Shown here: positions 1-64,000 of the stretch, one piece after another
How positions within the stretch are numbered: the first letter of the stretch is position 1
Layout: each line of letters starts with the position of its first letter
Made by a program: the position numbers and the translations under genes
Virus record (IMG/VR): IMGVR_UViG_3300017917_001342
Location: 310,001 to 374,000 of that record
Length of the DNA stretch: 64,000 nucleotides
Reading direction: 5' to 3' (one strand)
The notes under the pieces: generated by a model
What the model was told of the DNA's origin: nothing
Databases searched by the model: none
Seen by the model: only the letters and a program-made list of their open reading frames with translations

Positions 1-1131
1 TTCATCAATCCATTCTTTATTGGTTTTGATAATGCTTTTGAAGGTGTTTTCATCTTCTAGCGTTTTACGAATATACACATCTACATCGTCATTGATCAGT
101 CGAGTTTTGCTCTGACTGTCAAAGTTAGGTGCATGCATTACAGTTACGTTGTATATCAGTAAACCGTCAGCTACGTCACTGCGGTTAGGTGTTAGCCCGC
201 GGCGTTTGCTTTCGCGCTCTAGTCCTTTGATAAGACCGCTGTAAAACAATCGTTTGAATGTGTCAATGTGCTGTCCGCCGTTGAATGCAGGAATGTCATT
301 AACAGTAGTATGCAGATATTCACCATCGTCTGCAAAATTTGGTACCAAGTAGTAGCTGCTGTTGAAGTTTTTGTCCTTAACAACAATTTCAATCACACGC
401 TTGTTATCAAAGAATGTTTTTGCAACAGTTGGTTTGACTACTATGCGACTGTCGTTGAAATAAAACTTGATCTTAGGATGGTTAGCAGCAATCTCGGTTA
501 TACGAGCCTTGACAAATGCCAATGGCAAATTGATCTTCTTGAACACAGTTTTGCTGAGTTTAAAAGTCACAGTAGTACCGCTTTTCGCAGCACTTTTTGT
601 AATCTTAGGTTCGCGAATATCAAGTTCGTCAATTGCAGCATTGCCTTCGTTAAACGTCTGTTGGAAACGCTGTCCGTCTCTAACAATGTCTAACATGAAG
701 TATTCGCTACAACTTACCACTGTGCTGGCACCGATACCGTTGGTGCCGCGCACTTCTTCTCTTACACCAAAGTTACGTCCAGCTCTTGCCTGTGTAAGAG
801 CGATCGTTGCTTTGTGCATACGTTCGTTTTCATCCCAGTCAATTGGAATACCGCGACCATCATCGGACACTGTGAATTCCATAGTTTTGGGATCATACTT
901 TACATCAACGCGACTGCCATGCCCATGACCAATGACTTCGTCAAGTGCGTTGTCGAGTATTTCGCGGAATGCGCAATACACAGCAGGGGTCCATGTCATT
1001 TCAACTGGCTTGAGTTCTTTGCCATCCCAATTGACAATGGTCTGCGTATGCGGACTGCGACTACCCAAGTACATTTCTGTACGTAGTCTATGATGTTGAT
1101 AATCTGTGAGTTTTTGAATATTTTCTGTCAT
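1..1131 (-). CDS. gp39: DNA topoisomerase II large (ATPase, GyrB/T4 gp39-like) subunit, 3'-truncated by the window edge
   Basis: Not in the ORF track; manually translated MTENIQKLTDYQHHRLRTEMYLGS...AFREILDNALDE...VSDDGRGIP...GTNGIGAS, which carries the GHKL ATPase motifs of type II topoisomerases. The frame is open to base 1. Confidence 0.9.
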   Translation of the reverse strand, partial: MTENIQKLTDYQHHRLRTEMYLGSRSPHTQTIVNWDGKELKPVEMTWTPAVYCAFREILDNALDEVIGHGHGSRVDVKYDPKTMEFTVSDDGRGIPIDWDENERMHKATIALTQARAGRNFGVREEVRGTNGIGASTVVSCSEYFMLDIVRDGQRFQQTFNEGNAAIDELDIREPKITKSAAKSGTTVTFKLSKTVFKKINLPLAFVKARITEIAANHPKIKFYFNDSRIVVKPTVAKTFFDNKRVIEIVVKDKNFNSSYYLVPNFADDGEYLHTTVNDIPAFNGGQHIDTFKRLFYSGLIKGLERESKRRGLTPNRSDVADGLLIYNVTVMHAPNFDSQSKTRLINDDVDVYIRKTLEDENTFKSIIKTNKEWIDE

Positions 1132-1140
1132 CGTGTGTTA

Positions 1141-1169
1141 GTTATACAAGAAACGACTGCGTTGAACAA
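1141..1169 (-). promoter_or_regulatory. sigma70-like promoter upstream of the topoisomerase gene
   Basis: TTGTTC-N17-TATAAC, about 10 nt upstream of the ATG. Confidence 0.4.
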
Positions 1170-1381
1170 GAGTTTTTATTTTCATATGCTTAAAACAATG
1201 AAATCGGAATGTATTTTTACATCCCGACTCACTGTATTCGTTTATAATATAATAATTTAGAGTCTGACAAATTCAACGCCTTCGGCGTGGCTTGGCAGTA
1301 ATATAATAATTTATCTTGACGGGTACTTTATATTTACTAGTCTTGATAGGTATGTAGTTAATATGTTATCATCATTGGTGT

Positions 1382-1718
1382 AGTAAAACGGCAGTTTGAT
1401 TCTGTTTCCAAGTCCAAACTGCCAAAAACTCATTTACGCTGCGAGAGCGTAAGAAGGTGCAACGTTATCGTTTGCAACTGTTGATTTTCTTGCGTTAACC
1501 GAGCTTGCGCCGGGCAACTCCACTCACATAGTCCGCCTGTCGATCCTATTTCGAGCCCATCAAGAATACACACCGTGATCTAAGGCCGGAATTCCCGCCC
1601 CTTGACGTATCGAAGTCGCTGTCCAGTTTCCCGAACTATTTCGATACATGTGTACTCTTGGTGGACCCGCTGGGTACCGCCCCCAGGTCCAGAACGTGTT
1701 CCGTTTGCTTCAACGTTA
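1382..1718 (-). ncRNA. ssrA: tmRNA, circularly permuted two-piece form: acceptor piece ~1718-1659, intervening segment 1658-1559, coding piece 1558-~1382
   Basis: Acceptor piece ends CTGGG-GGCGGTA-CCCAG-CGGGTCC-ACCA. Coding piece starts GGGCTCG-AAATAGGATCGAC. The acceptor stem GGGCTCG/CGGGTCC has G3:U70 and an A discriminator. Tag frame 1475-1434 reads ANDNVAPSYALAA*. Outer ends are approximate. Confidence 0.93.
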
Positions 1719-1723
1719 CAGTG

Positions 1724-1731
1724 TATTTATA
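1724..1731 (-). promoter_or_regulatory. T4-like late promoter (TATAAATA) driving the tmRNA precursor
   Basis: Exact TATAAATA just upstream of the acceptor piece. Confidence 0.65.
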
Positions 1732-1862
1732 GCTTCACTTTTTTGGTTTGTCAACTGGTGTTTTTTCTAACTTCTTGTCTTGCTTAGTCTGTTCTTCTAA
1801 ACATTCTGGACAAAATTCTGAACCGTATTCTGCACAATCTTTACAATGGTCTTTTTCTTTTT

Positions 1863-2078
1863 TCATAGTGCGGCCTTACGCTTTTCTATCATAAATGCAG
1901 TTGCACAAGCAGGACCACAAAATCCTGCTTGATACTCAGTTAAATGGTATAATGGCGCATAATAAGATCGTTTACTAACATCGAATGTATGTAACATTGT
2001 AGTAGTAGGATTGCCGCAGTGACTACAGGCCTGTCCTTCCGACCATACCATTACATCAGTTCGAGGTGTCGTAAACAT
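1863..2078 (-). CDS. small hypothetical protein with a possible Zn-binding Cys cluster
   Basis: CSHC...CGPAC; start overlaps the stop of the upstream gene. Confidence 0.6.
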   Translation of the reverse strand: MFTTPRTDVMVWSEGQACSHCGNPTTTMLHTFDVSKRSYYAPLYHLTEYQAGFCGPACATAFMIEKRKAAL

Positions 2079-2416
2079 TATCTAACTAGTCCAGTCTGTC
2101 TAGCACTTGGTACTGCTAATCCAGTTGTGTTGGTGATATAGCTGTTTTTTGCGTTTTCTTCTGACAGTGTGATAGTAATCACATGCTGCATACTGATTTT
2201 GAGTTTGGCATCAGGTTGGCCGCTAAACAAGAATGTTGGCAACATTTGCAATTGATATTGCTGTGTTTGCGGATCAACACCTAGTGTAAGTACCAATGGT
2301 TTGGTAATGGTAATTGAATCACTTGTAGAATCAACTACTTTTGCAACAACTTCGTCGCCTGTGACCATTTTTATGGTACAAACGTCATCATTTTTCCATG
2401 ATCGTTCTAATAGCAT
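2078..2416 (-). CDS. hypothetical protein, possible Sm-like fold
   Basis: TIKMVTGDEVVAKV...ITITKPL pattern recalled from small T4-like phage proteins with an Sm-like fold. Confidence 0.5.
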   Translation of the reverse strand: MLLERSWKNDDVCTIKMVTGDEVVAKVVDSTSDSITITKPLVLTLGVDPQTQQYQLQMLPTFLFSGQPDAKLKISMQHVITITLSEENAKNSYITNTTGLAVPSARQTGLVR

Positions 2417-2468
2417 ATGGTTCTCCTATATTGCTTTAGTGTGCAATACTATTGGATATTATGCAAGA

Positions 2469-3404
2469 TCAAATTAATGGTTTGTCATATTCAGCAGGAA
2501 CAGGCCATGCTCTTCCTACAAACGAAACATCACTTAAACTATATTTTGAAGTAGTTACAGACTGACCTTGGTTACCACCAGTGCAGTATAAAATACCATT
2601 ATCAATATAACGTATAAATGACACATGACTAAAGCTAAACCATACAACGTCATTTCTGCGCCACGATGCTACGTCTCTTACATTCATTCTAGTACAATCC
2701 CAGCTTTGAGAATAGGCTTTAGAAGCTAGACTATTGAGATAATTTGTACCAGATGCTTTTAACACAAGACCAACAAATGCAGCACACCACGGAACTTGGT
2801 CGCCAGGCTGGCGGGCACCCGGACCAGGATATGCACGATCAAGAACATCTTTTGGATATCCTACCTGTAAAAATGCATTCATGATATTTGGATTAGATGG
2901 ATAATTTGGCGCAACTGATCCTGCTGGAGTCTGTTCTCTCCATGCACCAGATTCTGCTTCTTTCAAGCACTGATTAAGATAATTTTCGACTCGACCCCAA
3001 ACAGTGTCACCTGGTGCTAATTGTATAGGGCTTCCTAAATTTTCTGGGTTACCAACCGGGTCGTTAGGATCACCTGTTCCATTGGGAATAGCATCGCCGC
3101 CGATAGTAGAAACAGTTTGTCCTGCATAATCGCCTGCAACACTTTGAGAAACATAGGGGTTTAATGCTGCAAACTGTTGTGTTGCAGCATAATTGTCTTT
3201 TTGACTTTGATTTGGTGCATAATCATCAACTGGTGGTGCAGCTGGCATTGACAATGCACTAAGTGAGCTATTGCCAGTGACTGCTTCCTTCCATAATGCC
3301 ACAGGTACGTTATTGATAAACACGTTTGGACTGCTATAAACATCCTTGACACCTGGATCAATAACGTTTAACGCTTGCGGTACACTGCGTCTTATATATG
3401 GCAT
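2469..3404 (-). CDS. virion-associated peptidoglycan amidase (TIGR02594/NlpC-P60/CHAP-like) with a PAAR-like N-terminus
   Basis: N-term SSPNVFINNVPVA resembles PAAR; C-term VPWCAAFVG...SHVSF...GGNQ gives a Cys-His catalytic pair. Confidence 0.7.
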   Translation of the reverse strand: MPYIRRSVPQALNVIDPGVKDVYSSPNVFINNVPVALWKEAVTGNSSLSALSMPAAPPVDDYAPNQSQKDNYAATQQFAALNPYVSQSVAGDYAGQTVSTIGGDAIPNGTGDPNDPVGNPENLGSPIQLAPGDTVWGRVENYLNQCLKEAESGAWREQTPAGSVAPNYPSNPNIMNAFLQVGYPKDVLDRAYPGPGARQPGDQVPWCAAFVGLVLKASGTNYLNSLASKAYSQSWDCTRMNVRDVASWRRNDVVWFSFSHVSFIRYIDNGILYCTGGNQGQSVTTSKYSLSDVSFVGRAWPVPAEYDKPLI

Positions 3405-3423
3405 CGGCTAACTCCTACAACAA

Positions 3424-3699
3424 TTACTTATTGTTGGAATTTTGCAAATATACCACTAATTGATCATGGCCGCCTATATATTCACCGTCTAACCAAATCT
3501 GTGGTACAGTGCGAGCGTTTGGTGCTGCTTCTAGCAGTGCTTCTCTAGTGGTCCAACTTTGATTTTCATGTAGATTCCTATTGTCTGGGCCGTTTACAGC
3601 TATGATTTTTTCTTCATAGGAAATATTTCTACTACTCATTAGGTTTTTTGCCCTTATGCAATATGGGCAATTGTCTTTTGTATATATTATTGCATGCAT
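3424..3699 (-). CDS. glutaredoxin
   Basis: CPYC active site, TVPQI and YIGG motifs; adjacent to nrdAB. Confidence 0.93.
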   Translation of the reverse strand: MHAIIYTKDNCPYCIRAKNLMSSRNISYEEKIIAVNGPDNRNLHENQSWTTREALLEAAPNARTVPQIWLDGEYIGGHDQLVVYLQNSNNK

Positions 3700-3713
3700 C
3701 TGTTAAATTCCTT

Positions 3714-4403
3714 TTACTCATTATGTTTACGGTGTACAAGTGTGCCGTTTTCATCAACATCTATCCACACTGCATCAGGTGGTATTGGTAAGCCGGCGTG
3801 TTTATAGTGCCATGCCCATTTTGTTACATATGCAACAGTTGGTTCGTCGCATCGTACAATGTTAAGTCCGCATTTAAACATAGCTTTTGCAAAATGCCTA
3901 TCACTCCATAGACGCTGAGTTGGATCAACAACCCACGTGGTCATAAGGTGCATAGCTTTGCTAGTAACAAACCAACTATTAGTATCTACCATATTTTCGC
4001 CATTGCTTTCTACCCTGTCAACATACATAGGAGTACAATCTTGCGAATAAATGGTCCTTGTAGCAACTACAGCAGCGGCCTTACTGTCTTCAATAACTTT
4101 TACCATTGTGTCTATGTGATGTGGTTCGTACCAATTGTCGGCATCAAGAAACGCAACTGCATCATAGCCTCGACTAAATGCACTAAGCGCACCCAATGCT
4201 CTAGGTGTAGCGCCTGCATCATTGTGTGAATGAGGTAAAACCATGTGTTCAGCAAACCTATAAAGTGGATCCAATTGTTTTGGATGGCCGTCTGCTACCA
4301 TAATGTGTGTAACAGGATATGTTTGCGAATTGACACTAGACATGCAGCGGTTAAGCTGCATGTCTGTTTCTTTATAGTAAGGTGTAACTACTGCTATTCT
4401 CAT
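3714..4403 (-). CDS. glycosyltransferase family 2 (GT-A)
   Basis: AVVTPYY...VADG...FLDADNW (DxD). Confidence 0.85.
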   Translation of the reverse strand: MRIAVVTPYYKETDMQLNRCMSSVNSQTYPVTHIMVADGHPKQLDPLYRFAEHMVLPHSHNDAGATPRALGALSAFSRGYDAVAFLDADNWYEPHHIDTMVKVIEDSKAAAVVATRTIYSQDCTPMYVDRVESNGENMVDTNSWFVTSKAMHLMTTWVVDPTQRLWSDRHFAKAMFKCGLNIVRCDEPTVAYVTKWAWHYKHAGLPIPPDAVWIDVDENGTLVHRKHNE

Positions 4404-5530
4404 TACAAAACAAAGTCTTTAAAACTATTAGCATCGAGGTCTTGTTTGATACCACCACTTACGTAACTGGTAATTTCAGTTTCTTGCGGCGCAACCTGTA
4501 CATCAGCATTTGATATCCACTTTTGCGTCCACGGCAACGGATTGCTACCACCCTTGTATCGCTGAGGTAGTCCTACTGCGGCCATACGTTTTGCTGCAAT
4601 ATGTTCTACATACTCTGATAGTAATTGATGATTGAGTCCGATCATGCTACCACCTTTGAACAGATATTCAGCCCAACGCTTTTCCTGTTCAACTGCATCT
4701 TCGAAAAGTTTGATAGCCATAGGCTGGCATTCAATTTCAATCTTAGCGTAATCAGGATCGTCCTTTGGCAGCAGCTTGAGCAGTGTCTGTGTACTAGCTA
4801 GATGCAGATTTTCATCGCGACAGATGAATTTGATAATCTTTGCATTGCCTTCCATCTTTTTCAATTCAGCAAATGCCCAGCTACATGCAAAGCTAACATA
4901 GAAACGAACACCTTCAAGGATGTTTACACTCATCAGTGCTAGCCACAGTTTCTTCTTCATTTCGTAAAGATCAACTGTGATCGTTTTTCCATTTACAGTG
5001 TGTGTACCTTCGCCTAGCATATTGTACCAATTGATAAGTTCAATTAGTTCATCGTAGTTCTTAGAGATATCATCAGCACAGTCAACGATCTCTTGAATGT
5101 CCATCATTTCATCAAAGATTTTACTTGGATTTGCATAGACATTTCTAATGATATGAGTGTAGCTACGACTATGAATAGTTTCACTAAATGTCCAAGTTGT
5201 GATCCAATTTTCAAGTTCTGGTAGACTGCAAATTGGACCAAATGCTACACTAGGTGCCCGACCCTGCACACTGTCTAGTAGAATTTGACGCTTGAGGTTA
5301 CTGGTGAAAATATGCTGTTCGTGTTCGGTTAAATCTTTAAAGTCTTTTGCATCACGCAGAATATCAACTTCTGTTGGTAGCCAGAAGAAGCCCAGCTGAC
5401 TTTCGGTTAGTTTATCAAAAGTCTTGTACTTCATAGTATCATAGCGTTGAATAGTGACACCGCCATTGGGATCAAGAAATGCAAGGCTCTTAGTGTGGTC
5501 GGAACGGTTAGTAACGTCAAAAACGCTCAT
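4403..5530 (-). CDS. nrdB: ribonucleotide reductase class Ia beta subunit
   Basis: FW.PTEV, LLDSVQGR, ETIHSRSYTH, LEGVRFYVSF and RDENLH di-iron ligands; C-term QETEITSY. Confidence 0.97.
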   Translation of the reverse strand: MSVFDVTNRSDHTKSLAFLDPNGGVTIQRYDTMKYKTFDKLTESQLGFFWLPTEVDILRDAKDFKDLTEHEQHIFTSNLKRQILLDSVQGRAPSVAFGPICSLPELENWITTWTFSETIHSRSYTHIIRNVYANPSKIFDEMMDIQEIVDCADDISKNYDELIELINWYNMLGEGTHTVNGKTITVDLYEMKKKLWLALMSVNILEGVRFYVSFACSWAFAELKKMEGNAKIIKFICRDENLHLASTQTLLKLLPKDDPDYAKIEIECQPMAIKLFEDAVEQEKRWAEYLFKGGSMIGLNHQLLSEYVEHIAAKRMAAVGLPQRYKGGSNPLPWTQKWISNADVQVAPQETEITSYVSGGIKQDLDANSFKDFVL

Positions 5531-5554
5531 TTAAAATCCTCTTTAATGTAAGTT

Positions 5555-5583
5555 ATTATGCCGAATAGTTTGTCAGTTGCCAA
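5555..5583 (-). promoter_or_regulatory. sigma70-like promoter between nrdA and nrdB
   Basis: TTGGCA-N17-CATAAT. Confidence 0.45.
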
Positions 5584-5588
5584 CCATC

Positions 5589-7916
5589 TTAGATGGTACA
5601 GCTTTCACAATTTGCATCATCTAGCGAACCACTTGGTAAGTCAACTTCCAACATCTTGTTTACATTCACTTCTTCTTGTCCGTCAAATGTATTGAAGTAG
5701 TAAAGCTGTTTGCCGCCGTACTTATAGAACATCAATACATGCTTGATCAGTTCAGTAAGTGGAATCTTAGTATCTGGATAATGTTGTGGGTTGTAACTGG
5801 TGTTAACACTGATACCTTGATCTACATATTTTTGTAGAACTCCGCAAATTTTAAGATAGCCTTCAGGTGTTTTTTGATCCCATAGCAATTCATACTTGTT
5901 TTTCAAACGACGGAATTCTGGTACAACCTGCTTGAGTACACCATGTTTGCTAGTCTTTACAGAAACATAGCTGCGCGGTGGCTCAATGCCGTTGGTTGCG
6001 TTTGCAATCTGCGCACTGGTTTCGCTAGGCATAATTGCCATTAGTGTACTATTGCGAATTCCCACTACTTTGAGATCTTCACGAAGTTCTTCCCATGGCA
6101 TGCGTTCTTGATGCGATACCAGTTCGTCGACATCGCGCTTGCGAGTATCGATTGGCAATATGCCACGACCGTATTTGGTTTCGTTACTCTTAGGACATGC
6201 ACCTTTGGTTCTGGCAAGGTCAACACTGGCTTTGATTAGGTAATAGCTCATTGCTTCCATGTATTCGTCAACCAGTGCTAATGCAGCAGGATCACTATAA
6301 CTGAGATTGTTCTTAGCTAGCCAATAGGCAAAGTTAATGATACCAACACCGAGTGGTCGACGGTTCATTGTGCTGATTTTGCCGGCCATAACAGGATAAT
6401 CTTGATAATCAAGTAGATTGTCAAGCGCCATTACTGCTAGTTTGCAAGGCTTTTCAAAGTCAGCAGGGCTCTTAATATTACCCCAATTGATTGCACTTAG
6501 AGTACAAAGGCTAATTTCGCCTTCTGTATCATTAATGTTGTTGAGCGGTTTAGTTGGCAAATCAATTTCAGCACAGAGATTACTCTGACGGATCGGCGCA
6601 ACGCTTTCGATAAATGATCCATGCATATTTGCATTGTCAACATTTTGTAGATAGATACGACCGGTGTTTTTGCGTTCTTCTATGAAGCTGCTGAATAGTT
6701 CAATGGCTGGTATGGTTTTCTTTCGAATCTTCTTATTTTTCTCTGCGTTTTCATAGAGTTCTCTAAACAACTCTTGGTCTGCAAAGAATGCATCATATAG
6801 ACCAGGAACGTCGTTTGGTGAGAACAGTGTAATATCGCGTCCTGTTGTCAAACGTTCGTAAAACAGTTTATTAAATTGTACGCCATAGTCCATATGACGA
6901 ACGCGATTGTCTTCTGTACCACGATTGTTTTTTAGCACAAGCAGGTCTTCTATTTCGTAATGCCATATTGGGAAATACAATGTTGCTGCGCCATTGCGAA
7001 CTCCGCCTTGACTGCAACTACGCACAGCAGCTTGGAACATTTTATAAAAACTGATAACACCGGTATGACTTGCATCACCGTTGCGTATCTGACTGCCGAT
7101 GGCGCGAATACTGCCGCCACCGATACCAATACCTGCTTTTTGGCTAACGTACTTTACAATAGCACTGGTAGTCGCATTGATACTGTCTAGACTATCGCCT
7201 GTTTCAATTAATACGCATGAACTAAACTGTCGCTGTGGTGTACGAACGCCTGACATGATTGGTGTTGGCAAACTGATGTCATGCTTACTAATTGCATCGT
7301 AGTAGTCTTTTACAATTTGCATACGAGTGTTGCGGTCATGGTTGATAAACAGTGTTGCAGCGATCAACGCATAGGCTATTTGCGGAGTTTCTTTAATTTC
7401 ACCGGTGACACGGTTTTGTACCAAATACTTGCCGCGCATCTGTTCCATTGCAACATAGGTAAGAGCCATATCCCTGTCGTGATCGATGAAACGGTTGATT
7501 TGTTCCCATTCACTATCGCTATACTTTTCAAGTAATTCTTTATCGTAAAAACCGTCTTGTGTATTCTTAACAACAAGATCTTTGATATGCCAAGGTTGAT
7601 ACTGCCCGTATACGTCTTTTCTAAGATGGTAGTTAACTAGTCTGCCTGCTACATATTGATAGTTTGGAGTTTCTTCACTGATGAGATCAGCAGCAGCTTT
7701 GATCAGTGTTTCTTGCATTGTAACAGTTTTGATGTTTTGATAGAACTGTATTTGGCTGCGAATTTCAACTTCGCTTGCACTTACACCGCTAATGCCTTCA
7801 GTTGCCCAAAACACAACTTTGTGCATTTTATCAAGATCTAACGGTTCTCGACGACCGTCTCGTTTCGTAACCATAATATCTGGTCGATGTGTTGCTGCCA
7901 TAATCTGTATCTCCAT
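5589..7916 (-). CDS. nrdA: ribonucleotide reductase class Ia alpha subunit with ATP-cone
   Basis: VTKRDG ATP-cone, PTPIM, SSCVL, SNLCAEI, C-terminal CESCTI; no intein-sized insert. Confidence 0.97.
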   Translation of the reverse strand: MEIQIMAATHRPDIMVTKRDGRREPLDLDKMHKVVFWATEGISGVSASEVEIRSQIQFYQNIKTVTMQETLIKAAADLISEETPNYQYVAGRLVNYHLRKDVYGQYQPWHIKDLVVKNTQDGFYDKELLEKYSDSEWEQINRFIDHDRDMALTYVAMEQMRGKYLVQNRVTGEIKETPQIAYALIAATLFINHDRNTRMQIVKDYYDAISKHDISLPTPIMSGVRTPQRQFSSCVLIETGDSLDSINATTSAIVKYVSQKAGIGIGGGSIRAIGSQIRNGDASHTGVISFYKMFQAAVRSCSQGGVRNGAATLYFPIWHYEIEDLLVLKNNRGTEDNRVRHMDYGVQFNKLFYERLTTGRDITLFSPNDVPGLYDAFFADQELFRELYENAEKNKKIRKKTIPAIELFSSFIEERKNTGRIYLQNVDNANMHGSFIESVAPIRQSNLCAEIDLPTKPLNNINDTEGEISLCTLSAINWGNIKSPADFEKPCKLAVMALDNLLDYQDYPVMAGKISTMNRRPLGVGIINFAYWLAKNNLSYSDPAALALVDEYMEAMSYYLIKASVDLARTKGACPKSNETKYGRGILPIDTRKRDVDELVSHQERMPWEELREDLKVVGIRNSTLMAIMPSETSAQIANATNGIEPPRSYVSVKTSKHGVLKQVVPEFRRLKNKYELLWDQKTPEGYLKICGVLQKYVDQGISVNTSYNPQHYPDTKIPLTELIKHVLMFYKYGGKQLYYFNTFDGQEEVNVNKMLEVDLPSGSLDDANCESCTI

Positions 7917-7994
7917 TCTTACTATTTTTGTATCGGCGTTCGCTTGGCTAGCGATGGTTTATTTAAGACTTTAAAAATTCCAAAAGCAATGCAG

Positions 7995-8019
7995 TAGACG
8001 CAACACAGTGTTGCATCTA
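7995..8019 (-). terminator. hairpin, possible terminator, between ORF 8122-8634 and nrdA
   Basis: TAGATGCAAC-N5-GTTGCGTCTA stem. Confidence 0.4.
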
Positions 8020-8121
8020 TTAAAGCTATATCACTACGTTAACGATGCAGAGTGTTGCTGTTAACGTATTGAAAATTATTATCTATTTTTTGCGTTTGAC
8101 AGTAATTTAAGGTACAACTGA

Positions 8122-8634
8122 TCAGCATGTGTAATTGCTTTCCATCCATGATTGTGTTTCCTCAATTTGTCGTAGGCTAGAATTATAATTATACATCTGG
8201 CGATATTCTAAGTCACTCTCGTTGTCAAAATTTGACAAAATTCCGTGACGTAGACCTAGTAACCATTTGTTGTCAACAACACATACTAGTTGTTCTGTGC
8301 TGTATTTTCTATTAATAACCACCGCTAGTGATAAACGATTGCCAGACCATCTGCGATCGTCAGAATACAATAATGTATAGAACATACATAGACTAATAGT
8401 GTTAACGTCAAAGTCTTTGTTTTCGATTAACTCCCAGGGATCAGACCAAGTTGAACAATCTGTGTAGTCGATAACACGTTCACTGAGTGGTGCAGATTTC
8501 CACCAGTCGATTACAAGTTTAAATTGTTGTTCGTCGGTCAAATCAGTAGTAAGACTTTTGCGCAGTTCTCGCCATTGATGTCGCAGTTCTGTAGGATGTA
8601 GAAGGAAATGATTGTGCATAGGTATTGGTTGCAC
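8122..8634 (-). CDS. hypothetical protein
   Basis: 170-aa ORF co-oriented in the operon; WSDPWELI motif; no assignable function. Confidence 0.65.
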   Translation of the reverse strand: MQPIPMHNHFLLHPTELRHQWRELRKSLTTDLTDEQQFKLVIDWWKSAPLSERVIDYTDCSTWSDPWELIENKDFDVNTISLCMFYTLLYSDDRRWSGNRLSLAVVINRKYSTEQLVCVVDNKWLLGLRHGILSNFDNESDLEYRQMYNYNSSLRQIEETQSWMESNYTC

Positions 8635-8646
8635 CCCTCCAGGTTA

Positions 8647-10185
8647 TTATGTTGTCCAATATGTTGTTATAAAACTCATCATACCGTTTGTTGATCCGGT
8701 ACTAGTGTATCGTATCACTATGTTGTTTCCAGAAACTATTGCTCCAAAAACCACTGATTCACTAGTATTCAGCTCATTGCTGGTATCAGTTAACTGTACT
8801 GTCACAGTATCGGAAATAATAGATAACCTTCCATTTTTTCTATATGATCCCAATGAAAGAGAATAATCTACCCAAGCTGTTAACATGTTGGTTGCTGTTA
8901 GCAAACTAAATGTTATACCTGTAGAAGCATTGGTTTGTCCAGGTAATATAGTCGCAGTATCAGGAGTAGGATTAGTGTTGGTAAATTCTATTAATTGTGC
9001 ATCAAATATTACATTTGTTGAAGGTGATCCATTGTACACATATAGTGATGGGTTTATTTGATCAAATACATCACCTATACTAGAACAACTTGATGTAGCG
9101 TTACTCCAATATATAGCATAGCGATTATATTCGTTGCCAACATCAACGTAGTTGTTGTTGCTACTGGTAATACCTTCTCCAGTAGTTGTGGCATATAAAC
9201 CATATGAATCTATGGCACGGAATATGCTGTTGCTAATCTTTACATAGCTCGGACCAGAATCAGCACCTTCTATCAATCCAATACCAGTGTAGCATGTTAC
9301 AAACGAAGAATTGGTTACATTTACAAAACGTATAGGATCTTCCGAATACAATCCAAACGCAACATTGTTAACAACAATGTTGTTAAAATTAAGATATTCA
9401 GTTGAAGTAGCAGTACCTATGCTCTCTACAGTAATACCGTTTCCGGTACTATTAAATGCATCGCCCGGTTGCCATGCGCCTATTAACTTACAATTGTCCA
9501 TGTTGGTATTAGTACATCTCTGTAGCAATACCATTGTGTTCGGCGGATCTATACTGCTATCAAATGTAAAACCGCTAACAGTAATGTGTGTTGGTAAAAT
9601 ACCGCCATTTGTGCCAATATTTGCACCAGTCTGTCCTAAACTGTCAGCAGTGCGCAATACCGGACCAACATAACCTGCTTGCAACGTTATGATAGATCTA
9701 TCAATGCCATCTCCCATGAGAGTGATGTATGGATACAATTTGATTGTCGCAGTGATAAGATAATTACCTGCTGGGAAATAAATTGGATTTCTGCTTTGTG
9801 CATACGCTGCGGGATTTGCTGAAATACGTGCCCACTCATCAGCTATAGCTGCTTGAATTGCATCTGTATCATCTGTTATACCATCGCCTACTGCACCGTA
9901 ATCTTTCACGCACAGTGTATCATCGAGTATACTGCCAAGTGTGCGTATAGTAGGACCAGTTAATGCACTTACACCAGTATCGCCAACATAGGTGTGTTTA
10001 ATAATTTGGTCGTTTGGGCTCCATTGGGTAAGTACCTGACTGTTGCCAGTGTAGGTATTACCGTTACCAATGAATAGTTCTCTAGTGTCTAAACACCAGC
10101 CAAATTCTGCTTCGTTTAAGCTAGCAGGTAAATCAGCACGTAAACCTCTACGTTGCTGAATTCTACTGATTGATATGATAGCCAT
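8647..10185 (-). CDS. tailspike/tail fibre with an Mtd_N-like N-terminal domain and a pectate-lyase-like beta-helix
   Basis: RIQQRRG...EFGWCLDTRELFIGNG; VKDYGAVGDGITDDTDAIQAAI...IYFPAGNYLIT; late-promoter-like AATAAATA near 10212-10219. Confidence 0.8.
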   Translation of the reverse strand: MAIISISRIQQRRGLRADLPASLNEAEFGWCLDTRELFIGNGNTYTGNSQVLTQWSPNDQIIKHTYVGDTGVSALTGPTIRTLGSILDDTLCVKDYGAVGDGITDDTDAIQAAIADEWARISANPAAYAQSRNPIYFPAGNYLITATIKLYPYITLMGDGIDRSIITLQAGYVGPVLRTADSLGQTGANIGTNGGILPTHITVSGFTFDSSIDPPNTMVLLQRCTNTNMDNCKLIGAWQPGDAFNSTGNGITVESIGTATSTEYLNFNNIVVNNVAFGLYSEDPIRFVNVTNSSFVTCYTGIGLIEGADSGPSYVKISNSIFRAIDSYGLYATTTGEGITSSNNNYVDVGNEYNRYAIYWSNATSSCSSIGDVFDQINPSLYVYNGSPSTNVIFDAQLIEFTNTNPTPDTATILPGQTNASTGITFSLLTATNMLTAWVDYSLSLGSYRKNGRLSIISDTVTVQLTDTSNELNTSESVVFGAIVSGNNIVIRYTSTGSTNGMMSFITTYWTT

Positions 10186-10245
10186 GAATAACTCTTCTCC
10201 GGACGGTGAGATATTTATTCAAGCTAAGGTGTTTAAAATGCGCAG

Positions 10246-10926
10246 TTAAAATACAAACTTTTCGTAATAATCAGCTACTCGCTGACTCCATAACATAGTG
10301 CTTTCTTCAAATTCATGTCCACTCCAAACAAACTGTTGGAACTCGCATTCCCTACTGCACATTAAAACCACTGTGGTCTTGATGTTAGTGCCGTAGATAA
10401 GATTGTGCGACATCGCATATGCTGCTAACTGCATACGATAGTCTTCAACCCATTCGCGTTTTTTAGGTTTGATTGTAGTTTTGAAGTCGATGATTGCAGG
10501 TTGACCTTGCCATGTGCCAACTAAGTCTGTTGTACCTGCCCATAGGTTATGATAGTGCAGGTGTGCTTCAACACCCCACACTTCATCTACATGTACAAGC
10601 CCTTCTGAAATGATAGTGTCAGCCATTTTCTTAGCCATCACTCTACCGTAGTTAGTACCACCCGGTCGTTCTTGACCTAACACATAGGCTTCCAGGTGAG
10701 CGTGCATTGTAGTACCAAGTCCGGCACTTTCCTCGGTAATACGCTTGGCGTTGTCCTCGCCTATGCGTTTCTTCCAAGCGTCTAAATGACTCTTGTCTTT
10801 TGTTGCACCAAGTATAGTTGTGACGCTAGGCATTTTGTTGCCTTGCTCGTCTACATAAACACGGCCTTGTGCACCGCCGTCTTGACGGTTTAGTTGTTTA
10901 TAAGTGTATATTGGATTGTATTGCAT
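10246..10926 (-). CDS. PD-(D/E)XK exonuclease (YqaJ/MGME1/Cas4-like fold)
   Basis: PSVTTIL, GTTMH, AGTTDLVG...IIDFKT, QLAAYA. Confidence 0.85.
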   Translation of the reverse strand: MQYNPIYTYKQLNRQDGGAQGRVYVDEQGNKMPSVTTILGATKDKSHLDAWKKRIGEDNAKRITEESAGLGTTMHAHLEAYVLGQERPGGTNYGRVMAKKMADTIISEGLVHVDEVWGVEAHLHYHNLWAGTTDLVGTWQGQPAIIDFKTTIKPKKREWVEDYRMQLAAYAMSHNLIYGTNIKTTVVLMCSRECEFQQFVWSGHEFEESTMLWSQRVADYYEKFVF

Positions 10927-10931
10927 GTAAC

Positions 10932-10960
10932 ATTATGTCAATGCAACAGTTAAATGTCTA
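10932..10960 (-). promoter_or_regulatory. sigma70-like promoter of the exonuclease gene
   Basis: TAGACA-N17-CATAAT, flanked by an inverted repeat GCATGTA...TACATGC. Confidence 0.5.
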
Positions 10961-10966
10961 CATGCA

Positions 10967-11329
10967 TCAATACATATCTTGATTTTTAGCACGTTTAACA
11001 AAACTTTGTTGTTTTTTAGGTGATGCCGGATTTCCAGTACCTAGTGCATCGTGAGTGAAAAATCCCAACAGATTAACTACCGCAGGATTTGACCCAGACA
11101 AATAGTAAATCAAACTAATGTCATGTGTCATATGAGCGTGTAACAGTTTTGGTTTATGATTGCCAAGTGGTCCATTACCTCTAAATGGCCCATCTGTGCT
11201 ACCAAATGGCTGCATATGATTTTGCATTTTTGTTTGTTTGAATTTTTCAAAATTGTCGTAAACTGCCAGACCATGTTGTAACAGGGTTTCGTCAAACAAT
11301 GCACACTGTTTAAAAACTACTTTTGACAT
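10967..11329 (-). CDS. RelE/YafQ-like mRNA interferase (toxin-like)
   Basis: LLHAHMTHDISLIYY...LLGFFTHDAL parallels YafQ DAHVEPDWILIY...RTGTHAAL. The start is probably MSKVV at 11329 rather than 11359. Confidence 0.55.
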   Translation of the reverse strand: MSKVVFKQCALFDETLLQHGLAVYDNFEKFKQTKMQNHMQPFGSTDGPFRGNGPLGNHKPKLLHAHMTHDISLIYYLSGSNPAVVNLLGFFTHDALGTGNPASPKKQQSFVKRAKNQDMY

Positions 11330-11330
11330 A

Positions 11331-11513
11331 TTATTCGATACCCAACAGTTTGCGAACATGTGCGGAAAGTTCGTCGCCGGTCATGGCAGGTCCAAAATCA
11401 GATTCTTTTACAGACAAAATACGATCAACATCTGCATCAGAAAAAGTTGGATCAATGTTAGACGTATCCAGGTACTCGTCCAGTTTGTTAGCTTTGAGAT
11501 CTTTGATACGCAT
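11331..11513 (-). CDS. small acidic protein, candidate antitoxin partner
   Basis: 60 aa, D/E-rich, stop 1 nt upstream of the toxin-like start. Confidence 0.5.
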   Translation of the reverse strand: MRIKDLKANKLDEYLDTSNIDPTFSDADVDRILSVKESDFGPAMTGDELSAHVRKLLGIE

Positions 11514-11567
11514 GATATCCTCGCTTTGCAGTAGTTACGTGTTACTTAGCTTATATTCTATTTGTTG

Positions 11568-11816
11568 TCAACCAGATAACATATCCGGATGGTGCATTTT
11601 TGTCATTAAATCTGCTAGAATTTCTGCACGGCTTGCAGATGCGGCTTGCATATCTAGTTTTCTAATATTAAGCAATCCCCTAATAACATCTGGCTTTTCA
11701 GGCAGTGCTGTTATTTCATCTTCAGTCATAGTCTTACAGCGAGCAACTAATTCTTGCACATGTGGTTTTTTACTTTTGAGTAGAAATGCTTCAGGGCCAT
11801 GTAATGCACTACGCAT
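11568..11816 (-). CDS. hypothetical protein
   Basis: 82-aa ORF co-oriented in the operon. Confidence 0.55.
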   Translation of the reverse strand: MRSALHGPEAFLLKSKKPHVQELVARCKTMTEDEITALPEKPDVIRGLLNIRKLDMQAASASRAEILADLMTKMHHPDMLSG

Positions 11817-11820
11817 TGTA

Positions 11821-12003
11821 TCACCTATGTCTATTAGGCATGTGTCTATCTAACATGCCACGTAGCTGTTCAAAATTTATACCAACAAGGTCTTGTATTT
11901 GTTGATAACTTAGACCTTGCTTATATGCACGTTTTACTTTTCTAATAAGTTCTTTATCATTTGGCTTGATGTAAGCTTCTGTGGTAAATTCCTGTGCTCG
12001 CAT
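11821..12003 (-). CDS. small HTH protein
   Basis: AYKQGLSYQQIQDLVGINFEQLRGML; MRAQEFTTE leader. Confidence 0.6.
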   Translation of the reverse strand: MRAQEFTTEAYIKPNDKELIRKVKRAYKQGLSYQQIQDLVGINFEQLRGMLDRHMPNRHR

Positions 12004-12005
12004 TG

Positions 12006-12836
12006 TTACTCACCATATTTTGGCCAATTAACGCCGCTTCTTTCCCTACTACTAGGCCCTCTAAGACGTTGGTTATCACCTATGCCGCCGCGAGTCTTAG
12101 TTGTTGTTACAGCAACAGACGGTTTAGATTGTTTGTTAATTAAATGGTCTGTTCGTATTTCTATCCAATTTGGTAATCTTCTAAGGTGGTAATCAACTGT
12201 AGAGTTTTGTACATTTAAACCTAGCATCTTAGGAATACTGCTTGAACTATATCCTTTACTATATAAATCTGCCATTTGTTGCACTTGCTCAGGTGTTGTG
12301 CCTACTGTTAAACCCTGCTGCCCATATCGTTGTTTTTTTATTTCGTTATATTTGTCAACACCAATTAATTTATATAAAAGTTTAGGCACAGTGCTAATAT
12401 CTATGCCAAATTGGTCAGCAATATCAGTTGCAGATGCACCATTTAAAAACAAATCTGTAATCTGTTTTTTATCCTCGTCGGTTAATGCGTTACCTGCCAT
12501 TAACGTTTTATGTTGACGCTCGGGGTATTTAAGTTCTAATATTCTATTGACTTTTTTAAGAGGTATGCCAAGATCTTTAGAAATTGCAGTAGGACCTTTA
12601 CCTTCATCCCACAACATTTTTACTAGCTCAATAGTATCGTCATCTATAGGCTGTTGTAATCTTACTCTGTCTGTATAATGTCGTTTTATTATATGTCGAA
12701 CTTGGCTTACACTTAATCCAAGTTCATCTGCAATTGTACTAGAGCTTTTACCACTGTCTCTTTTAGATTTTATTAGATCAATTGTTTGTTGATCATACTT
12801 TTTAGATGTTTCGACTATAAACTCACTAGCTCTCAT
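12006..12836 (-). CDS. multi-HTH DNA-binding protein (four tandem HTH units)
   Basis: Four repeats of G.S...IA..LG....V; MRASEFIVE leader. Confidence 0.75.
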   Translation of the reverse strand: MRASEFIVETSKKYDQQTIDLIKSKRDSGKSSSTIADELGLSVSQVRHIIKRHYTDRVRLQQPIDDDTIELVKMLWDEGKGPTAISKDLGIPLKKVNRILELKYPERQHKTLMAGNALTDEDKKQITDLFLNGASATDIADQFGIDISTVPKLLYKLIGVDKYNEIKKQRYGQQGLTVGTTPEQVQQMADLYSKGYSSSSIPKMLGLNVQNSTVDYHLRRLPNWIEIRTDHLINKQSKPSVAVTTTKTRGGIGDNQRLRGPSSRERSGVNWPKYGE

Positions 12837-12840
12837 TGCA

Positions 12841-15330
12841 TCACCACTTGATATTCCACTGCAATGTATTGCCAGTGATTGGATTAGTTTGACGGTTTAT
12901 TGTGTAGCCCAAGTTAGTAAAGTACGCAATAACAGTGTCCATGCGTTCTGCATACGGGCGAGTTAGATTGGGATCACTAGGTGTTTGATTTTGCCATACT
13001 GCCCAATAATCTCTACTTGCAGGATATGGTTGTATACTCATAGTACCTGTACCATAGCCGATAGTTGCAGTTGCAGTTGCAGTATTACCTGTTAAATTAC
13101 TAGGCGCACTAATGGTAACTGCGGGCGCAGAATCATAACCGTCGCCGCTATTTGTGATAACAACTGTGTCTATACTAAAGCCTCTGATTACACTAGTCGT
13201 AGGCTGTATTGGCGAAACTGTTTCGCCTGCACCTGGTATTATGTTTACCTGTGGGTCACTGGTATAATTCTGCCCACCGTTTGTAACTACAATCTGCTCA
13301 ATACCTGTACTGTACAAACTGACATTCGCTGTTGCCGCACCGCCAATTGACACAGTTGGTACACTGGTATAGTTTTCGCCGTAATTAGTAAGTGATAGAT
13401 AATCAACTGTTGTAGGTCTCAATTGTGCAGATGCAACAGCACCGGACCCGTCGCCGTCAATGATAACTGTTGGTGCTAAGATATAACCACTACCTTCATT
13501 TACAACATCTATACTGACAATTTCACCGCCAACTATGTTAGGTGTTGCATAGGCATTTACACCGTGATTGGTAACAAAGGTTACAGTAGCAGTTGTGTAT
13601 CCAGAACCTGTGTTGCTAACATTAACATATTGTACACTAGTTGCTGACAATGTAGCAGTTGCAGTTGCTCCGCTACCGCTGGTAATTGTCACAGTTGGTA
13701 CAGCAGTGTATCCAGTACCAGGAGCAGTAACTACTACATTACTAACAGAACCGCTTGATAATAACGAATATGCACTGGCACCGTAACCAGTTAGATCGTT
13801 AGATGTAATTACTACAGTCGGGGGTGCAGTATATCCACTACCACCGTTTGACAACACAACACTACCAATACCAGCAGTTAGGTTAAAACTTGCTGCTTGA
13901 CCTGTGCCGCCGTATACAGCATTGTATGTCATTACAGGCAATACATTGTACGAACCACTGGTTTGTAGTGTGTACAGTACAATCTGTCCTTGTAGGCCAA
14001 CTTCGTCTACTCGTATAGTTGCAGTACTGGTACCAGACCCACCTGCAACTATCAGTACATCGCCGACACTGTATTGACTGCCTGCACCGCCTGTTACCAG
14101 ATTAGCACCGATGATATTCATATAAACCGCAGATACCGCAGCACCGCCGCCGGCAGCATTTATACTAACACCGGGCGGGCTTATGTAAGTTGCACCACCA
14201 TTGTTTAGCAATGTAATGTTACCAACTCCTGTTGGCACCAAGTAGGGCGTTGCTGTTGCACTGCTTCCGCTAGTGATCGTCACTGTTGGTGCCGATGTAT
14301 AGTTAGATCCTGGATTAGTAACTACAATACTTGTTACTGTACCGGCTGTTAAAACTGCTGTTGCAGTTGCACCAGTACCTCCACCTGACAATAAAACTCT
14401 AGGAGGTGCAGTATATTGACCCCCACTGTTACTAACTGCAATTGCAGATATACCCATTGTTAGATTAAGGGTACAGCCAGTGCCGCCTCCAGGTGCTACT
14501 GATGTAGACACAGCTATAAGTGTAGGAAGAGTGGTATAATTGCCGTAATTGAATAGACTTACAGTAACAACTTCTCCGTTACTGCCAATTGAAGTTACAA
14601 CTGCTGTGGTTGCCGAACCAACACCGCCAACTACACTTAAAACGTCCCCAATGTTATAATATTGTCCGCCTGCATTAACCTGTACAGAAACTGCTCTAAA
14701 TGACACAGTGCCTGCTACTGCACCGCTACCTTGTGCTACGATAGACACACTTGGTACATAGTGATATCCAGTACCCTGGTAGCCGACTGTGATATATGAA
14801 ATGTTACCGTAAGGTGCAAGGTATGCCATTGCAGTTGCTTCAACTGTTGCATTACCGCCTGTAAATGTAACAGTTGGTGTTGCAGTGTATCCACTACCGT
14901 TATTGGTAACTGTTATACTGTTAACACCCGATACTAAATCAATACTAATGGGACGTTTTGCAAGAGCATCTTGTTTAGTTGCAGCTAACTTAACAGTATC
15001 AACGTCAACATATATTATATAATAGATGACACCAGTAGTTAATGGACTTGGTAATTGTCCAGTACTACTAACAAACACTTCGTCGCCTGTGTTGTATCCA
15101 TGACCGGCAACTGTAAAAGTATTTGCCGTGTCATCAATAGTATAAACAGGTGTAGTAATAGCCGAACTCTGAGTCATAGGTGACCCATTGTTTACCAGTG
15201 CATTATAGTATCCTATACGCACTGCATCTAGTATTGCACTACTGATTGCAGTACCCTCATCAAATACTACACGTTCACGTATTGGATTCTGACGGGCTTC
15301 TGCCGCAGTAATGAAAATACTATTAGCCAT
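12841..15330 (-). CDS. virion structural protein with many G-S-G-Y-T-x-x-P-T-V beta repeats
   Basis: Recurrent NGGSGYTAPPTVVI-type units, Gly/Thr/Val rich. Confidence 0.75.
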   Translation of the reverse strand: MANSIFITAAEARQNPIRERVVFDEGTAISSAILDAVRIGYYNALVNNGSPMTQSSAITTPVYTIDDTANTFTVAGHGYNTGDEVFVSSTGQLPSPLTTGVIYYIIYVDVDTVKLAATKQDALAKRPISIDLVSGVNSITVTNNGSGYTATPTVTFTGGNATVEATAMAYLAPYGNISYITVGYQGTGYHYVPSVSIVAQGSGAVAGTVSFRAVSVQVNAGGQYYNIGDVLSVVGGVGSATTAVVTSIGSNGEVVTVSLFNYGNYTTLPTLIAVSTSVAPGGGTGCTLNLTMGISAIAVSNSGGQYTAPPRVLLSGGGTGATATAVLTAGTVTSIVVTNPGSNYTSAPTVTITSGSSATATPYLVPTGVGNITLLNNGGATYISPPGVSINAAGGGAAVSAVYMNIIGANLVTGGAGSQYSVGDVLIVAGGSGTSTATIRVDEVGLQGQIVLYTLQTSGSYNVLPVMTYNAVYGGTGQAASFNLTAGIGSVVLSNGGSGYTAPPTVVITSNDLTGYGASAYSLLSSGSVSNVVVTAPGTGYTAVPTVTITSGSGATATATLSATSVQYVNVSNTGSGYTTATVTFVTNHGVNAYATPNIVGGEIVSIDVVNEGSGYILAPTVIIDGDGSGAVASAQLRPTTVDYLSLTNYGENYTSVPTVSIGGAATANVSLYSTGIEQIVVTNGGQNYTSDPQVNIIPGAGETVSPIQPTTSVIRGFSIDTVVITNSGDGYDSAPAVTISAPSNLTGNTATATATIGYGTGTMSIQPYPASRDYWAVWQNQTPSDPNLTRPYAERMDTVIAYFTNLGYTINRQTNPITGNTLQWNIKW

Positions 15331-15661
15331 TCTTTATACTCTTTTTCGCTGCGCTACTTGCCATTTGGGCAACTTTGTCTTGACTGAACATTGCTTCTTC
15401 ATCAGATGCAGTTTCAGGCGTTTCTTCTGGTTGTAATATCACTTCATCTTTAGCAATACGTTGTATACCAGCTTTGTCTTTAAGTGCATCCATGACCCAA
15501 CGCTTGTCTGCATCAAATCCTTGATTATGTAATACACTTAAAATTTCATCCATTGGAATACTAGCGGCGTTTTTACTTTTATACACCGTCACAAGATCTA
15601 ATATAGCATTTTTTGCCTCTTCTGGTGTACTAGGTAAACTAACTATTTCTTTATAACGCAT
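15323..15661 (-). CDS. hypothetical protein
   Basis: 112-aa ORF overlapping the next gene by 8 nt. Confidence 0.65.
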   Translation of the reverse strand: MRYKEIVSLPSTPEEAKNAILDLVTVYKSKNAASIPMDEILSVLHNQGFDADKRWVMDALKDKAGIQRIAKDEVILQPEETPETASDEEAMFSQDKVAQMASSAAKKSIKNG

Positions 15662-15673
15662 TGCAGCATCCTA

Positions 15674-18661
15674 TTACTTTGATGCTGCAATGTCGAAATG
15701 TTCAGGCCCGATTAGTTTTGCGTTTTTAACGTCATTGAGTTGAACCCAATAGTCGCGTGCTTGTTGGTCCTTAAAGAACTTATAATTTTTTGCACCATTA
15801 GCACTTTCAACTATAACGCCCCACGGAGTAGTAGCTTTAATTTGCGCAAAACGATATGCTTTTTGTTCTTGCTCAACTACAGCTTGCATACGACGATTAC
15901 TTTCTGCATTGATTGAACTGATTTTGTTCTCAAGTCCTTTGATCATTTTTTGCATTTCCATTATCTTCTTTTCGATAATGTCGCCTTCTAGACCTTGGCC
16001 ATGTGCAAGTACGTCTTTAGTTCTACCTTCGACTACCATTCTGGTAAATTCAGCACGGTGATCAGCTAGCTGGCCTTCTAAGATTTTTTTACCTTTTTCA
16101 GCTCTCAACAGCAATGTGTTTAGACGACTGATGCTTTCGTCTACTTTTTCAATGCCTCTGGCTATTTTATGTCCACGAGTGATTATTTTCTTTGGTAGAT
16201 CCTTAGCTGGTTTGTTTGGATCCAAACCAGCTTCTTTCTTAGCTTGCCACATGCCTATAGCATAGGGATTCTTTTCTTTCTTAGCCTCAGCAACTTTCTT
16301 AGCTTTTGCTTTGTCAGCAACTGCTTTCTTCATTGACTCTTTTTTGTTGCCATCTTTGTCCATATCAAGAAAATCTGGCTTGGCTTTTTTAGCTTCTTCT
16401 ACGCCTTCTTTCTTAACATCGCCAAACTTGTCTTTTTGCTTAGCACGGATTGCAAAGTCAATTTGCTTGACTTCTTTTTGCTCAGCAGCAGTACGAGTTT
16501 CTTTGTCCATTAGGGATTTACGACGAGCACGAAGTTTAGCAAGTGTCCAACCGTCCCACTTGCCTTTATCTTTTTCAGCAGTTTTCATTTCGGTGTCCCA
16601 CTTTTCACCTAGGCGCTTGCGGCCTTCTGCAAGTTCCTCGCCCGGTACAGGCTTTTTAGCACGACCTAGTGGTTCTTCACCGCCTGCTGCCGCTGGTGTT
16701 GTACCAAACCCTTCTGGTTCTTCAATTTCTGGCTCTTCGCCTGGACCTGCTACTGCTGGTACATTTTCAATATCTGTAGTACCTGCACCAGGTATACCGC
16801 CATTTTGAATAGCTAGTACGGCGTTGTCGCTTTGTTCTTTTGCTTCCTGTGTTGCAGCAAGTAATGTATCTAATTGTGCTTTCATTACTTCGTTATATGC
16901 ATCAGCAGCTTCTGGGCCAAACTGTGATTTCATTGTGTCAACCAATGGCATTAATTCATCAACACCCATACGTGCGATTTTTTCTGCCATTGATTGTAGA
17001 TCATCACTGATGCTTTTTGCTGCAATCAGTGTTTCTGCTTGCTGTAGATCCTGATCTGCAGAATCTAATGCTTCTTTAACTGTTTTCTTTTTACTACCTG
17101 CAAATTGGCTCATGTCTGCATCCTTTTGATGTTCTTTTGCGTTTGCGGCAGCAAAAAACATGCCGCGGTTAAATTTTGGATTTGTTTTAGCAAATACTTC
17201 AGCATGGTGTTTAGCCATATGATGTCTTGCAATTGGATCTGGATGTTTTTTTATTAAATCTGCAACGAGTTTAAAATCTCGTTTTGAGATTTCTTCCTTC
17301 AATCCATACTTTCTGCTTTCTTCTAGACTGAATCTATCAGCAGCATGACGTTCAAAGTTTTTGTAATCTAAATAGTGCTTTGCACTGCTGATACCTTCAC
17401 TAGCGGTGGTGAGTTTCATTGCTACCCAGCCTTCTAACTTATCACCGGGTTGAATCATGTGGAACAATTTAACACTGTATTCAAAAATTTGAATTAGGTT
17501 TTGTCTAGCAATTGTACCAGTTGTATCTTCTAACTCGTCTGCATCTTCATCTAATGCAGACAGGTCTGGTTGTACTGTAGATCCAGGTAGTTGTTCTGGT
17601 TCAAACTTAGTATAATAATCCAAGTAATGGAATATCTTGTCAAGATACATTGCGTCTTTAGTTAAGTTTGCAGCTATCCACGGCTCAACATCATCTTCGG
17701 GATGTATCATCTTAAGCATGTCCATTGCATACTTTGCATTGCGATACAGTTCGCTACGAGCCATACTGGCCTGGTAATCGTGGTGTTGCATATGATTTTC
17801 TGACAATTTAGATTTAACTGATTCGTGTACTTGATATGTTTTGCCGCCAACTGTGAACGAATCTTTGTGTGCAGCTCTTGCAGAAGCCAATGCACCCGAA
17901 AACTCGTTACCTTCTTCTACATCGGCATCGGAAATGTCAACTCCGTATTTCTGTGCCATGTTTACAAGATCTGGGAATTTAGAAGCAAATTCTGATGTGC
18001 TATCTACATCGCCCATAGACATTTCATCAACTTTATCAGTTGACAATAAATCTACCTCAACAGGTTCTCTGTTTGAATGATGTTTGTCGTAGAGCTTAAA
18101 CCCAACTCGCATTACATGTATGTTGTCTTTTGCAAGCTGGCGGTCATCTTCATCATTTAATTCGTTGTTAGCACGAGATTCGTAATCGGCAATGAGATCT
18201 TTTACAGATTGCCAACGACCCTGATCTCCTACATTGATGAGATCATCACCAATACGACCAAATCCATTTAATATTTTCAGCATTTTGTCGTCATTTGTTG
18301 ATGCACGTTCTGCAAAATCAATCAGCCAGCGTCCCACTCTGGCTGCTTTGTTGTCTACAGTATGCAAAGTACCTTCTTTAAGGTGTCTAGGCCGACGTCT
18401 TGGCGCAATTTCTTTGAGATACAAACGTGTAGCTTCTATGATAAGCATATGTTTAGCATAATCCGGATTTGAATACCACGAATTAAATGCAGATTCATTT
18501 ACTATGCTGTTTTTAAGAAGTTCGCTGCTGGTGCTCAAAGTTTCAATTTGATCATCGGATGACTCATCTAAATTCAGATCAAACCCGTGTACATGTTTAA
18601 GAGTATGCACAATTTGATTTAATCTGTGCGTCGCTGATGTGTTAACGTCGTCTACGAACAT
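15674..18661 (-). CDS. large charged modular protein, putative prohead core/internal head protein
   Basis: K/E/A-rich; duplicated ~55-aa module; DFLDMDKDGN motif; late promoter CTAAATA upstream (~18711-18717). Confidence 0.55.
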   Translation of the reverse strand: MFVDDVNTSATHRLNQIVHTLKHVHGFDLNLDESSDDQIETLSTSSELLKNSIVNESAFNSWYSNPDYAKHMLIIEATRLYLKEIAPRRRPRHLKEGTLHTVDNKAARVGRWLIDFAERASTNDDKMLKILNGFGRIGDDLINVGDQGRWQSVKDLIADYESRANNELNDEDDRQLAKDNIHVMRVGFKLYDKHHSNREPVEVDLLSTDKVDEMSMGDVDSTSEFASKFPDLVNMAQKYGVDISDADVEEGNEFSGALASARAAHKDSFTVGGKTYQVHESVKSKLSENHMQHHDYQASMARSELYRNAKYAMDMLKMIHPEDDVEPWIAANLTKDAMYLDKIFHYLDYYTKFEPEQLPGSTVQPDLSALDEDADELEDTTGTIARQNLIQIFEYSVKLFHMIQPGDKLEGWVAMKLTTASEGISSAKHYLDYKNFERHAADRFSLEESRKYGLKEEISKRDFKLVADLIKKHPDPIARHHMAKHHAEVFAKTNPKFNRGMFFAAANAKEHQKDADMSQFAGSKKKTVKEALDSADQDLQQAETLIAAKSISDDLQSMAEKIARMGVDELMPLVDTMKSQFGPEAADAYNEVMKAQLDTLLAATQEAKEQSDNAVLAIQNGGIPGAGTTDIENVPAVAGPGEEPEIEEPEGFGTTPAAAGGEEPLGRAKKPVPGEELAEGRKRLGEKWDTEMKTAEKDKGKWDGWTLAKLRARRKSLMDKETRTAAEQKEVKQIDFAIRAKQKDKFGDVKKEGVEEAKKAKPDFLDMDKDGNKKESMKKAVADKAKAKKVAEAKKEKNPYAIGMWQAKKEAGLDPNKPAKDLPKKIITRGHKIARGIEKVDESISRLNTLLLRAEKGKKILEGQLADHRAEFTRMVVEGRTKDVLAHGQGLEGDIIEKKIMEMQKMIKGLENKISSINAESNRRMQAVVEQEQKAYRFAQIKATTPWGVIVESANGAKNYKFFKDQQARDYWVQLNDVKNAKLIGPEHFDIAASK

Positions 18662-18745
18662 GATAAAAAACTCTCCTGGCAGGGACCGCCGAATATTGAT
18701 TTGCTAGGTTTATTTAGCGGAAGATAAGAGAATTTTAAGTCGATA

Positions 18746-19063
18746 TTATAAACTAAAGCTAGTACCGCAACCGCATGTGCTAGTTGCTTCTGGAATCTCT
18801 ATTGTAAAATATGCACCTGCAAGGTCATGTTTATAATCAACTGTAGCAGTATCTAACATTTGATAGCTCATGCTGTCGATTACAACAGGACCGGTGGCAG
18901 TTTCTACAAGAATGTCATCATCTGCAACTGCGGTTGTCCAGCTAAACGTTTTTTCAAAACCATTGCAGCCACCTGCTTTGATTTCAATACGAGGATTGCC
19001 GTTTGAAGTTTTACGTAATTCACCAAAGCGCAATGCAGCACGTTCAGTAATATTAATTGGCAT
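18746..19063 (-). CDS. iscA: HesB/IscA-type iron-sulfur cluster assembly/carrier protein
   Basis: GGCNG and CGCGTSF motifs (three conserved Cys). Confidence 0.9.
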   Translation of the reverse strand: MPINITERAALRFGELRKTSNGNPRIEIKAGGCNGFEKTFSWTTAVADDDILVETATGPVVIDSMSYQMLDTATVDYKHDLAGAYFTIEIPEATSTCGCGTSFSL

Positions 19064-19706
19064 TGTTCAATGCTCGCTTTAGTTCAGCTTTAGCAGACAT
19101 TGCTAAATCAAGTGCCTTTTGATACTTGGTAGCATAGATGTCTTCTTTAATCATGTTGCCGGTTTTTTCTGCTTTTCTGTGTGCTAACTTTGCAGATATT
19201 GCGTCAACTCTATGGCTAGTATAACGTGCATCAATTTCAAATAGATTACGAACTTTGATATCGTTAACAAATTTGTTGTTGTTTAACAGTTTAACAACAC
19301 CCAACGCAACTTCGTATAGAGTAATGTCATCTGCGATCACAGTACCGGATGTTGCGTGTTCTATTCTGTAATATTGTTTACCAGCAATTCTACGTTCGTC
19401 GGTCATTATTTCTATCTTATAACCACCTACATTTACTGCACGGTCGCTACGAGTAGTCATTATGTCCATCTTGGTGTTAACGTCGCCGTTGCTTTCTAGC
19501 ATAACCTGATGAGTAACTTGATTGAGTTTGCTAAGCACATCTGCCATTGCGTTAATTTCACGCTGTGTTACAACACCCGGACCTGCTAGCTCAACACCTT
19601 CTGTTATTGGTGCAGATCCAGAAGTAGACATAGCCGGCGGTGTTTCGCCGTTCATAATAGCCATCATTCTGGCCATTGCTTCGCGTTCTTCGTTACTAAC
19701 TACCAT
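19053..19706 (-). CDS. hypothetical protein
   Basis: 217-aa ORF, coupled to both neighbours. Confidence 0.7.
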   Translation of the reverse strand: MVVSNEEREAMARMMAIMNGETPPAMSTSGSAPITEGVELAGPGVVTQREINAMADVLSKLNQVTHQVMLESNGDVNTKMDIMTTRSDRAVNVGGYKIEIMTDERRIAGKQYYRIEHATSGTVIADDITLYEVALGVVKLLNNNKFVNDIKVRNLFEIDARYTSHRVDAISAKLAHRKAEKTGNMIKEDIYATKYQKALDLAMSAKAELKRALNNAN

Positions 19707-19936
19707 CAGTCTCTCTCCATGTATTCTATATCATTATAAGAGTAACACAGTTTACCTTCAATCATCACACGATCCAAAACTCCTCGAAAAACTAATTGTC
19801 TAGCAAGTTCTTGTTCGCGTTCATTGAGTTGTCGTTTGGGAAGAGGTTCACCGTTGCCTTTAACACGTTCCATAACTAGCATTTCATCATTGCTAATAGG
19901 AACCATCAAGCCACCAGTTATTTCAACAAATCTCAT
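19706..19936 (-). CDS. hypothetical protein
   Basis: 76-aa ORF with overlapping start/stop on both sides. Confidence 0.65.
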   Translation of the reverse strand: MRFVEITGGLMVPISNDEMLVMERVKGNGEPLPKRQLNEREQELARQLVFRGVLDRVMIEGKLCYSYNDIEYMERD

Positions 19937-20625
19937 TCTGTTGCCCCCGGTATAGTTGTAACACCAGATACGTTTTTCTGTACGTTTGGATTGGTCATAT
20001 CTTGTGCAGTTTTAATCAAGTCTGCACCCATAACTGCGATGGTATTGAGTGCTTGCACCTTTTGTCTACCCGCAACTGTTTGTGGCGGATTATCATTTAT
20101 AGTTTTACCTATAGTAGAAAGTATTGCACCGATAGTATACATTCTTGCAGCTTCGTCGTTGCCTTTGAATTGTGGCAAATTAGAAGCTTGTTGTACCATA
20201 CGATTTAGCATATCATCGCTTGCATCTTCTACAATGTACTGATCTTCGTTTGTGACAACAGTACCACTATGTTCAAGACCTGCTAATTGCATCATGCGAT
20301 TAATTGCTGGCATAGCAGTCACACCACCCATAACGCCTTCGTTTACTGATGATTTAGTTAATTTACTTTCGTGTACCATTGTTAAATGTCCGTTTAACAT
20401 AATTCCTACTGAATTACGTGGGCCTTGGGGTATTTTTATTGTTGTTTCTATATTTTCGTATATTACAGTTTCGCCTATTTCATATCTAGGTTGAATGCCT
20501 GCTCCTGCTACTTCACTTTGACTAAAATGATGTTTTGCACGTCTACTCCAACGATCATCAGTTGTACCATATAGGCCTTCTTCACCATCGAGATCAACTT
20601 GTGCAAATTTTTTAAGCTTTCTCAT
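19933..20625 (-). CDS. hypothetical protein, putative head-associated
   Basis: Contains INRMMQLAGL, a motif shared with two other ORFs in the window. Confidence 0.65.
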   Translation of the reverse strand: MRKLKKFAQVDLDGEEGLYGTTDDRWSRRAKHHFSQSEVAGAGIQPRYEIGETVIYENIETTIKIPQGPRNSVGIMLNGHLTMVHESKLTKSSVNEGVMGGVTAMPAINRMMQLAGLEHSGTVVTNEDQYIVEDASDDMLNRMVQQASNLPQFKGNDEAARMYTIGAILSTIGKTINDNPPQTVAGRQKVQALNTIAVMGADLIKTAQDMTNPNVQKNVSGVTTIPGATE

Positions 20626-20668
20626 GACATTCTCCTTTGAGATAGAATGATGTTAACTACTATTCATA

Positions 20669-20830
20669 TTATTCATATCTTGGTGATTTAATAGGAAACA
20701 TCGGTTTGTGCTGTTTATGCATATCAGGTTGTGGTTCAAGATCCTTTGACACTTTTTTCAATGTGCCATCTTTACGAACCCAAACTTTTTTTGTTCTAAC
20801 AATACTGTCGAATACTTCGTCTAGTAGCAT
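20669..20830 (-). CDS. small hypothetical protein (53 aa, not in the ORF track)
   Basis: MLLDEVFDSIVRTKKVWVRKDG...; AAGGAG RBS and AATAAATA upstream. Confidence 0.6.
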   Translation of the reverse strand: MLLDEVFDSIVRTKKVWVRKDGTLKKVSKDLEPQPDMHKQHKPMFPIKSPRYE

Positions 20831-20884
20831 AACATGCTCCTTGTTTGATATTTATTGAAAATTTGAAGACAATTAACATAAAAG

Positions 20885-20910
20885 AAAAAGGGCACACAAG
20901 GTGCCCTTTT
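20885..20910 (-). terminator. rho-independent terminator
   Basis: GGGCAC-N5-GTGCCC followed by TTTTTCTTTT on the minus strand. Confidence 0.75.
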
Positions 20911-20933
20911 CCTGTAGCATAATAGCGTATCTA

Positions 20934-21719
20934 TTATACGACTAGTGTACCTGACATCATGGTGCTCATTGCTACCATAGTGTTGGTTAGTGTTGCACTT
21001 GAAGTGTTCCAAGTACTTACGTATGGAGCAACAGTGTTTGATGTCGCATACTGGCTGTTTGTTGCAGCAGCAGTGCTGTTGCTTGAACCACTTAGAACCT
21101 GTGCGCTCTGAGTGTCGTATGCGAGCAAGCCGTCTAGGCCGCCGTAGAGTGTGTTGCTGCTAAGAATACCATAACCATTTAGGTTAGTGTTGTCATAGCT
21201 GGTACCTGCGTAGTTGCCGTTACCGTATGTTTCCCACTCGTTGTTCTTTTCAGTACTGACGTTAACAATGGTAATTGTCTTACCAGTTGTGTATGCAGAA
21301 CCAAATACACTAGAAACTGTACCGTTGTTGTTGTAGTAGCCAGCTTCTGCGAAGTATGTACTTGTGTTAGCATTGATTGTAGTACCGTTGATACTACTTG
21401 GAAGAACTTTGATACCGATTTGAACTGGGTTACCACGACCAGCGAATGTGCTGATCAAGTTGTCCATGTTGCGCTGCTTATAGAAAGCATCAAGGTAGCT
21501 GTTAAGTGTACTGTATGTGATTGCTGTACCTGCACCGTTAACAACTGTTACGTTTGTCCAGATGCCAAGTGTAGCATATACTTGGTAACCAGGTAGACTA
21601 GTTACTGGTGTATCTACGTTGGTTTGTGCAACTGGCACAACTGTAGCAAACGAGAACCACTGTGGTTGACCGCTAAGGAACGAACCAGCTTTTCTGTTGC
21701 CATTTACTAGGTCTGTCAT
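20934..21719 (-). CDS. putative structural protein (T/S/N/G-rich)
   Basis: Composition; own TATAAATA promoter (~21764-21771), GGAG RBS and downstream terminator. Confidence 0.65.
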   Translation of the reverse strand: MTDLVNGNRKAGSFLSGQPQWFSFATVVPVAQTNVDTPVTSLPGYQVYATLGIWTNVTVVNGAGTAITYSTLNSYLDAFYKQRNMDNLISTFAGRGNPVQIGIKVLPSSINGTTINANTSTYFAEAGYYNNNGTVSSVFGSAYTTGKTITIVNVSTEKNNEWETYGNGNYAGTSYDNTNLNGYGILSSNTLYGGLDGLLAYDTQSAQVLSGSSNSTAAATNSQYATSNTVAPYVSTWNTSSATLTNTMVAMSTMMSGTLVV

Positions 21720-21781
21720 TATATCTCTCCTGAGAATTTATGCAAAACTGCTTTGCTGAGATATTTATACCTAGAGGCAAA

Positions 21782-21991
21782 TTATTTAGATTTGCGGCTC
21801 TTTTTACGCTTAGTTTCGGTTGGTTGTGGAATATAGCCAAACAAACTAGGACGTCTGTTTATCGCGCTCATGGGATTTGCTACACTAGCTATACTACCTG
21901 CAGAAGTTGCACCGCCAGATGCACTTTCTATGATATCTATAATTTTTTTGTCTCTGTCGTTTGCAAATTCTTTGAGTTTCACGATAATCAT
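21782..21991 (-). CDS. small hypothetical protein
   Basis: IIESASGGATSAGSIA motif, basic tail; overlaps the upstream stop. Confidence 0.55.
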   Translation of the reverse strand: MIIVKLKEFANDRDKKIIDIIESASGGATSAGSIASVANPMSAINRRPSLFGYIPQPTETKRKKSRKSK

Positions 21992-23136
21992 TCCTTACGC
22001 ATAAAATGTGGTCTATCTACTAGTTTAATTTTAGCAGTTGGAGTATCTGCTACGTACCCTTCATGCCCTTGCTGTCCGTGCAATATTGCACCTATTGTAT
22101 TACCAACTTGTTTATCAACATTGCTACGTATATAGTCTTTAAGCTTCACTAATTGTTCTACTATTGTCCAAAGTGCATTATACCCGTGTTCATGCTGACT
22201 GATCCAGTCTAGCATATTTGCACGTTTGTTTTCTGTCAGTTTACTTTCAGGACTACTTATCCAGGTGATAAATCCGTGCTTAGCATCAGACACCCCTCGA
22301 ATTCCATGAGATGCTCTCTGTGCTAGATACTGTTTTAGTTTAGCACTTAGGTCTGACAGTTTAGCGGCACGCAGTTGATCAATATCTAAAAACGTATCTA
22401 TTTCAGACCTAGATCTAGTTATTAAAGTGTCTATTGCAGTTTTTATATTGTTTGGGACATGTACAACTTCTAGATCATGTATTTCAGGGCCCATTATGAC
22501 TAAACCTGCAATGTCTTTGAGACCCAATTTACTAACATTGCCTATTGCACGAGAATCGTCAACTGATTGATCGTCGAACTCGCTGTGTACAACAATGCCG
22601 GCAATGCTGTTGCTTATTTTGTTACCGAGCAAACTGTCAACCGGTATTGAATAGGTAATTTTGTTTGGTTTGAATACGTAGTTGCCATTGATTATTTGAG
22701 GTTTAGACGTCCAAAGTACGTCACCTTGCAGATAACCTTTGTAGTCGTCTGGTACTGCACTATCTAGTAATGGATACAATTTTGCTATGCTGTCTGCGTA
22801 TACTTCTCTACCAACTTCGTTTGGTTTACGCATAAACAGCATTTGTTGGACTTCAGCTTGGCTGCGTGGCATGCCGCCCGGTTTTTTGCTGTTAAATCCG
22901 CTCTTATCGGTCAATACCATACCAGGAGAATAATCTCTACCGAATATGATTGCAGGACTACCATCCCACTTAATGCTTACACTTCTAGGCTCTTCTGCTG
23001 CATGAATCATTGCAGCAAGTGCTTTTTTAGCACCTAAAGTCCCTTCGTCGAACACAAGATCTTCTGGATGATCAATTCGTGCTTTTGCTTCTGTTATAAA
23101 CCAACGTTGTGGTACTACAATATCTAGGTGCCGCAT
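21988..23136 (-). CDS. ATP-dependent ligase-like nucleotidyltransferase (DUF6267-like)
   Basis: IKWDGSPA (KxDG motif I), HEGYV (motif IV-like), KIKLVDR (motif V-like). Start is probably MRHLD at 23136. Confidence 0.55.
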   Translation of the reverse strand: MRHLDIVVPQRWFITEAKARIDHPEDLVFDEGTLGAKKALAAMIHAAEEPRSVSIKWDGSPAIIFGRDYSPGMVLTDKSGFNSKKPGGMPRSQAEVQQMLFMRKPNEVGREVYADSIAKLYPLLDSAVPDDYKGYLQGDVLWTSKPQIINGNYVFKPNKITYSIPVDSLLGNKISNSIAGIVVHSEFDDQSVDDSRAIGNVSKLGLKDIAGLVIMGPEIHDLEVVHVPNNIKTAIDTLITRSRSEIDTFLDIDQLRAAKLSDLSAKLKQYLAQRASHGIRGVSDAKHGFITWISSPESKLTENKRANMLDWISQHEHGYNALWTIVEQLVKLKDYIRSNVDKQVGNTIGAILHGQQGHEGYVADTPTAKIKLVDRPHFMRKE

Positions 23137-23198
23137 TGTTATCTGTCCGTGATATCTAAGTTGGTATAATAGCAAAATTTCAAAAACAATGCAAGACT

Positions 23199-23459
23199 TT
23201 ACTTTTCGTTTTTGAGTTCTTTTATCTTGCGAAGAAACTTCTTGTTATCTTCACTTACGATACTTCTGTGTAATCTTTTTACCAAGTCTTGAGCAACTTC
23301 GTCAGGATAGGTTTCTTTGATAAGCTGCACTAAATTGATAGCACTGGCAATAATATGACTAGCACGGCTTTCAATAACCGTGTGTTTACTCTTAGCAGGT
23401 ACGAACTTGTCAAGCTCATCAAGTAAACTGTTGATCTTATCGACCATTATGATCCTCAC
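23199..23459 (-). CDS. hypothetical protein
   Basis: 86-aa helical ORF with a late promoter CTAAATA upstream (~23473-23479). Confidence 0.65.
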   Translation of the reverse strand: MRIIMVDKINSLLDELDKFVPAKSKHTVIESRASHIIASAINLVQLIKETYPDEVAQDLVKRLHRSIVSEDNKKFLRKIKELKNEK

Positions 23460-23524
23460 TCGTTGCAGATTATTTAGCGGTAAATCTTAATCAGATAAAT
23501 ACCTTTAGCAGAGGTAAAAATATT

Positions 23525-23971
23525 ATGGATAACATTGAATCTATTAAATCATATAAAGACTTGATCAGTCGGTTAAATGAGGCTGAAGAAGAGCCTGCTG
23601 TTACACCACCAGCAGAAGAGCCTGCTGTTACACCCCCGCCGGAAGAAGAGCCTGCTGCTGCACCAGAAGCAGATACAGTTGACCAAGAACAAGACGACAA
23701 AGAAATTGAAGATGTAATGACATCTCCAAAGTCTGAAACTAAAAAGATATCTATTGGTACACTTGCATCTGATTTAGGTCTTGAAAATCCTGACATATTC
23801 AAATCTGCATTTAGACAACTTCGCAAAGGCGAATTACCAGACGACGAAGATGAAATGCGCGAATTGGGCGATGCATTTTTTAAAATAATGACCGCAGACG
23901 CATCTACCACACAAAGAGTAATAAATCGTCTGCGATCCATTTATCGTAAATCTTCTAAACCTAACGTCTAA
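23525..23971 (+). CDS. acidic hypothetical protein with EEPAVTPP tandem repeats
   Basis: GATAAATA promoter and GAGG RBS upstream; repeated gaagagcctgctgttaca. Confidence 0.65.
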   Translation: MDNIESIKSYKDLISRLNEAEEEPAVTPPAEEPAVTPPPEEEPAAAPEADTVDQEQDDKEIEDVMTSPKSETKKISIGTLASDLGLENPDIFKSAFRQLRKGELPDDEDEMRELGDAFFKIMTADASTTQRVINRLRSIYRKSSKPNV

Positions 23972-25397
23972 TTAAACTAGTCAACGACTGCAAATTCTGC
24001 ATGTTCTTAGCTAAATCCGATGTGGGTTTAGCCGTTGCAACCTGTCGTGCTGCTGCTGGTGTATCTGTTTGATCAGCAGTGTTTTTTCTACGCAATGCAT
24101 CAAACATATCTGCACCAGCAGCACTGGCCTGTAACTGATTTTGCTGTTCTTCGTCCAAATCAAATATACGCAGTGTATTTGGATCAAATCCTAAGAATAC
24201 TTTGCTTCCAACACCACTTGAACTACGAGTTTTTAAGAACTGTATTTGATACTGACCGCGCTCTTTCATTGCTGCACTAGCAAAGATACTGATCACGTTG
24301 TCTGCTGTTTGAACTTTACTCAAACCACCTGCAATATGACTGTGGTCATGTTCTTGTTCTTGCACTGCTGATCTGTTTAACTGAGATGCTGTGATCCCAA
24401 TCATATTGCGATCTGTACAAAGCCCTCTGAACTCTTCTGTAACAAACTTGTCTTTGATATTCAAGTTACTCGGATCAATTGCTTTGTTGTTTGGATAAAG
24501 AAGATCAAGATAATCTACTATCAACACATCGCAACGTTGTTGGGTTTCAATTTCATAGTTTTTGAGATATGCTTTGAGATCATTACAGGTGCTACCCTGT
24601 GGCAATTGTCTAACATGTAGTAAACCACTTGATCGTTGTGCTTGCTTAACTTTGAGTTCAACAGTGTCTAGATTCCTAAAGATTTCTTTACTGCCAACTT
24701 CAGTAAGCATACTGTCCATACGCATACTTGTCAGACCTTCGCTAAGTTCTAATGTGATATAAACCACGTTTAGCTTTTGCTTAGCAAGGTTTATACTCAT
24801 GTTTTGCAAGAACAGACTTTTACCAACACCAGAACCTGCTGCCCATATGGTTATCTCGCCTCGATTGATACCGCCATAGAGCTTGTCGTCAACTGATTTC
24901 CAGCCAGTGGTTACCTGTCCGTTTTTGTCTTTAATTTTCAATAGACGTTCGCGCGGATTTTCAAAGTAGTTAGTACCTATATCACTTTGCAGACTTATTA
25001 AGATTGCATCTCTAACTAGTTTTTCAACTTCGCCATAGTTACCTTTGTCGATGAGTTCAGTACTTGCCAACACTGCTTCTGCCAATGCACGATTTTTACA
25101 AAATTCTTCAATTTCTTTCAAAAACGCATCTTGGTGACCGTCTGTTATATTTTCGATAAAATCAAACTCAATACCAGTTTCTGCTTTTACCTGTATAAAC
25201 TTAGGCAATACTCGATATTCATCTGCATGTTTGAGAATATACCGCATAGCAGGTCGCAGTTTATTAACAAAATACTTTGCATTTAAAATGTTGACACAGC
25301 GAGCAAATATATCCTCACTGCTCAGCAACACGCTTATAAGCAACTTTTGTTTTTCTTCACCATATTGTATCGATTCTTGTTCTTCGCGCCTTGCCAT
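23961..25397 (-). CDS. gp41: replicative DnaB-like helicase (T4 gp41-like)
   Basis: AGSGVGKS Walker A, YITLELSE, IVDYLDL, TASQLNR, KTRSS. Confidence 0.92.
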   Translation of the reverse strand: MARREEQESIQYGEEKQKLLISVLLSSEDIFARCVNILNAKYFVNKLRPAMRYILKHADEYRVLPKFIQVKAETGIEFDFIENITDGHQDAFLKEIEEFCKNRALAEAVLASTELIDKGNYGEVEKLVRDAILISLQSDIGTNYFENPRERLLKIKDKNGQVTTGWKSVDDKLYGGINRGEITIWAAGSGVGKSLFLQNMSINLAKQKLNVVYITLELSEGLTSMRMDSMLTEVGSKEIFRNLDTVELKVKQAQRSSGLLHVRQLPQGSTCNDLKAYLKNYEIETQQRCDVLIVDYLDLLYPNNKAIDPSNLNIKDKFVTEEFRGLCTDRNMIGITASQLNRSAVQEQEHDHSHIAGGLSKVQTADNVISIFASAAMKERGQYQIQFLKTRSSSGVGSKVFLGFDPNTLRIFDLDEEQQNQLQASAAGADMFDALRRKNTADQTDTPAAARQVATAKPTSDLAKNMQNLQSLTSLIRR

Positions 25398-25398
25398 C

Positions 25399-26166
25399 TT
25401 ACTTCCTTATAATATCATCTTCGACACAGTTTTCGCCAAACTGTATTTCTACCATTCTTAATTCTTCAGTACCTTCGTTGGCTAACTGATGCCAGTCGCC
25501 TGTGTGTATCCAAAGGTGTTCGTGTTCACTAAAGACACCAGCTAATTCTACATCGCTGCTGACATTCAGGGTATATACAGTTGCTTTACCGTGTGTAACG
25601 AACCAAAACTCAGACCGCTTGTCATGCTTTTGCATGCTTAGACGTTTACCCGGTTCTACCGTTAATTCTTTTAGTTTTACACTTTTACCGTCTTGATGTA
25701 GCACTCTGTAATACCCCCATTGCCTTTCTGTTTTGGCGTTTTTCCAATCTTCTAATAACCACGAGCTAGAGTTGGCTTTGTTATTACCTCCAACTGCCCA
25801 GACAAATTTTAAATCATCGTCGATCATAGACATCCGCATCTCTGGTGTGTTAGTGCTGCCTCTATCGCCGCCGTTTGCAAAAATTATAATGTCATCTGGA
25901 TATTGCATTCTAACTTTTTTAATAGCGTCACATGCAGATCCGTCACTATCATCGAATTCAATTACATCATCTACTACTTCCAAATTAGCAATTACACTTT
26001 TACGTTCTGGCATAGACATAAAAGGACGTTCTTTTTTTCTAGTAAGCCATGCATCTGAATTAAGCCCGACTATTAATTTATCACCTAGAGATTTTGCAGC
26101 AATTAGGTACGCGATGTGGCCGCTGTGTATCGGATCAAATCCGCCTGTACACAATACAATTTTCAT
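25399..26166 (-). CDS. cytidylyltransferase-like domain fused to a mannose-6-phosphate isomerase type II cupin
   Basis: TGGFDPIHSGH (HxGH), NSDAWL..KK, FANGGDR; C-term LSMQKHDKRSEFW...WHQL. Confidence 0.85.
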   Translation of the reverse strand: MKIVLCTGGFDPIHSGHIAYLIAAKSLGDKLIVGLNSDAWLTRKKERPFMSMPERKSVIANLEVVDDVIEFDDSDGSACDAIKKVRMQYPDDIIIFANGGDRGSTNTPEMRMSMIDDDLKFVWAVGGNNKANSSSWLLEDWKNAKTERQWGYYRVLHQDGKSVKLKELTVEPGKRLSMQKHDKRSEFWFVTHGKATVYTLNVSSDVELAGVFSEHEHLWIHTGDWHQLANEGTEELRMVEIQFGENCVEDDIIRK

Positions 26167-27185
26167 GATTTGAACATCCTTCTTTTGATATTGATTTGCA
26201 ATTTATTATGTGTTCTATTGTCTATTATAGTTTGCAACGTGAAAAGTTTACCGTATTTGCAAGATGCATCTGCGGCATCTTTAACATCATCTTCCCATTC
26301 TGGAAAACTAACTGCCCAGTTCTCTTCTAATGCAACATCTATGAGACCTTGATTTTTACGCTGCCTGTCTGGCAACACAATTATTTCTTTGTCTGTGCTT
26401 TTTAGCAATGATAATTGTTGTTTGTTCAATTTGCTACCTAAAGCAGCAACACCATCTATTGCAATAGCATCTAGTGGCCCTTCGACTAATATTACATATT
26501 TTCTATTTGTTTTATGAATTACATCGCTGTTAAACAAATAGCCAAGCTGGAGATCACTGTTATAATATCTAGGAGTATCAGTTGGCGGTTTGCCTGCATA
26601 GCGTGCGGTCCACCCTACAATTTTATTTTTGTAATAAAATGGAATAATAAATCGCTTGTTGAGATCCCATTTTTCGCTTGACGACCAATAATAATCCCAA
26701 CCATTGGCAATTGCCGAGCCACGCGATGCAAGATAGTTACAGCATTGAACAAACTCGTCTGTGACGTTGTCATCTTCCATAACAACTTGAAACGGCCTTG
26801 CATTTTCTGGCAATTTAACTTCTGTAAAATCTGTTATGATTTTTACATCGCTAGTAGTTACTGCTACATCAACACCATTTATTTTGTTATGCAATAATTC
26901 TAGCTTGACTCGTTTAACATCATCATCTGACACACCAAGCCATTTTAACAGATTATCAAATTTCTTGCTGATATTTTGATTGTCATAAACAGTTTTAAAA
27001 CCACAGTTATAACAATTATATGCAACATATCCGCCTTCAGCCATAAGAAGGTTGCCGCGCATTCTATTGTCTTGATTATGGCCGCGATGATGACAACAAG
27101 GTGCATTAAACATAACCCAGCCGCGTGGACTAGATTTACGTTTTTGTGGTAGATGTTCCGCTATCAACTGATGTACGAGTGCCAT
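26163..27185 (-). CDS. gp61: DNA primase (T4 gp61-like)
   Basis: Zn-binding C..H...CYNC; TOPRIM VEGPLDA...DRQ...KDAAD. Confidence 0.9.
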   Translation of the reverse strand: MALVHQLIAEHLPQKRKSSPRGWVMFNAPCCHHRGHNQDNRMRGNLLMAEGGYVAYNCYNCGFKTVYDNQNISKKFDNLLKWLGVSDDDVKRVKLELLHNKINGVDVAVTTSDVKIITDFTEVKLPENARPFQVVMEDDNVTDEFVQCCNYLASRGSAIANGWDYYWSSSEKWDLNKRFIIPFYYKNKIVGWTARYAGKPPTDTPRYYNSDLQLGYLFNSDVIHKTNRKYVILVEGPLDAIAIDGVAALGSKLNKQQLSLLKSTDKEIIVLPDRQRKNQGLIDVALEENWAVSFPEWEDDVKDAADASCKYGKLFTLQTIIDNRTHNKLQINIKRRMFKS

Positions 27186-27207
27186 CTACCATTATATGAT
27201 CTACAGG

Positions 27208-28083
27208 TTAATTTTTATAGAGTACTTTGTGGAAAACGCCATCATTTACTATCAGTGTACCAAGTGCTCTAACATTCAACGGATTTTGGTCACCTGCCCA
27301 AACAGGTATGAAACCAAATCGGACCCAATAGGCATTACATGTGAAATTGAACAGTGTCGGTCCAGGATTGGTATTGTTGCTATTGTCAAATATATAGAAC
27401 GGGTTGTTGTTTTGTCCTATTGGAATATAAAACCATTCTTGCGGAAGTGGTGAATCACTTTGTAAACTTGCTTGTATAAAGAAAGAACCAACCCATTTGG
27501 TTTGATATACTGCAACTGTGTGCATACCATTTGCACGTTGACTTTGTGCAGCACCAGCATATGCACCACTTATAAACATTATGTCGTTGGCATTGCCTAA
27601 CGGTGTTTCAGTAAACTGAGCTGCTAATATTTCTGTTGCAGGTGCTTCGGCTGATAATACACCGTCAAATAGTTGAAAACTACCTGTTGTTGTTTTGTTA
27701 ATATCAGTGTAGTATAGTTGCTCTATGCCATTAACATCAACGTATTTGACTACGTAATCATAATAGTTTGCTGGCCAATCTTGCAAATCATACGGAGTAA
27801 GAATTAAGCGTGCTTTACCCTCAACTGCAACTGTGACTTCAACTGGTTTTCTAAGAACGATCTGTCCGTTGTTTTGGTTTTGAATAACACATTCGATATC
27901 TAGACCAACTAAGTTAACCGGTCTACGTTCGTTATTTCTTATAACGAAATCTATTGTGTTAGTGACACCCTTGTAGCATTTAATGTCATACTGTATCATT
28001 GGCCAATTCACATATGCAGGATTAGCGTCCCAGGATACCAGCTGTACATATTCCTTGAAATTGAATAGGAAAACTGTTGGCAT
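27208..28083 (-). CDS. putative baseplate/structural protein (BppU-N-like)
   Basis: beta-rich NTIDFVIRNNERRPVNL. The in-frame start is probably MPTV at 28083, because the longer ORF start lies upstream of the promoter. Confidence 0.5.
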   Translation of the reverse strand: MPTVFLFNFKEYVQLVSWDANPAYVNWPMIQYDIKCYKGVTNTIDFVIRNNERRPVNLVGLDIECVIQNQNNGQIVLRKPVEVTVAVEGKARLILTPYDLQDWPANYYDYVVKYVDVNGIEQLYYTDINKTTTGSFQLFDGVLSAEAPATEILAAQFTETPLGNANDIMFISGAYAGAAQSQRANGMHTVAVYQTKWVGSFFIQASLQSDSPLPQEWFYIPIGQNNNPFYIFDNSNNTNPGPTLFNFTCNAYWVRFGFIPVWAGDQNPLNVRALGTLIVNDGVFHKVLYKN

Positions 28084-28113
28084 GGCATTCCATTTATCTA
28101 ATAAACTCCTATT

Positions 28114-28127
28114 GTATTTATAAATAC
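28114..28127. promoter_or_regulatory. palindromic bidirectional late promoter
   Basis: GTATTTATAAATAC is a perfect palindrome giving TATAAATA on both strands between divergent genes. Confidence 0.7.
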
Positions 28128-28149
28128 CTATCAACAGGACATAGCGAAC

Positions 28150-28521
28150 ATGACAGACACAAAAAAATTATTGCAGGAAAAGTTTCCATTCCTGACAATT
28201 GTTAGACATTTAAATCAAGATCACCTAGGCATTATACAAAATGCCGATCAATTATTTGTCAGCATTTATGTAATGGACAATACTTTTACCCCAGACATGA
28301 AAAGAGATTTCCTAGAATGTGGTGACACATGGTGGTGGGAAAGCAATAGACAAATACCAATCAACATGTTCGTCAAAACAAAATTTGCACAGTTTAAACC
28401 GTACCTTCGTGTATTTGCCAGTAAAGATACAGAAATTGTACAAGGTCCTATAGTTAATCTAAAAGACACAATGAACAAGCGAGTAAAGCGTAGAACTATT
28501 CAATTAGTGAGGACCAGCTGA
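28150..28521 (+). CDS. hypothetical protein
   Basis: 123 aa; WWWESNRQIPINMF motif; AGGA RBS. Confidence 0.7.
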   Translation: MTDTKKLLQEKFPFLTIVRHLNQDHLGIIQNADQLFVSIYVMDNTFTPDMKRDFLECGDTWWWESNRQIPINMFVKTKFAQFKPYLRVFASKDTEIVQGPIVNLKDTMNKRVKRRTIQLVRTS

Positions 28522-28847
28522 TGAACAGTAACGATCTTGCAGAACTTAGAGAATACACCCTTGCTATTAACAACATGTTAAAAATGAAAGACTTCGGTGC
28601 CATATTATGGATAGTTGATAATATGCCAAGGACATTTGCACACCACTTTAAACCAATGTTAGAAGATAACAAAGCTGCAATTATCAAACATATTCTTGAA
28701 AAGATTAATCGTTACGGGTTAGATGACAATCTCGTAACAGGTGCAGTTAATGCATTAGATACTGCAAGAATCGAATGGCCAGAATTAACTGCTATCAAAA
28801 AAAGCATGGCAGCAGAAGGCTATAAACGTTTAGGTATAGATTTTTAA
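28521..28847 (+). CDS. hypothetical protein
   Basis: 108 aa, coupled to the upstream gene. Confidence 0.6.
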   Translation: MNSNDLAELREYTLAINNMLKMKDFGAILWIVDNMPRTFAHHFKPMLEDNKAAIIKHILEKINRYGLDDNLVTGAVNALDTARIEWPELTAIKKSMAAEGYKRLGIDF

Positions 28848-28866
28848 AGGGCCCGTAGGCCCTTTA
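28845..28866. terminator. bidirectional terminator between convergent genes
   Basis: TAAAGGGCC-CGTA-GGCCCTTTA. Confidence 0.75.
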
Positions 28867-28867
28867 A

Positions 28868-29338
28868 TTAATCACGCAGTCCTGTCACGTCAAGGGTAAC
28901 GGTAATAGTACCGTCATCGTTGACTTTGAGAACTTCTTGTTTAGGTTTGCCACGCTCAGCAGCATCTTCAGCTTCTTTTTCGTTGCTCCATTTTTCAAAT
29001 AGGCTGTGCCTATATGCAAACATTGTAGCTTCGCTGCGATCAAAAATACGTGCAAATGCTGTAAATTCAACTGCATCATCTTCTTTGTCTTCAGCTTCAA
29101 CCCAAACATTATAGGGTTCGGTAAACTGTTCCATAGTGTCCCAAATCTCTACAAGACGTGCTGGATCAAGCTTTGGACTGCGGAACAAATAACCTTCGCT
29201 AAGATCAGGTGACAATTGTGCAATTGGATCATACGACAAGTCGTGTCCTACGATCATTTGATTGTTTTTGTATTTGAGTTTAATATCGCGACCAAACATG
29301 TCGCCAGTGCAAATAAGTTTACATTTGGTGCGAGTCAT
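28868..29338 (-). CDS. hypothetical protein
   Basis: 156-aa ORF coupled to the DnaE-like gene. Confidence 0.65.
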   Translation of the reverse strand: MTRTKCKLICTGDMFGRDIKLKYKNNQMIVGHDLSYDPIAQLSPDLSEGYLFRSPKLDPARLVEIWDTMEQFTEPYNVWVEAEDKEDDAVEFTAFARIFDRSEATMFAYRHSLFEKWSNEKEAEDAAERGKPKQEVLKVNDDGTITVTLDVTGLRD

Positions 29339-29970
29339 ACCGACACTCCTTGTTGATGTGTACCTACTATAGCAGATTTAACAGATTGGTCAAGTAGCAA
29401 ATTTGCATGAACATACACTAGCATAGCATAACTCACAGCATGTGCTTTTTTGAACTCGTAACCTGCGTCACCTTTTGCCCAAATCTCATTGCGAATGCTG
29501 TCAAATCCATAGCGTTCACACTGTCCTTGCAAATGACGTTTACCAGGTCGTATCAATGCTAATATCATTGCCAAATGTTCTATGCTGGTGGGTTTAAGTC
29601 TAGCTGTTAGATCTCCGTAGTTTCCCAAGTGAAACAGCTTAGATACAAACACTGGATTACGAAATACTGCCCAATCAATTGGTTTGTGCATTAGTTCGAG
29701 CAGATGTGCTTCGTTTCGTACCTGTTCATACACACCAACGTTTAGAAAATCGATCTTGAAGAATCCTCGTTCTTCAGCAGATTCGTAATCTATACTGCAC
29801 AACCCACTGATCGGATCCTGTGGCACATCATGAAAATAAACACCTGTATTGTGTTTGGTAATTTTGCCATCTTTGATGATACTTGCAGGGACATAGTTTA
29901 GTTCTGCTAGTGCTGCATCTCTGTTGGCAAAATCTATATCAATGTCACCACGCCGATGAATTCTGTTCAT
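29335..29970 (-). CDS. minimal DNA polymerase III alpha (DnaE, family C)-like catalytic core
   Basis: GDIDIDF, FFKIDFL, LALIRPG and GYEFKKAHAVSY match DnaE DFDVDF, VKFDFL, ALYRPG and GYGFNKSHSAAY. Confidence 0.8.
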   Translation of the reverse strand: MNRIHRRGDIDIDFANRDAALAELNYVPASIIKDGKITKHNTGVYFHDVPQDPISGLCSIDYESAEERGFFKIDFLNVGVYEQVRNEAHLLELMHKPIDWAVFRNPVFVSKLFHLGNYGDLTARLKPTSIEHLAMILALIRPGKRHLQGQCERYGFDSIRNEIWAKGDAGYEFKKAHAVSYAMLVYVHANLLLDQSVKSAIVGTHQQGVSV

Positions 29971-30275
29971 TATGACGCCTTGTCAATTTTATTGTTTAAG
30001 GTTGTCCTAAGTTTTTCTATATCTCTAACTCTATTTCTATAGTTGTCGTCTAACCGTGCAATTGCATTTTGCATATTTGCCATCATGCGTTCAGTATTAC
30101 GCAAACGCTGTTCTAACATATTCACATAGTCCGGATCTATAATTTTAATACTTTGACCGTCTATGACAATTTCTGTATGTGCAGGCTTTGAAATTAAAGA
30201 TATTTTTTGTTGATTAGAGTCAGATTTATATTCATCGTCGTTGTCAGCACCGTACATGTCTATCATGTCGTCCAT
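29970..30275 (-). CDS. hypothetical coiled-coil protein
   Basis: Heptad-like C-terminal half. Confidence 0.6.
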   Translation of the reverse strand: MDDMIDMYGADNDDEYKSDSNQQKISLISKPAHTEIVIDGQSIKIIDPDYVNMLEQRLRNTERMMANMQNAIARLDDNYRNRVRDIEKLRTTLNNKIDKAS

Positions 30276-30985
30276 TACATACCTGCCTTTTTTAAAGTGT
30301 CTTTGACAAAATTAGCACTTTCTTTATCATTTTTGAATTTCAATGACCATTGTGCCACTGGTGCTGCTGTCATAATTATGCCAACCTGTTCTGGTGTACA
30401 GCGTGTTAGCATGTCTGCTGCACTGTCTGCATTATACAGTACCCACGGTGATATACGACCCATTTTAACCCAATTTGCAATTTGGTTGGTGTTGACTTCT
30501 CTGAAGAAGTCGTTCCAGGGTTTATCGTGTTGTTGTCCCCATTCACGCATTAAAATGATTGCACGTTCCAATGCTTGTTCGGGTGGTTCTGTTCGTATAA
30601 GTTCTTTGATGTATTGTTCGAACACAATATCATGTGTCCAATTGTCAATTGGTAAATTGTTTTTAATCACATAATCTATGAACTTAGTTGGTTCAGGTAC
30701 TGCAAGATCTAGTATATGTCTTGAAAATTTACTAAATGCAAGATAATACCTGCTATCTATAAATTCTCTATAGGTTTTCTTTTCGCCTTGTTTTTTGAGT
30801 CTTGAATTTAATTCATAAAATCTGCTCCAACCTAGAAATGCAATTCTGCCTTGAGGCTGATCTTTTTGAAACCACCGACGTTTCTTCTCACAGATATGAT
30901 TAATTAATCGCATTTCATCTGTGAACTGACGTTCACAAAATTCGCACTTATACTGCCGTGGTTTTGTTGTAGAACTTTTTGGCAT
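30275..30985 (-). CDS. hypothetical protein with an N-terminal C2H2-like zinc finger
   Basis: YKCEFCERQF...LINHIC; start probably MPKSS at 30985. Confidence 0.7.
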   Translation of the reverse strand: MPKSSTTKPRQYKCEFCERQFTDEMRLINHICEKKRRWFQKDQPQGRIAFLGWSRFYELNSRLKKQGEKKTYREFIDSRYYLAFSKFSRHILDLAVPEPTKFIDYVIKNNLPIDNWTHDIVFEQYIKELIRTEPPEQALERAIILMREWGQQHDKPWNDFFREVNTNQIANWVKMGRISPWVLYNADSAADMLTRCTPEQVGIIMTAAPVAQWSLKFKNDKESANFVKDTLKKAGM

Positions 30986-31472
30986 CTTCGACAAGCTCTT
31001 TGATTTCTGCTTTACTAAGTCCTGCATCTTCGCCTAATTTCTGTAATGTGTCTTTATTGTGTTGACTTTTTAATATGTTTAACTCTGTTTCATTGATAGT
31101 AGGATACAGTCCTATTAAAAAATCATCAATTACTTTAGACGATGTAGTTTTACTAGATGCTCCAATGTAAGGCCTATATTGCGTTTTACCAGTACCAGTT
31201 AAACACAGTAACATATGCAGCAGTTCAGGATGTTTACCTAGCTGAAACAGTAATTTGTTAACAATTTCATTGGTTATCATGACTGCATACGCAGCCGATT
31301 CATTTTGAGGACCAAGGCTGCTCATGCAACGCATTAAAACCAATGGTACATATAGTTTTTTATCGTCATCACTTAGACGATTGTAATAGTCTAAATCTTT
31401 TCGATCTATAGCAGGTAATACCACCTTTAGATCTAGTCGTTTCTTTGTTGATGTTGTTGCTTTTGTCATCAC
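30948..31472 (-). CDS. putative clamp-loader small subunit (T4 gp62-like)
   Basis: AID.K...Y.P.V..R.MS pattern, size and replication-gene context. Confidence 0.5.
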   Translation of the reverse strand: MMTKATTSTKKRLDLKVVLPAIDRKDLDYYNRLSDDDKKLYVPLVLMRCMSSLGPQNESAAYAVMITNEIVNKLLFQLGKHPELLHMLLCLTGTGKTQYRPYIGASSKTTSSKVIDDFLIGLYPTINETELNILKSQHNKDTLQKLGEDAGLSKAEIKELVEDAKKFYNKTTAV

Positions 31473-31474
31473 AC

Positions 31475-31503
31475 ATTGTACCTTAAACAGATTAATTCTT
31501 CAA
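31475..31503 (-). promoter_or_regulatory. sigma70-like promoter of the gp62-like/DnaE-like operon
   Basis: TTGAAG-N17-TACAAT. Confidence 0.55.
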
Positions 31504-31531
31504 GTGTTAGTTTTGACCCAATAATTAGTGT

Positions 31532-31900
31532 ATGGGAAGACCGCTTACATCTAAATGGATAGGTTATAAAAATGATCAGTCTCCTGTGCTGTATCCGTTG
31601 GTTAGGATAAACGGCGAAATATCTCGCGGCTATATATTGAAACAAACTGGTGCAGACAAATTCCTAGTAGAATCTGCTGTGTCTAGTATAAAAAGCATTT
31701 GTAAATTAGTAAACACTGATCAATTACACATGGATGGTCAGATGTGTTTGAGATTTACTGGTAAATCCGCAGGGTTTGTAAAAAATCTTAATGATTATAG
31801 ACTTAGAGATTTTCACGGAAATAGCCACAATTGGAGCATTTTCAATATAACAGATTTTGAAGTGTATGTGTACGACAATAGTAACCATACTGATAAATAG
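31532..31900 (+). CDS. hypothetical protein, MGRPL-family short paralog
   Basis: Shares MGRPL...I.KQ and C-terminal N/T-F.G...W features with the next gene. Confidence 0.65.
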   Translation: MGRPLTSKWIGYKNDQSPVLYPLVRINGEISRGYILKQTGADKFLVESAVSSIKSICKLVNTDQLHMDGQMCLRFTGKSAGFVKNLNDYRLRDFHGNSHNWSIFNITDFEVYVYDNSNHTDK

Positions 31901-31971
31901 ATTACACAACAGCTAATGATTATGCGGTTACCCGCCGCGTAGCCTTAGAACGGCAAATTAAGGAGTAAACA

Positions 31972-33081
31972 ATGGGACGCCCGCTTAAAAAGCAATATTT
32001 TGGCAACGTCACAGCTAACGGCCAAACAATAGTTGGCAACGCCTGGGTAGCAGGCGACACTGTGGCACGACCATGCTGGATTTACAAACAGCTTTCTACA
32101 GATAGTTTCTACTGGTTCTCAGTTGACGGCACAGGTCCGGCATCTGGTGGCCAAGCATACCTTGTCAATGGTGCAATCACTGGCCCAGGACAGGCAAATA
32201 TCACACTTTATCCATATGGCGCACAAGGTGGCGGTGCAACAGGTATTGCAAACCTAGGCGTAAACGGTGGTACTGTGATTGTAAGTGGTACTGGCACTGT
32301 TGATGCAGATTATGGTGTAGGTAACGTACTGAGTGTATCTGGTGGTACATATACTGGTAACCAACAAGCCAACGTAACAGTTGCATCTGTAAAGGTACGC
32401 ACTGTTGCAGCAGCAGTAGGTGGTTCAAACTACACAGTAGGTGACACATTCACATTTAGCACTGCTGGCTTTAGCACCAATGCTGTACTAACTGTTACAG
32501 CAGCAGACGGTACAGGTGCAGTAACTGGTGTATCTATTACCAATGCAGGTGTATACACTGGCGCAACACTACCAGCTGATCCAGTATCTCCAACATCAAC
32601 AACTAAAACAAACGTATCAGCAAGTGGTGCAACTTTCAACATAGGTTGGGGTATCAACACTCTAACAGTTGCAAATGCAGGCGACTATCGTGTGTTACCA
32701 GCTAACCCTGTGTCTCTAACAGGTGGTGGCGGTGGTGCAACAGCTAACCTTACATATCAAGTAAGCAGTGTACAAGTTACTAACGGCGGTTCGGGCTTCG
32801 ATTCAGGCTTAGAAGCTGGCGTAACATTTACACCTGCAAATGGTGCGGTTGCTGTAGGTAGTGTTAACACTGCTGGTTCTGTTACAAGTGTTAGTGTAAC
32901 TACTGCTGGTTCAGGATTTACTGCGATTCCAACAGTGGCTATTGCTCCACTTGATACACCAAGTTCAGCAGCTAAGATATTCGATGGCACTGTAACTAAC
33001 TTTGCTGGTCAGAATTACAAGTGGCTAACACAGGGTAATACACTACCTGATCCAACTTGGGCACACCTAAATACTGAATAA
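31972..33081 (+). CDS. virion structural protein, MGRPL-family with inserted G/T/A beta repeats
   Basis: AAGGAG RBS, GATAAATA promoter (~31892-31899), GGSGF/AGSGF..IPTV repeats. Confidence 0.75.
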   Translation: MGRPLKKQYFGNVTANGQTIVGNAWVAGDTVARPCWIYKQLSTDSFYWFSVDGTGPASGGQAYLVNGAITGPGQANITLYPYGAQGGGATGIANLGVNGGTVIVSGTGTVDADYGVGNVLSVSGGTYTGNQQANVTVASVKVRTVAAAVGGSNYTVGDTFTFSTAGFSTNAVLTVTAADGTGAVTGVSITNAGVYTGATLPADPVSPTSTTKTNVSASGATFNIGWGINTLTVANAGDYRVLPANPVSLTGGGGGATANLTYQVSSVQVTNGGSGFDSGLEAGVTFTPANGAVAVGSVNTAGSVTSVSVTTAGSGFTAIPTVAIAPLDTPSSAAKIFDGTVTNFAGQNYKWLTQGNTLPDPTWAHLNTE

Positions 33082-33110
33082 TTATTGTCCGCGGTAGCAG
33101 GCAGACTCGA

Positions 33111-33153
33111 GCAAAACCCTTAGAAAGCCGGAGCGATCTAAGGGTTTTGTTTT
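33111..33153 (+). terminator. terminator hairpin
   Basis: CAAAACCCTTAG...CTAAGGGTTTTG followed by a T-run. Confidence 0.7.
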
Positions 33154-33163
33154 GACTAAATTT

Positions 33164-33700
33164 TTAAACTAATTTGCGTATATCAAGACTCTCTGGTATT
33201 TTACCAATGTCTTTGAGAAAATACGCACACAACGGCTGATCACCATCACTGAGTGGCACAGCTAATAGCTGTCCATTTTTTAATTTAGGAAAATACCAGT
33301 TAACATCTGGCCATAGATTTAACACTTCTAATTTTAAAAAGTGTGGCATATAACCATTGATAGGGTTATAGCAAAACACATCGAAATCTTTATCGTTAAG
33401 GTATATCAAAGGCATTATTTCTATTTCGCCGCTGTTCTTATCTCCAATTACAACACTCCAATCCAATGGCATTTGGATATTCAAGTTGCCAATTTTTAGA
33501 TCAACACAGGGACTATTAAAACTCTCAAGAAAAATAAGAGGTATGAAATAATAGTCAACATTTGCTTGGTCAGAATAATCAAGAACGCCGAATCGTACAT
33601 CTCCGGCGTTGTCTGGTATTTGATTTAAATTAAATGTTTTGTTGTAGTTTGTAAGTATTTTCATGTGCAAATTACTTAGTAGTAAAATGCACATGAACAA
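33164..33700 (-). CDS. hypothetical protein
   Basis: 178-aa ORF downstream of uvsW; beta-rich. Confidence 0.7.
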   Translation of the reverse strand: MFMCILLLSNLHMKILTNYNKTFNLNQIPDNAGDVRFGVLDYSDQANVDYYFIPLIFLESFNSPCVDLKIGNLNIQMPLDWSVVIGDKNSGEIEIMPLIYLNDKDFDVFCYNPINGYMPHFLKLEVLNLWPDVNWYFPKLKNGQLLAVPLSDGDQPLCAYFLKDIGKIPESLDIRKLV

Positions 33701-33708
33701 AATAATTA

Positions 33709-35169
33709 TCAGCTAAATCTGTCTATTTTCTCTATAGAAAAAGGGTATTTTGCTTGATTATAAAACTGTTTTCGTTTAGTTAAATGTCTTGCACTGAATT
33801 TACAGTTACTTGTCATATCCCAGATTTGCACAAAGTCTTTGTCTTCTGCTTTACGTAACCCTCGTCCAATACTTTGAATAACACGAACAAAACTTTTACC
33901 AGGTTCGATTAGTACTAGGTTAAAGAGTCGAGGTACGTTAATACCAACAGCAGCAACGCCATAAGTAGCGATAAGCGTTTGATCATCATTAGTCGCGATG
34001 TTTTCATATTCTGCCTTTCTGTCTTTAGTCTTTACTGCACCGCTGATAAACGTACTTCCTTCTATCAATGCTTCTAGTGCTTTACCAGTTTCTAGTCTAT
34101 CGCATAACACAAGAGTGTTACCAGTTTTTGCAATAGCAGATATCATACTAGACATCCATTTGACTCGATCTTTGTCTGTCACAAGAAATTTTAATTCTTC
34201 TTGGTAGTTGTTGTACTTCATAAGTTCTTTTGTCTGTAACACATTGACATGACACTTGGCAAGTACGCCTTTTTCTTGTAGATCACTTGCAAACAAATCG
34301 CCCACGTTAGGCCCAACGCTCGACAGTAAGCACAACTGATTTTGTTCTTCTTCTGGAATGGTACCAGTCATACCCCATCTGATTGGAACATGTCTAAACA
34401 CAGTAGTCATCAAACGTGTAACAACTTCAGCTTGAAGAATGTGACACTCATCAACAATGACACATACCAGATTGTTCATAAATTCTTCAAGCTGGTTATC
34501 GTCTAGTGCTTCTTTGTGTTTCTTATCAAGTATGTTAAGACTTTGCCAAGTGCATATTGTATGCGTTTTGTTGTATTCTTTACGGTCGCCATAAAGTACA
34601 CCAACATCTAAACCTAAGTTAATGTAATCGGCTTCGGTTTGTTCAACTAGACTTTTGTTAGGTACAATAATAATACTGCGTCCAAAAGGCTCTACTAATT
34701 GACTTAGTGTAGCAGTTAGCAGTGTTTTGCCTGCACCGGTTGCAATCTGTTGAATACACTGTAGATTTTCTGCGTATCTGTTAACTAATTCTACTTGATA
34801 ATCTCGCAGTACAATTGGTTGCCCTGCACGTTCATGTTTAGCGGGCCAAACTTTTGGATGATGTGCATTTGAATCAATTGGTTTTAAATCAATGTGATAT
34901 TGCATTCGTTCGTCGACAATATCTATCTCATAACCATTTTCTTTGATTATAGGCAACATGCGATCTAATAGATTTAGATATGTGCGTCCGCCCATTGTAC
35001 AAAAGCTTTGAGTACCATCCCATCTACCTAACTTAAATGCAGCACTGTATCTTGCACTAGGTAAGAAATACTTAACTGCATTCACACATGCACGCCGTGT
35101 AGATAAGTCAAGACCGCCCATCTTGATGTTAACTTCGTCTTCTATTGTTATTATACATTCTTTAATCAT
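33709..35169 (-). CDS. uvsW: SF2 DNA helicase (UvsW-like)
   Basis: LRDYQ, ATGAGKT, IVDECH, GMTGT, QSIGRGLR. Confidence 0.93.
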   Translation of the reverse strand: MIKECIITIEDEVNIKMGGLDLSTRRACVNAVKYFLPSARYSAAFKLGRWDGTQSFCTMGGRTYLNLLDRMLPIIKENGYEIDIVDERMQYHIDLKPIDSNAHHPKVWPAKHERAGQPIVLRDYQVELVNRYAENLQCIQQIATGAGKTLLTATLSQLVEPFGRSIIIVPNKSLVEQTEADYINLGLDVGVLYGDRKEYNKTHTICTWQSLNILDKKHKEALDDNQLEEFMNNLVCVIVDECHILQAEVVTRLMTTVFRHVPIRWGMTGTIPEEEQNQLCLLSSVGPNVGDLFASDLQEKGVLAKCHVNVLQTKELMKYNNYQEELKFLVTDKDRVKWMSSMISAIAKTGNTLVLCDRLETGKALEALIEGSTFISGAVKTKDRKAEYENIATNDDQTLIATYGVAAVGINVPRLFNLVLIEPGKSFVRVIQSIGRGLRKAEDKDFVQIWDMTSNCKFSARHLTKRKQFYNQAKYPFSIEKIDRFS

Positions 35170-35174
35170 CTAAA

Positions 35175-35203
35175 ATTTTACTGCATATGTTGCATTTTTA
35201 CAA
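35175..35203 (-). promoter_or_regulatory. sigma70-like promoter of uvsW
   Basis: TTGTAA-N17-TAAAAT. Confidence 0.5.
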
Positions 35204-35206
35204 GCA

Positions 35207-35235
35207 AAAAGGGAGGGTATAATACCCTCCCTTTT
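35207..35235 (-). terminator. rho-independent terminator after groL
   Basis: AAAAGGGAGGGTA...TACCCTCCCTTTT. Confidence 0.8.
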
Positions 35236-35261
35236 AATTATCGTCAGTAATCTGTTTAGGA

Positions 35262-36887
<1,626 letters not shown>

Positions 36888-36898
36888 TTATTCTCCTA

Positions 36899-37189
36899 TT
36901 AATCAAGCACTGCAAAGATTTCGTCTTCTTTAAGAATCAACAGATCCTCACCTTGGTGGCGAATCTGCGTACCAGAATGCTTACCAAACAGCACACGGTT
37001 ACTAACTGTAACGTCAATTGGAAGATAGTTGCCATTGCGGTCTTTCTTGCCCGGACCGACTGCTAGCACAACACCTACATTTGGTTTTTCAGCGACAGAA
37101 TCTGGGATAACGAGACCACCTTTAGTGACATTATCGCTGTCCACTCTTTTTACTATGACCCTATCATTAAGCGGTCTTAGATCTGACAT
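36899..37189 (-). CDS. groS: co-chaperonin GroES
   Basis: PLNDRVIV, GGLVIP mobile loop, VLAVGPG. Confidence 0.97.
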   Translation of the reverse strand: MSDLRPLNDRVIVKRVDSDNVTKGGLVIPDSVAEKPNVGVVLAVGPGKKDRNGNYLPIDVTVSNRVLFGKHSGTQIRHQGEDLLILKEDEIFAVLD

Positions 37190-37307
37190 CGTTTTCTCCT
37201 ATATAAAACAAAAAGCACCGGTAACTTACCGGCCTCTTAAAAAATATAATCGGAGATATACTGCAAATCAACTCAATAGATAGATTTTTTCAGCATAGCA
37301 GATAAAA

Positions 37308-37338
37308 GAAAACTGTCAACCTTTCAGTTGACAGTTTT
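37308..37338 (-). terminator. terminator after uvsY
   Basis: AAAACTGTCAAC-N6-GTTGACAGTTTT. Confidence 0.7.
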
Positions 37339-37360
37339 ACAGTATTAGAGATGATTTTTA

Positions 37361-37825
37361 TTAACCTCTGGTATCAAGATGTGCATCTTCCATACCTTGA
37401 ATACGCAATCGTACTATGTTACTAATTTGAAACTGTTTAACATCTAAACCTTTAATCAACGCAAGATACTTGTTACGAACCAATGCAACTTCGTTAATCA
37501 ACGTACTCATTGTGATAACATCGTCTTCGCCATCAATGTATTTTTCAATACTGCGATCAGATAGTTCTCGCTGATAACGTTCTAAATAACGTCTATAATG
37601 ATCAGACCTGATTTTGTCATAGCGTATATTCAAAAATTTAAGTATTGCTTCTAACTCCTGAAGCTGCCCAAACCTATAGGCCATAATGCCACTAAGTTCT
37701 TGTGAGTTTTTTTCTATACTACCAATTATTTTAGTTTCTACCCACGCCGTTTCAAGTTGTTTTTGAAACCAATCTATAGCGTCTGGTAACACGCTAATGT
37801 CCGTAGCTACTCGATTGTACCACAT
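37361..37825 (-). CDS. uvsY: recombination mediator UvsY
   Basis: ELSDRSIEKYIDGEDD...QFQISNIVRLR; context with uvsX. Confidence 0.75.
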   Translation of the reverse strand: MWYNRVATDISVLPDAIDWFQKQLETAWVETKIIGSIEKNSQELSGIMAYRFGQLQELEAILKFLNIRYDKIRSDHYRRYLERYQRELSDRSIEKYIDGEDDVITMSTLINEVALVRNKYLALIKGLDVKQFQISNIVRLRIQGMEDAHLDTRG

Positions 37826-37834
37826 AGGTGTTTA

Positions 37835-38077
37835 TTACTTTCCAAGTCTGTTGTAAAATTCCCACAGTTTCCAGTCAATCTTATTAAGATTGGTAGCAAT
37901 AGACAACAACAACTTCAACTGAACTTTTGACATTTCAGCAGGGTTGTCACTTTTTAATGCAGCTTCTACTTCGGCTTCTAGTAATGAAGCCGCAGGATCA
38001 TTACTAGCAGTTTTAGTTTTAACTGTTTTTGTTGACGCTGGTTCGTCTTTAACTACTGTTACAGGTGATTTAGCCAT
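37835..38077 (-). CDS. hypothetical protein
   Basis: 80-aa ORF with an RBS. Confidence 0.6.
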   Translation of the reverse strand: MAKSPVTVVKDEPASTKTVKTKTASNDPAASLLEAEVEAALKSDNPAEMSKVQLKLLLSIATNLNKIDWKLWEFYNRLGK

Positions 38078-38087
38078 TTATATCTCG

Positions 38088-38333
38088 TTATTCATCCAGA
38101 TCTTCATCATAATCGATGGAATACTTGTCAACTGACTCACCATTGTATTGCGATTCTATTGCGATGTCAAGGTGATCATCCTCGCCTATCAGTACTTCGA
38201 AATCGTCGTAATCCATACCTTTATCTGCAAAGATATGTACTAGTTTTCTAGCCATGTCTTCGCGTTTGTTGTTAGGAAGTGATTCAGACACCACTTCCCA
38301 AACTTCCAAAAACAAATTAGCGCCTATGTTCAT
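38088..38333 (-). CDS. hypothetical acidic protein
   Basis: 81 aa, overlaps the uvsX stop. Confidence 0.65.
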   Translation of the reverse strand: MNIGANLFLEVWEVVSESLPNNKREDMARKLVHIFADKGMDYDDFEVLIGEDDHLDIAIESQYNGESVDKYSIDYDEDLDE

Positions 38334-39424
38334 TCGTTATCCTCATTATTTTTATCAGTGTCAAACATAGAATCATCTTGATCAGAAACGTCGTCCATGA
38401 CAATTTTAGATTCGTCCCACTCTGCCATGATCAGATCAAGTAATTCATCGGTTATCCCAGAACGGAAGTACTTATGTTCTTTACCGGTCTTGTCGGTATA
38501 TTTTAATTTGTTACCTTCTTTGACCAGTACACCTTTCTTTTCAAATAGATCAATGAGACCGCTGTATTCATCCATACCAGTATCCCACGGAATTTTGATT
38601 TCAACTGACTCAAATGGTTTGTTGTAACGAGTCTTCATAATCTTACATGCTGCACGAATACCACGTACATCAGTTACTTTCTTACCATCTTCATCTTCTT
38701 TGAGTTTCAACTTACGCATTGCCACAACGATAGAACTTGCGTAGATAAAACCCTGGCCGCCACTGATCTTGTCGTCTGGATCAAACATATCCTGACTTGC
38801 GTAGCTGTGGTTAGTTACTACAAGACCCACGTCGAACTCGCCAAACATATTAACACAGTTACGGACTAGCGCAGTAAGTGCTTTGGGTTTACGGCCCATA
38901 TCGCCTTTTAAGTCGCCTGCTTCAAACTGATTAACATCGGTCGGTGTTAGCAACATACCAAGACTATCAAGTATGAACAAAATTTTAGGACGGTTCTCCG
39001 GATCTTCTTTTTCGTACTTTGACTTGTAATCTTTCATAAAGTCACTGATGAGTTTAGCAACGTCATCAATCATTGCAAGGTTGCATTTGAGCAGCTTATC
39101 TTCGCTAGTGTCAACACCCAATGGCTGTAGCCATTTTTCATCAAGTGCGTTTTCAGTATCAATTACAATCGGGAATATACCAGCTTTCTGCGCATTACGT
39201 ACAATGTTGCCGCTGCAAATGTAGCTTTTGCCAGAACCTGATTGTCCTGCAAACATTGTAACTTTGCCAAGCGGAATACCTTTTTTAAAGTTACCACTGA
39301 TCGCGTAGTTTAATGCATAGTTGCCACTGTGAATCCAAGTGTTAGGATCGTGAAATCCCATACTCAGTGTAGGAATAGATTTGGTAATGTCTTTTCTAAA
39401 TTTGCTTATGTCAAACGGTTTCAA
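38330..39424 (-). CDS. uvsX: RecA-like recombinase UvsX
   Basis: GQSGSGKS Walker A, IDTENA, LDSLG, SGGQGFIYASS. Confidence 0.93.
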   Translation of the reverse strand: MKPFDISKFRKDITKSIPTLSMGFHDPNTWIHSGNYALNYAISGNFKKGIPLGKVTMFAGQSGSGKSYICSGNIVRNAQKAGIFPIVIDTENALDEKWLQPLGVDTSEDKLLKCNLAMIDDVAKLISDFMKDYKSKYEKEDPENRPKILFILDSLGMLLTPTDVNQFEAGDLKGDMGRKPKALTALVRNCVNMFGEFDVGLVVTNHSYASQDMFDPDDKISGGQGFIYASSIVVAMRKLKLKEDEDGKKVTDVRGIRAACKIMKTRYNKPFESVEIKIPWDTGMDEYSGLIDLFEKKGVLVKEGNKLKYTDKTGKEHKYFRSGITDELLDLIMAEWDESKIVMDDVSDQDDSMFDTDKNNEDNE

Positions 39425-39492
39425 GTCACTTCTCCTGTGAATTTAAAGTAGGCAGAGAGCTAAACCCTCTGCCTATATCATTGTGTGTAGTA

Positions 39493-40530
39493 TTAGTTGC
39501 CCATCTTACGGCGACGGATTGCTTCAAGAATGTCTTCAGGTGTAGACATCTTTGGCTTATCGCCTGCTGGTGCCGCAGGTGTTTCTGTTTGCGGCTTAGG
39601 GTCAACCCAACCAGTATCATGTGTAGTTTCTGCAGATTTTGCAGATGCACGTTCTAGTATGCTACTAGCTGTAACAGGTTTAGTAACTGGTGCTACTGCT
39701 GGTGCAACATCAGCATCACCGCCATCTGAACGCATACCGTTTGGCTTGTAGAATTGTCCCCAACGTTCAGTGTCATAGAGTTCTTCATTAACACTTGCAT
39801 GGAACAGTTCAACGATTGCGTTGAGATGATCATCATCTGGCTTCTTTGGCAAGAATTGACTTAGATTGTACAATCCAAACTTTTCAATGCTTTCCATTTC
39901 ACCATCGTTAAGCGGACGTTCTTTCATAGACCAACTAGAGCTAGCATAGTTAGCATAACCTCCCTTACTGGTTTTAGTGAGGTAGAAGTCACGCCCATTT
40001 GCATAGTCAGTAGGACTATTCTCGAGGTCCTGTCGCATAAGAATGCCTTTAACCACGTCAAACACACTTGGGTTAATGATAAACCTGCGGATTGGATTTT
40101 CCGGTGTGTTGTCATCCTTGTTTGGATTTTGTGTAACAAAGCCCTGGAACAGATAGCTCTTTTTACGCCAGTATTTACGAGCCATGTCTTCCAATGACGG
40201 ATCTTTCCACCATGAACGTGTTTCTGCTGCGATAGGACAGGTACCAGGTTTCCACATATCCATGCAAGGAACTTGCACTTCAACTGGCCTAGCGTCATTT
40301 TGACCTTTAACACCTGGGAATGGAATTTTGATAATCAGTCGTTCTACCCAGAAAAAGTCATTGGTATCATCACCGTCTGGGAGAAATCTTAGAGTTGCAG
40401 TGCTGCCTTCTGGGTTGTTCCAGAACGGATAAATGCTATTGTCGCTTGTAAAGTTTCCACCGCGACCACGTTCTTTACGTGCTTGTTGCTCTAAGAGTTT
40501 AGCTTGTATTTCTTTAAGATTAAGTGCCAT
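39493..40530 (-). CDS. gp32: single-stranded DNA-binding protein (T4 gp32-like)
   Basis: LRFLPDGD, C...G.CP, YANYASSSW; CATAAATA and GGAGG upstream. Confidence 0.85.
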   Translation of the reverse strand: MALNLKEIQAKLLEQQARKERGRGGNFTSDNSIYPFWNNPEGSTATLRFLPDGDDTNDFFWVERLIIKIPFPGVKGQNDARPVEVQVPCMDMWKPGTCPIAAETRSWWKDPSLEDMARKYWRKKSYLFQGFVTQNPNKDDNTPENPIRRFIINPSVFDVVKGILMRQDLENSPTDYANGRDFYLTKTSKGGYANYASSSWSMKERPLNDGEMESIEKFGLYNLSQFLPKKPDDDHLNAIVELFHASVNEELYDTERWGQFYKPNGMRSDGGDADVAPAVAPVTKPVTASSILERASAKSAETTHDTGWVDPKPQTETPAAPAGDKPKMSTPEDILEAIRRRKMGN

Positions 40531-40642
40531 GATATGTGCCTCCTATATGTGTTTTTTTCATGTGCCTAAATGTGTATTAAGACAACATACAAAGATCGCT
40601 GTATGCTGACAGTGTTATTTATGCCACAGATATCATCAAAAG

Positions 40643-41464
40643 TCAAAATAATAATTGATAATCTCTAGGATCAATGTTAAATTCACCGCAGGCATGTATC
40701 TTTGATACGTTGTCTAGCTTCGACCACTCAGTGTAACCTATGTATTGAGGTCTTACAAGAGTCGCCGATATAAATCTTTTGGTTGCATCTATTACCACAG
40801 AATGTCGCATGCAGTAGGATGCTAACAATGCACAGGGGTTCGGATGAATTAATTGGTTTGGTAAGTCAGCCCACTGACTTTCAAGATATCGCAACATCAA
40901 CAGGCCTGCTGCACTTCTGCCTGCAACATAACAAAGATCGTCTGCTAATTCGATGTCAGATTGGTCAACTGTAACAGATTCTGCAACAGTGTTTAGAGTA
41001 GCAACAACTTCCATAGTACCTGCAATTTTTGTAGACGTTGCAGTTTGAAAAAAACCATATTTGCAGTCTGGTCTGGCAAATACAATTTGCTCATATCGTG
41101 TACCTGACAGTATTTCTTGTTTTCTTAACTCTATGCCAAGTTGGTAATCTAGCCAGGCTAATTTCCAATAATCTGGTGCATATCCGTCCCAGCTCTGTCT
41201 ATGTGTATAAGGACATTTGTAATTTTCTTCATTTACAAATTTGCAGGATATTAGATTACTTTTGTAAAAATCTCTATGTAGACTATCGATCGTAACCGTA
41301 TCAGACTTGGGGAAACACATATACCAATCGATGTTATCGTAGCAGTTGTTTAAGAAAGCTAAATTTTGATATTTTACAAGATTCCATGTGCGTACATGTC
41401 CACGCAAAAATATTGCAGTTTTCATTGCAATGCACCAACTTTTAATTTGATGCGATTTGCCCAA
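40643..41464 (-). CDS. hypothetical protein, possible GT-A-like glycosyltransferase
   Basis: FLRGHVRTW...IVFARPD pattern; weak. Confidence 0.45.
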   Translation of the reverse strand: MGKSHQIKSWCIAMKTAIFLRGHVRTWNLVKYQNLAFLNNCYDNIDWYMCFPKSDTVTIDSLHRDFYKSNLISCKFVNEENYKCPYTHRQSWDGYAPDYWKLAWLDYQLGIELRKQEILSGTRYEQIVFARPDCKYGFFQTATSTKIAGTMEVVATLNTVAESVTVDQSDIELADDLCYVAGRSAAGLLMLRYLESQWADLPNQLIHPNPCALLASYCMRHSVVIDATKRFISATLVRPQYIGYTEWSKLDNVSKIHACGEFNIDPRDYQLLF

Positions 41465-41925
41465 TGCAAGAACATATTAGTATAATTGGTTTCTATAGTT
41501 GGAAATGGATTACCCCATCCTGATTGCGCAGTACTAGTCCATTCAAAATTTCCAAGTTCTAATATACCAGACAAAAATTTAACTATTGCTAAAGGGTGGC
41601 CTGCAACCCATCCGCAGTGATATGCAGGATCTCTAGATGGGAATATCAGTTCATCTGTGCGTATGTGATGCAAATACAAATTTATATTTGCTATATCATT
41701 GATAAAGTTATCAAATATCAAGAGAATTGACGTATATTTGGTATTAGCTGTATATGTGTTAGAAGTTAACACACATGATTCTAAATGAATACTTGCATCA
41801 AACAGTTTGTTGTAAACGTCTGTTTTATCGCTGCGAACTGTTAATAGTTCATACTGATCAAAACAGGTTGTTATGTGATGTAGTTGGGTATCATCTAAAC
41901 CAACTACATCACATATCAATATCAT
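41422..41925 (-). CDS. hypothetical protein
   Basis: 167-aa co-oriented ORF. Confidence 0.6.
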   Translation of the reverse strand: MILICDVVGLDDTQLHHITTCFDQYELLTVRSDKTDVYNKLFDASIHLESCVLTSNTYTANTKYTSILLIFDNFINDIANINLYLHHIRTDELIFPSRDPAYHCGWVAGHPLAIVKFLSGILELGNFEWTSTAQSGWGNPFPTIETNYTNMFLHWANRIKLKVGALQ

Positions 41926-41926
41926 T

Positions 41927-43432
41927 TTATTCCTGAGACGTTAAACCAGCTAATTCACTTAGACGGACGATATCAAATTCATCGTCATCTTCATCATTAT
42001 AAAGTTCGTCATCGTCTTGTGCAACCGTACCAACAGGTATATTAATAATATATCTAGCGGCGGTGTTCAATGCTTTAACTGCGTCTTCGTCTTCTTCACA
42101 GCTACAAGCTTCAATAAGGTCATTTGCAAAATCTATATACGCTTGTTGATCTACTTCCGATAGATTAGAAAGATCCTCAATACCTTTGGTGTAACCTCGA
42201 GATCCACTGAGTCGTTTGCTGTCTTTGCTTAGACGTTTTATAGCATCTTTTACTTTTAATCCGTTGTCAACATCGCCTGCACGTGATAGCAATTTATTTG
42301 CACGCTTGAGTTCAATATATTCTTCACTCATACGTAAAATAGCTTCACCAATAGTGTCGTTCATACGACCATTGTTAGACAAATGCCTAGCCATTGCTCT
42401 TGCACCTGCAATATGTGCATGTGGATATGCAAAACGTTCACCTAATTTTGTTTCGATGAATATGTTGCGAATTCTGCGCCAACGACTACCTTTTTTAGAT
42501 TCGTCTATCGGATCAGTGTGTCTGATTATCAGTTTGCTATCAGCAATCTGTTGGTAGCTGCTTTTAGTGCTGCCATAGGGTTTACTGATGTCTTTACTTT
42601 CATTCACTGTTGCTTCAAACACTGCACTTTCATTGCAATTCCATTTGCGCAGTGCCAATGCTTTTCTAGTAGGCTTGCCATTTTCATCTTTCATTGGGCC
42701 TTTTACCCCACTCATGCGAGCGCAGAAAGATTTACGACGTTTTGCAGCTTTGCTACCTTTTTTAAGTTTACTAGGTTTAGTAGTTACAGCAGTTTGTAAT
42801 TTGCTACCAGGGTGAGCTCTACGGTACGATGCTACACCTTTTTTATTCAAACCACCAGTTTTACTCTTGCCAGCTTTTTTCTGCCAAGTTGCAACTTCTA
42901 ACAGTGTTGCATCATCAACGTGTTCAAAATCTTCCCAGATCAATTCACTGTCGACATTGTGTTGTATAGCCAACTGTTCTACAAACCATTCAATTAAATC
43001 AAATTGACTGTTTAAGTCTTCTTCGATATCAGATTGAACCGAGCTGATGTTTTCTTGTATGTTGTTTATAGCATCTTCTCTAGGATCGATATCATGGTCA
43101 AACTTGTACCAGTTTATACTAAGACCCTCGGAATCACCGATGTTGTTTTCTATACTTTTCTTTAGATTAACTACTGTATCAAAATCTTTATCATTTGGTA
43201 GATTTGGTGTTTTAATATCTAAATGACTGCTACTGTCTTCATCATGCAGACTTATCAGTATGCTGAAATCTTTCAACGACGGATCTTTACTAGGTATTGT
43301 AGCAAAATACCTAGTGGCTTCATGCGGATCCATTGTTTTGTTGCCTTCTTTGTCAAACATCTGCAGACGGTAACCCCGTCCTCGCAATATGCCAAAGAGC
43401 TTGTCGCCTATTATGTCCCAGTTATAATTCAT
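41927..43432 (-). CDS. putative head-associated protein with an internal basic DUF6321-like module
   Basis: WQKKAGK..TGGLN.KG...RRKSFCARMSG; C-term RLSELAGL; GATAAATA upstream. Confidence 0.6.
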   Translation of the reverse strand: MNYNWDIIGDKLFGILRGRGYRLQMFDKEGNKTMDPHEATRYFATIPSKDPSLKDFSILISLHDEDSSSHLDIKTPNLPNDKDFDTVVNLKKSIENNIGDSEGLSINWYKFDHDIDPREDAINNIQENISSVQSDIEEDLNSQFDLIEWFVEQLAIQHNVDSELIWEDFEHVDDATLLEVATWQKKAGKSKTGGLNKKGVASYRRAHPGSKLQTAVTTKPSKLKKGSKAAKRRKSFCARMSGVKGPMKDENGKPTRKALALRKWNCNESAVFEATVNESKDISKPYGSTKSSYQQIADSKLIIRHTDPIDESKKGSRWRRIRNIFIETKLGERFAYPHAHIAGARAMARHLSNNGRMNDTIGEAILRMSEEYIELKRANKLLSRAGDVDNGLKVKDAIKRLSKDSKRLSGSRGYTKGIEDLSNLSEVDQQAYIDFANDLIEACSCEEDEDAVKALNTAARYIINIPVGTVAQDDDELYNDEDDDEFDIVRLSELAGLTSQE

Positions 43433-43448
43433 AGTGAAATATTTATCA

Positions 43449-45035
43449 TTAATAACCCATGCTGAATGGCATAGGTTCTACGTTGTCATCGTCGTCAAAC
43501 TCATCCTTAATAAGGTTACTGATGTTTTCGTCCCAGGTTGTAACCAATTGCATCATTCTAATACACAACAGGGTTGCCATTACACAATCGTCATTTTCTC
43601 CGACTTTAGCAGCAAAACTATTACCTTTGGCAACAAAGAATTTTATCTGTCGCACAAGTTGTTTACTCAGGAATGTTAATCTATTAGATTCTAAAAGATT
43701 TTTTAGTTTCATACAGGCCAATGCCTTGGATCTAACGTTGGTATTAAAACCTCTACGCAATCTAGCAACACCTCTGGCTTTGGGTTCATGCACCCAGATA
43801 CCAGCAAACCTTTCTTCTCCAATCTCGTCTATCGTTAAAACAGCAGCTTCACCCCAACTGTTGTTCTCCAATGTGAAGTATATATCGGGTTCGGATTTTT
43901 GTTCTCTGTGTGACTTCATTTCGTCGTGAATATATTTCAGTATACTCTGCATAGTTTTTACTTGATTTGGTATACTGGTTCTATTATGACTCCATTCGGC
44001 TACCTGTTTCATATCAGGTAAACTGAACACTTCAATCGCAGCATAATCCTGACCCACACCTGCACTGGGATCTAATCCAACTACATAGGTTTTGTTAGGA
44101 TATATTTTGTCATACCAGCGTACATTACCAGTTTTGAATATCGGTTCAATGCCTTGCATTTTAAGCAATGTAACAGCATTGATAAGTGTTTCGTCAGCAG
44201 TTAAGAATTTACAATCATATTCGCGATCAAACTTATCTGATCCAATTTTTGCACGTTCAGTTGCTGCCCATACTTCATCTCTGCCAGGTACTTCGCTATA
44301 ATGTGCTGTTACTGCTTTAAATCCGTTTATGCCCAGACCATTCTCAAGCGTGTTACCAAATTCGTCTATAGTTTTATTAGCACCAAACCATATTTCAGCA
44401 AACTTGTCTTCATCACTGTTAGGAGTAGAAGTAATAATACAACGTCCGCCTGTTGCAAGTGTTGGACTCATAGCTGTCCAAAACTCTTCTGCAATACGCG
44501 GTTTAACGAACGCAAATTCGTCTAGGTAAAGCAGTGAAATTGACATGCCTCGACCACTGTCCGGAGTAGTGGTTGTACTTTTAATTCTCGATCCGTTGTC
44601 AAAACGTATGTCTTGCACGTTGTAGGTTGCAACACCTGCTCTTAGCCAGTCTGGTAATTCTTCGTAGGCAAATTTAACACGGTCCATAATTTCTGTAGCA
44701 GCACGAAACTTGTTAGCTGCAATCAATATGGTTACGTTTGGATTAAACATTGCATACCAAAGCAAATACCCTGCTGCGGTAGTAGTTTTACCAGTCTGTC
44801 TAGGTAACAATGCTACAACTGATATATTCTTCCAATATGCATCAACTAAACGTTTTTGATATTCGTATGCAACAAATGGTATTTTGCCTTTTACAGGGTG
44901 CTGAATCCACATGTAGTTTTCCATAAAGTACAATGGATCTAATGAGCATTTAGCCATTTCTCGAACTTGTTCGGGTGTATAGGTAGTTTTAGTACCCGCC
45001 GCCTTTACCAGTTTAAAATCTATGTCGCTTCCCAT
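43449..45035 (-). CDS. gp17: terminase large subunit (T4 gp17-like)
   Basis: PRQTGKTT Walker A, LYLDEFAF Walker B, GLDPSAGVGQDY and NDDCVMA nuclease motifs. Confidence 0.95.
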   Translation of the reverse strand: MGSDIDFKLVKAAGTKTTYTPEQVREMAKCSLDPLYFMENYMWIQHPVKGKIPFVAYEYQKRLVDAYWKNISVVALLPRQTGKTTTAAGYLLWYAMFNPNVTILIAANKFRAATEIMDRVKFAYEELPDWLRAGVATYNVQDIRFDNGSRIKSTTTTPDSGRGMSISLLYLDEFAFVKPRIAEEFWTAMSPTLATGGRCIITSTPNSDEDKFAEIWFGANKTIDEFGNTLENGLGINGFKAVTAHYSEVPGRDEVWAATERAKIGSDKFDREYDCKFLTADETLINAVTLLKMQGIEPIFKTGNVRWYDKIYPNKTYVVGLDPSAGVGQDYAAIEVFSLPDMKQVAEWSHNRTSIPNQVKTMQSILKYIHDEMKSHREQKSEPDIYFTLENNSWGEAAVLTIDEIGEERFAGIWVHEPKARGVARLRRGFNTNVRSKALACMKLKNLLESNRLTFLSKQLVRQIKFFVAKGNSFAAKVGENDDCVMATLLCIRMMQLVTTWDENISNLIKDEFDDDDNVEPMPFSMGY

Positions 45036-45051
45036 GTTTATCCTCAGAAAG

Positions 45052-45078
45052 AAAAGCAGCGCAAATTGCGCTGCTTTT
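45052..45078 (-). terminator. rho-independent terminator
   Basis: AAAAGCAGCGCA-AAT-TGCGCTGCTTTT. Confidence 0.8.
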
Positions 45079-45104
45079 ACTTATTATATTTTTTACCAAT
45101 GTAA

Positions 45105-47675
45105 TTAATTCATTACATCTTGACGCTTGACAGTACTAAGTGGACTGCGACTACCGTCATCTACAGGTGTTTCATCAACAAACGGATCTTTGTCAAATTC
45201 ATCACGATTGTTAGCAGTTAGTGGACTATCAAATCCTGCATTACTTGGTTCTAAATCAGCTTCTGCTAAAACTTGTGAATATTCTTTACTGTAATTTTTG
45301 AATATAGAAATTGCACGTTCTGCCATTAGCGTATTGTCGCCGATTTTACCAAAGCGTTGATTCAAGTGTGGGCCGTCCCATACATATTCTTCAGTATCTA
45401 AAGGTTCACCTTCGCTGCTGTTTTCTTTGTTACCATAGTCGTGATCAGCATTTTCAAGTGCCATTCCACACTGGCATTCACCTTCTGGTGCACCGCATCC
45501 GCAATCACTGCCATGATGATCACATGTGCAGGCATCTACAGGTCTGCCGCATCCGTCACAAATGTCAATACGTTTTACACTGATTTGATCACCAATTCCG
45601 GCATTGCGTAGCATAGCAGCAAGTCTATCAACATCTTCGTCAGTTGCACTAATACTCAACGATTTAGTTACACGACCGTCTCTAACATCCATGTTACTGT
45701 TAACAGTAACACTTTCTTCAAAATGATTCACATCGGTGCCACCTGTTACAACCATGCCCCATTCTTCTGGGCCATTATTAGTAGCACCAAGAGGTGTAAA
45801 AGGTGCTCCCACTAAAGGTGCATCTTCACTCACTTCGTCGCTAACACCGTATTTGTGCATTAGATCTTCTATACTCATATCAGTTGACATGTCATCAACT
45901 TTTGCAGTATCTTCTATGTCTTGTATGTCATCAGCATTTTTAAGGCCTGCTAATTCCATTATACGGTCAACCGATTCTCCCATAACACCTTGTGCTATTG
46001 CAGCAAGAGCTAGCTGAGCTTCCTCTGAATTATTTTTGTTGTACTGAACTGGATCAGCTTTCATTATACCACGTATTCTAGCTCTAGTTGCTTTATCAGC
46101 CAGACCCGAATCACTACCAACATAACGAGTTCTACCATCAGCACCAACGAACTGATACCATTCTTCGTCGTTATATTCAACTGACAGTCCTGTAGGTTTA
46201 CCTATGTTAGCCGGGACACCTGGTAGTTTACCAGTACTTGCTGCACCCATGCGTGTATCACCGCCGGCTACTGCACCTGTTCCTGCTGCTGCGCCAGTAC
46301 TTGCTGCACCTGTTCCTGCTGCTGTAGCAGGCTTAGCACCAGTTTGTCCCGGCTTATTTGCAACTAGTTTCTTACCAGCTGGAGTATCTACATAACTGTA
46401 TCCCAATGGTGCATTGCCACGTTCTGCTGCCATTGCATCCATTGTGGCTTTTGTTTTAGCTACTCTAGCAGCATAACTATCAGTTGCAGCAGGAGTTGCT
46501 GCGTTTGCTGCTACTAGTTTCTTACCAGCAGGTGTATCTATGTATTTGTAACCAGCAGGTGCTGCACCAGTTGCTGCGGTAGCAGCAGTTGCACCTGGTA
46601 CACCGTATCTACCATCAAGCGATTTAGGTAGAACTGCCGGTGATTCTCGACCAGTGTTTGATTTAGGAACTGCACCAGGTACACCATATGTACCGCCAAT
46701 TGACCTAGGCAATACAGATGGATCTTCTAAACCAGTTTTAGGTTTAGCATTTCTTGCTCGAATATTGTTTGCAGCTCTAAGAACTCTCTTACCTACTTCG
46801 GTAGGCGAAGTAGCCGCTGGAACATCAATTCTATCCAGCCATTCATTACCAAATCCCATTGGATCTGCTTCGTTTATAGACTCGTTAGTTTCCCAGCCAC
46901 CGCCAACTCGTTTTAGTTTCGGACTATTCCATGCTAGTCCTTTTTCACCTTTGACGTTAGTCTGATAAGGTTTACCTCTCCACATAAAGACTCCGCCACC
47001 ACCGCCTGCTGCTTTTCTTGCAGCAGCAAATGCTTTACCAAACGACAAATTGTCATAGCTTTGCGGACTTTGCGGAGACGCAGTTGCAGGTTTGTTAGTA
47101 GTTGTCTTAGTTGGTACAACTGCACCAGTCATACTTCCAGATGATGCTGTTACAGGCGAAGTTGCAGTTTTTGGTCTATAAGTCGGATCACTTGTTACAC
47201 CGCCACTTGTGTCTGGTGGTAATTTACCAGTGCTTGCTGCACCCATACGGGTATCACCGCCGGCGATTGCACCAGACGAAGTTTTAGAAGCAGCAGGCAT
47301 ACCTGTCGGAGTCGGCGCAGGGCGTGCACCGCCAATTTGCCAACCAGTAGATGCTTGCGCTGTTGGGAATTGACCAGATTCTGGTTCAGTACCTTGATAA
47401 TTTGTATCGTCTGTCCATTCATTGCCAAATCCCATCGGGTCGCCTTCGTCCATCTGCCCGGAATTCTTTAGCATACCTTTTAGAGTATCTATATCGCCCT
47501 CTTCCATTGGAACAGTTGGGCATTCTTTAAGACCATGTACAGGGCAAGATTCGCCTTCTGCGGTCATAGAACATGTGCTGCCTTCAGTTGTAGCTTCTTC
47601 TTCTGCTACGTAATTTTTTGTAACGCCAAGGCTTTCTATAGCCCTGAGCTTTCCTATCATGCTATGGAAATCCAT
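45105..47675 (-). CDS. large low-complexity protein with internal duplications, putative internal virion protein
   Basis: Duplicated E.DPMGFGNEW, AGGDTRMGAASTGKLP and Y.Y.DTPAGKKLVA; RIMELAGL motif. Confidence 0.6.
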   Translation of the reverse strand: MDFHSMIGKLRAIESLGVTKNYVAEEEATTEGSTCSMTAEGESCPVHGLKECPTVPMEEGDIDTLKGMLKNSGQMDEGDPMGFGNEWTDDTNYQGTEPESGQFPTAQASTGWQIGGARPAPTPTGMPAASKTSSGAIAGGDTRMGAASTGKLPPDTSGGVTSDPTYRPKTATSPVTASSGSMTGAVVPTKTTTNKPATASPQSPQSYDNLSFGKAFAAARKAAGGGGGVFMWRGKPYQTNVKGEKGLAWNSPKLKRVGGGWETNESINEADPMGFGNEWLDRIDVPAATSPTEVGKRVLRAANNIRARNAKPKTGLEDPSVLPRSIGGTYGVPGAVPKSNTGRESPAVLPKSLDGRYGVPGATAATAATGAAPAGYKYIDTPAGKKLVAANAATPAATDSYAARVAKTKATMDAMAAERGNAPLGYSYVDTPAGKKLVANKPGQTGAKPATAAGTGAASTGAAAGTGAVAGGDTRMGAASTGKLPGVPANIGKPTGLSVEYNDEEWYQFVGADGRTRYVGSDSGLADKATRARIRGIMKADPVQYNKNNSEEAQLALAAIAQGVMGESVDRIMELAGLKNADDIQDIEDTAKVDDMSTDMSIEDLMHKYGVSDEVSEDAPLVGAPFTPLGATNNGPEEWGMVVTGGTDVNHFEESVTVNSNMDVRDGRVTKSLSISATDEDVDRLAAMLRNAGIGDQISVKRIDICDGCGRPVDACTCDHHGSDCGCGAPEGECQCGMALENADHDYGNKENSSEGEPLDTEEYVWDGPHLNQRFGKIGDNTLMAERAISIFKNYSKEYSQVLAEADLEPSNAGFDSPLTANNRDEFDKDPFVDETPVDDGSRSPLSTVKRQDVMN

Positions 47676-47679
47676 TGGT

Positions 47680-48495
47680 TTATCCCTTCTTTATGAATTC
47701 TGGTTTGTTAGGTGCTTTGGGTGCTGCAAGATTTACTCTGTTTCCGTCTGCATCTTTGTAAAACTTGTAAAGATGTGCTGCACCATCATCAAAATTGCCC
47801 TCTGGGCCTAAACCACTGCGAGGTGTTGGAGGTTGTGTATTATTAGAGGCTTTTGATACTGGTTTAGGTGTATCATATCTTGCATTAAAATCGGCTGTAT
47901 CTTGTGTTGGTTCTGCAGATTTAACCTTGCTCATATCAAGCCAACTAAACAACGGAGTAGGAGCATTGTACTCGTCGCTAGGGCGATGTTGTTTTACAGA
48001 TGCAAGATAATCTAAAAAGCGTTTGTTGTATGCATCACCGAATATATCTGTTGTAACAGGCTGTTCAACATCTTGGTATAAACGGTCAGTGCTTAATCTG
48101 GCAGCAGGTGTTAACCCTTTGTCAAATGCTGCAATTTTGAAACCTTTTTCGATCATGCCGCGATCAGCGTTGGTTTCGACAGGTTCGGTTGCAGTACGCA
48201 CAACTATTAATTTTTCAGCAACATTTAAGACTTCTCTCAAGCCTTCCATTGTTACATAACTGCTGAGAGGCTGGCCTGTTACAAAATTAATTTGGTGTAC
48301 TATATGGTTTGGTATGTCAATAAAATCTAGATTGTCACCTGTAATTTTTTGAGGTGCAGTAATATCTAGCAGATTAAATTGCTGCAAATAACTAGCTATA
48401 GCAGCACATTGCTCATCAGTTGGTTCTACAACTAATTTTATTACATAGCCGTATTCTCTAGCGTTTTCTGCCAGATATTGCTTAAATGACTTCAT
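47680..48495 (-). CDS. hypothetical protein with a T4 CTS-like leader
   Basis: MKSFKQYLAE; CTAAATA promoter at ~48522-48528. Confidence 0.7.
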   Translation of the reverse strand: MKSFKQYLAENAREYGYVIKLVVEPTDEQCAAIASYLQQFNLLDITAPQKITGDNLDFIDIPNHIVHQINFVTGQPLSSYVTMEGLREVLNVAEKLIVVRTATEPVETNADRGMIEKGFKIAAFDKGLTPAARLSTDRLYQDVEQPVTTDIFGDAYNKRFLDYLASVKQHRPSDEYNAPTPLFSWLDMSKVKSAEPTQDTADFNARYDTPKPVSKASNNTQPPTPRSGLGPEGNFDDGAAHLYKFYKDADGNRVNLAAPKAPNKPEFIKKG

Positions 48496-48519
48496 GATAC
48501 AAAATGCTCCAATGTGACA

Positions 48520-49026
48520 TTATTTAGCAGGGTTTTGCAATTCACCGAGCTGTTTAAGCAGTTCGTTACGATCCAGCATAGTAGCTTTGCCTTCTACTGT
48601 ATCTGTAGTGGTTGGTTTATATGATCTGTCCATCTTTAATTTGTCTAATTGAAGCTTTAACATTTTGAGTTTTTTATCAACTTTACTGTTTTTAGCATCA
48701 ACAGCAATTTTTAACATTTGGCTACTACTGCTGAATATTTCACCTGCGTGTCGTATTTCAACGTTCATACCAAGGTCTTGAAGATCTTTGTGTGCTTGAA
48801 TAGCAAGTTCTGCTAATTCATCCATTTCTTCATCGTGTACATCACGACCTCTGGCTTCACTTAATTGTTTATCAATTTGATCAGCTAGTTCTAATGCAGC
48901 ACGAATTTCTGTTTCTGGTAAATTTGTTTGTTCGTCAGCAACAGTATCATCATCGTCAAATGCATCAGTATCATCTATACTGTCTAATTCAAATGTACTT
49001 TCTAAAGTTCTAAACCTTTTGCTCAT
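48520..49026 (-). CDS. putative terminase small subunit (gp16-like)
   Basis: Helical profile with C-term LDRNELLKQL; position near gp17 and gp4. Confidence 0.5.
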   Translation of the reverse strand: MSKRFRTLESTFELDSIDDTDAFDDDDTVADEQTNLPETEIRAALELADQIDKQLSEARGRDVHDEEMDELAELAIQAHKDLQDLGMNVEIRHAGEIFSSSSQMLKIAVDAKNSKVDKKLKMLKLQLDKLKMDRSYKPTTTDTVEGKATMLDRNELLKQLGELQNPAK

Positions 49027-49466
49027 TTTCGCCTCGTGGTTGGTTTAGTAATATAAATGTCGTTTTCAGTGAGAACTCTGAATGTCATGCCGTTCTTTTT
49101 GCACCATGCCATTGCAGCCGCCCACTTCGCACTATTAATTAGCAATACTGCCTTGTCTCTTTTACTTTTTGCGTTTTCTAAAATAGCTTCTTTAGTTGGT
49201 TTTACTTCTACTATTTCTGCTCGGCGTTGACCATTCTTGTCTTGATACAGTACCATAAAGTCTGGTATATAACGACGCTGCTCACCAGTTAACGGATTTA
49301 TATACGGTATGCTTATGCTTTCGCTTGCCCATTGCAACACACTTGGATGGCTGTCAAGGAAATTCATCACAGTTAATTCCCAACTAGATCTAAATGTAGG
49401 CTGTGCATTACCTATTAGTTTTTGTGGATTCTTTGGTACAAATATACCTTGACTGTATTTGGCCAT
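49023..49466 (-). CDS. gp4: head completion nuclease (T4 gp4, TnsA-like)
   Basis: F.PKNP.K, FRSSWE, WASE...IPY, YIPDF, VEVKP, KWAAA. Confidence 0.92.
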   Translation of the reverse strand: MAKYSQGIFVPKNPQKLIGNAQPTFRSSWELTVMNFLDSHPSVLQWASESISIPYINPLTGEQRRYIPDFMVLYQDKNGQRRAEIVEVKPTKEAILENAKSKRDKAVLLINSAKWAAAMAWCKKNGMTFRVLTENDIYITKPTTRRK

Positions 49467-49467
49467 A

Positions 49468-49944
49468 TTATCTACCTATTGCTGCTGCTATTGTGGGACC
49501 AAGAGTTGGGTTGTTACTCCAATTCGGTGTTAGGTTTAGACCAACATATCCAATTTGACTACTGGGATCTCGTATACTGTTAATGGTATATAAGAAGTCG
49601 TTTAATAGTACACCTTGTTTAAACAGGTTTTGTACTGGCTGCCCTGTTTGTGTTGCATAATATGTTGCTAGGTTTGCTAACACTTCGATTAGATCGTCCG
49701 GTACACCTTGCCCGCCAAACAAACCCTTTGCTAAATTATAGGTCTGTGCTTGCATACCTGTTACGTATACAGCAGGTGCTTGCGATAAACCATAATTTGT
49801 TGCATCACTTGCAGATGAAACAGGATTTCCACTACCATCGGCAAATTGCCAATTACCGTTTCTATTAACAACTTGTAACTGACCGCTGTTTAATGCAAGT
49901 TGCTTTCGTATGTTGTTTAATATTACATCTTTGTTAAGAGCCAT
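49468..49944 (-). CDS. hypothetical protein
   Basis: 158 aa, coupled. Confidence 0.65.
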   Translation of the reverse strand: MALNKDVILNNIRKQLALNSGQLQVVNRNGNWQFADGSGNPVSSASDATNYGLSQAPAVYVTGMQAQTYNLAKGLFGGQGVPDDLIEVLANLATYYATQTGQPVQNLFKQGVLLNDFLYTINSIRDPSSQIGYVGLNLTPNWSNNPTLGPTIAAAIGR

Positions 49945-51221
49945 TAGTAGGTACCTCTTGGATTATACGGATAACCGCTGCCACCACTGTTATTGTTCAA
50001 TGCATTTTTTGCAGAAGGTGGTTGCAACCCGCCAGTACCAAAATTGTAATTTCCGTAGGTACTAAGAGTACTGTTAGATGGATTCAACGCTACAGAAAAT
50101 GTTGTTAAGAACGGTGCAGCAATCGCAGATGTTGCTGCTGGTAACGATCCAAACGGTAATCCAGACAACACAGCACCAGCTATAGTGCTAGCAATAGTGT
50201 TATTGCTGTAGGTTCTTGATACAGGTGCAGTTGTATAATAGACGTTATCAAATGCATTTGTTGCATTGGTATATGTTATAGCACCCGGTGTGCCAGATGT
50301 TATACCCATACCAGATTTTGGATTAGTTGTTTTAGTAAATGCGTTGTAACTGACCTTAGATAATCCAAAGTTGGCAACTGCGGCAGCGGCTGTGCCTATA
50401 ATACTAGCTTCTGGCTGGTTTGAATTGGCAATATACTGACTAATCATAGTATCAGCTACATTTGCCAATGCATCGCGTATTACGCCTGCTACACTAACAT
50501 CGGGTTCTACTGCTGGCGGGCCAAGATCAAATCCAAATTGCGCTGCTAACGACGGAGTAATATTTTGACTAGGATCGTAATTAACTGTCTCATATGTAAC
50601 CTGCATACCTATGTCAGTTAATTGTTCCCCATCGCTTTGATATGAGTTAAAGTTTACGTTTGTTATTCTAGGATTTAGATAACTGAATCGTGTGTACTTT
50701 AATCCAAATATTGCATAGACTTCTAGTCTGGTAAAAAAGTTTATTTCTTCAGTGAGAGGTCTTAATCCCCAGCCAGTGCCATCACTGAATGTAGGCGACA
50801 CTGGACTCTGATTCATTGTCAACGCAGACTTTTGTCTAGCATCACCAAAATAGTAAGTAAAATACTGTCGCCACATGTCAAGTGGCTTGTTGTCTACTGT
50901 GTCCCATATAGTTAAGTTTACTGGTTTATAATCAATGTTGGTATAGACAGGTCTGTGGCGATTGTATTGATTAAGAGTTTTAACCTTTAAATCGACGTTG
51001 GGTTTGTCAACTTTTTTGATTTTAAAACTTATACCGTTTACGCCGCCAAGTTCTCGCAACCATGGATATATTGCAGCAGCTTGGCTATTAACAACAAAGT
51101 TTGCATAATACATCCACTGGTAACGTGGAACTGCATACATGTATTGTCCAGGACTCTGTGCCCCAAACATCCATGCAGCATATTGCTTGTTTCTAAATGA
51201 TGTAATCTGTGCTATAGCCAT
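49944..51221 (-). CDS. tail tube-like/baseplate protein (gp19/gp48/gp54 fold paralog)
   Basis: VDKP.V....LNQYN...YKPVNLTIWD pattern shared with the tube protein; TATAAATA upstream. Confidence 0.6.
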   Translation of the reverse strand: MAIAQITSFRNKQYAAWMFGAQSPGQYMYAVPRYQWMYYANFVVNSQAAAIYPWLRELGGVNGISFKIKKVDKPNVDLKVKTLNQYNRHRPVYTNIDYKPVNLTIWDTVDNKPLDMWRQYFTYYFGDARQKSALTMNQSPVSPTFSDGTGWGLRPLTEEINFFTRLEVYAIFGLKYTRFSYLNPRITNVNFNSYQSDGEQLTDIGMQVTYETVNYDPSQNITPSLAAQFGFDLGPPAVEPDVSVAGVIRDALANVADTMISQYIANSNQPEASIIGTAAAAVANFGLSKVSYNAFTKTTNPKSGMGITSGTPGAITYTNATNAFDNVYYTTAPVSRTYSNNTIASTIAGAVLSGLPFGSLPAATSAIAAPFLTTFSVALNPSNSTLSTYGNYNFGTGGLQPPSAKNALNNNSGGSGYPYNPRGTY

Positions 51222-51240
51222 GAAAATATTTATACCAATA

Positions 51241-51268
51241 AAAAAGCTGCCGTAATGGCAGCTTTTTT
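51241..51268. terminator. terminator after the tail tube gene
   Basis: AAAAAGCTGCC-GTAAT-GGCAGCTTTTT. Confidence 0.8.
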
Positions 51269-51293
51269 TGATTCTGAGTTGTATCGGTAATTA

Positions 51294-51890
51294 TTAACCG
51301 ACTTGTATACCAACACCAGTGATAGGTGCAACCTGTGGCATGATAGTATTGTCTTGTGTAGCGTTGTCGTAACGTATTGTCATAGTAATCATTACCTGAT
51401 CACTACTTTCATAACTGAAACTATCGTAACCTACTTTTTCTAGATAGCAACCTTCTAGATACCAATTTTCTAATACACCACTGTTACTACCATCCAGTGT
51501 TTCAATCTGTGTAGTGAACTTGTAGTTAATACCTGCTAATGCACTGGTTTGGTCGAAGTGGTTCATTTGCTTTTGCAACTGTGTTGCAACCAATCTACTT
51601 GCACTGCTATTAACATCGTCACGAACTTTGAGTTCAATTGTATCCCATTCCGGTTTACTTGGTAGATACATTACGTTGTTATAGCTGTGTACTTTTGTTG
51701 CAGATGTTGAAATAGATGGTCTACCGCATTCTGCAACTTGCCGTGTCATTTCAATGGCTGCACCAGTAGGGCCAAAGTTTTGCATACTAATTCTAAAGCG
51801 ATATTTCAGCTTAGGCATCAATATGCCAAGACCGCTAGTGCCCGGTACAATTGGTACGCCAAACTTGCTCAGTGTGGGCTGGAACGCCAT
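51294..51890 (-). CDS. gp19: tail tube protein (T4 gp19-like)
   Basis: PKLKYRFR, RP....., KPEWDTIEL.VRDD, ENW.LEGCY, MTIRYD; TATAAATA promoter ~51915-51922 and AAGGAG RBS. Confidence 0.85.
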   Translation of the reverse strand: MAFQPTLSKFGVPIVPGTSGLGILMPKLKYRFRISMQNFGPTGAAIEMTRQVAECGRPSISTSATKVHSYNNVMYLPSKPEWDTIELKVRDDVNSSASRLVATQLQKQMNHFDQTSALAGINYKFTTQIETLDGSNSGVLENWYLEGCYLEKVGYDSFSYESSDQVMITMTIRYDNATQDNTIMPQVAPITGVGIQVG

Positions 51891-51954
51891 GTTAGTGTCT
51901 CCTTGTTTGCAATATTATTTATATCAACCGGTGAGGTATAATTTTCTATGCAAA

Positions 51955-51983
51955 TTGATAGTCTATCAAAGATAGACTATAAT
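51955..51983 (+). promoter_or_regulatory. sigma70 promoter with an overlapping operator-like inverted repeat
   Basis: TTGATA-N17-TATAAT; ATAGTCTATC-AAA-GATAGACTAT at 51958-51980. Confidence 0.7.
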
Positions 51984-51989
51984 TAAAAT

Positions 51990-52757
51990 ATGGAGTCTAA
52001 TATGCAAATCAAAAGAATACCCGACAGTTGGTTACTGTTTATATTTCAAGTCATTGCTCATGTAGGGTTGGTGTTACTTGTTGTTTATGGCGATTGGTAT
52101 CATTGGCTTATGAGTTTTTCAGTTTACTTTGTAACAGGTTGTTTTGGTATGACAATGACATACCACAGACTGTTAAGTCATAAAAGTTGGAATGCACCAA
52201 GTTGGTTTGAAAAATTTGGAACACTTTGTGGCACCTATGGATTAGTAGGCAGCAGTATAGGTTGGGTTGCAATTCACCGTGAGCATCACCATCACACAGA
52301 TAAAGAGCAAGACCCACATAGTCCAAAACACAAAGGTTTTGCATCAGTACAATGGTTAAGCATGTTCGAAAAACCAAACCCAAAATATGCATTGCATTTA
52401 ATTAAATCACCATTTCATTTGAATTTACACAAATACTATTTTGTTATTCACGCTGCTATATTTGTAGTATTGGCATTGATAAACCCAATGCTGTTGTTAT
52501 CGCTATATTTGGCGCCTGCTGCAATATTATGGAACGCAGGTTCATTAATAAACACACTTACACATATGGTTGGATATAGAAATTACGAAACAAGAGATGA
52601 TAGTACTAACATATTATTCTTAGGGTATTTAATGTGGGGTGAAGGCTGGCATAATAACCACCACAATCAACCAACCAATTCAACATTTGGGGAAAAATGG
52701 TGGGAATTTGACATGGGCGACAAATTTATAAAACTGATTGGGAAATCAAACACATGA
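51990..52757 (+). CDS. membrane fatty acid (delta-9 type) desaturase
   Basis: His boxes HRLLSH, HREHHHH and HNNHH; transmembrane segments; start may be the second Met (52002). Confidence 0.93.
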   Translation: MESNMQIKRIPDSWLLFIFQVIAHVGLVLLVVYGDWYHWLMSFSVYFVTGCFGMTMTYHRLLSHKSWNAPSWFEKFGTLCGTYGLVGSSIGWVAIHREHHHHTDKEQDPHSPKHKGFASVQWLSMFEKPNPKYALHLIKSPFHLNLHKYYFVIHAAIFVVLALINPMLLLSLYLAPAAILWNAGSLINTLTHMVGYRNYETRDDSTNILFLGYLMWGEGWHNNHHNQPTNSTFGEKWWEFDMGDKFIKLIGKSNT

Positions 52758-53614
52758 AAATACTAGTAACAGGAAGTGACGGTTTTATAGGAAAACATTA
52801 TTGCTCTCATGCAGAGCGCGATTCAACTGTGCTAAAAGCTGACAAACAATCTGGTATAGATATATCTAAAGACCGATCTATTTTTGACAGATTTGGCAAA
52901 TGCGATGTTGTTTTGCATTTAGCTGCAACCAATGGAACCAAACTGTTCTACGAAACGCCTGCCGACATAACCATTAATGACACACAAGCTACATTGAATT
53001 TAGTTGATTACTATAGAACAACCAATACTAAAATAGTGTTTAGTAGCAGTTGCGAAATTGTCAATGGTGCAGTCGATAGCGGATTATCAGCTGTGCCAAC
53101 CAATGAAAACACTCCAATAGTGTTCAACAACATTGCCAATCCACGATGGAGTTACAGTCTACCAAAGGCATTAGGTGAAAATCTAATAATTAACTCCGGT
53201 GCACCTTGGCTAATAATCAGGTACTTTAATGTCTACGGTCCAGGTCAGCGATATCACTTCCTTGACGAATTCATTTCAAGAGTTGCAGCAGGCGAATATT
53301 ATATAAAAGGCAACGATTATAGAAGCTTCTGTTATGTAGATGATGCTGTTGATATGACACATACCCTGATAAAACATCACCAAGGTTGCATTGTAAATAT
53401 AGGTAAGCCAGAGATGGTATTAATCAGTGATGTTGCTAGACTAATAATGGATTTAATGGGAGTAGATCCAGAGAAACTGAAAATACTACCAGGTGCAGTG
53501 GGCAGTGTATCTAAAAGATGTCCCGATACTACTCTGGTTAAAGAATTAACAGGGTTTACTCAATACACTGATTTGAAATCAGGTCTTAGAAAAACCATAG
53601 AAAGTTTATTATGA
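52754..53614 (+). CDS. NAD-dependent nucleotide-sugar epimerase/dehydratase
   Basis: TGSDGFIG, HLAA, YSLPK (YxxxK), RYFNVYGP. Confidence 0.92.
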   Translation: MKILVTGSDGFIGKHYCSHAERDSTVLKADKQSGIDISKDRSIFDRFGKCDVVLHLAATNGTKLFYETPADITINDTQATLNLVDYYRTTNTKIVFSSSCEIVNGAVDSGLSAVPTNENTPIVFNNIANPRWSYSLPKALGENLIINSGAPWLIIRYFNVYGPGQRYHFLDEFISRVAAGEYYIKGNDYRSFCYVDDAVDMTHTLIKHHQGCIVNIGKPEMVLISDVARLIMDLMGVDPEKLKILPGAVGSVSKRCPDTTLVKELTGFTQYTDLKSGLRKTIESLL

Positions 53615-54408
53615 AAATAGGAATAATAGGTGTAGGGATAGTTGGTAATGCATTAAAATATGGGTTTGAACAATTAGGACATGAAGTTCGTGTTCATGAT
53701 ATAAAATTACCAACAGCTATCACAGACGTGTTAGATACAGAAATTGCATTTATATGTGTACCTAGCCCGTCAACTGCAAACGGCGAATGCGATACAACTA
53801 TTATAGAAAGTGTAATAGACGAATTAAACAGTTACAACTATGCAGGAATAGTTGCAATAAAAACCACAGTTGTACCAGGCTTTACAGAAAGCATTATCAA
53901 ACACTATAATAAATTAATCGTATGTTTTGTTCCCGAATTTTTAAGAGAACGCTGTGCCATTGATGATTTTATAAATCAACACAGTTTATTAGCAGTAGGA
54001 ACACACGACTCTAACGTGTACAATAAAATTGTGCAAGCACATGGATATTTTCCAAAACAAACAGCACAATTAACCCCCACCGAAGCAGAGTTATTAAAAT
54101 ATTTCAACAACGTGTATGCTGCATTGCGTATTTCATTTGCTAATATAATGTACGAAGTTTCGAATAAACTGAATTGCAATTATACTACAATTAAAAATTC
54201 ATACATCATGACGGGAAAAGCTAAAGATCTATATCTAGATGTAAATCCACAATTACGTGGGTATAGTGGTACATGTTTGCCAAAAGACACAAAAGCATTG
54301 AGTGTGTTGATTAAACAATTGGATCTCGATTACGAGTTAATAGAATCAATACACAACGACAATGAAAAATTTGATAAAACTGTATTTCCGGGTATGAGAC
54401 ATGAATAA
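53611..54408 (+). CDS. UDP-glucose/GDP-mannose dehydrogenase family, lacking the C-terminal domain
   Basis: GVGIVG, PEFLRE, KYFNN, GYSGTCLPKD. Confidence 0.9.
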   Translation: MKIGIIGVGIVGNALKYGFEQLGHEVRVHDIKLPTAITDVLDTEIAFICVPSPSTANGECDTTIIESVIDELNSYNYAGIVAIKTTVVPGFTESIIKHYNKLIVCFVPEFLRERCAIDDFINQHSLLAVGTHDSNVYNKIVQAHGYFPKQTAQLTPTEAELLKYFNNVYAALRISFANIMYEVSNKLNCNYTTIKNSYIMTGKAKDLYLDVNPQLRGYSGTCLPKDTKALSVLIKQLDLDYELIESIHNDNEKFDKTVFPGMRHE

Positions 54409-55177
54409 CAGCATCAAAGACTTAATATTGTCGCAATCAACTGCTGTACGTACCAGTGTGCTACCCGAAGTTAACAATTTAATCAGCACAGTTAAACCAG
54501 ATTTCGACAGTGTAAGACCCTACAAAACAGCTATAGTAGATTGGTTAAAACCTGTTGTAGATCTATCAGGATACAGCGTTTATCCAACCAATGGTATTAC
54601 CGAAGGTTTGAATTGGTGGTATAATAGAGAAAAAAGAGCAGTATGGGTTAAGCCGGGTGATTACCAATGGGTAACTACCAGAATGAATGGCGGTCCTGCA
54701 ATTGTCTATCAAAGTTTACCTAGTAGCATAGATGGCAACTACACAGCACTACATACCGACGCTGCAATGGCATTAGACTTAGCCTATGTTGGCAGCACAG
54801 TGCCTATGCGTATAGAGTTGCATCAAAATGTAGATGTAGTGTTTTATAGTCTTAGTAAAGCGTTTGGTGTAAGAAATGTGAGAACTGGATGGATTTTTAC
54901 AAAACAACCAGACCCTGCATTAGATGCACTTACGCATAGTGCAAAATACTATAATTATTTTGCAGTCGATATAGCTGAGCGCATAATAGAGAACTACGAT
55001 ATTGGATATGTGCATAGCCGCCTTAAACACAAACAATTGCAAGTCTGCGACATGTTAGATTTAACTCCTAGTGACAGTGTTTGGTTAGCAACCAGTGAAC
55101 ATGAAGACTATGCAAAATTTAGGCGTAACCAAAACACAGCAAGAATTTGTTTATCAGGAGCATATGAATTATGTTAA
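54401..55177 (+). CDS. PLP-dependent aminotransferase (class I/II-like)
   Basis: DLAY and SLSKAFG...RTGW PLP motifs. Confidence 0.75.
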   Translation: MNNSIKDLILSQSTAVRTSVLPEVNNLISTVKPDFDSVRPYKTAIVDWLKPVVDLSGYSVYPTNGITEGLNWWYNREKRAVWVKPGDYQWVTTRMNGGPAIVYQSLPSSIDGNYTALHTDAAMALDLAYVGSTVPMRIELHQNVDVVFYSLSKAFGVRNVRTGWIFTKQPDPALDALTHSAKYYNYFAVDIAERIIENYDIGYVHSRLKHKQLQVCDMLDLTPSDSVWLATSEHEDYAKFRRNQNTARICLSGAYELC

Positions 55178-55794
55178 AAAAACATCAGTTACCAACAATC
55201 AGTAACTTCAATCTAAAAATAGATCTAGAACGTTTGCAAAAAGAAACTGACAAACTGGCAGAAAAGTTTGTCGATGTTCGAACTGCAAATCCCATGCTAT
55301 GCGACAATCACATGACACTGGTTGAACAGGTCTACGACAATTTCGAACAGATAAATTTAACCACTCCTAGTAAAATACTTCCGTATACAGACAGCGTTAA
55401 AGAAAGACTACGCAGAAAAGAAGAACATTTATATAATGTGCCAACTGAACATTACGAAGGTAGTTACTTCCAAGAGATAATCAGCCAATTAAAAGCACCT
55501 GCAAGCCGTGTACGTATTACTAAACTTGCACCAGGTAAAACTATTCCGTTCCATGTGGATTATGACGTAAACTATGCTGTAAGATGTATATGTCCAATTT
55601 ACAGCGACAGAAACGTAATCAATCTATTTAGAAGAGACGACCAGCTTGAAGCATACACGTTTGAGCCAGGTAATGCATATTTCTTGAATATTGCATATCC
55701 GCATGCTGTTATCAACATGAGCGATAAACCAAGAATTGCACTTATGTTCAGTTTAGATGGTCAAGATGACCTTATGGATTTCGCAATTCAATGA
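55171..55794 (+). CDS. Asp/Asn beta-hydroxylase-like 2OG-Fe(II) dioxygenase
   Basis: RVRITKLAPG..IPFHVD...PHAVIN....RIAL. Confidence 0.85.
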   Translation: MLKKHQLPTISNFNLKIDLERLQKETDKLAEKFVDVRTANPMLCDNHMTLVEQVYDNFEQINLTTPSKILPYTDSVKERLRRKEEHLYNVPTEHYEGSYFQEIISQLKAPASRVRITKLAPGKTIPFHVDYDVNYAVRCICPIYSDRNVINLFRRDDQLEAYTFEPGNAYFLNIAYPHAVINMSDKPRIALMFSLDGQDDLMDFAIQ

Positions 55795-56321
55795 TAAAAG
55801 AAAGTGTTAGCACTGTAGGTAATCAAGCATATCAGTTTGCGCAGTTTAAACAGAATCAGATAAATCTAATCATGTTTATCTGCAATCACTGTCCTTATGT
55901 ATTGTATAGAATGCCTGCTATTTCACAGTTAGTCGACGACTACAAGGATGCTATAAACATTGTTGCAATCAACAGCAATGATAGTAGTCCATCTACCTAT
56001 GATAGTCATCCTGAAGACGCCCCAGAGTACATGCCGGCATTTAAAATAAAACACAATCTCAATTGCGAGTATATTTTTGATGCAGACCAATCTCTAGCCA
56101 AACAATACAATATACAATGTACACCAGAATTTGTTTTAACTGATAAAAACGGTATCATTGTCTATCACGGTGAATTAGATCCCAGCAGGAAAACTAATCA
56201 ATTAAAATCCACTGGCAGCAGTCTACGTCATGCAATTGAATTAACCGTAGTCGGACAAAAAATCACATGGCAACCTGCTGCTAGCTTTGGTTGCAGTATC
56301 AAATGGAAAGAAACACTATGA
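55791..56321 (+). CDS. thioredoxin-fold redoxin (AhpC/TSA-like)
   Basis: MFICNHCPYV, INSND, CTPEF, FGCSIKW. Confidence 0.9.
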   Translation: MIKESVSTVGNQAYQFAQFKQNQINLIMFICNHCPYVLYRMPAISQLVDDYKDAINIVAINSNDSSPSTYDSHPEDAPEYMPAFKIKHNLNCEYIFDADQSLAKQYNIQCTPEFVLTDKNGIIVYHGELDPSRKTNQLKSTGSSLRHAIELTVVGQKITWQPAASFGCSIKWKETL

Positions 56322-56683
56322 AATATTGCCAAATAATGAATCCTGATACTTTTACAGATCACAGAGGTTCCATATTCAGTTTTTTTCCAGACGTTGATAT
56401 AAAAGAATACAACCTCATGGTAACATTCAAAGGCGACGAAAGAGGTTATCATTACCATCCGCATTTCTATGAATATATAATGATTGTTGACGGCGAATGC
56501 TTATTTAAGGAACATCACAACGGTGAAACAAACGAGATTCTTCTTAAAACAGGCAGTAGTGTACGAATCCCTGCGGGTATTGCACATGCATTTGTAGCGA
56601 TAACAGATCTAAAATTTGTCAGCATGCTAACACAGGGATGGAACGATAGTAATCCACCTATTGTAAAAGTAGATTTCAAATGA
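56318..56683 (+). CDS. cupin (sugar epimerase/isomerase-like)
   Basis: DHRG, RGYHYHPHFYE, IPAGIAHAF; start probably MKYCQ at 56318. Confidence 0.8.
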   Translation: MKYCQIMNPDTFTDHRGSIFSFFPDVDIKEYNLMVTFKGDERGYHYHPHFYEYIMIVDGECLFKEHHNGETNEILLKTGSSVRIPAGIAHAFVAITDLKFVSMLTQGWNDSNPPIVKVDFK

Positions 56684-57351
56684 GCAACGTAGAAACCGAT
56701 CCAGTGTTGGAGATAACAGTGTTTGAAAATGTATATGTAAAACCATACGATAAATCTTACAAAACGCAAATAGACGAGTTTTTAGAACTTGCAATTAACG
56801 AAGGCAACGACTCGTACAAAAGCAGCAATTTTCATCCGGACAATATTGACGGTCAAACGTGGATGACATTTGTTGATGGCGACCTGGCCAGTATCAGTGC
56901 AGTAGAACGTAGTCATTATACTGGTGACCCTGACATAGCCGGGCGAGTTTGTAGGTACCACATACTGAAAAAATACAGACATAGCAATGCCGGATTTAGA
57001 ATGTTAAACGACCAAGTACAATGGGCTAAAGAAGTCGGTCTAAAAACACTGTACTGGACTCATAATGTAAACAACAAAGCACTGAACGCAATGTATCAAC
57101 ATAAACGCACAATGCCATTCAGAGGTGAAAGTGTACCGTATTTTATGACTGATACATATAAAGCATTTGTTTTACAGCCCGATATGATATTCAAAGTAAG
57201 TCCAAAAAGTGATTTCTTACAATACGTTTATGCTAATATGTTAGTCGAAGGATTTGTCTGGAGACCAGAGCATCCGACTATTATCTATTATGAACACAAC
57301 GGCGAAATAACAGAAACTATAAAATCCGCAGTACTAAGCCTAGGGTCGTAA
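56680..57351 (+). CDS. GNAT-like acetyltransferase
   Basis: R....KKYRHSNAG (motif A-like), N.KALNAMY. Confidence 0.6.
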   Translation: MSNVETDPVLEITVFENVYVKPYDKSYKTQIDEFLELAINEGNDSYKSSNFHPDNIDGQTWMTFVDGDLASISAVERSHYTGDPDIAGRVCRYHILKKYRHSNAGFRMLNDQVQWAKEVGLKTLYWTHNVNNKALNAMYQHKRTMPFRGESVPYFMTDTYKAFVLQPDMIFKVSPKSDFLQYVYANMLVEGFVWRPEHPTIIYYEHNGEITETIKSAVLSLGS

Positions 57352-57858
57352 TACCAATTCAGTTATCTCATATTGATTGTTGTGTATTGCATCTAACAGA
57401 AATTTAGATGCATATGCATGCGATATCTTTCCTGCACCATCACCTAAATATCCAGGTTTAAATATCATTAATTTACAACCATGTCGATCGTGGCTGTTAA
57501 CAAGTTGATATGTTGCAACGTCAAGTGCTTTTTTAACCGTGCTATATAGGCAAGGTCTTAAACGCCACTCTGCTGCATTGCTAGCCATACTACCTACAGT
57601 AACTATGAGTTTTTTACTGTTCTTCCATTCATCGTACAGTTCATAAAGAAGATCTAACTGCCCATATCTGTCATACGCATTGTTTATAAAAACGTCACAA
57701 TGTGTCACAGTGTCAATCAAACGTTTCCTATCATCGCGATTGGTTATATCAAATCCGTTTGATCTGCTGAACCCAATCACATCAATATCTTGTTCAATTG
57801 AATAGTTGTAAATGCTCTTACCTAGTCCAGATGTGTGTCCAGTTATTGCCAACTTCAT
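57340..57858 (-). CDS. short-chain dehydrogenase/reductase
   Basis: TGHTSGLG, FINNA, YSTVK. Confidence 0.85.
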   Translation of the reverse strand: MKLAITGHTSGLGKSIYNYSIEQDIDVIGFSRSNGFDITNRDDRKRLIDTVTHCDVFINNAYDRYGQLDLLYELYDEWKNSKKLIVTVGSMASNAAEWRLRPCLYSTVKKALDVATYQLVNSHDRHGCKLMIFKPGYLGDGAGKISHAYASKFLLDAIHNNQYEITELVLRP

Positions 57859-58952
57859 TTTATTTCTTTCATATAATTGTGTATATCTAGTACAAATTTT
57901 GCGTTAACAGATCTGTCCAACGACGTTTGCTTATTCAGTTGCAGTGTGTTTTTATCTTTATAGATCCAAGAGTAGGGATCGTCTATAGATTGCAATAATG
58001 AATTAACACGCTTTAATTCATTGAGCAAACCGTGCAATCTATCTGCATCATTTTTTATAAAATCAAATGATAAATCGAAATAGTTATCGTACAGTTTAAA
58101 TCCTAAATCTTTTAAGTAATGATTAACACCGGGCTGTCCCCATATTATAATAGGTCGATTGAACAACAGATACTTGAAAGTCTTTTCAGTGATATAAAAA
58201 CCAATGTCATCTAATATAGTATCTTGCACTAATATAAAACTGTAATTGATTGCAGATGTGCAGATATCTTCTGTCCATTGCACTGGCATGTCTGTGTCAA
58301 AATCTGTTCTATCAATTTCATAATTCTTTAAAAACACGCTGTCAGATTTGCATTCTATATTAAATCTAGTCAGATGATCTTTTAATACGTGCGGCTCTAC
58401 AATGCTTTGACTTATAGCTGCATTTAAATCATTCTCGATAATAAGGTAATTCATTGCGTTTCTATGAGCCCGAGGATTTCTAGAAAATGTGATAAATCCT
58501 GGTACTACTTTATCGGGATCGGTTCCTATTCTATCTTTGAACATGTGATTTATTTCAACAAACGTTGCAACAGGAAATGTTGCTATTTTATTTTTGAAAT
58601 CGGTAGTCAAAAACCAATTGTTGTAGGTTGATATTTCTCTATCAAGATTTGCAGTTAACAAAATTACATTTGGTTCTGGTATGTCATACTTTATACAGTC
58701 CATATGTATGCTATAATACAAATGTCCAATATCAAACGATTCCCAAGTATAGTCTAGCACTATAAAATGATCTTTTGCACGTTGTAATTCGTCTGCTGTA
58801 AGACTATCAAATATAGGCATATGTATTAACGACTGTGCACCACTGATAATATCCCAATGCGGATTTACTGATTTAGTAACAATTTCTTTTGAGAAATTAT
58901 ATTCGACACCCCAGGGTTTGTTATAGTTCATCCCATCTACTAACAAAGTCAT
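57855..58952 (-). CDS. hypothetical protein, possible GT-B (GT10-like) glycosyltransferase
   Basis: YITEKTFK...RPIIIWG motif. Confidence 0.45.
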   Translation of the reverse strand: MTLLVDGMNYNKPWGVEYNFSKEIVTKSVNPHWDIISGAQSLIHMPIFDSLTADELQRAKDHFIVLDYTWESFDIGHLYYSIHMDCIKYDIPEPNVILLTANLDREISTYNNWFLTTDFKNKIATFPVATFVEINHMFKDRIGTDPDKVVPGFITFSRNPRAHRNAMNYLIIENDLNAAISQSIVEPHVLKDHLTRFNIECKSDSVFLKNYEIDRTDFDTDMPVQWTEDICTSAINYSFILVQDTILDDIGFYITEKTFKYLLFNRPIIIWGQPGVNHYLKDLGFKLYDNYFDLSFDFIKNDADRLHGLLNELKRVNSLLQSIDDPYSWIYKDKNTLQLNKQTSLDRSVNAKFVLDIHNYMKEIK

Positions 58953-59671
58953 TATAACAATTCCTCAAATATATAAAATTCTTTTGACAACACAGGTTTT
59001 ACAAAATCGTTAACATCTAAAATTACCGAATCACCGTTTAACCATTTTACTGCTAAGTTTGCTAGTATTTCATTATTTTCTTTTGTCATATGGCATTTTC
59101 TCATATCATATTCAAAAATAGGATATTCTATATTCCATGCTGTGTTTTCCATAGCAAACACATCAGTCAATGTATTGCCAACTATATTTTCGAAACTGTT
59201 ATTGAAATTGGGAACTAGCATTATATCCGGTCTCAGCTTTTTACAGTAATCTACTAGACTATTGTGTATTAAGTTTACATGATCTTCTTGATATATGTAA
59301 ATGTAATAATCTAATACGCTGTTTAATTCTGTTAACCATTTTTCTTTTTTTGCTCTATCATACCATAATTTACTGTATTCGTAATTAACGAAATGCGGAG
59401 TTGGTTGGTTGTCGCTAGGAAAGCCCATTGTTACACGACCAGGATGCGTAACTAATAAAATTACCTTGTCGTACAAATGATGCGTGGACTTTAACAGGTC
59501 TGCACTGTAAACAAGACTAGAACTAAATGCAGAATAGTTTGTTACAGCGTACTTACTAGCTAGTATTTCTGTCCAATCTAAACCTATGTAACTGAGATAT
59601 TGTTTACCAGATTCTGAAACATTGAACGCAAACCCAGATCCGAAACTGTCACCGTATATACCGATTTTCAT
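58952..59671 (-). CDS. SGNH/GDSL-like protein
   Basis: IGIYGDSF; C-term CH.T...N. Confidence 0.5.
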   Translation of the reverse strand: MKIGIYGDSFGSGFAFNVSESGKQYLSYIGLDWTEILASKYAVTNYSAFSSSLVYSADLLKSTHHLYDKVILLVTHPGRVTMGFPSDNQPTPHFVNYEYSKLWYDRAKKEKWLTELNSVLDYYIYIYQEDHVNLIHNSLVDYCKKLRPDIMLVPNFNNSFENIVGNTLTDVFAMENTAWNIEYPIFEYDMRKCHMTKENNEILANLAVKWLNGDSVILDVNDFVKPVLSKEFYIFEELL

Positions 59672-60450
59672 TTTAGGTTAGACTCAATTATCTGCGCAGC
59701 AGTGCGATGACTCAGTGTTCCGTAGTGTATTAGGTCTCTAGCACTGTCTAATTTATATAGCTGCTGTATGCCTAGCACTTTAGCTGTTTCTTCAAAAAAA
59801 CTAACCTGTGCATATCTGGTTCGTGTTTTCCAAAATCCTTCGCACGCCATACCAGTAAAATACATCTGTGCTTGCGAGTTAGTGTCATTGCCGTTCCAGA
59901 TTTCAAATAGAGATTTGAGGCGTTTATCAAAATTGTCCCAGCGACCACCACTCCAGTATCCAACCCTTGATACTTTGTTTTCCTCATAATATAGGAATCT
60001 GCCAATGTCGCTCCATACTTGCACAACTGCATAGGGAGTTGGATACCATTTGTCTAATAATAAACTGTTATGCCAACTAAACATCGGACTTGTGCCAGAT
60101 TGACCAATGTTTATAACTGGCCTATCTGTTAATCTAGACAAGTGATAGCAAAGTGTTTCTGTTTCAGCTAATCCTTCTCCAAACACATGCGAACACCCAA
60201 ATACTACTATGCTTTCTTTCCAATCAACTGTGTCCCATTCCGGTGCTCTATAATAGTTTTGATTGAGGTTATACTTCACTTCCTTTGTTCTATAGGGCCA
60301 ATCAGCTGGTTGATTTTTTAGGTTTTCATAATAGGCCGCTTTTTCTTCTACTGATAAAAAATCAGGTAGGAGTTTACCATATTTTAATTCGTTCGGTAAT
60401 ACCAAAGGGAACGGCCCAGGTAAAAAAGCGTTTGGTTCTAAATAGTTCAT
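59668..60450 (-). CDS. SGNH/GDSL-like protein
   Basis: VFGCSHVFG, NIGQSGTS, ARDLIHYG. Confidence 0.55.
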   Translation of the reverse strand: MNYLEPNAFLPGPFPLVLPNELKYGKLLPDFLSVEEKAAYYENLKNQPADWPYRTKEVKYNLNQNYYRAPEWDTVDWKESIVVFGCSHVFGEGLAETETLCYHLSRLTDRPVINIGQSGTSPMFSWHNSLLLDKWYPTPYAVVQVWSDIGRFLYYEENKVSRVGYWSGGRWDNFDKRLKSLFEIWNGNDTNSQAQMYFTGMACEGFWKTRTRYAQVSFFEETAKVLGIQQLYKLDSARDLIHYGTLSHRTAAQIIESNLK

Positions 60451-61037
60451 TTACGTTTTGGTACAGAAACTAAACTAGGATCTTTTAATTCAGCGATGTC
60501 AATTGGCATAGCAATTGTCATTATTGCAACTAATTTATTAGACATATTGACAAAGTTATGCCAAACAGTATTTGATGCAAACGTAGGTTTAGTAATCTCA
60601 AATTGAGTTGTAGCATTATCATAGGTAAAAACACCTGTCCCTAAAATAGGAAATACCAGTGTTGTTCCGCCAAAGTTTCCTTTATCAATGTGCTCTTGTA
60701 AATGCGCACCAGGTACTAACAACAAAAATGCAGTACCCATATCATCAATATTAACAGTCAACGAATTATCTCTAATCATTTGAAATTTAATATCAGCAAT
60801 GATATTTTTATATTCTATATGTTCTGGATATGTACTCCATGAAAGTTTTTTGTCTTTTTTAGAAAAAGAAACAGCTAAGTTAAAAAGTGACGCATTTTGA
60901 TCATTGCTTTCATATGTCGATGTTTCAAAATCACTAGACATTAATAGGTTAATAAATCTATCGCTTTGCAGTGTACTTAAAAACTCATCGTATCTAGAAG
61001 TTGTGCAGGGATAGCGTGTTGGTACATATTCGTTCAT
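60447..61037 (-). CDS. 2OG-Fe(II) dioxygenase-like (DSBH) protein
   Basis: LQEHID...VWHNFVN. Confidence 0.6.
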   Translation of the reverse strand: MNEYVPTRYPCTTSRYDEFLSTLQSDRFINLLMSSDFETSTYESNDQNASLFNLAVSFSKKDKKLSWSTYPEHIEYKNIIADIKFQMIRDNSLTVNIDDMGTAFLLLVPGAHLQEHIDKGNFGGTTLVFPILGTGVFTYDNATTQFEITKPTFASNTVWHNFVNMSNKLVAIMTIAMPIDIAELKDPSLVSVPKRK

Positions 61038-61588
61038 TTGATTAACAGACCTCGTGTATAAAGATCTTTTAATACGTCATATGTGTAAGGCTCCATGAAA
61101 CAAACACTAAGGTTTATTCTAGGACTGCTGCTTTTTCTATTGTCTACACCGTGTGGTACATTTCTAAACAAAATGGGTTCTGTATAAAGCACACTGTCTA
61201 TGATATGCCCATTTGAGTAATCATGAAACTTTTGTTGCTTGCCAACTTGACCTTCCCATTCTGGTATATGCCAAAAGTCTAAAGTATGTTGCTCATAGCT
61301 GTCTGTACATGGTATTAGTATTGCAGCACTTCTGCCATTATCAACATGCGGAATTAGCAATTCACCTGCTCTACAGGCTATTAAAATACCCATGTAACTC
61401 CAAATTGGTAACAGTTGATCTTTTAACCAATCAGGCTCGTATTTTTTGTAATACTGCACATACCCGTGATTCTCATGTTCGGGTGTAATCTCAGACCATC
61501 CAGTCCTATCGTTTATTACAGTTTGCAAATGTGCCTTGTCTATTTTTAATTCAGGGAGTTTGCAATATAGTTCCATATTATTCTCCAA
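61034..61588 (-). CDS. 2OG-Fe(II) dioxygenase-like protein
   Basis: IPHVD...PHGVDN...PRINLS. Confidence 0.7.
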   Translation of the reverse strand: MENNMELYCKLPELKIDKAHLQTVINDRTGWSEITPEHENHGYVQYYKKYEPDWLKDQLLPIWSYMGILIACRAGELLIPHVDNGRSAAILIPCTDSYEQHTLDFWHIPEWEGQVGKQQKFHDYSNGHIIDSVLYTEPILFRNVPHGVDNRKSSSPRINLSVCFMEPYTYDVLKDLYTRGLLIK

Positions 61589-62345
61589 TAGAAATGCAGC
61601 GTATATTACACGGACTGTCTAATATATACTTAACTGCATTTACTATGTCTCTACTTTTAACATTTTGAGTTATTTTTACAGTAGTAAATTCGTCTGACGG
61701 ATGATCGCCTATGTAAATGACAAACTTGTTTTTATGCTGTTTTGCAAAAAATATGTTATCGGTTATTAGTATGTCACAGGCATCTGCATTTGAATGTGTG
61801 TTAAAGTATGCTTTTAATACAGCATTGTCAAAGGTCTGACATATGTTATAGTCTTGTGTCCATTTCGTAACAAGCGTATCTGTTTTTTCCATGTTGACAA
61901 TTTCGTCATAGGATTTGTCAAAATGAAATAACAGATTATATCTAGGTTTATCTGAATAGTTAATACCATTGTGCCAAGTCTTGGCATTTGTTACAACTGG
62001 ATTGCTGTAATAGTAATCAACTTCTTCATCATTTACTTTAAATCGTATCAAATGAGGAGTAGTATCAATTGGTACAATTAGTGTGCAACCTCTAGTAAAA
62101 TCAGTGTGCCAGCCAGTTTCATGACCAGGTGGTACGTAGCTAAAACTATAGGTGGTAGAATCTAACAGACGATTTTTAATACGTATAGCTTCTATGCTAA
62201 CTGGAAACACAATATCTCTATGTGTGCTGAAAAAGGTTTTACCTCTATCAGCAGTGTATTGCGGCCAATGTTTTATATCAGAAATGGTCTCGTATAAAAA
62301 TTCTCTGTCATAATCAAGAGTTATCGGATAGATGTAGTCATCCAT
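61578..62345 (-). CDS. 2OG-Fe(II) dioxygenase-like protein with a C-terminal extension
   Basis: GWHTD...WHNGIN...PRYNL. Confidence 0.7.
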   Translation of the reverse strand: MDDYIYPITLDYDREFLYETISDIKHWPQYTADRGKTFFSTHRDIVFPVSIEAIRIKNRLLDSTTYSFSYVPPGHETGWHTDFTRGCTLIVPIDTTPHLIRFKVNDEEVDYYYSNPVVTNAKTWHNGINYSDKPRYNLLFHFDKSYDEIVNMEKTDTLVTKWTQDYNICQTFDNAVLKAYFNTHSNADACDILITDNIFFAKQHKNKFVIYIGDHPSDEFTTVKITQNVKSRDIVNAVKYILDSPCNIRCISIGE

Positions 62346-62928
62346 GTTTCATATTCTTTGTTAATGTTATATCTTCAACGCATTCCGGTGCATCGATTAT
62401 CCATTTGATAACAGATGCAACATACTCTGTATTTAATTTAGGTTCATCTGGGTGCAATTTGTCAACGTATGGTGTATGCATATGTCCGAGGCTCATATAT
62501 GTACACTTTATGTTAGGCGTTATAGTTGTTCTGTTATGATTGATAGTTTGACACAGTTGCTTTAATGCAATTTTTTCACTGCTGTAGCTTATGTATTTTA
62601 ACCAAGGCTGTGCAGTATTAATGTGATCACTAATGCTGCCAATGCATATAACATGTCCAGACTTGTTGCTTTGTTCCCAATCAACATAGAGTTTGTGCAA
62701 CAATCTAACTTGACTATAGTTGTTCATTTTTTCAGTATAGCAATTTAAAATCACCACGTCATAATGACATGCAATGTGACAGAATTTATCCATACCTTCG
62801 TCAGTAGATAAATCATAGCCATTTGATCTACTAGCAAAACTGCTTTTTAGCAGTGTATTAATTCCAGCAGCAAGGCCGTACGATGGATTACCCGTTGTTA
62901 GAATATGTGTTACTGGTTGTCCGGCCAT
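62338..62928 (-). CDS. short-chain dehydrogenase/reductase
   Basis: TTGNPSYGLA, VILN, YSSEK. Confidence 0.75.
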   Translation of the reverse strand: MAGQPVTHILTTGNPSYGLAAGINTLLKSSFASRSNGYDLSTDEGMDKFCHIACHYDVVILNCYTEKMNNYSQVRLLHKLYVDWEQSNKSGHVICIGSISDHINTAQPWLKYISYSSEKIALKQLCQTINHNRTTITPNIKCTYMSLGHMHTPYVDKLHPDEPKLNTEYVASVIKWIIDAPECVEDITLTKNMKHG

Positions 62929-63359
62929 ATTGATAATCCTAACCTTTGACTAGAAATTTCACTTATATCATGTATTATGTCAACTTGTATACGATGCCAC
63001 GTATGCAGTGGTGCAGTTGCTTCGTAAACTATTTCGGTAGAGTCGTCATTGTACCAGCGAGTTCTCACATTGTCGCCACCAGTTAAAAACAAATAGTTGT
63101 AACAAAATGTTCTACCAACATCGCGATGAGGCGTTAGCTGCACACCGATTAATTGATAGTTTGCTTTGATTTTGAAGCTAAAATGCTGTTGCAAAAAATC
63201 ATGCAACTCGTCGCTTATAGCATGTGTAAAGTACCAATGATCGCCCGACGGATCATCGGAAAACATGTTTTTACCTTTGCGTATAATAGCAGGATCTGTT
63301 ATTGCAAGACCTTCTGGTATTTTTGGTAAATTTGGTTCTATTTGATAATATGGTAACAT
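62910..63359 (-). CDS. 2OG-Fe(II) dioxygenase-like protein
   Basis: TPHRD...IIHDI...RLGLS. Confidence 0.65.
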   Translation of the reverse strand: MLPYYQIEPNLPKIPEGLAITDPAIIRKGKNMFSDDPSGDHWYFTHAISDELHDFLQQHFSFKIKANYQLIGVQLTPHRDVGRTFCYNYLFLTGGDNVRTRWYNDDSTEIVYEATAPLHTWHRIQVDIIHDISEISSQRLGLSIWPDNQ

Positions 63360-63362
63360 TTA

Positions 63363-63824
63363 TTATCCTTGTAGTAAACGTTTTCTAGCATACCAACTAA
63401 GAGGCAAATTCAATGTTTTATAATCTTCGCCGGTTACTTTGCCTCTGCACTTGGGTGATCCGCACTTGCAAACTTCTATCGGATTCTTTTTGGTTAAGAA
63501 AAAAGTTCCGTAGTCTACTGTGATGAATTCGCCTTGTTGTATATCGCGCAATGCTCTAAATACAATTTGCCCATCTATATAGCAATTTGGATCACAACTG
63601 TGATTAACATATGCTTCGTATTCACTGCCAGCAGGCAAATCTAATACAAAGTCTTTATCAATCAGCAATCCTTTATACCAAGTGGTTTCTTGGTTGTTTA
63701 TTGCTATGCCGCCTGCAACAAATATCACATCGTCTTTATTAATTACAGAAGTTGCACATCTACACAAACCATGTACTGCACTTTCTTTTACTTCGGTATT
63801 TTTATTAATCCAAAAATAATGCAT
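63363..63824 (-). CDS. SET-domain lysine methyltransferase with post-SET
   Basis: YVNHSCDPNC, ALRDI..GEFITVDYG, CKCGSPKCRG; start probably MHYF at 63824. Confidence 0.92.
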   Translation of the reverse strand: MHYFWINKNTEVKESAVHGLCRCATSVINKDDVIFVAGGIAINNQETTWYKGLLIDKDFVLDLPAGSEYEAYVNHSCDPNCYIDGQIVFRALRDIQQGEFITVDYGTFFLTKKNPIEVCKCGSPKCRGKVTGEDYKTLNLPLSWYARKRLLQG

Positions 63825-64000
63825 TAAATTTAGGATCCTCAAAGTTTGCTAATACTAGTATGTGGTAACGTGCATCGCCTGCTGTATTATTTACAGCATG
63901 GTTATGTTGTGTGTTTATTATCCATGCTTCATTAAAACCATAATGTTGAACATGCAATGTTTTATCCATGTATACTAACATAGATGCATGTTCAGATGTA
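63805..64000 (-). CDS. C-terminus of another Asp/Asn beta-hydroxylase-like 2OG-Fe(II) dioxygenase (5'-truncated)
   Basis: Manual translation: ...AWIINTQHNHAVNNTAGDARYHILV...LFLD*. Confidence 0.65.
   Translation of the reverse strand, partial: TSEHASMLVYMDKTLHVQHYGFNEAWIINTQHNHAVNNTAGDARYHILVLANFEDPKFNALFLD

What the first reader, a model, noticed from the sequence alone, without database searches (positions are those of the whole stretch)
51990..64000. 12-kb convergent tailoring-enzyme island resembling a biosynthetic gene cluster
Seen: about 19 tightly coupled genes in two blocks that meet tail-to-tail with a 12-nt overlap at 57340-57351. They encode a desaturase, epimerase, UDP-sugar dehydrogenase, aminotransferase, redoxin, cupin, GNAT, two SDRs, two SGNH-like proteins, a GT-like protein, six dioxygenases and a SET methylase. 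Established: these families build and decorate nucleotide sugars, lipids and protein side chains. Inference: an undescribed phage pathway that modifies virion proteins, the host envelope (superinfection exclusion) or a small molecule. The product cannot be deduced from sequence, and the island continues beyond the window.
Basis: partly seen in the sequence, partly recalled or inferred. Interest (0 to 1): 0.75.

Follow-up and report, generated by a model that had tools for sequence, protein, structure and literature searches.

The report
Tailoring-enzyme island between phage tail genes
A 518-kb freshwater jumbo phage carries a tightly packed 25.5-kb block of 34 oxidising, methylating, sugar-handling and radical-SAM enzyme genes between its tail-sheath and tail-tube genes; the genes are real, under selection and partly shared with many aquatic phages, but what they make or modify is still unknown.

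Summary
Window 51990-64000 has 19 coupled ORFs in two convergent blocks that overlap by 12 nt (57340-57351). Each family call is supported, some only weakly.

The stretch is the left half of a larger unit. It is a 25,534-bp, 34-gene island at 35.4% GC (genome 40.7%). It fills the variable slot between the tail-tube gene (51294-51890) and a 1344-aa tail-sheath gene beyond the window. The unseen half adds five radical-SAM enzymes, two PP-loop ATPases, methyltransferases and more AspH-type oxygenases.

A core kit recurs in many aquatic viral contigs and in Pelagibacter phage Mosig: desaturase, minimal PLP enzyme, AspH-type oxygenase, GNAT, short SDR and radical-SAM genes. About a third of the genes, including the sugar-nucleotide genes, were found in none of 20 related loci.

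Independent freshwater assemblies bridge the junction without indels. Of the differences listed, 32 are synonymous and 8 are not.

No precursor peptide, Wzx/Wzy-like protein, PEP mutase, DegT or TGT was found.

Best guess (about 0.35): a cytoplasmic pathway that decorates a macromolecule, most likely virion proteins. The product is not deducible. Similar islands in pelagimyophages are described, so this is a new variant of a known kind.

The parts
51294..51890 (-). Left flank: tail-tube gene (198 aa), not part of the island
   Evidence: 52.5% identical to the annotated tail tube protein of Sinorhizobium phage Phosso. Weak Pfam Phage_T4_gp19 hit. 73% identical to the gene at the same position in the closest relative G005.
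51955..51983 (+). Sigma-70-like promoter match (TTGATA-17-TATAAT) in the only intergenic gap on this side
   Evidence: 11 of 12 consensus matches. The total number of such matches in the region is no higher than in shuffles, so only its position is suggestive.
51990..52757 (+). g01, membrane di-iron desaturase of the delta-9 (DesC/SCD) type, 255 aa
   Evidence: Pfam FA_desaturase 2e-13 and NCBIfam DesA family 6e-30, below that family's cut-off. His boxes HRLLSH, HREHH and HNNHH, with two hydrophobic stretches. 64-80% identical orthologues in 12 IMG/VR loci; 15 of the 20 loci compared have a match.
52754..53614 (+). g02, extended-SDR NDP-sugar epimerase/dehydratase/decarboxylase, 286 aa
   Evidence: Pfam Epimerase 1e-31. 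Best NCBIfam hits are LegB 4,6-dehydratase and UDP-xylose/4-keto-pentose synthase, all below cut-off. Absent from all 20 related loci.
53611..54408 (+). g03, truncated NDP-sugar 6-dehydrogenase, 265 aa
   Evidence: NCBIfam NDP-sugDHase 1.8e-37, covering profile positions 68-300 of 413. GxGxxG and the catalytic Cys motif (TCLPKD) are present; the C-terminal UDP-binding domain is missing. Paralogues lie at genome 93594-94766 and 236446-237204.
54401..55177 (+). g04, minimal fold-type-I PLP enzyme (aminotransferase class I/II-like), 258 aa
   Evidence: 385 or more homologues, those listed 55-82% identical (one 99% copy aside), all unnamed and without Pfam. Invariant S152-K153, D126, Y129, R161 and R248. 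AF2 pLDDT 91.7; Foldseek hits are TAA1, HisC, CobD and C-S lyases. Paralogue g30 lies beyond the window.
55171..55794 (+). g05, AspH-type Fe(II)/2OG oxygenase, 207 aa
   Evidence: Pfam Asp_Arg_Hydrox 4e-8. HxD...H plus Arg in the alignment. Present in 14 of 20 related loci.
55791..56321 (+). g06, thioredoxin-fold redoxin/peroxiredoxin-like, 176 aa
   Evidence: Pfam Redoxin 4e-12 and AhpC-TSA 2e-11. CxxC motif. Mosig has a peroxiredoxin in its block, but no sequence match was found in the related loci.
56291..56683 (+). g07, small metal-binding cupin (RmlC/ketoisomerase-like), 130 aa
   Evidence: Pfam Cupin_2 3e-9 and a weak dTDP_sugar_isom hit. HxH...E...H motif. The TTG start is uncertain.
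56680..57351 (+). g08, GNAT-fold acyl/acetyltransferase, 223 aa; last gene of the + block
   Evidence: Pfam Acetyltransf_1 3e-5, PHROG acetyltransferase and a weak PDB GNAT profile hit. Present in 11 of 20 related loci, with an invariant RxCRYHILK block.
57340..57858 (-). g09, short SDR-like protein, 172 aa; last gene of the - block, overlapping g08 by 12 nt
   Evidence: Weak adh_short and Epimerase hits. N-terminal TGxxxGxG-like motif. Paralogues g16 and g24. Present in 8 of 20 loci.
57855..58952 (-). g10, GT-B-fold glycosyltransferase-like protein, 365 aa
   Evidence: No Pfam, NCBIfam or PHROG family. 2661 cluster representatives at E<=1e-3. AF2 pLDDT 88; the top Foldseek hits are all GT-B enzymes (GtfA, SdgB, FucT13, TarM, LpxB, MurG) at TM 0.3-0.44. 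A homologue sits beside three radical-SAM genes in another contig. Paralogues lie inside and next to the 86-102 kb radical-SAM array.
58952..59671 (-). g11, SGNH/DUF6071-like protein, 239 aa
   Evidence: Atlas feature search gives viral DUF6071/Lipase_GDSL clusters at 0.95-0.96; this is a lead only. No Pfam hit.
59668..60450 (-). g12, SGNH/GDSL-hydrolase-like protein, 260 aa
   Evidence: Atlas structure search gives GDSL, SGNH and ALGX clusters at TM 0.61-0.66. A 37%-identical paralogue lies at genome 9013-9780.
60447..61037 (-). g13, putative divergent 2OG-oxygenase (DSBH), 196 aa
   Evidence: hhalign against the AspH-like alignment is weak (E 0.016), but it aligns HID and WHNFVN onto the catalytic motifs. 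Motif-level support only.
61034..61588 (-). g14, putative divergent 2OG-oxygenase, 184 aa
   Evidence: PHVD ... PHGVDN ... PRINL motifs. Motif-level support only.
61578..62345 (-). g15, AspH-type Fe(II)/2OG oxygenase with a C-terminal extension, 255 aa
   Evidence: Pfam Asp_Arg_Hydrox 7e-5, above the cut-off. 78% identical orthologue next to the g09 orthologue in L007.
62338..62928 (-). g16, short SDR-like protein, 196 aa
   Evidence: Weak adh_short hit at 1e-3, below the cut-off. 34% identical to g24 (E 3e-28) and to g09.
62910..63359 (-). g17, 149-aa protein, possibly a 2OG-oxygenase
   Evidence: Only a PHRD ... WHR motif. hhalign found nothing. The weakest of the 19 assignments.
63363..63842 (-). 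g18, SET-domain methyltransferase with a post-SET Cys cluster, 159 aa
   Evidence: Pfam SET 4e-12. NHSCDPN, the VDY motif and CKCGSPKC. Weak homologues in 4 related loci.
63805..64000 (-). g19, C-terminal part of a 256-aa AspH-type oxygenase. The - block runs on for 15 more genes to genome 387523, which would be window coordinate 77523.
   Evidence: The whole gene is L002:805-1575 (-), Pfam Asp_Arg_Hydrox 3e-6. Beyond it lie two more AspH-like genes, two PP-loop/QueC-like ATPases, radical-SAM genes g23, g26 (B12-binding), g28, g32 and g34, one more SDR, two methyltransferase-like genes, a second PLP-like gene and a nitroreductase-like gene. A terminator-like hairpin and the 1344-aa sheath gene follow.

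Best explanation
SHOWN. The 12-kb stretch is the left half of a 25.5-kb, 34-gene, low-GC accessory island. A 518-kb freshwater myophage related to Atu_ph07, Phosso and PA5oct carries it in the variable slot between its tail-sheath and tail-tube genes.

The island is a mosaic of two parts:
- A recurrent kit: a delta-9-type membrane desaturase, a minimal PLP aminotransferase-fold enzyme, AspH-type 2OG oxygenases, a GNAT, short SDRs and a SET methyltransferase. Beyond the window the kit adds N-terminal-twitch, B12-binding and other radical-SAM enzymes and PP-loop ATPases.
- Lineage-specific insertions: an NDP-sugar dehydratase/decarboxylase, a truncated NDP-sugar dehydrogenase, a cupin, a redoxin, a GT-B glycosyltransferase-like protein, two SGNH-like proteins and extra oxygenases.

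The genes are intact and under purifying selection.

INFERRED. The island works in the cytoplasm of the infected cell as a tailoring pathway.
1. Sugar-nucleotide enzymes, radical-SAM enzymes and methyltransferases build and modify an activated sugar.
2. The GT-B protein transfers it, and the SGNH-like proteins add or remove O-acyl groups.
3. The SET, AspH-type and GNAT enzymes methylate, hydroxylate and acylate the same acceptor.
4. The acceptor I favour is a phage structural protein (tail or fibre), giving a chemically decorated virion surface.

The desaturase may be a separate membrane-fluidity gene that travels with the kit.
For: Extent and position:
- Searches give the extent. One search shows the same sheath-island-tube arrangement in the closest relative, G005.
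- One search shows the tube gene next to the desaturase in five relatives' contigs (G005/L008, L007, L010, L012, L017).
- Searches show that in phage Phosso the sheath-tube slot holds other cargo.

Coupling, composition and selection:
- 30 of 33 junctions overlap.
- GC is 35.4% against 40.7% for the genome.
- Independent contigs carry no indels, and the listed differences are 32 synonymous to 8 non-synonymous.

Recurrent kit:
-.

Sugar logic:
- g02, g03 and g07 are sugar-nucleotide families.
- g10 has a GT-B fold, and its best solved matches include the protein O-GlcNAc transferases GtfA and SdgB.
- g10 relatives sit beside radical-SAM arrays.
- A full-length NDP-sugar dehydrogenase lies inside the genome's largest radical-SAM array, and a carbamoyltransferase lies about 2 kb from its end.

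Protein-directed logic:
- g18 is a canonical SET domain with a post-SET cluster. From general knowledge, SET enzymes are known to methylate protein lysines.

Cytoplasmic locus of action:
- Only g01 has membrane segments, and the island has no Wzx/Wzy-like multi-pass protein.
- In Mosig the similar block abuts tail-fibre genes.
Against: - No acceptor has been identified, and nothing here detects a modification.
- In other relatives the kit is not next to structural genes. In G001 and G002 it lies 100 kb or more from the sheath. In a 309-kb ENA contig it follows DHFR and thymidylate synthase.
- A strong hairpin followed by a T-run separates the sheath gene from the island. The + block has a sigma-70-like promoter. 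Co-expression with late structural genes is therefore not shown.
- The sugar genes g02, g03 and g07 and the SGNH-like genes are absent from all 20 related loci. The conserved kit may therefore have nothing to do with sugars.
- g03 lacks its UDP-binding domain.
- The GT-B assignment has low TM-scores.
- AspH-family enzymes in bacteria also act on lipids (LpxO, OlsC; general knowledge).
Confidence: 0.35

Rival explanations
1. Host-envelope remodelling. The desaturase, AspH/LpxO-like hydroxylases, GNAT and sugar-nucleotide enzymes change host membrane lipids, lipid A or surface glycans during infection. The effect would be on membrane fluidity, phosphorus economy or superinfection exclusion.
For: - g01 has the full delta-9 desaturase His-box set and membrane segments. 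Phage desaturases of this type are an established auxiliary gene (PMC5776448).
- g02's NCBIfam hits include UDP-4-keto-pentose synthase and ArnA. Mosig annotates an ArnB-like aminotransferase in its block.
- The pelagimyophage paper proposes surface alteration and coinfection avoidance for such islands (PMC7029224).
Against: - All enzymes but g01 are soluble, and the AspH-like proteins lack the membrane anchors of LpxO-type enzymes.
- The island has no flippase, polymerase or polyprenyl-phosphate transferase-like multi-pass protein.
- The genome has no DegT/ArnB-type aminotransferase.
- SET and the radical-SAM enzymes have no obvious role in this reading.
Confidence: 0.2
2. No single pathway. 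The slot between sheath and tube is a hyperplastic dump where unrelated auxiliary genes accumulate, each acting alone. Examples would be a desaturase for membranes, oxygenases for repair or hydroxylation, and a redoxin for oxidative stress.
For: - The GC is distinct and low.
- 12 of 34 genes are unique among 20 related loci, and gene order is shuffled.
- The slot holds unrelated cargo in Phosso.
- Many paralogues suggest duplication and drift.
Against: - 30 of 33 junctions overlap, in two long operon-like blocks.
- The same five to eight families recur together in distant phages, including a pelagimyophage.
- The convergent g08/g09 arrangement is kept in L007.
- The listed differences point to purifying selection.
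Confidence: 0.2
3. Small-molecule natural product. The island, with the genome's other radical-SAM arrays, makes a modified sugar-based or peptide-derived metabolite (aminoglycoside-, nucleoside- or RiPP-like). Such a metabolite would act on the host or on competitors.
For: - The enzyme palette is typical of such clusters: B12-binding radical-SAM (best hits PhpK-type and RiPP C-methyltransferases), twitch or SPASM radical-SAM enzymes, PLP enzymes, SDRs, methyltransferases, a nitroreductase-like protein, GT-B and PP-loop ATPases.
- A carbamoyltransferase lies near another radical-SAM array.
Against: - There is no room for a precursor-peptide gene. The largest gap is 5 nt, and the flanking gaps of 99 and 105 nt hold a promoter-like site and a hairpin.
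- No scaffold-forming enzyme (NRPS, PKS, cyclase, PEP mutase) was detected.
- The island has no exporter.
Confidence: 0.12
4. Nucleic-acid hypermodification. PP-loop/QueC-like ATPases, radical-SAM enzymes, 2OG oxygenases and a GT-B transferase (the fold of T4 beta-glucosyltransferase) modify phage DNA or host tRNA.
For: - g22 and g25 have weak QueC and TilS-like PP-loop hits.
- T4 BGT appears among the GT-B fold matches.
- The genome also has PTPS (QueD-like) and QueF-like genes.
- In another phage the kit follows DHFR and thymidylate synthase.
Against: - No TGT/DpdA base-exchange enzyme is in the genome.
- No QueC match is above the cut-off.
- The oxygenases are AspH-type, not the TET/JBP or AlkB type.
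- The PLP enzyme keeps an invariant C-terminal Arg, which in class I aminotransferases binds an amino-acid carboxylate (my reading).
Confidence: 0.08

Closest known systems
Hypervariable 'host recognition cluster' islands of pelagimyophages and cyanomyophages (PMC7029224); example Pelagibacter phage Mosig (MT647606)
   Same: - A large non-syntenic island within the structural region of a myophage.
- Mosig's block holds Asp_Arg_Hydrox, FA_desaturase, a short aminotransferase, a peroxiredoxin, an N-acetyltransferase, MoaA-like radical-SAM enzymes, nitroreductase-domain proteins, a methyltransferase and a carbamoyltransferase, in convergent or divergent blocks.
- g01, g04, g05, g08 and g30 have sequence matches there.
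   Different: - The published island lies between VrlC and gp14 and contains tail fibres. Here the island lies between sheath and tube and has no fibre gene.
- The host phage is a 518-kb freshwater relative of Atu_ph07 and PA5oct, not a roughly 140-kb T4-like marine phage.
- The radical-SAM content is far larger.
- The published interpretation (O-chain change by GT8 glycosyltransferases) does not apply to these gene families.
Cyanophage-encoded DesC-type lipid desaturase, vFAD (PMC5776448)
   Same: g01 is a short membrane desaturase with the three His boxes of delta-9 (DesC/SCD-type) enzymes. It is carried by an aquatic myophage.
   Different: - No close match to cultured cyanophage genomes. 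tblastn finds only Mosig and two Acinetobacter phage records at 30-33%.
- Here the gene is the first in an operon-like block with a PLP enzyme, an oxygenase and a GNAT.
- Activity was not tested.
Virus-encoded glycosylation machineries (mycobacteriophage virion glycosylation; giant-virus fibril glycan clusters) - recalled from general knowledge, not tested here
   Same: Viral genes for sugar-nucleotide modification plus glycosyltransferases that act in the cytoplasm on virion proteins. This is the mechanism I favour.
   Different: - No acceptor motif or glycan was shown here.
- Those systems lack the radical-SAM, 2OG-oxygenase and SET complement.
- The g10 family is not in any CAZy-linked Pfam family.
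RiPP clusters of the proteusin/polytheonamide kind and methyl-coenzyme M reductase maturation - general knowledge
   Same: The combination of a B12-dependent radical-SAM C-methyltransferase-like enzyme, other radical-SAM enzymes, Fe/2OG hydroxylases and SAM methyltransferases on one substrate.
   Different: - No precursor gene fits in or beside the island.
- No leader-peptide-binding (RRE) or protease gene was detected.
- Sugar enzymes are present.
NCBIfam NF033640, N-terminal twitch-domain radical SAM family
   Same: g28 and g34 score 246 and 367 bits against a cut-off of 170. They keep CxxxCxxC and the N-terminal Cys cluster.
   Different: - The family has no assigned reaction.
- Here it is expanded to 16 paralogues in one phage genome.
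- It has more than 1,600 relatives in metagenomes, the 120 listed being at least 63% identical.

Membership tests
Delta-9 (DesC/SCD-type) membrane fatty-acid desaturase (g01) | Three His boxes HxxxxH, HxxHH and HxxHH, in that order | tested here: met
   HRLLSH at residue 59, HREHH at 96 and HNNHH at 221. Pfam FA_desaturase is above its cut-off.
Delta-9 (DesC/SCD-type) membrane fatty-acid desaturase (g01) | Membrane-spanning hydrophobic segments flanking the His boxes | tested here: met
   Kyte-Doolittle stretches at residues 10-36 and 146-181. This is a crude method.
Delta-9 (DesC/SCD-type) membrane fatty-acid desaturase (g01) | Desaturase activity and regiospecificity | not testable with these tools
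   Needs expression and fatty-acid analysis. The NCBIfam DesA model scores 105 bits against a cut-off of 400, so it is not an equivalog.
SET-domain protein lysine methyltransferase (g18) | SET signature motifs (NHSC, the ELxF/YDY-type Tyr motif) and a post-SET Cys cluster | tested here: met
   Pfam SET 47 bits against a cut-off of 22.4. NHSCDPN, ITVDYG and CKCGSPKC are present.
UDP-glucose/GDP-mannose 6-dehydrogenase (g03) | Three domains: NAD-binding, central with the catalytic Cys, and a C-terminal UDP-binding domain | tested here: not met
   The N-terminal and central domains are found and the Cys motif is kept. The profile is covered only over positions 68-300 of 413, and there is no C-terminal domain hit.
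Class I/II (fold-type I) aminotransferase (g04) | PLP-lysine in an SxSK context, Asp to the pyridine N, phosphate-binding Arg and a carboxylate-binding C-terminal Arg; fold-type I architecture | tested here: met
   Invariant S152-K153, D126, Y129, R161 and R248 across 34 sequences. AF2 and Foldseek give probability 1.0 to TAA1, HisC and CobD. Pfam is just under its cut-off, 19.6 against 19.7. At 258 aa it is about 100 aa shorter than known members.
Sugar aminotransferase (DegT/DnrJ/EryC1) | A match to PF01041 | tested here: not met
   No match anywhere in the genome.
GT-B glycosyltransferase (g10) | Two Rossmann-like domains with an inter-domain cleft; similarity to solved GT-B enzymes | tested here: inconclusive
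   All top Foldseek hits in PDB and Swiss-Prot models are GT-B enzymes at probability 0.9-1.0, but TM is only 0.3-0.44. No Pfam GT family matches it or 39 relatives. Donor binding was not tested.
AspH-type Fe(II)/2OG oxygenase (PF05118) | Pfam match above the cut-off and an HxD/E...H metal triad with a 2OG-binding basic residue | tested here: met
   Met for g05, g15 and g19 by Pfam. In the alignment g05 and g15 keep HxD...H plus Arg, while g19 shows no clear Asp at the HxD position. For g13, g14 and g17 there are motifs only, so those three are inconclusive.
NF033640 N-terminal-twitch radical SAM (g28, g34; beyond the window) | Score above the curated cut-off; CxxxCxxC plus an N-terminal Cys cluster | tested here: met
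   246 and 367 bits against a cut-off of 170. Invariant C138, C142 and C145, and C10, C29, C81 and C84.
RiPP biosynthetic gene cluster | A precursor-peptide gene in or next to the cluster | tested here: not met
   The largest internal gap is 5 nt. The flanking gaps of 99 and 105 nt hold a promoter-like site and a hairpin. I ran no dedicated search for small ORFs nested inside or antisense to the island genes.
O-antigen/capsule assembly locus | Initiating polyprenyl-phosphate transferase and a Wzx/Wzy or ABC export component | tested here: not met
   The island has no protein with 4 or more hydrophobic segments. GT2 genes exist elsewhere in the genome. This was a crude hydropathy screen, not a family search.
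Pelagimyophage host recognition cluster (PMC7029224) | Position between VrlC and neck protein gp14, containing the tail-fibre genes | tested here: not met
   Here the island lies between the sheath and tube genes and has no fibre gene. Gene content overlaps with the block in Mosig.
7-deazaguanine DNA modification system | DpdA/TGT-family transglycosylase plus QueC, QueD and QueE | tested here: not met
   No TGT match. QueC-like hits are below the cut-off. PTPS and QueF-like genes exist elsewhere.

The most novel reading that the evidence does not exclude
The island, together with the genome's other radical-SAM arrays, belongs to a widespread and so far uncharacterised viral decoration system. 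In this reading, families of N-terminal-twitch radical-SAM enzymes (16 paralogues here) work with an unclassified GT-B-like partner family, minimal PLP enzymes and AspH-type oxygenases. Together they build unusual, heavily modified glycans or side-chain modifications on virion proteins, a kind of chemical armour or adhesion layer of large aquatic phages. That would define new radical-SAM chemistry on sugars or proteins, and a new layer of phage-host and phage-environment interaction.
Probability: 0.22. Interest if true: 0.85.

Novelty: new variant of a known kind. Interest (0 to 1): 0.6.

Why it matters
Large aquatic phages carry big blocks of enzyme genes whose products nobody has identified. 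This island shows three things:
- Such a block can sit in the middle of the tail module of a half-megabase freshwater phage.
- It has a core shared across marine and freshwater phages as distant as pelagimyophages.
- It rests on large, well-conserved protein families with no assigned function. The g04 PLP family has hundreds of members. The g10 GT-B-like family has more than 2,600 cluster representatives. NF033640 radical-SAM enzymes have more than 1,600 relatives, the 120 listed being at least 63% identical.

If the target is the virion, phage particles may be chemically decorated far more than assumed. That would bear on adsorption, stability, grazing and immune recognition. If the target is the host envelope or a metabolite, it is a new class of auxiliary metabolism.

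Either way, the kit gives a defined and testable set of genes.

Tried and rejected
- Nucleotide search of the island against 50,697 phage records: no match.
- PHROGs on ten island proteins: only one weak acetyltransferase hit.
- NCBIfam on the unknowns g10-g14 and g17: nothing.
- PDB sequence searches for g23, g34, g05 and the g08 profile: only generic radical-SAM or GNAT hits, or non-significant ones.
- The search for related loci with g10 in viral contigs: none.
Bacterial contexts of that family were therefore not obtained.
- Phosphonate hypothesis, raised by the PhpK-like B12 radical-SAM enzyme: rejected, no PEP mutase.
- Ara4N or amino-sugar route via a DegT-type aminotransferase: rejected.
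- 7-deazaguanine DNA modification: not supported, no TGT/DpdA.
- RiPP reading: no space for a precursor. The small Mosig ORFs next to its block do not look like precursors.
- Small ORFs in the 142-154 kb radical-SAM region turned out to be tRNA genes read as ORFs.
- Co-transcription with the sheath gene: not supported, because a hairpin terminator lies between them.
- Literature searches for phage, jumbo-phage or megaphage radical-SAM islands found no description of this system.
- My early assumption of a marine origin was wrong for this phage. The runs holding it are pond and freshwater, although relatives of single genes occur in Tara ocean data.
- I sent no complex-prediction job, because I make no specific binding claim.

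Full report
OBSERVATION. The ORF list for 50000-64000 gives eight + strand ORFs from 51990 to 57351. It gives eleven - strand ORFs from 57340 to beyond the window end. Over the whole island, 30 of 33 gene junctions overlap or abut, and the largest gap is 5 nt.

All 19 family labels could be mapped one-to-one onto the ORFs.
- Solid by Pfam or NCBIfam: desaturase, NAD epimerase/dehydratase, NDP-sugar dehydrogenase, redoxin, cupin, SET, and three Asp_Arg_Hydrox oxygenases.
- Weak but consistent: GNAT (3e-5) and the two short SDRs.
- Only after extra work:
  - The 'aminotransferase' g04 is a minimal fold-type-I PLP enzyme.
  - The 'GT-like' g10 has a GT-B-like model.
  - g11 and g12 resemble SGNH, GDSL and DUF6071 proteins.
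  - g13, g14 and g17 carry only HxD...H motifs.
- Corrections:
  - g03 lacks the C-terminal UDP-binding domain, though its GxGxxG and catalytic Cys motifs are kept.
  - g04 is not a DegT-type sugar aminotransferase, and the genome has none.

TRUE EXTENT AND CONTEXT. The window is bases 310001-374000 of a 518,643-bp virus record with direct terminal repeats. The - block continues for 15 more genes to genome 387523. Those genes are:
- two more AspH-like proteins;
- two PP-loop/QueC-like ATPases;
- a third short SDR;
- five radical-SAM enzymes: one B12-binding, two of NCBIfam NF033640 'N-terminal twitch' at 246 and 367 bits against a cut-off of 170, and two others;
- two methyltransferase-like proteins;
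- a paralogue of g04;
- a nitroreductase-like protein.

After these come a 12-bp-stem hairpin followed by a T-run and a 1344-aa tail-sheath gene (Pfam sheath C-terminal domain). That sheath is 44-45% identical to the sheaths of Sinorhizobium phage Phosso and Agrobacterium phage Atu_ph07, and 51% identical over half its length to PA5oct-like phages.

On the other side, the gene at 51294-51890 is 52.5% identical to Phosso's annotated tail tube protein. The next genes match Phosso's second tube protein and its head completion protein.

The unit is therefore a 25,534-bp, 34-gene island in the sheath-tube slot. In Phosso that slot holds about 4 kb of unrelated genes. The island's GC is 35.4% against 40.7% for the genome.

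COMPARISON WITH RELATIVES. The closest relative found is G005, whose sheath is 73% identical. It has a 17-kb island in the same slot with the same polarity. That island shares g32, g30, two g34-like genes, g24, g23 (84%), g04, a g09-like gene, g05 (75%) and g01 (69%), but none of the rest.

The tube gene lies next to the desaturase in five relatives' contigs (G005/L008, L007, L010, L012, L017). In L007 the order is g01-g04-g05-g08, convergent with g09-g15. That is the present arrangement minus g02, g03, g06, g07 and g10-g14. Those genes therefore look like later insertions into an older module.

Presence across the 20 related loci compared:

| Gene(s) | Loci with a match (of 20) |
|---|---|
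| g01 | 15 |
| g05 | 14 |
| g28/g34 family | 12 |
| g08 | 11 |
| g04, g09, g23, g32 | 8 each |
| 12 other genes | 0 |

The loci were fetched with g01 or g26 as bait, so these counts are biased towards those anchors.

The kit also occurs away from structural genes. In a 309-kb ENA contig it follows DHFR and thymidylate synthase. In the complete relatives G001 and G002 it lies far from the sheath.

Pelagibacter phage Mosig has an annotated block next to tail-fibre genes. It holds Asp_Arg_Hydrox, FA_desaturase, aminotransferase, peroxiredoxin, N-acetyltransferase, MoaA-like radical-SAM, nitroreductase, methyltransferase and carbamoyltransferase genes.

REALITY AND SELECTION. The stretch is held by pond, freshwater and other aquatic metagenome runs from several studies. 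Contigs from three runs other than the probable source cross the convergent junction. They differ by substitutions only, with no indels. Of the 40 differences the tool listed, 32 are synonymous and 8 are not. This is consistent with purifying selection on g04-g11. The g04 and g34 families have hundreds to thousands of well-conserved, unnamed relatives in metagenomes.

WHAT IT MOST LIKELY DOES.

Shown:
- The enzyme families present.
- Their coupling.
- A conserved core.
- A cytoplasmic setting. Only g01 has membrane segments, and the island has no multi-pass protein.

Inferred: two chemical themes are visible.

(a) Sugar handling.
- g02 is LegB-, UDP-xylose-synthase- or ArnA-like.
- g03 is a truncated sugar dehydrogenase.
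- g07 is an RmlC/ketoisomerase-like cupin.
- g10 is GT-B-like.
- g11 and g12 are SGNH-like. From general knowledge, that fold is used for glycan O-acetylation.
- The radical-SAM enzymes are linked to this theme in three ways. A g10 relative sits beside three radical-SAM genes in another contig. One g10 paralogue and a full-length sugar dehydrogenase lie inside this genome's 86-102 kb radical-SAM array, and another g10 paralogue abuts it. A carbamoyltransferase lies about 2 kb from that array's end.

(b) Side-chain chemistry typical of protein substrates.
- g18 is a canonical SET domain with a post-SET cluster.
- There are six to nine AspH-type oxygenases, a GNAT, and B12-binding and twitch radical-SAM enzymes.

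The simplest single story is a cytoplasmic pathway that builds a modified sugar and transfers it, along with methyl, hydroxyl and acyl groups, onto a macromolecular acceptor. I favour virion proteins as that acceptor for four reasons:
- The position inside the tail module is conserved in this clade.
- Mosig's block is adjacent to fibre genes.
- The machinery is soluble.
- The best solved GT-B matches include the protein O-GlcNAc transferases GtfA and SdgB.

I put this at about 0.35. The terminator after the sheath gene and the sigma-70-like promoter before g01 mean that late co-expression is not shown. The sugar genes are not part of the conserved core.

RIVALS.
- Host-envelope or lipid remodelling (0.2). 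For it: the desaturase is a known auxiliary gene type (PMC5776448), some hits are ArnA-like, and the pelagimyophage paper proposes surface alteration (PMC7029224). Against it: there are no membrane-bound transferases or flippases.
- An unconnected collection of auxiliary genes (0.2). For it: low GC, many unique genes and shuffled order. Against it: coupling and recurrent co-occurrence.
- A small-molecule or RiPP product (0.12). For it: the enzyme palette. Against it: no precursor space, no scaffold enzyme and no PEP mutase.
- Nucleic-acid hypermodification (0.08). For it: PP-loop/QueC-like proteins and PTPS and QueF-like genes elsewhere. Against it: no TGT/DpdA and no TET/JBP-type oxygenase.

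RELATION TO WHAT IS KNOWN. The general phenomenon is published for pelagimyophages and cyanomyophages. It is a hypervariable island in the structural region of aquatic myophages, with glycosyltransferases and radical-SAM cassettes. The same paper lists Asp/Asn beta-hydroxylase among the genes core to all pelagimyophages (PMC7029224). The delta-9 desaturase is a known cyanophage gene (PMC5776448).

This case differs in five ways:
- The phage lineage: a half-megabase relative of Atu_ph07 and PA5oct from fresh water.
- The slot: sheath-tube rather than VrlC-gp14, with no fibres.
- The scale of the radical-SAM complement: 24 Pfam matches and 16 NF033640 paralogues in the genome.
- The recognisable conserved kit.
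- The unclassified GT-B-like and minimal PLP families.

I found no paper describing this kit or its product. I therefore rate it a new variant of a known kind, with moderate-to-good interest. The product remains unknown.

Noticed in passing
Genome G000: 86985-102212 (L032), 143730-152251 (L033), 453176-457640 (L034), 24999-27113 and 469207-470079: The phage genome has 24 Radical_SAM (PF04055) matches. Sixteen are paralogues of NCBIfam NF033640 (N-terminal twitch radical SAM), all above the curated cut-off. Most lie in tandem arrays; the largest holds about a dozen consecutive genes of 330-490 aa. None of 14 control genomes has a member above the cut-off.
   Followed up: partly
L032:318-1811 (-) = genome 83318-84811: A NodU/CmcH-type carbamoyltransferase (Pfam E 6e-52 and 6e-39) lies about 2 kb from the end of the largest radical-SAM array. 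That array contains a g10 paralogue and a full-length NDP-sugar dehydrogenase paralogue, and a second g10 paralogue abuts it.
   Followed up: partly
Genome 102524-104029 (+), just beyond the end of L032: A 501-aa ORF reads like an RpoD-type sigma-70 factor. This is judged by eye from the translation and was not tested against a family library.
   Followed up: no
L034:8721-9116, 9120-9605 and 9607-10452 (+); genome 294682-295095 (+): A QueF-like gene (Pfam 3e-18), a DHFR-like ORF (judged by eye) and a thymidylate synthase (2e-103) lie beside a radical-SAM cluster. A PTPS/QueD-like gene lies elsewhere. The genome has no TGT/DpdA and no QueC match above the cut-off.
   Followed up: partly
L033 (genome 142001-154000): Eleven tRNA genes (Met x2, Asn, Arg x2, Gly, Val x2, Ala, Thr, Leu) are interleaved with four N-twitch radical-SAM genes.
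   Followed up: yes
L002:14597-14625 (genome 387597-387625): A perfect 12-bp-stem palindromic hairpin flanked by A and T runs lies directly after the tail-sheath stop codon. It looks like a bidirectional intrinsic terminator that insulates the sheath gene from the island.
   Followed up: partly
window 49023-49466 (-): A 147-aa protein has a strong TnsA-like endonuclease N-terminal domain hit (Pfam 1e-22). It is 55% identical to the Phosso gene annotated as head completion protein.
   Followed up: no
L002:14629-18663 (-) = genome 387629-391663: The tail sheath is unusually long (1344 aa). Only residues of about 1-170 and 825-1340 align with relatives' sheaths of 1000-1107 aa, so the middle 650 or so residues are a lineage-specific insertion of unknown fold.
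   Followed up: no
window 4014-4391 (-) = genome 314014-314391; also genome 301343-301651 and 493332-494599: Four GT2-family glycosyltransferase matches lie outside the island, one of them inside this window.
   Followed up: no

What the first reader, a model, noticed from the sequence alone, without database searches (positions are those of the whole stretch)
55171..64000. Expanded array of divergent 2OG-Fe(II) dioxygenases
Seen: HxD...H triads in 55171-55794, 60447-61037, 61034-61588, 61578-62345 and 62910-63359, plus the distal His/Arg half in 63805-64000. Five show the distal Arg expected for 2OG binding; 60447-61037 appears to lack it. The sequences are very divergent from one another. 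Inference: substrate-specialised hydroxylases, possibly acting on the repeat-rich fibre proteins in this window or on tRNA/DNA bases.
Basis: partly seen in the sequence, partly recalled or inferred. Interest (0 to 1): 0.6.

Follow-up and report, generated by a model that had tools for sequence, protein, structure and literature searches.

The report
Megaphage array of small Fe/2OG oxygenases
A 519-kb freshwater phage carries eight very different small iron/2-oxoglutarate-type oxygenase genes (six of them in this window) in one conserved accessory island with radical-SAM and sugar enzymes; the enzyme class is real, the kind of thing is already known from cyanophages and SAR11 phages, and the substrate remains unknown.

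Summary
All six ORFs are real, conserved genes with a double-stranded beta-helix (2OG-oxygenase) fold. A, D and F pass Pfam PF05118 (Asp/Asn beta-hydroxylase). C and E have no Pfam or PHROG model, but they fold with pLDDT 95 and match only 2OG oxygenases (Z 10-12). B matches viral PF05118 models (TM 0.64-0.68). B lacks the 2OG-binding Arg, as do all 18 aligned homologues. F has no HxD. The bare motif is no commoner than chance genome-wide, so the proof comes from profiles and folds.

The array runs past the window: G and H follow, and G is a full-length homologue of the caprazamycin beta-hydroxylase Cpz10 (E 2.5e-19). All eight lie in one ~26-kb island between the tail-tube and tail-sheath genes of a T4-related megaphage. 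The island also holds five radical-SAM enzymes, methyltransferases, PP-loop ATPases, a SET protein, short SDR-like proteins, nucleotide-sugar enzymes and a fatty-acid desaturase.

Each paralogue has a one-to-one orthologue in related metagenomic phages, so the array is old and specialised. The most likely role is stepwise tailoring of a small-molecule, glycan or peptide product. Fibre or DNA targets are not supported. This is a new variant of a known phage theme.

The parts
55171..55794 (+). A: 207-aa soluble PF05118-type Fe/2OG oxygenase (HVD...H...R)
   Evidence: Pfam PF05118 33.6 bits against a cut-off of 22.6. 68% identical to Asp_Arg_Hydrox protein Mosig_00072 of Pelagibacter phage Mosig. 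The E-family HMM hits it at 5.8e-5. No TM segment.
60447..61037 (-). B: 196-aa AspH-fold protein with the metal triad (PGAHLQEHID...WHN) but no 2OG-anchoring Arg
   Evidence: No Pfam or PHROG hit. 21 homologues. H116/D118/H160 are invariant and the Arg position is V/H/T in all 19 aligned sequences. hhalign against the A/D/F/G/H profile gives E 0.0023 with motifs in register. The ESM Atlas model matches viral PF05118 clusters at TM 0.64-0.68.
61034..61576 (-). C: 180-aa Pfam-orphan Fe/2OG oxygenase (HVD...H...R)
   Evidence: 47 metagenomic homologues with H77/D79/H142/R153 invariant. AF2 pLDDT 95.2. VIA-align top matches are all 2OG oxygenases: Z 10.9 to proline 3-hydroxylase and Cpz10, 10.1 to AspH. 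hhalign to the E family gives probability 85%, E 6e-6.
61578..62345 (-). D: 255-aa PF05118-type oxygenase (HTD...H...R) with a ~100-aa C-terminal extension of unknown role
   Evidence: Pfam PF05118 23.2 bits against a cut-off of 22.6. Genome scan. Orthologues at 54-55% identity in L006 and L007.
62910..63359 (-). E: 149-aa minimal Pfam-orphan Fe/2OG oxygenase (HRD...H...R)
   Evidence: 398 representative clusters at E<=0.001. D80/H130/R139 invariant in 74 sequences. No Pfam family. AF2 pLDDT 94.8. VIA Z 11.7 to Cpz10 and 11.1 to AspH.
63805..64000 (-). F: C-terminal 64 codons of a 256-aa PF05118-type gene that continues to window coordinate 64575. It has the distal His and Arg but no HxD (WHSHNYYE instead).
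   Evidence: Pfam PF05118 27.7 bits on the full length. Open frame and GTG start. Orthologue alignment.
62338..62928 (-). Short SDR-like protein between D and E, overlapping both; one of three paralogues in the island
   Evidence: Weak adh_short hit. Paralogues at 57340-57858 and genome 377398-377961 share the N-terminal ITG.P.YGL motif. Its position is conserved in relatives.
63363..63842 (-). SET-domain methyltransferase embedded in the array
   Evidence: Pfam SET 47 bits. Conserved at the same position in L005-L009.
51990..57351 (+). Plus-strand module around A: fatty-acid desaturase, NAD epimerase/dehydratase, UDP-glucose dehydrogenase-like, aminotransferase-like, A, redoxin, cupin_2 (sugar isomerase-like), GNAT
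   Evidence: Pfam. The desaturase, aminotransferase-like protein, A and GNAT have homologues (33-68% identity) in the Mosig island.
57340..60450 (-). Distal end of the minus-strand gene string: short SDR-like protein, 365-aa unknown, two GDSL-motif proteins
   Evidence: no family for three of them.
51294..51890 (-). gp19-like tail-tube gene, the left boundary of the island
   Evidence: Weak Phage_T4_gp19 hit. The right boundary is the tail sheath at genome 387629-391663.

Best explanation
The six ORFs, plus G and H immediately beyond the window end, are soluble single-domain non-haem iron oxygenases. They belong to the AspH/Cpz10 (PF05118) branch of the 2OG-oxygenase superfamily and to two or three sister families that have no Pfam model.

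They sit in one ~26-kb accessory island between the tail-tube and tail-sheath genes of a 519-kb freshwater T4-related megaphage.

In A, C, D, E, G and H the mechanism is inferred from family chemistry, not assayed here. Fe(II) is held by HxD...H. The C5 carboxylate of 2OG is anchored by the Arg ten residues after the distal His. O2 activation gives succinate, CO2 and an Fe(IV)=O species that hydroxylates a C-H bond.

Each paralogue is individually conserved across related phages. The array is co-oriented and overlaps start-to-stop with SDR-like, SET, PP-loop, methyltransferase and five radical-SAM genes. The most likely role is therefore a set of position-specific tailoring steps on one elaborate product. 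That product could be a small molecule, a modified sugar or glycan, or a peptide made by the island during infection. I judge a small-molecule or glycan product likelier than a virion-protein target.

B keeps the metal site but cannot bind 2OG in the canonical way. It is probably a 2OG-independent or alternative-cosubstrate iron enzyme. F has a non-canonical proximal ligand set.
For: Fold and family:
- Pfam PF05118 is above cut-off for A, D and F.
- AF2 models of C and E (pLDDT 95) match 2OG oxygenases almost exclusively, at Z 10-12.
- B's Atlas model matches viral PF05118 clusters.
- Profile links: E-C at E 6e-6, E-A at 5.8e-5, B to the A/D profile at about 2e-3.
- Catalytic residues are invariant in deep family alignments.

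Nearest characterised relative:
- G matches Cpz10 at E 2.5e-19 over the full length. The A/D/F/G/H profile matches at E 5e-22.
- G, H and F share Cpz10's R-x-H motif.
- In Cpz10 the ligands are His115/Asp117/His160, and the R170A mutant loses 2OG and iron (PMC9814697).

One island only:
- No other 2OG family is found anywhere in the genome.

Context:
- Searches give the neighbouring enzyme families.

Age and specialisation:
- One-to-one orthologues in conserved order appear in five related loci, each with 6-7 members.

Solubility:
- The proteins are acidic and have no TM segment.
Against: - There is no biochemical, transcript or proteome evidence. No RNA run holds the locus.
- The substrate is inferred only from neighbours and from one characterised homologue at roughly 30-40% identity to G. 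A is only marginally similar to Cpz10 (E 0.11) and D not at all.
- The SET domain and the SPASM/twitch radical-SAM enzymes are equally typical of protein or peptide modification.
- A strong hairpin terminator separates the island from the sheath gene, so its timing of expression is unknown.
- Metal-site geometry in the models could not be inspected.
Confidence: 0.6

Rival explanations
1. Protein or peptide post-translational modification. The oxygenases hydroxylate residues of virion proteins (for example the collagen-like GPT/GAT-repeat fibres encoded elsewhere in the genome) or of a ribosomal peptide, together with the SET methyltransferase and the radical-SAM enzymes.
For: - PF05118 is named for a protein Asp/Asn hydroxylase.
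- A SET-domain gene lies inside the array.
- The island holds B12-type, twitch-type and SPASM-type radical-SAM genes and a nitroreductase-like gene, all common in RiPP clusters.
- The island lies inside the tail module. In Mosig the equivalent island abuts the tail-fibre genes.
- Eight collagen-like proteins have Pro at the X position in 37% of triplets.
Against: - No P4H-type family (PF13640) is present.
- No precursor-like small ORF was seen, and the only apparent gap is part of F.
- The collagen-like genes are more than 100 kb away.
- The closest characterised homologue acts on a small molecule.
- The nucleotide-sugar, aminotransferase-like, GNAT and SDR neighbours fit metabolite tailoring better.
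Confidence: 0.25
2. Host-envelope lipid remodelling of the LpxO/OlsC type. The PF05118 members 2-hydroxylate acyl chains of lipid A or aminolipids, acting with the desaturase, GNAT and UDP-glucose dehydrogenase genes.
For: - By my own knowledge, the characterised bacterial PF05118 enzymes are the lipid hydroxylases LpxO and OlsC.
- A sits in a module with a fatty-acid desaturase, a GNAT, a redoxin and UDPG dehydrogenase. That module is shared with a SAR11 phage.
Against: - All eight proteins are small, acidic and lack any hydrophobic anchor: the maximum 19-residue hydropathy is <=1.26, against 2.55 for the desaturase.
- This could explain A at most, not the B-H string that is embedded among radical-SAM genes.
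Confidence: 0.08
3. Nucleic-acid base modification or repair (DNA or tRNA).
For: - Two PP-loop ATPases give weak partial QueC hits, and radical-SAM genes are adjacent.
- Phage DNA hypermodification clusters can look like this (own knowledge).
Against: - The genome has no AlkB, TET/JBP or TGT/DpdA family.
- The QueC hits cover only the C-terminal Zn-binding part of the model and score at or below the curated cut-off: 24.1 bits against 22 for one protein, 19 against 22 for the other.
- The fold neighbours are not specifically nucleic-acid oxygenases.
Confidence: 0.04
4. Metabolic drain or sensor. The multiple oxygenases mainly modulate host 2-oxoglutarate/succinate levels, as proposed for cyanomyoviruses.
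For: This hypothesis was put forward for the cyanophage 2OG-Fe(II) expansions (PMC3037559).
Against: - Eight anciently diverged paralogues, each kept as a one-to-one orthologue with its own distinct sequence, argue for distinct prime substrates rather than a shared bulk function.
- One member cannot bind 2OG canonically.
- Nothing indicates a cyanobacterial host. The nearest TerL relatives infect Sinorhizobium, Agrobacterium and Pseudomonas.
Confidence: 0.03

Closest known systems
Cpz10, the Fe/2OG beta-hydroxylase of caprazamycin biosynthesis (PDB 7V4F/7V4P; PMC9814697)
   Same: - Small (~180 aa) single-domain DSBH enzyme.
- HxD...H with the Arg at distal-His+10, and an R-x-H motif.
- G aligns over the full length at E 2.5e-19, and the A/D/F/G/H profile at E 5e-22.
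- It is the best or tied-best fold match for C and E, at Z 10.9 and 11.7.
   Different: - Cpz10 sits in an actinomycete liponucleoside cluster, and no such cluster context was shown here.
- Within the window itself only A shows even marginal sequence similarity to it (E 0.11). B, C, D and E show none.
- The substrate here is unknown.
Pfam PF05118 Asp_Arg_Hydrox (AspH, LpxO, OlsC; phage 'Asp_Arg_Hydrox domain' proteins such as Mosig_00072 and Mosig_00081)
   Same: - A, D and F score above the gathering threshold.
- B keeps the family's PGxHxxxHxD signature.
- A is 68% identical to the Mosig protein, and the surrounding desaturase/aminotransferase-like/GNAT module is shared.
- This hydroxylase is reported as a core gene of pelagimyophages (PMC7029224).
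   Different: - There are no TPR, EGF-binding or membrane-anchor parts.
- G and H fall below the threshold, and B, C and E are not detected at all.
- Eight copies stand in one operon-like string in place of the three annotated in Mosig (two in its island, one elsewhere).
Expanded 2OG-Fe(II) oxygenase sets of T4-like cyanomyoviruses (1-5 per genome; 24 in S-SCSM1)
   Same: Many mutually divergent small 2OG oxygenases in one phage genome, concentrated in accessory regions, with function untested (PMC3037559, PMC9602691). Fold searches link C and E to these viral proteins.
   Different: - The cyanophage sets belong to PF13640, PF13661, PF13759 and PF05721, none of which is present here.
- Here all copies are of the PF05118 type or its Pfam-less sisters.
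- They form a single syntenic array embedded among radical-SAM genes in a 519-kb non-cyanophage.
Host recognition cluster / hypervariable island in the structural module of pelagi- and cyanomyophages
   Same: A large accessory island inside the tail gene module. It carries LPS and sugar genes and radical-SAM cassettes, and shows gradual gene-cassette turnover (PMC7029224). Here members are present or absent between relatives: E is missing in L006 and B in L007.
   Different: - Here the island lies between the tail-tube and sheath genes, not between VrlC and gp14.
- No tail-fibre genes were identified inside it.
- The phage's terminase is closest to those of Phosso, Atu_ph07 and PA5oct.

Membership tests
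Fe(II)/2OG-dependent oxygenase superfamily | Double-stranded beta-helix (jelly-roll) catalytic fold | tested here: met
   - C and E: AF2 pLDDT ~95, with top VIA matches at Z 10-12 that are 2OG oxygenases.
- B: Atlas model TM 0.64-0.68 to PF05118 clusters.
- A, D, F: Pfam PF05118 above cut-off.
Fe(II)/2OG-dependent oxygenase superfamily | HxD/E...H facial triad for Fe(II) | tested here: met
   Present and conserved in A, B, C, D, E, G and H. Not met in F, which has WHSHNYYE (HxH, or His...Glu) conserved in its orthologues.
Fe(II)/2OG-dependent oxygenase superfamily | Basic residue (Arg or Lys) anchoring the 2OG C5 carboxylate | tested here: met
   The Arg at distal-His+9/10 is present in A, C, D, E, F, G and H and invariant in the C and E families. 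Not met in B: the position is V/H/T in 19 of 19 sequences, and the family has no invariant basic residue. B should not be filed as a canonical 2OG-dependent enzyme.
Fe(II)/2OG-dependent oxygenase superfamily | 2OG-dependent turnover (succinate and CO2 formation) | not testable with these tools
   Needs purified protein.
Pfam PF05118 Asp_Arg_Hydrox | Whole-protein score at or above the gathering threshold (22.6 bits) | tested here: met
   A 33.6, D 23.2 and F 27.7-28.2 bits are met. G 18.6 and H 15.8 bits are below the threshold. B, C and E have no hit. Membership therefore holds for three of the eight; the rest are sister families linked by profile or fold.
Cpz10-type beta-hydroxylases | Full-length sequence homology to Cpz10, with HxD, the distal His and the R-x-H motif | tested here: met
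   Met for G (E 2.5e-19 over residues 9-165) and for the A/D/F/G/H profile (E 5e-22). H is inferred from 51% identity to G. Inconclusive for A (E 0.11) and not met for D.
Cpz10-type beta-hydroxylases | Liponucleoside biosynthetic context (UMP dioxygenase, transaldolase and so on) | not tested
   The island's enzymes were named only at Pfam/NCBIfam level. None was compared with Cpz or Mur proteins.
Collagen/prolyl 4-hydroxylases (PF13640, P4Hc) | Match to the P4H-type 2OG-FeII_Oxy_3 model | tested here: not met
   No match in the whole genome at E<=1. Only 1 of 74 E-family members gives a weak hit, E 0.0027.
Nucleic-acid 2OG oxygenases (AlkB PF13532; TET/JBP PF12851) | Match to the family model | tested here: not met
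   No match in the genome at E<=0.1.
LpxO/OlsC lipid 2-hydroxylases | Membrane association or a hydrophobic anchor, with the PF05118 domain | tested here: not met
   No 19-residue window exceeds 1.26 Kyte-Doolittle in any of A-H, against 2.55 for the desaturase control. Whether a lipid substrate is used was not testable.

The most novel reading that the evidence does not exclude
The ~26-kb island is a phage-borne biosynthetic gene cluster. Its eight or nine Fe/2OG-type oxygenases, five radical-SAM enzymes (one B12-dependent, two twitch-type), methyltransferases, PP-loop ATPases, aminotransferase-like proteins and SDRs would build a heavily oxidised and methylated natural product or unusual glycan during infection. 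The product could be nucleoside- or aminoglycoside-like, or RiPP-like.

The island would also include two unprecedented active-site variants of the AspH/Cpz10 fold: an Arg-less, 2OG-independent member (B) and an HxH member (F).
Probability: 0.2. Interest if true: 0.8.

Novelty: new variant of a known kind. Interest (0 to 1): 0.45.

Why it matters
Multi-copy 2OG oxygenases are among the most common unexplained accessory genes of large aquatic phages, and none has a demonstrated substrate.

This locus offers a compact test case that is conserved across lineages:
- eight anciently diverged paralogues in fixed order;
- one clear homologue of a structurally and biochemically characterised enzyme (Cpz10);
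- three virus-only families that Pfam and PHROGs do not cover;
- two natural active-site variants.

Working out the product would show whether megaphages run multi-step oxidative tailoring pathways, and on what. It would also give names to several hundred metagenomic protein clusters.

Tried and rejected
- Megablast of the region and tblastn of C, D and E against 50,697 phage records found nothing. Only A and G hit, both in Pelagibacter phage Mosig.
- PHROGs has no meaningful family for any of the six; A's only hit (phrog_201, E 0.004) is weak and unrelated. PADLOC has none either.
- Profiles of the B, C and E families found no solved structure by sequence.
- hhalign of C against the A/D/F/G/H profile was not significant: probability 1%, with only the HxD region aligned. 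C is linked through E and through its fold instead.
- The bare-motif regex test showed no genome-wide enrichment, so I rejected the motif as evidence.
- A possible ninth member (genome 380153-380884, HVD...H...K) could not be confirmed by hhalign, PDB or Pfam.
- A search for a precursor-peptide ORF in the only apparent gap failed, because the gap is the N-terminal half of F.
- sigma-70-like promoter scans were at shuffle level.
- No RNA run holds the locus. Read laying and complex prediction were not used, because no claim here depends on them.

Full report
**What the sequence is**

The window is bases 310001-374000 of a 518,643-bp IMG/VR virus record with direct terminal repeats. It is a tailed phage.
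- It has a T4-type large terminase, a gp19-like tail tube, GroEL, class I ribonucleotide reductase and DnaB.
- A 1344-aa tail sheath lies just past the window.
- The terminase is closest to those of Sinorhizobium phage Phosso (53%), Agrobacterium phage Atu_ph07 (51%) and Pseudomonas phage PA5oct (49%).
- Near-identical DNA occurs in pond, freshwater, aquatic and rhizosphere metagenomes from several studies. No RNA run holds it.

**Checking the observation**

The six ORFs are present as described. I label them as follows.

| Label | Window coordinates | Strand | Length |
|---|---|---|---|
| A | 55171-55794 | + | 207 aa |
| B | 60447-61037 | - | 196 aa |
| C | 61034-61576 | - | 180 aa |
| D | 61578-62345 | - | 255 aa |
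| E | 62910-63359 | - | 149 aa |
| F | 63805 onward | - | 256 aa |

C's start at the ATG (61576) fits its homologues. F is a 256-aa GTG-start gene that ends at window coordinate 64575, so only its last 64 codons are in the window.

A bare HxD...H...R pattern is worthless as evidence.
- It occurs in 29 of 582 ORFs of this genome, against 29.8 +/- 5 in shuffled proteins.
- It is only mildly enriched in the island: 7 of 34 ORFs against 2.9 +/- 1.7.

Each ORF therefore had to be verified independently.

**Verification**

- **A, D and F.** All three pass the Pfam gathering threshold of PF05118, Asp/Asn beta-hydroxylase: 33.6, 23.2 and 27.7 bits against 22.6.
- **C.** It has no Pfam or PHROG hit, but it has 47 metagenomic homologues in which H77, D79, H142 and R153 are invariant. 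Its AlphaFold model (pLDDT 95.2) matches 2OG oxygenases almost exclusively. Examples are proline 3-hydroxylase (Z 10.9, rmsd 2.9 over 139 residues), Cpz10 (10.9), ALKBH6 (10.8) and AspH (10.1).
- **E.** It has only three close homologues by word search. A profile search finds 398 representative clusters.
  - In 74 diverse members D80, H130 and R139 are invariant, and H78 is present in more than 90%.
  - Pfam does not cover the family.
  - The model (pLDDT 94.8) matches Cpz10 at Z 11.7 and AspH at Z 11.1.
  - Profile comparison links E to C (probability 85%, E 6e-6, motifs in register). The E-family HMM finds A in the genome's own ORF set at 5.8e-5.
- **B.** It keeps the PF05118 signature PG-x-H-x-x-x-H-x-D and the distal W-H-N. 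It aligns to the A/D/F/G/H profile in register (E 0.0023). Its ESM Atlas model matches viral PF05118 clusters at TM 0.64-0.68.
- **B's missing Arg.** The position is Val, His or Thr in 19 of 19 sequences, and there is no invariant basic residue anywhere. In the homologous enzyme Cpz10 the equivalent R170A mutant loses 2OG and iron (PMC9814697). B is therefore unlikely to use 2OG in the canonical way, although selection clearly maintains its metal ligands.
- **F's proximal motif.** It lacks HxD and has a conserved W-H-S-H-N-Y-Y-E instead. Which residue is the second ligand is unresolved.

**The array is larger than reported**

Two more members, G and H, follow F directly on the same strand.
- G is at genome 374538-375107 (189 aa) and H at 375104-375652 (182 aa). 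They are 51% identical to each other.
- They are BLAST-related to A.
- G is a full-length homologue of Cpz10 (E 2.5e-19). The A/D/F/G/H profile hits Cpz10 at 5e-22.
- A ninth candidate (genome 380153-380884, HVD...H...K) could not be confirmed.
- No other 2OG family (PF13640, PF13759, PF13661, PF05721, PF03171, PF13532, PF12851) is found anywhere in the genome. The island therefore holds the phage's whole complement.

**Context**

The eight genes lie in a ~26-kb island between the tail-tube gene (window 51294-51890) and the tail-sheath gene (genome 387629-391663).

The plus-strand module runs in this order:
1. fatty-acid desaturase
2. NAD epimerase
3. UDP-glucose dehydrogenase-like protein
4. 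aminotransferase-like protein
5. A
6. redoxin
7. cupin_2
8. GNAT

The minus-strand string consists of mostly overlapping genes, in this order:
1. twitch/SPASM radical SAM
2. nitroreductase-like protein
3. radical SAM
4. methyltransferase
5. second aminotransferase-like protein
6. methyltransferase-like protein
7. twitch radical SAM
8. 243-aa unknown
9. B12 radical SAM
10. PP-loop ATPase
11. SDR-like protein
12. radical SAM
13. PP-loop ATPase
14. H, G, F
15. SET
16. E
17. SDR-like protein
18. D, C, B
19. two GDSL-motif proteins
20. 365-aa unknown
21. SDR-like protein

A strong hairpin terminator separates the sheath gene from the string.

All eight oxygenases are acidic and lack hydrophobic anchors. 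None matches an anti-phage defence model.

**Conservation**

Related metagenomic phage contigs of 61-217 kb carry the same string in the same order, with 6-7 members within 10 kb of the C orthologue.
- Each paralogue has its own orthologue at 44-74% identity, whereas paralogues share at most 30%.
- The array is therefore ancient and subfunctionalised, not a recent amplification.
- Cassette-like gain and loss occurs: E is absent in L006 and B in L007, and L007 has an extra member.

A is 68% identical to an Asp_Arg_Hydrox protein of Pelagibacter phage Mosig. Mosig's island next to its tail fibres also holds a desaturase, an aminotransferase, a peroxiredoxin, a GNAT, a nitroreductase and three radical-SAM genes.

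**Relation to the literature**

- Multiple divergent 2OG-Fe(II) oxygenases are a known feature of T4-like cyanomyoviruses. The usual range is 1-5 per genome, with 24 in S-SCSM1. Their function is untested and a 2OG/nitrogen-status hypothesis has been proposed (PMC3037559, PMC9602691).
- Pelagimyophages have a hypervariable 'host recognition cluster' in the structural module, with sugar genes and radical-SAM cassettes. The Asp/Asn beta-hydroxylase is one of their core genes (PMC7029224).

The present locus is a variant of that theme. It uses a different 2OG subfamily (PF05118/Cpz10-like, plus Pfam-less sisters). It forms a single operon-like array interleaved with radical-SAM, SET and SDR genes. 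It lies in a 519-kb freshwater phage whose closest isolated relatives by terminase infect Sinorhizobium, Agrobacterium and Pseudomonas, not cyanobacteria or SAR11.

**Mechanism**

Shown here: the fold, the ligands, the Arg, the conservation and the synteny.

Inferred from family chemistry: Fe(II)/2OG/O2 gives a ferryl species that hydroxylates the substrate, for A, C, D, E, G and H.

Inferred from context: a shared multi-step tailoring pathway. I favour a small-molecule or glycan product, for three reasons:
- the only characterised close homologue acts on an aminoacyl-nucleoside;
- the neighbours are nucleotide-sugar, aminotransferase-like, GNAT, SDR and methyltransferase enzymes;
- no peptide precursor was found.

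Protein or peptide modification remains a serious rival because of the SET gene, the SPASM/B12 radical-SAM genes, the position inside the tail module, and the eight collagen-like GPT/GAT-repeat proteins elsewhere in the genome.

DNA or tRNA targets and a pure 2OG-drain role are unlikely, for the reasons given under the rival explanations.

**Verdict**

The class assignment is solid. The novelty is moderate: a new variant of a known phage theme, with two unusual active-site variants and three unmodelled virus-only families.

Noticed in passing
L002:2186-3300 (genome 374538-375652), just past the window end: Two further tandem oxygenase genes, G and H, 51% identical to each other. G is a full-length homologue of the caprazamycin beta-hydroxylase Cpz10 (E 2.5e-19). 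The array therefore has eight members, not six.
   Followed up: yes
L004:1649-13523 (genome 375649-387523): The rest of the island holds five radical-SAM genes (one B12-binding; two twitch-domain NF033640 above cut-off, at 246 and 367 bits). It also holds two PP-loop ATPases, two methyltransferases, a nitroreductase-like gene and a second aminotransferase-like gene, and ends at a 1344-aa tail sheath.
   Followed up: partly
L004:6153-6884 (genome 380153-380884): A 243-aa protein with HVD ... NLHSTGKLVGKWK, that is, Lys where the Arg would be. It is a possible ninth, very divergent DSBH member. hhalign, Pfam and PDB searches were inconclusive.
   Followed up: partly
window 63363-63842 (-): A SET-domain (lysine methyltransferase-type) gene sits inside the oxygenase string and is conserved at that position in related phages. 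This is unusual for a bacteriophage.
   Followed up: partly
window 57340-57858 (-), 62338-62928 (-); genome 377398-377961 (-): Three paralogous truncated SDR-like proteins (172-196 aa, N-terminal ITG.P.YGL motif) are interleaved with the oxygenases. They could be hydroxylase/dehydrogenase pairs.
   Followed up: no
window 58952-59671 (-) and 59668-60450 (-): Two adjacent proteins without any family hit carry GDSL-like motifs near the N-terminus (GDSFGSG; FGCSHVFGEG). They may be SGNH-type esterases or acyltransferases.
   Followed up: no
window 56291-56683 (+): A 130-aa cupin_2 protein with weak sugar-nucleotide isomerase/epimerase hits (dTDP_sugar_isom, FdtA). It is a jelly-roll protein but not a 2OG oxygenase. 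It overlaps the end of the redoxin gene.
   Followed up: partly
window 12841-15330 (-): An 829-aa protein built of about two dozen ~30-residue repeats (consensus like TN.G.GYT..P.V.I) with no Pfam hit. It is not collagen-like.
   Followed up: partly
genome 16840-20802, 114416-116845, 246445-251232, 481667-484763, 498724-511402 (outside the window): Eight collagen-like proteins (up to 2634 aa) with G-P-T/G-A-T triplets: Pro at X in 37% and Thr at Y in 62% of 728 triplets. They resemble BclA-type glycosylated fibres.
   Followed up: partly
L004:13597-13625: A perfect 12-bp-stem hairpin flanked by A and T runs (a bidirectional terminator shape) lies in the 105-bp gap between the tail-sheath gene and the first radical-SAM gene of the island.
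   Followed up: no
window 51990-57351 versus L010 (Pelagibacter phage Mosig 42716-67315): A desaturase / aminotransferase-like / GNAT / Asp_Arg_Hydrox module is shared (33-68% amino-acid identity) between this freshwater megaphage and a marine SAR11 myophage. The two phages have very different genome sizes, which suggests the cassette is exchanged between them.
   Followed up: partly
window 45105-47675 (-): An 856-aa protein in the one GC-rich patch of the window (46% GC). It is low-complexity and rich in Ala, Thr, Gly and Pro, has internal duplications and a Cys-rich C-terminal part, and has no family hit. It lies next to the terminase gene.
   Followed up: no
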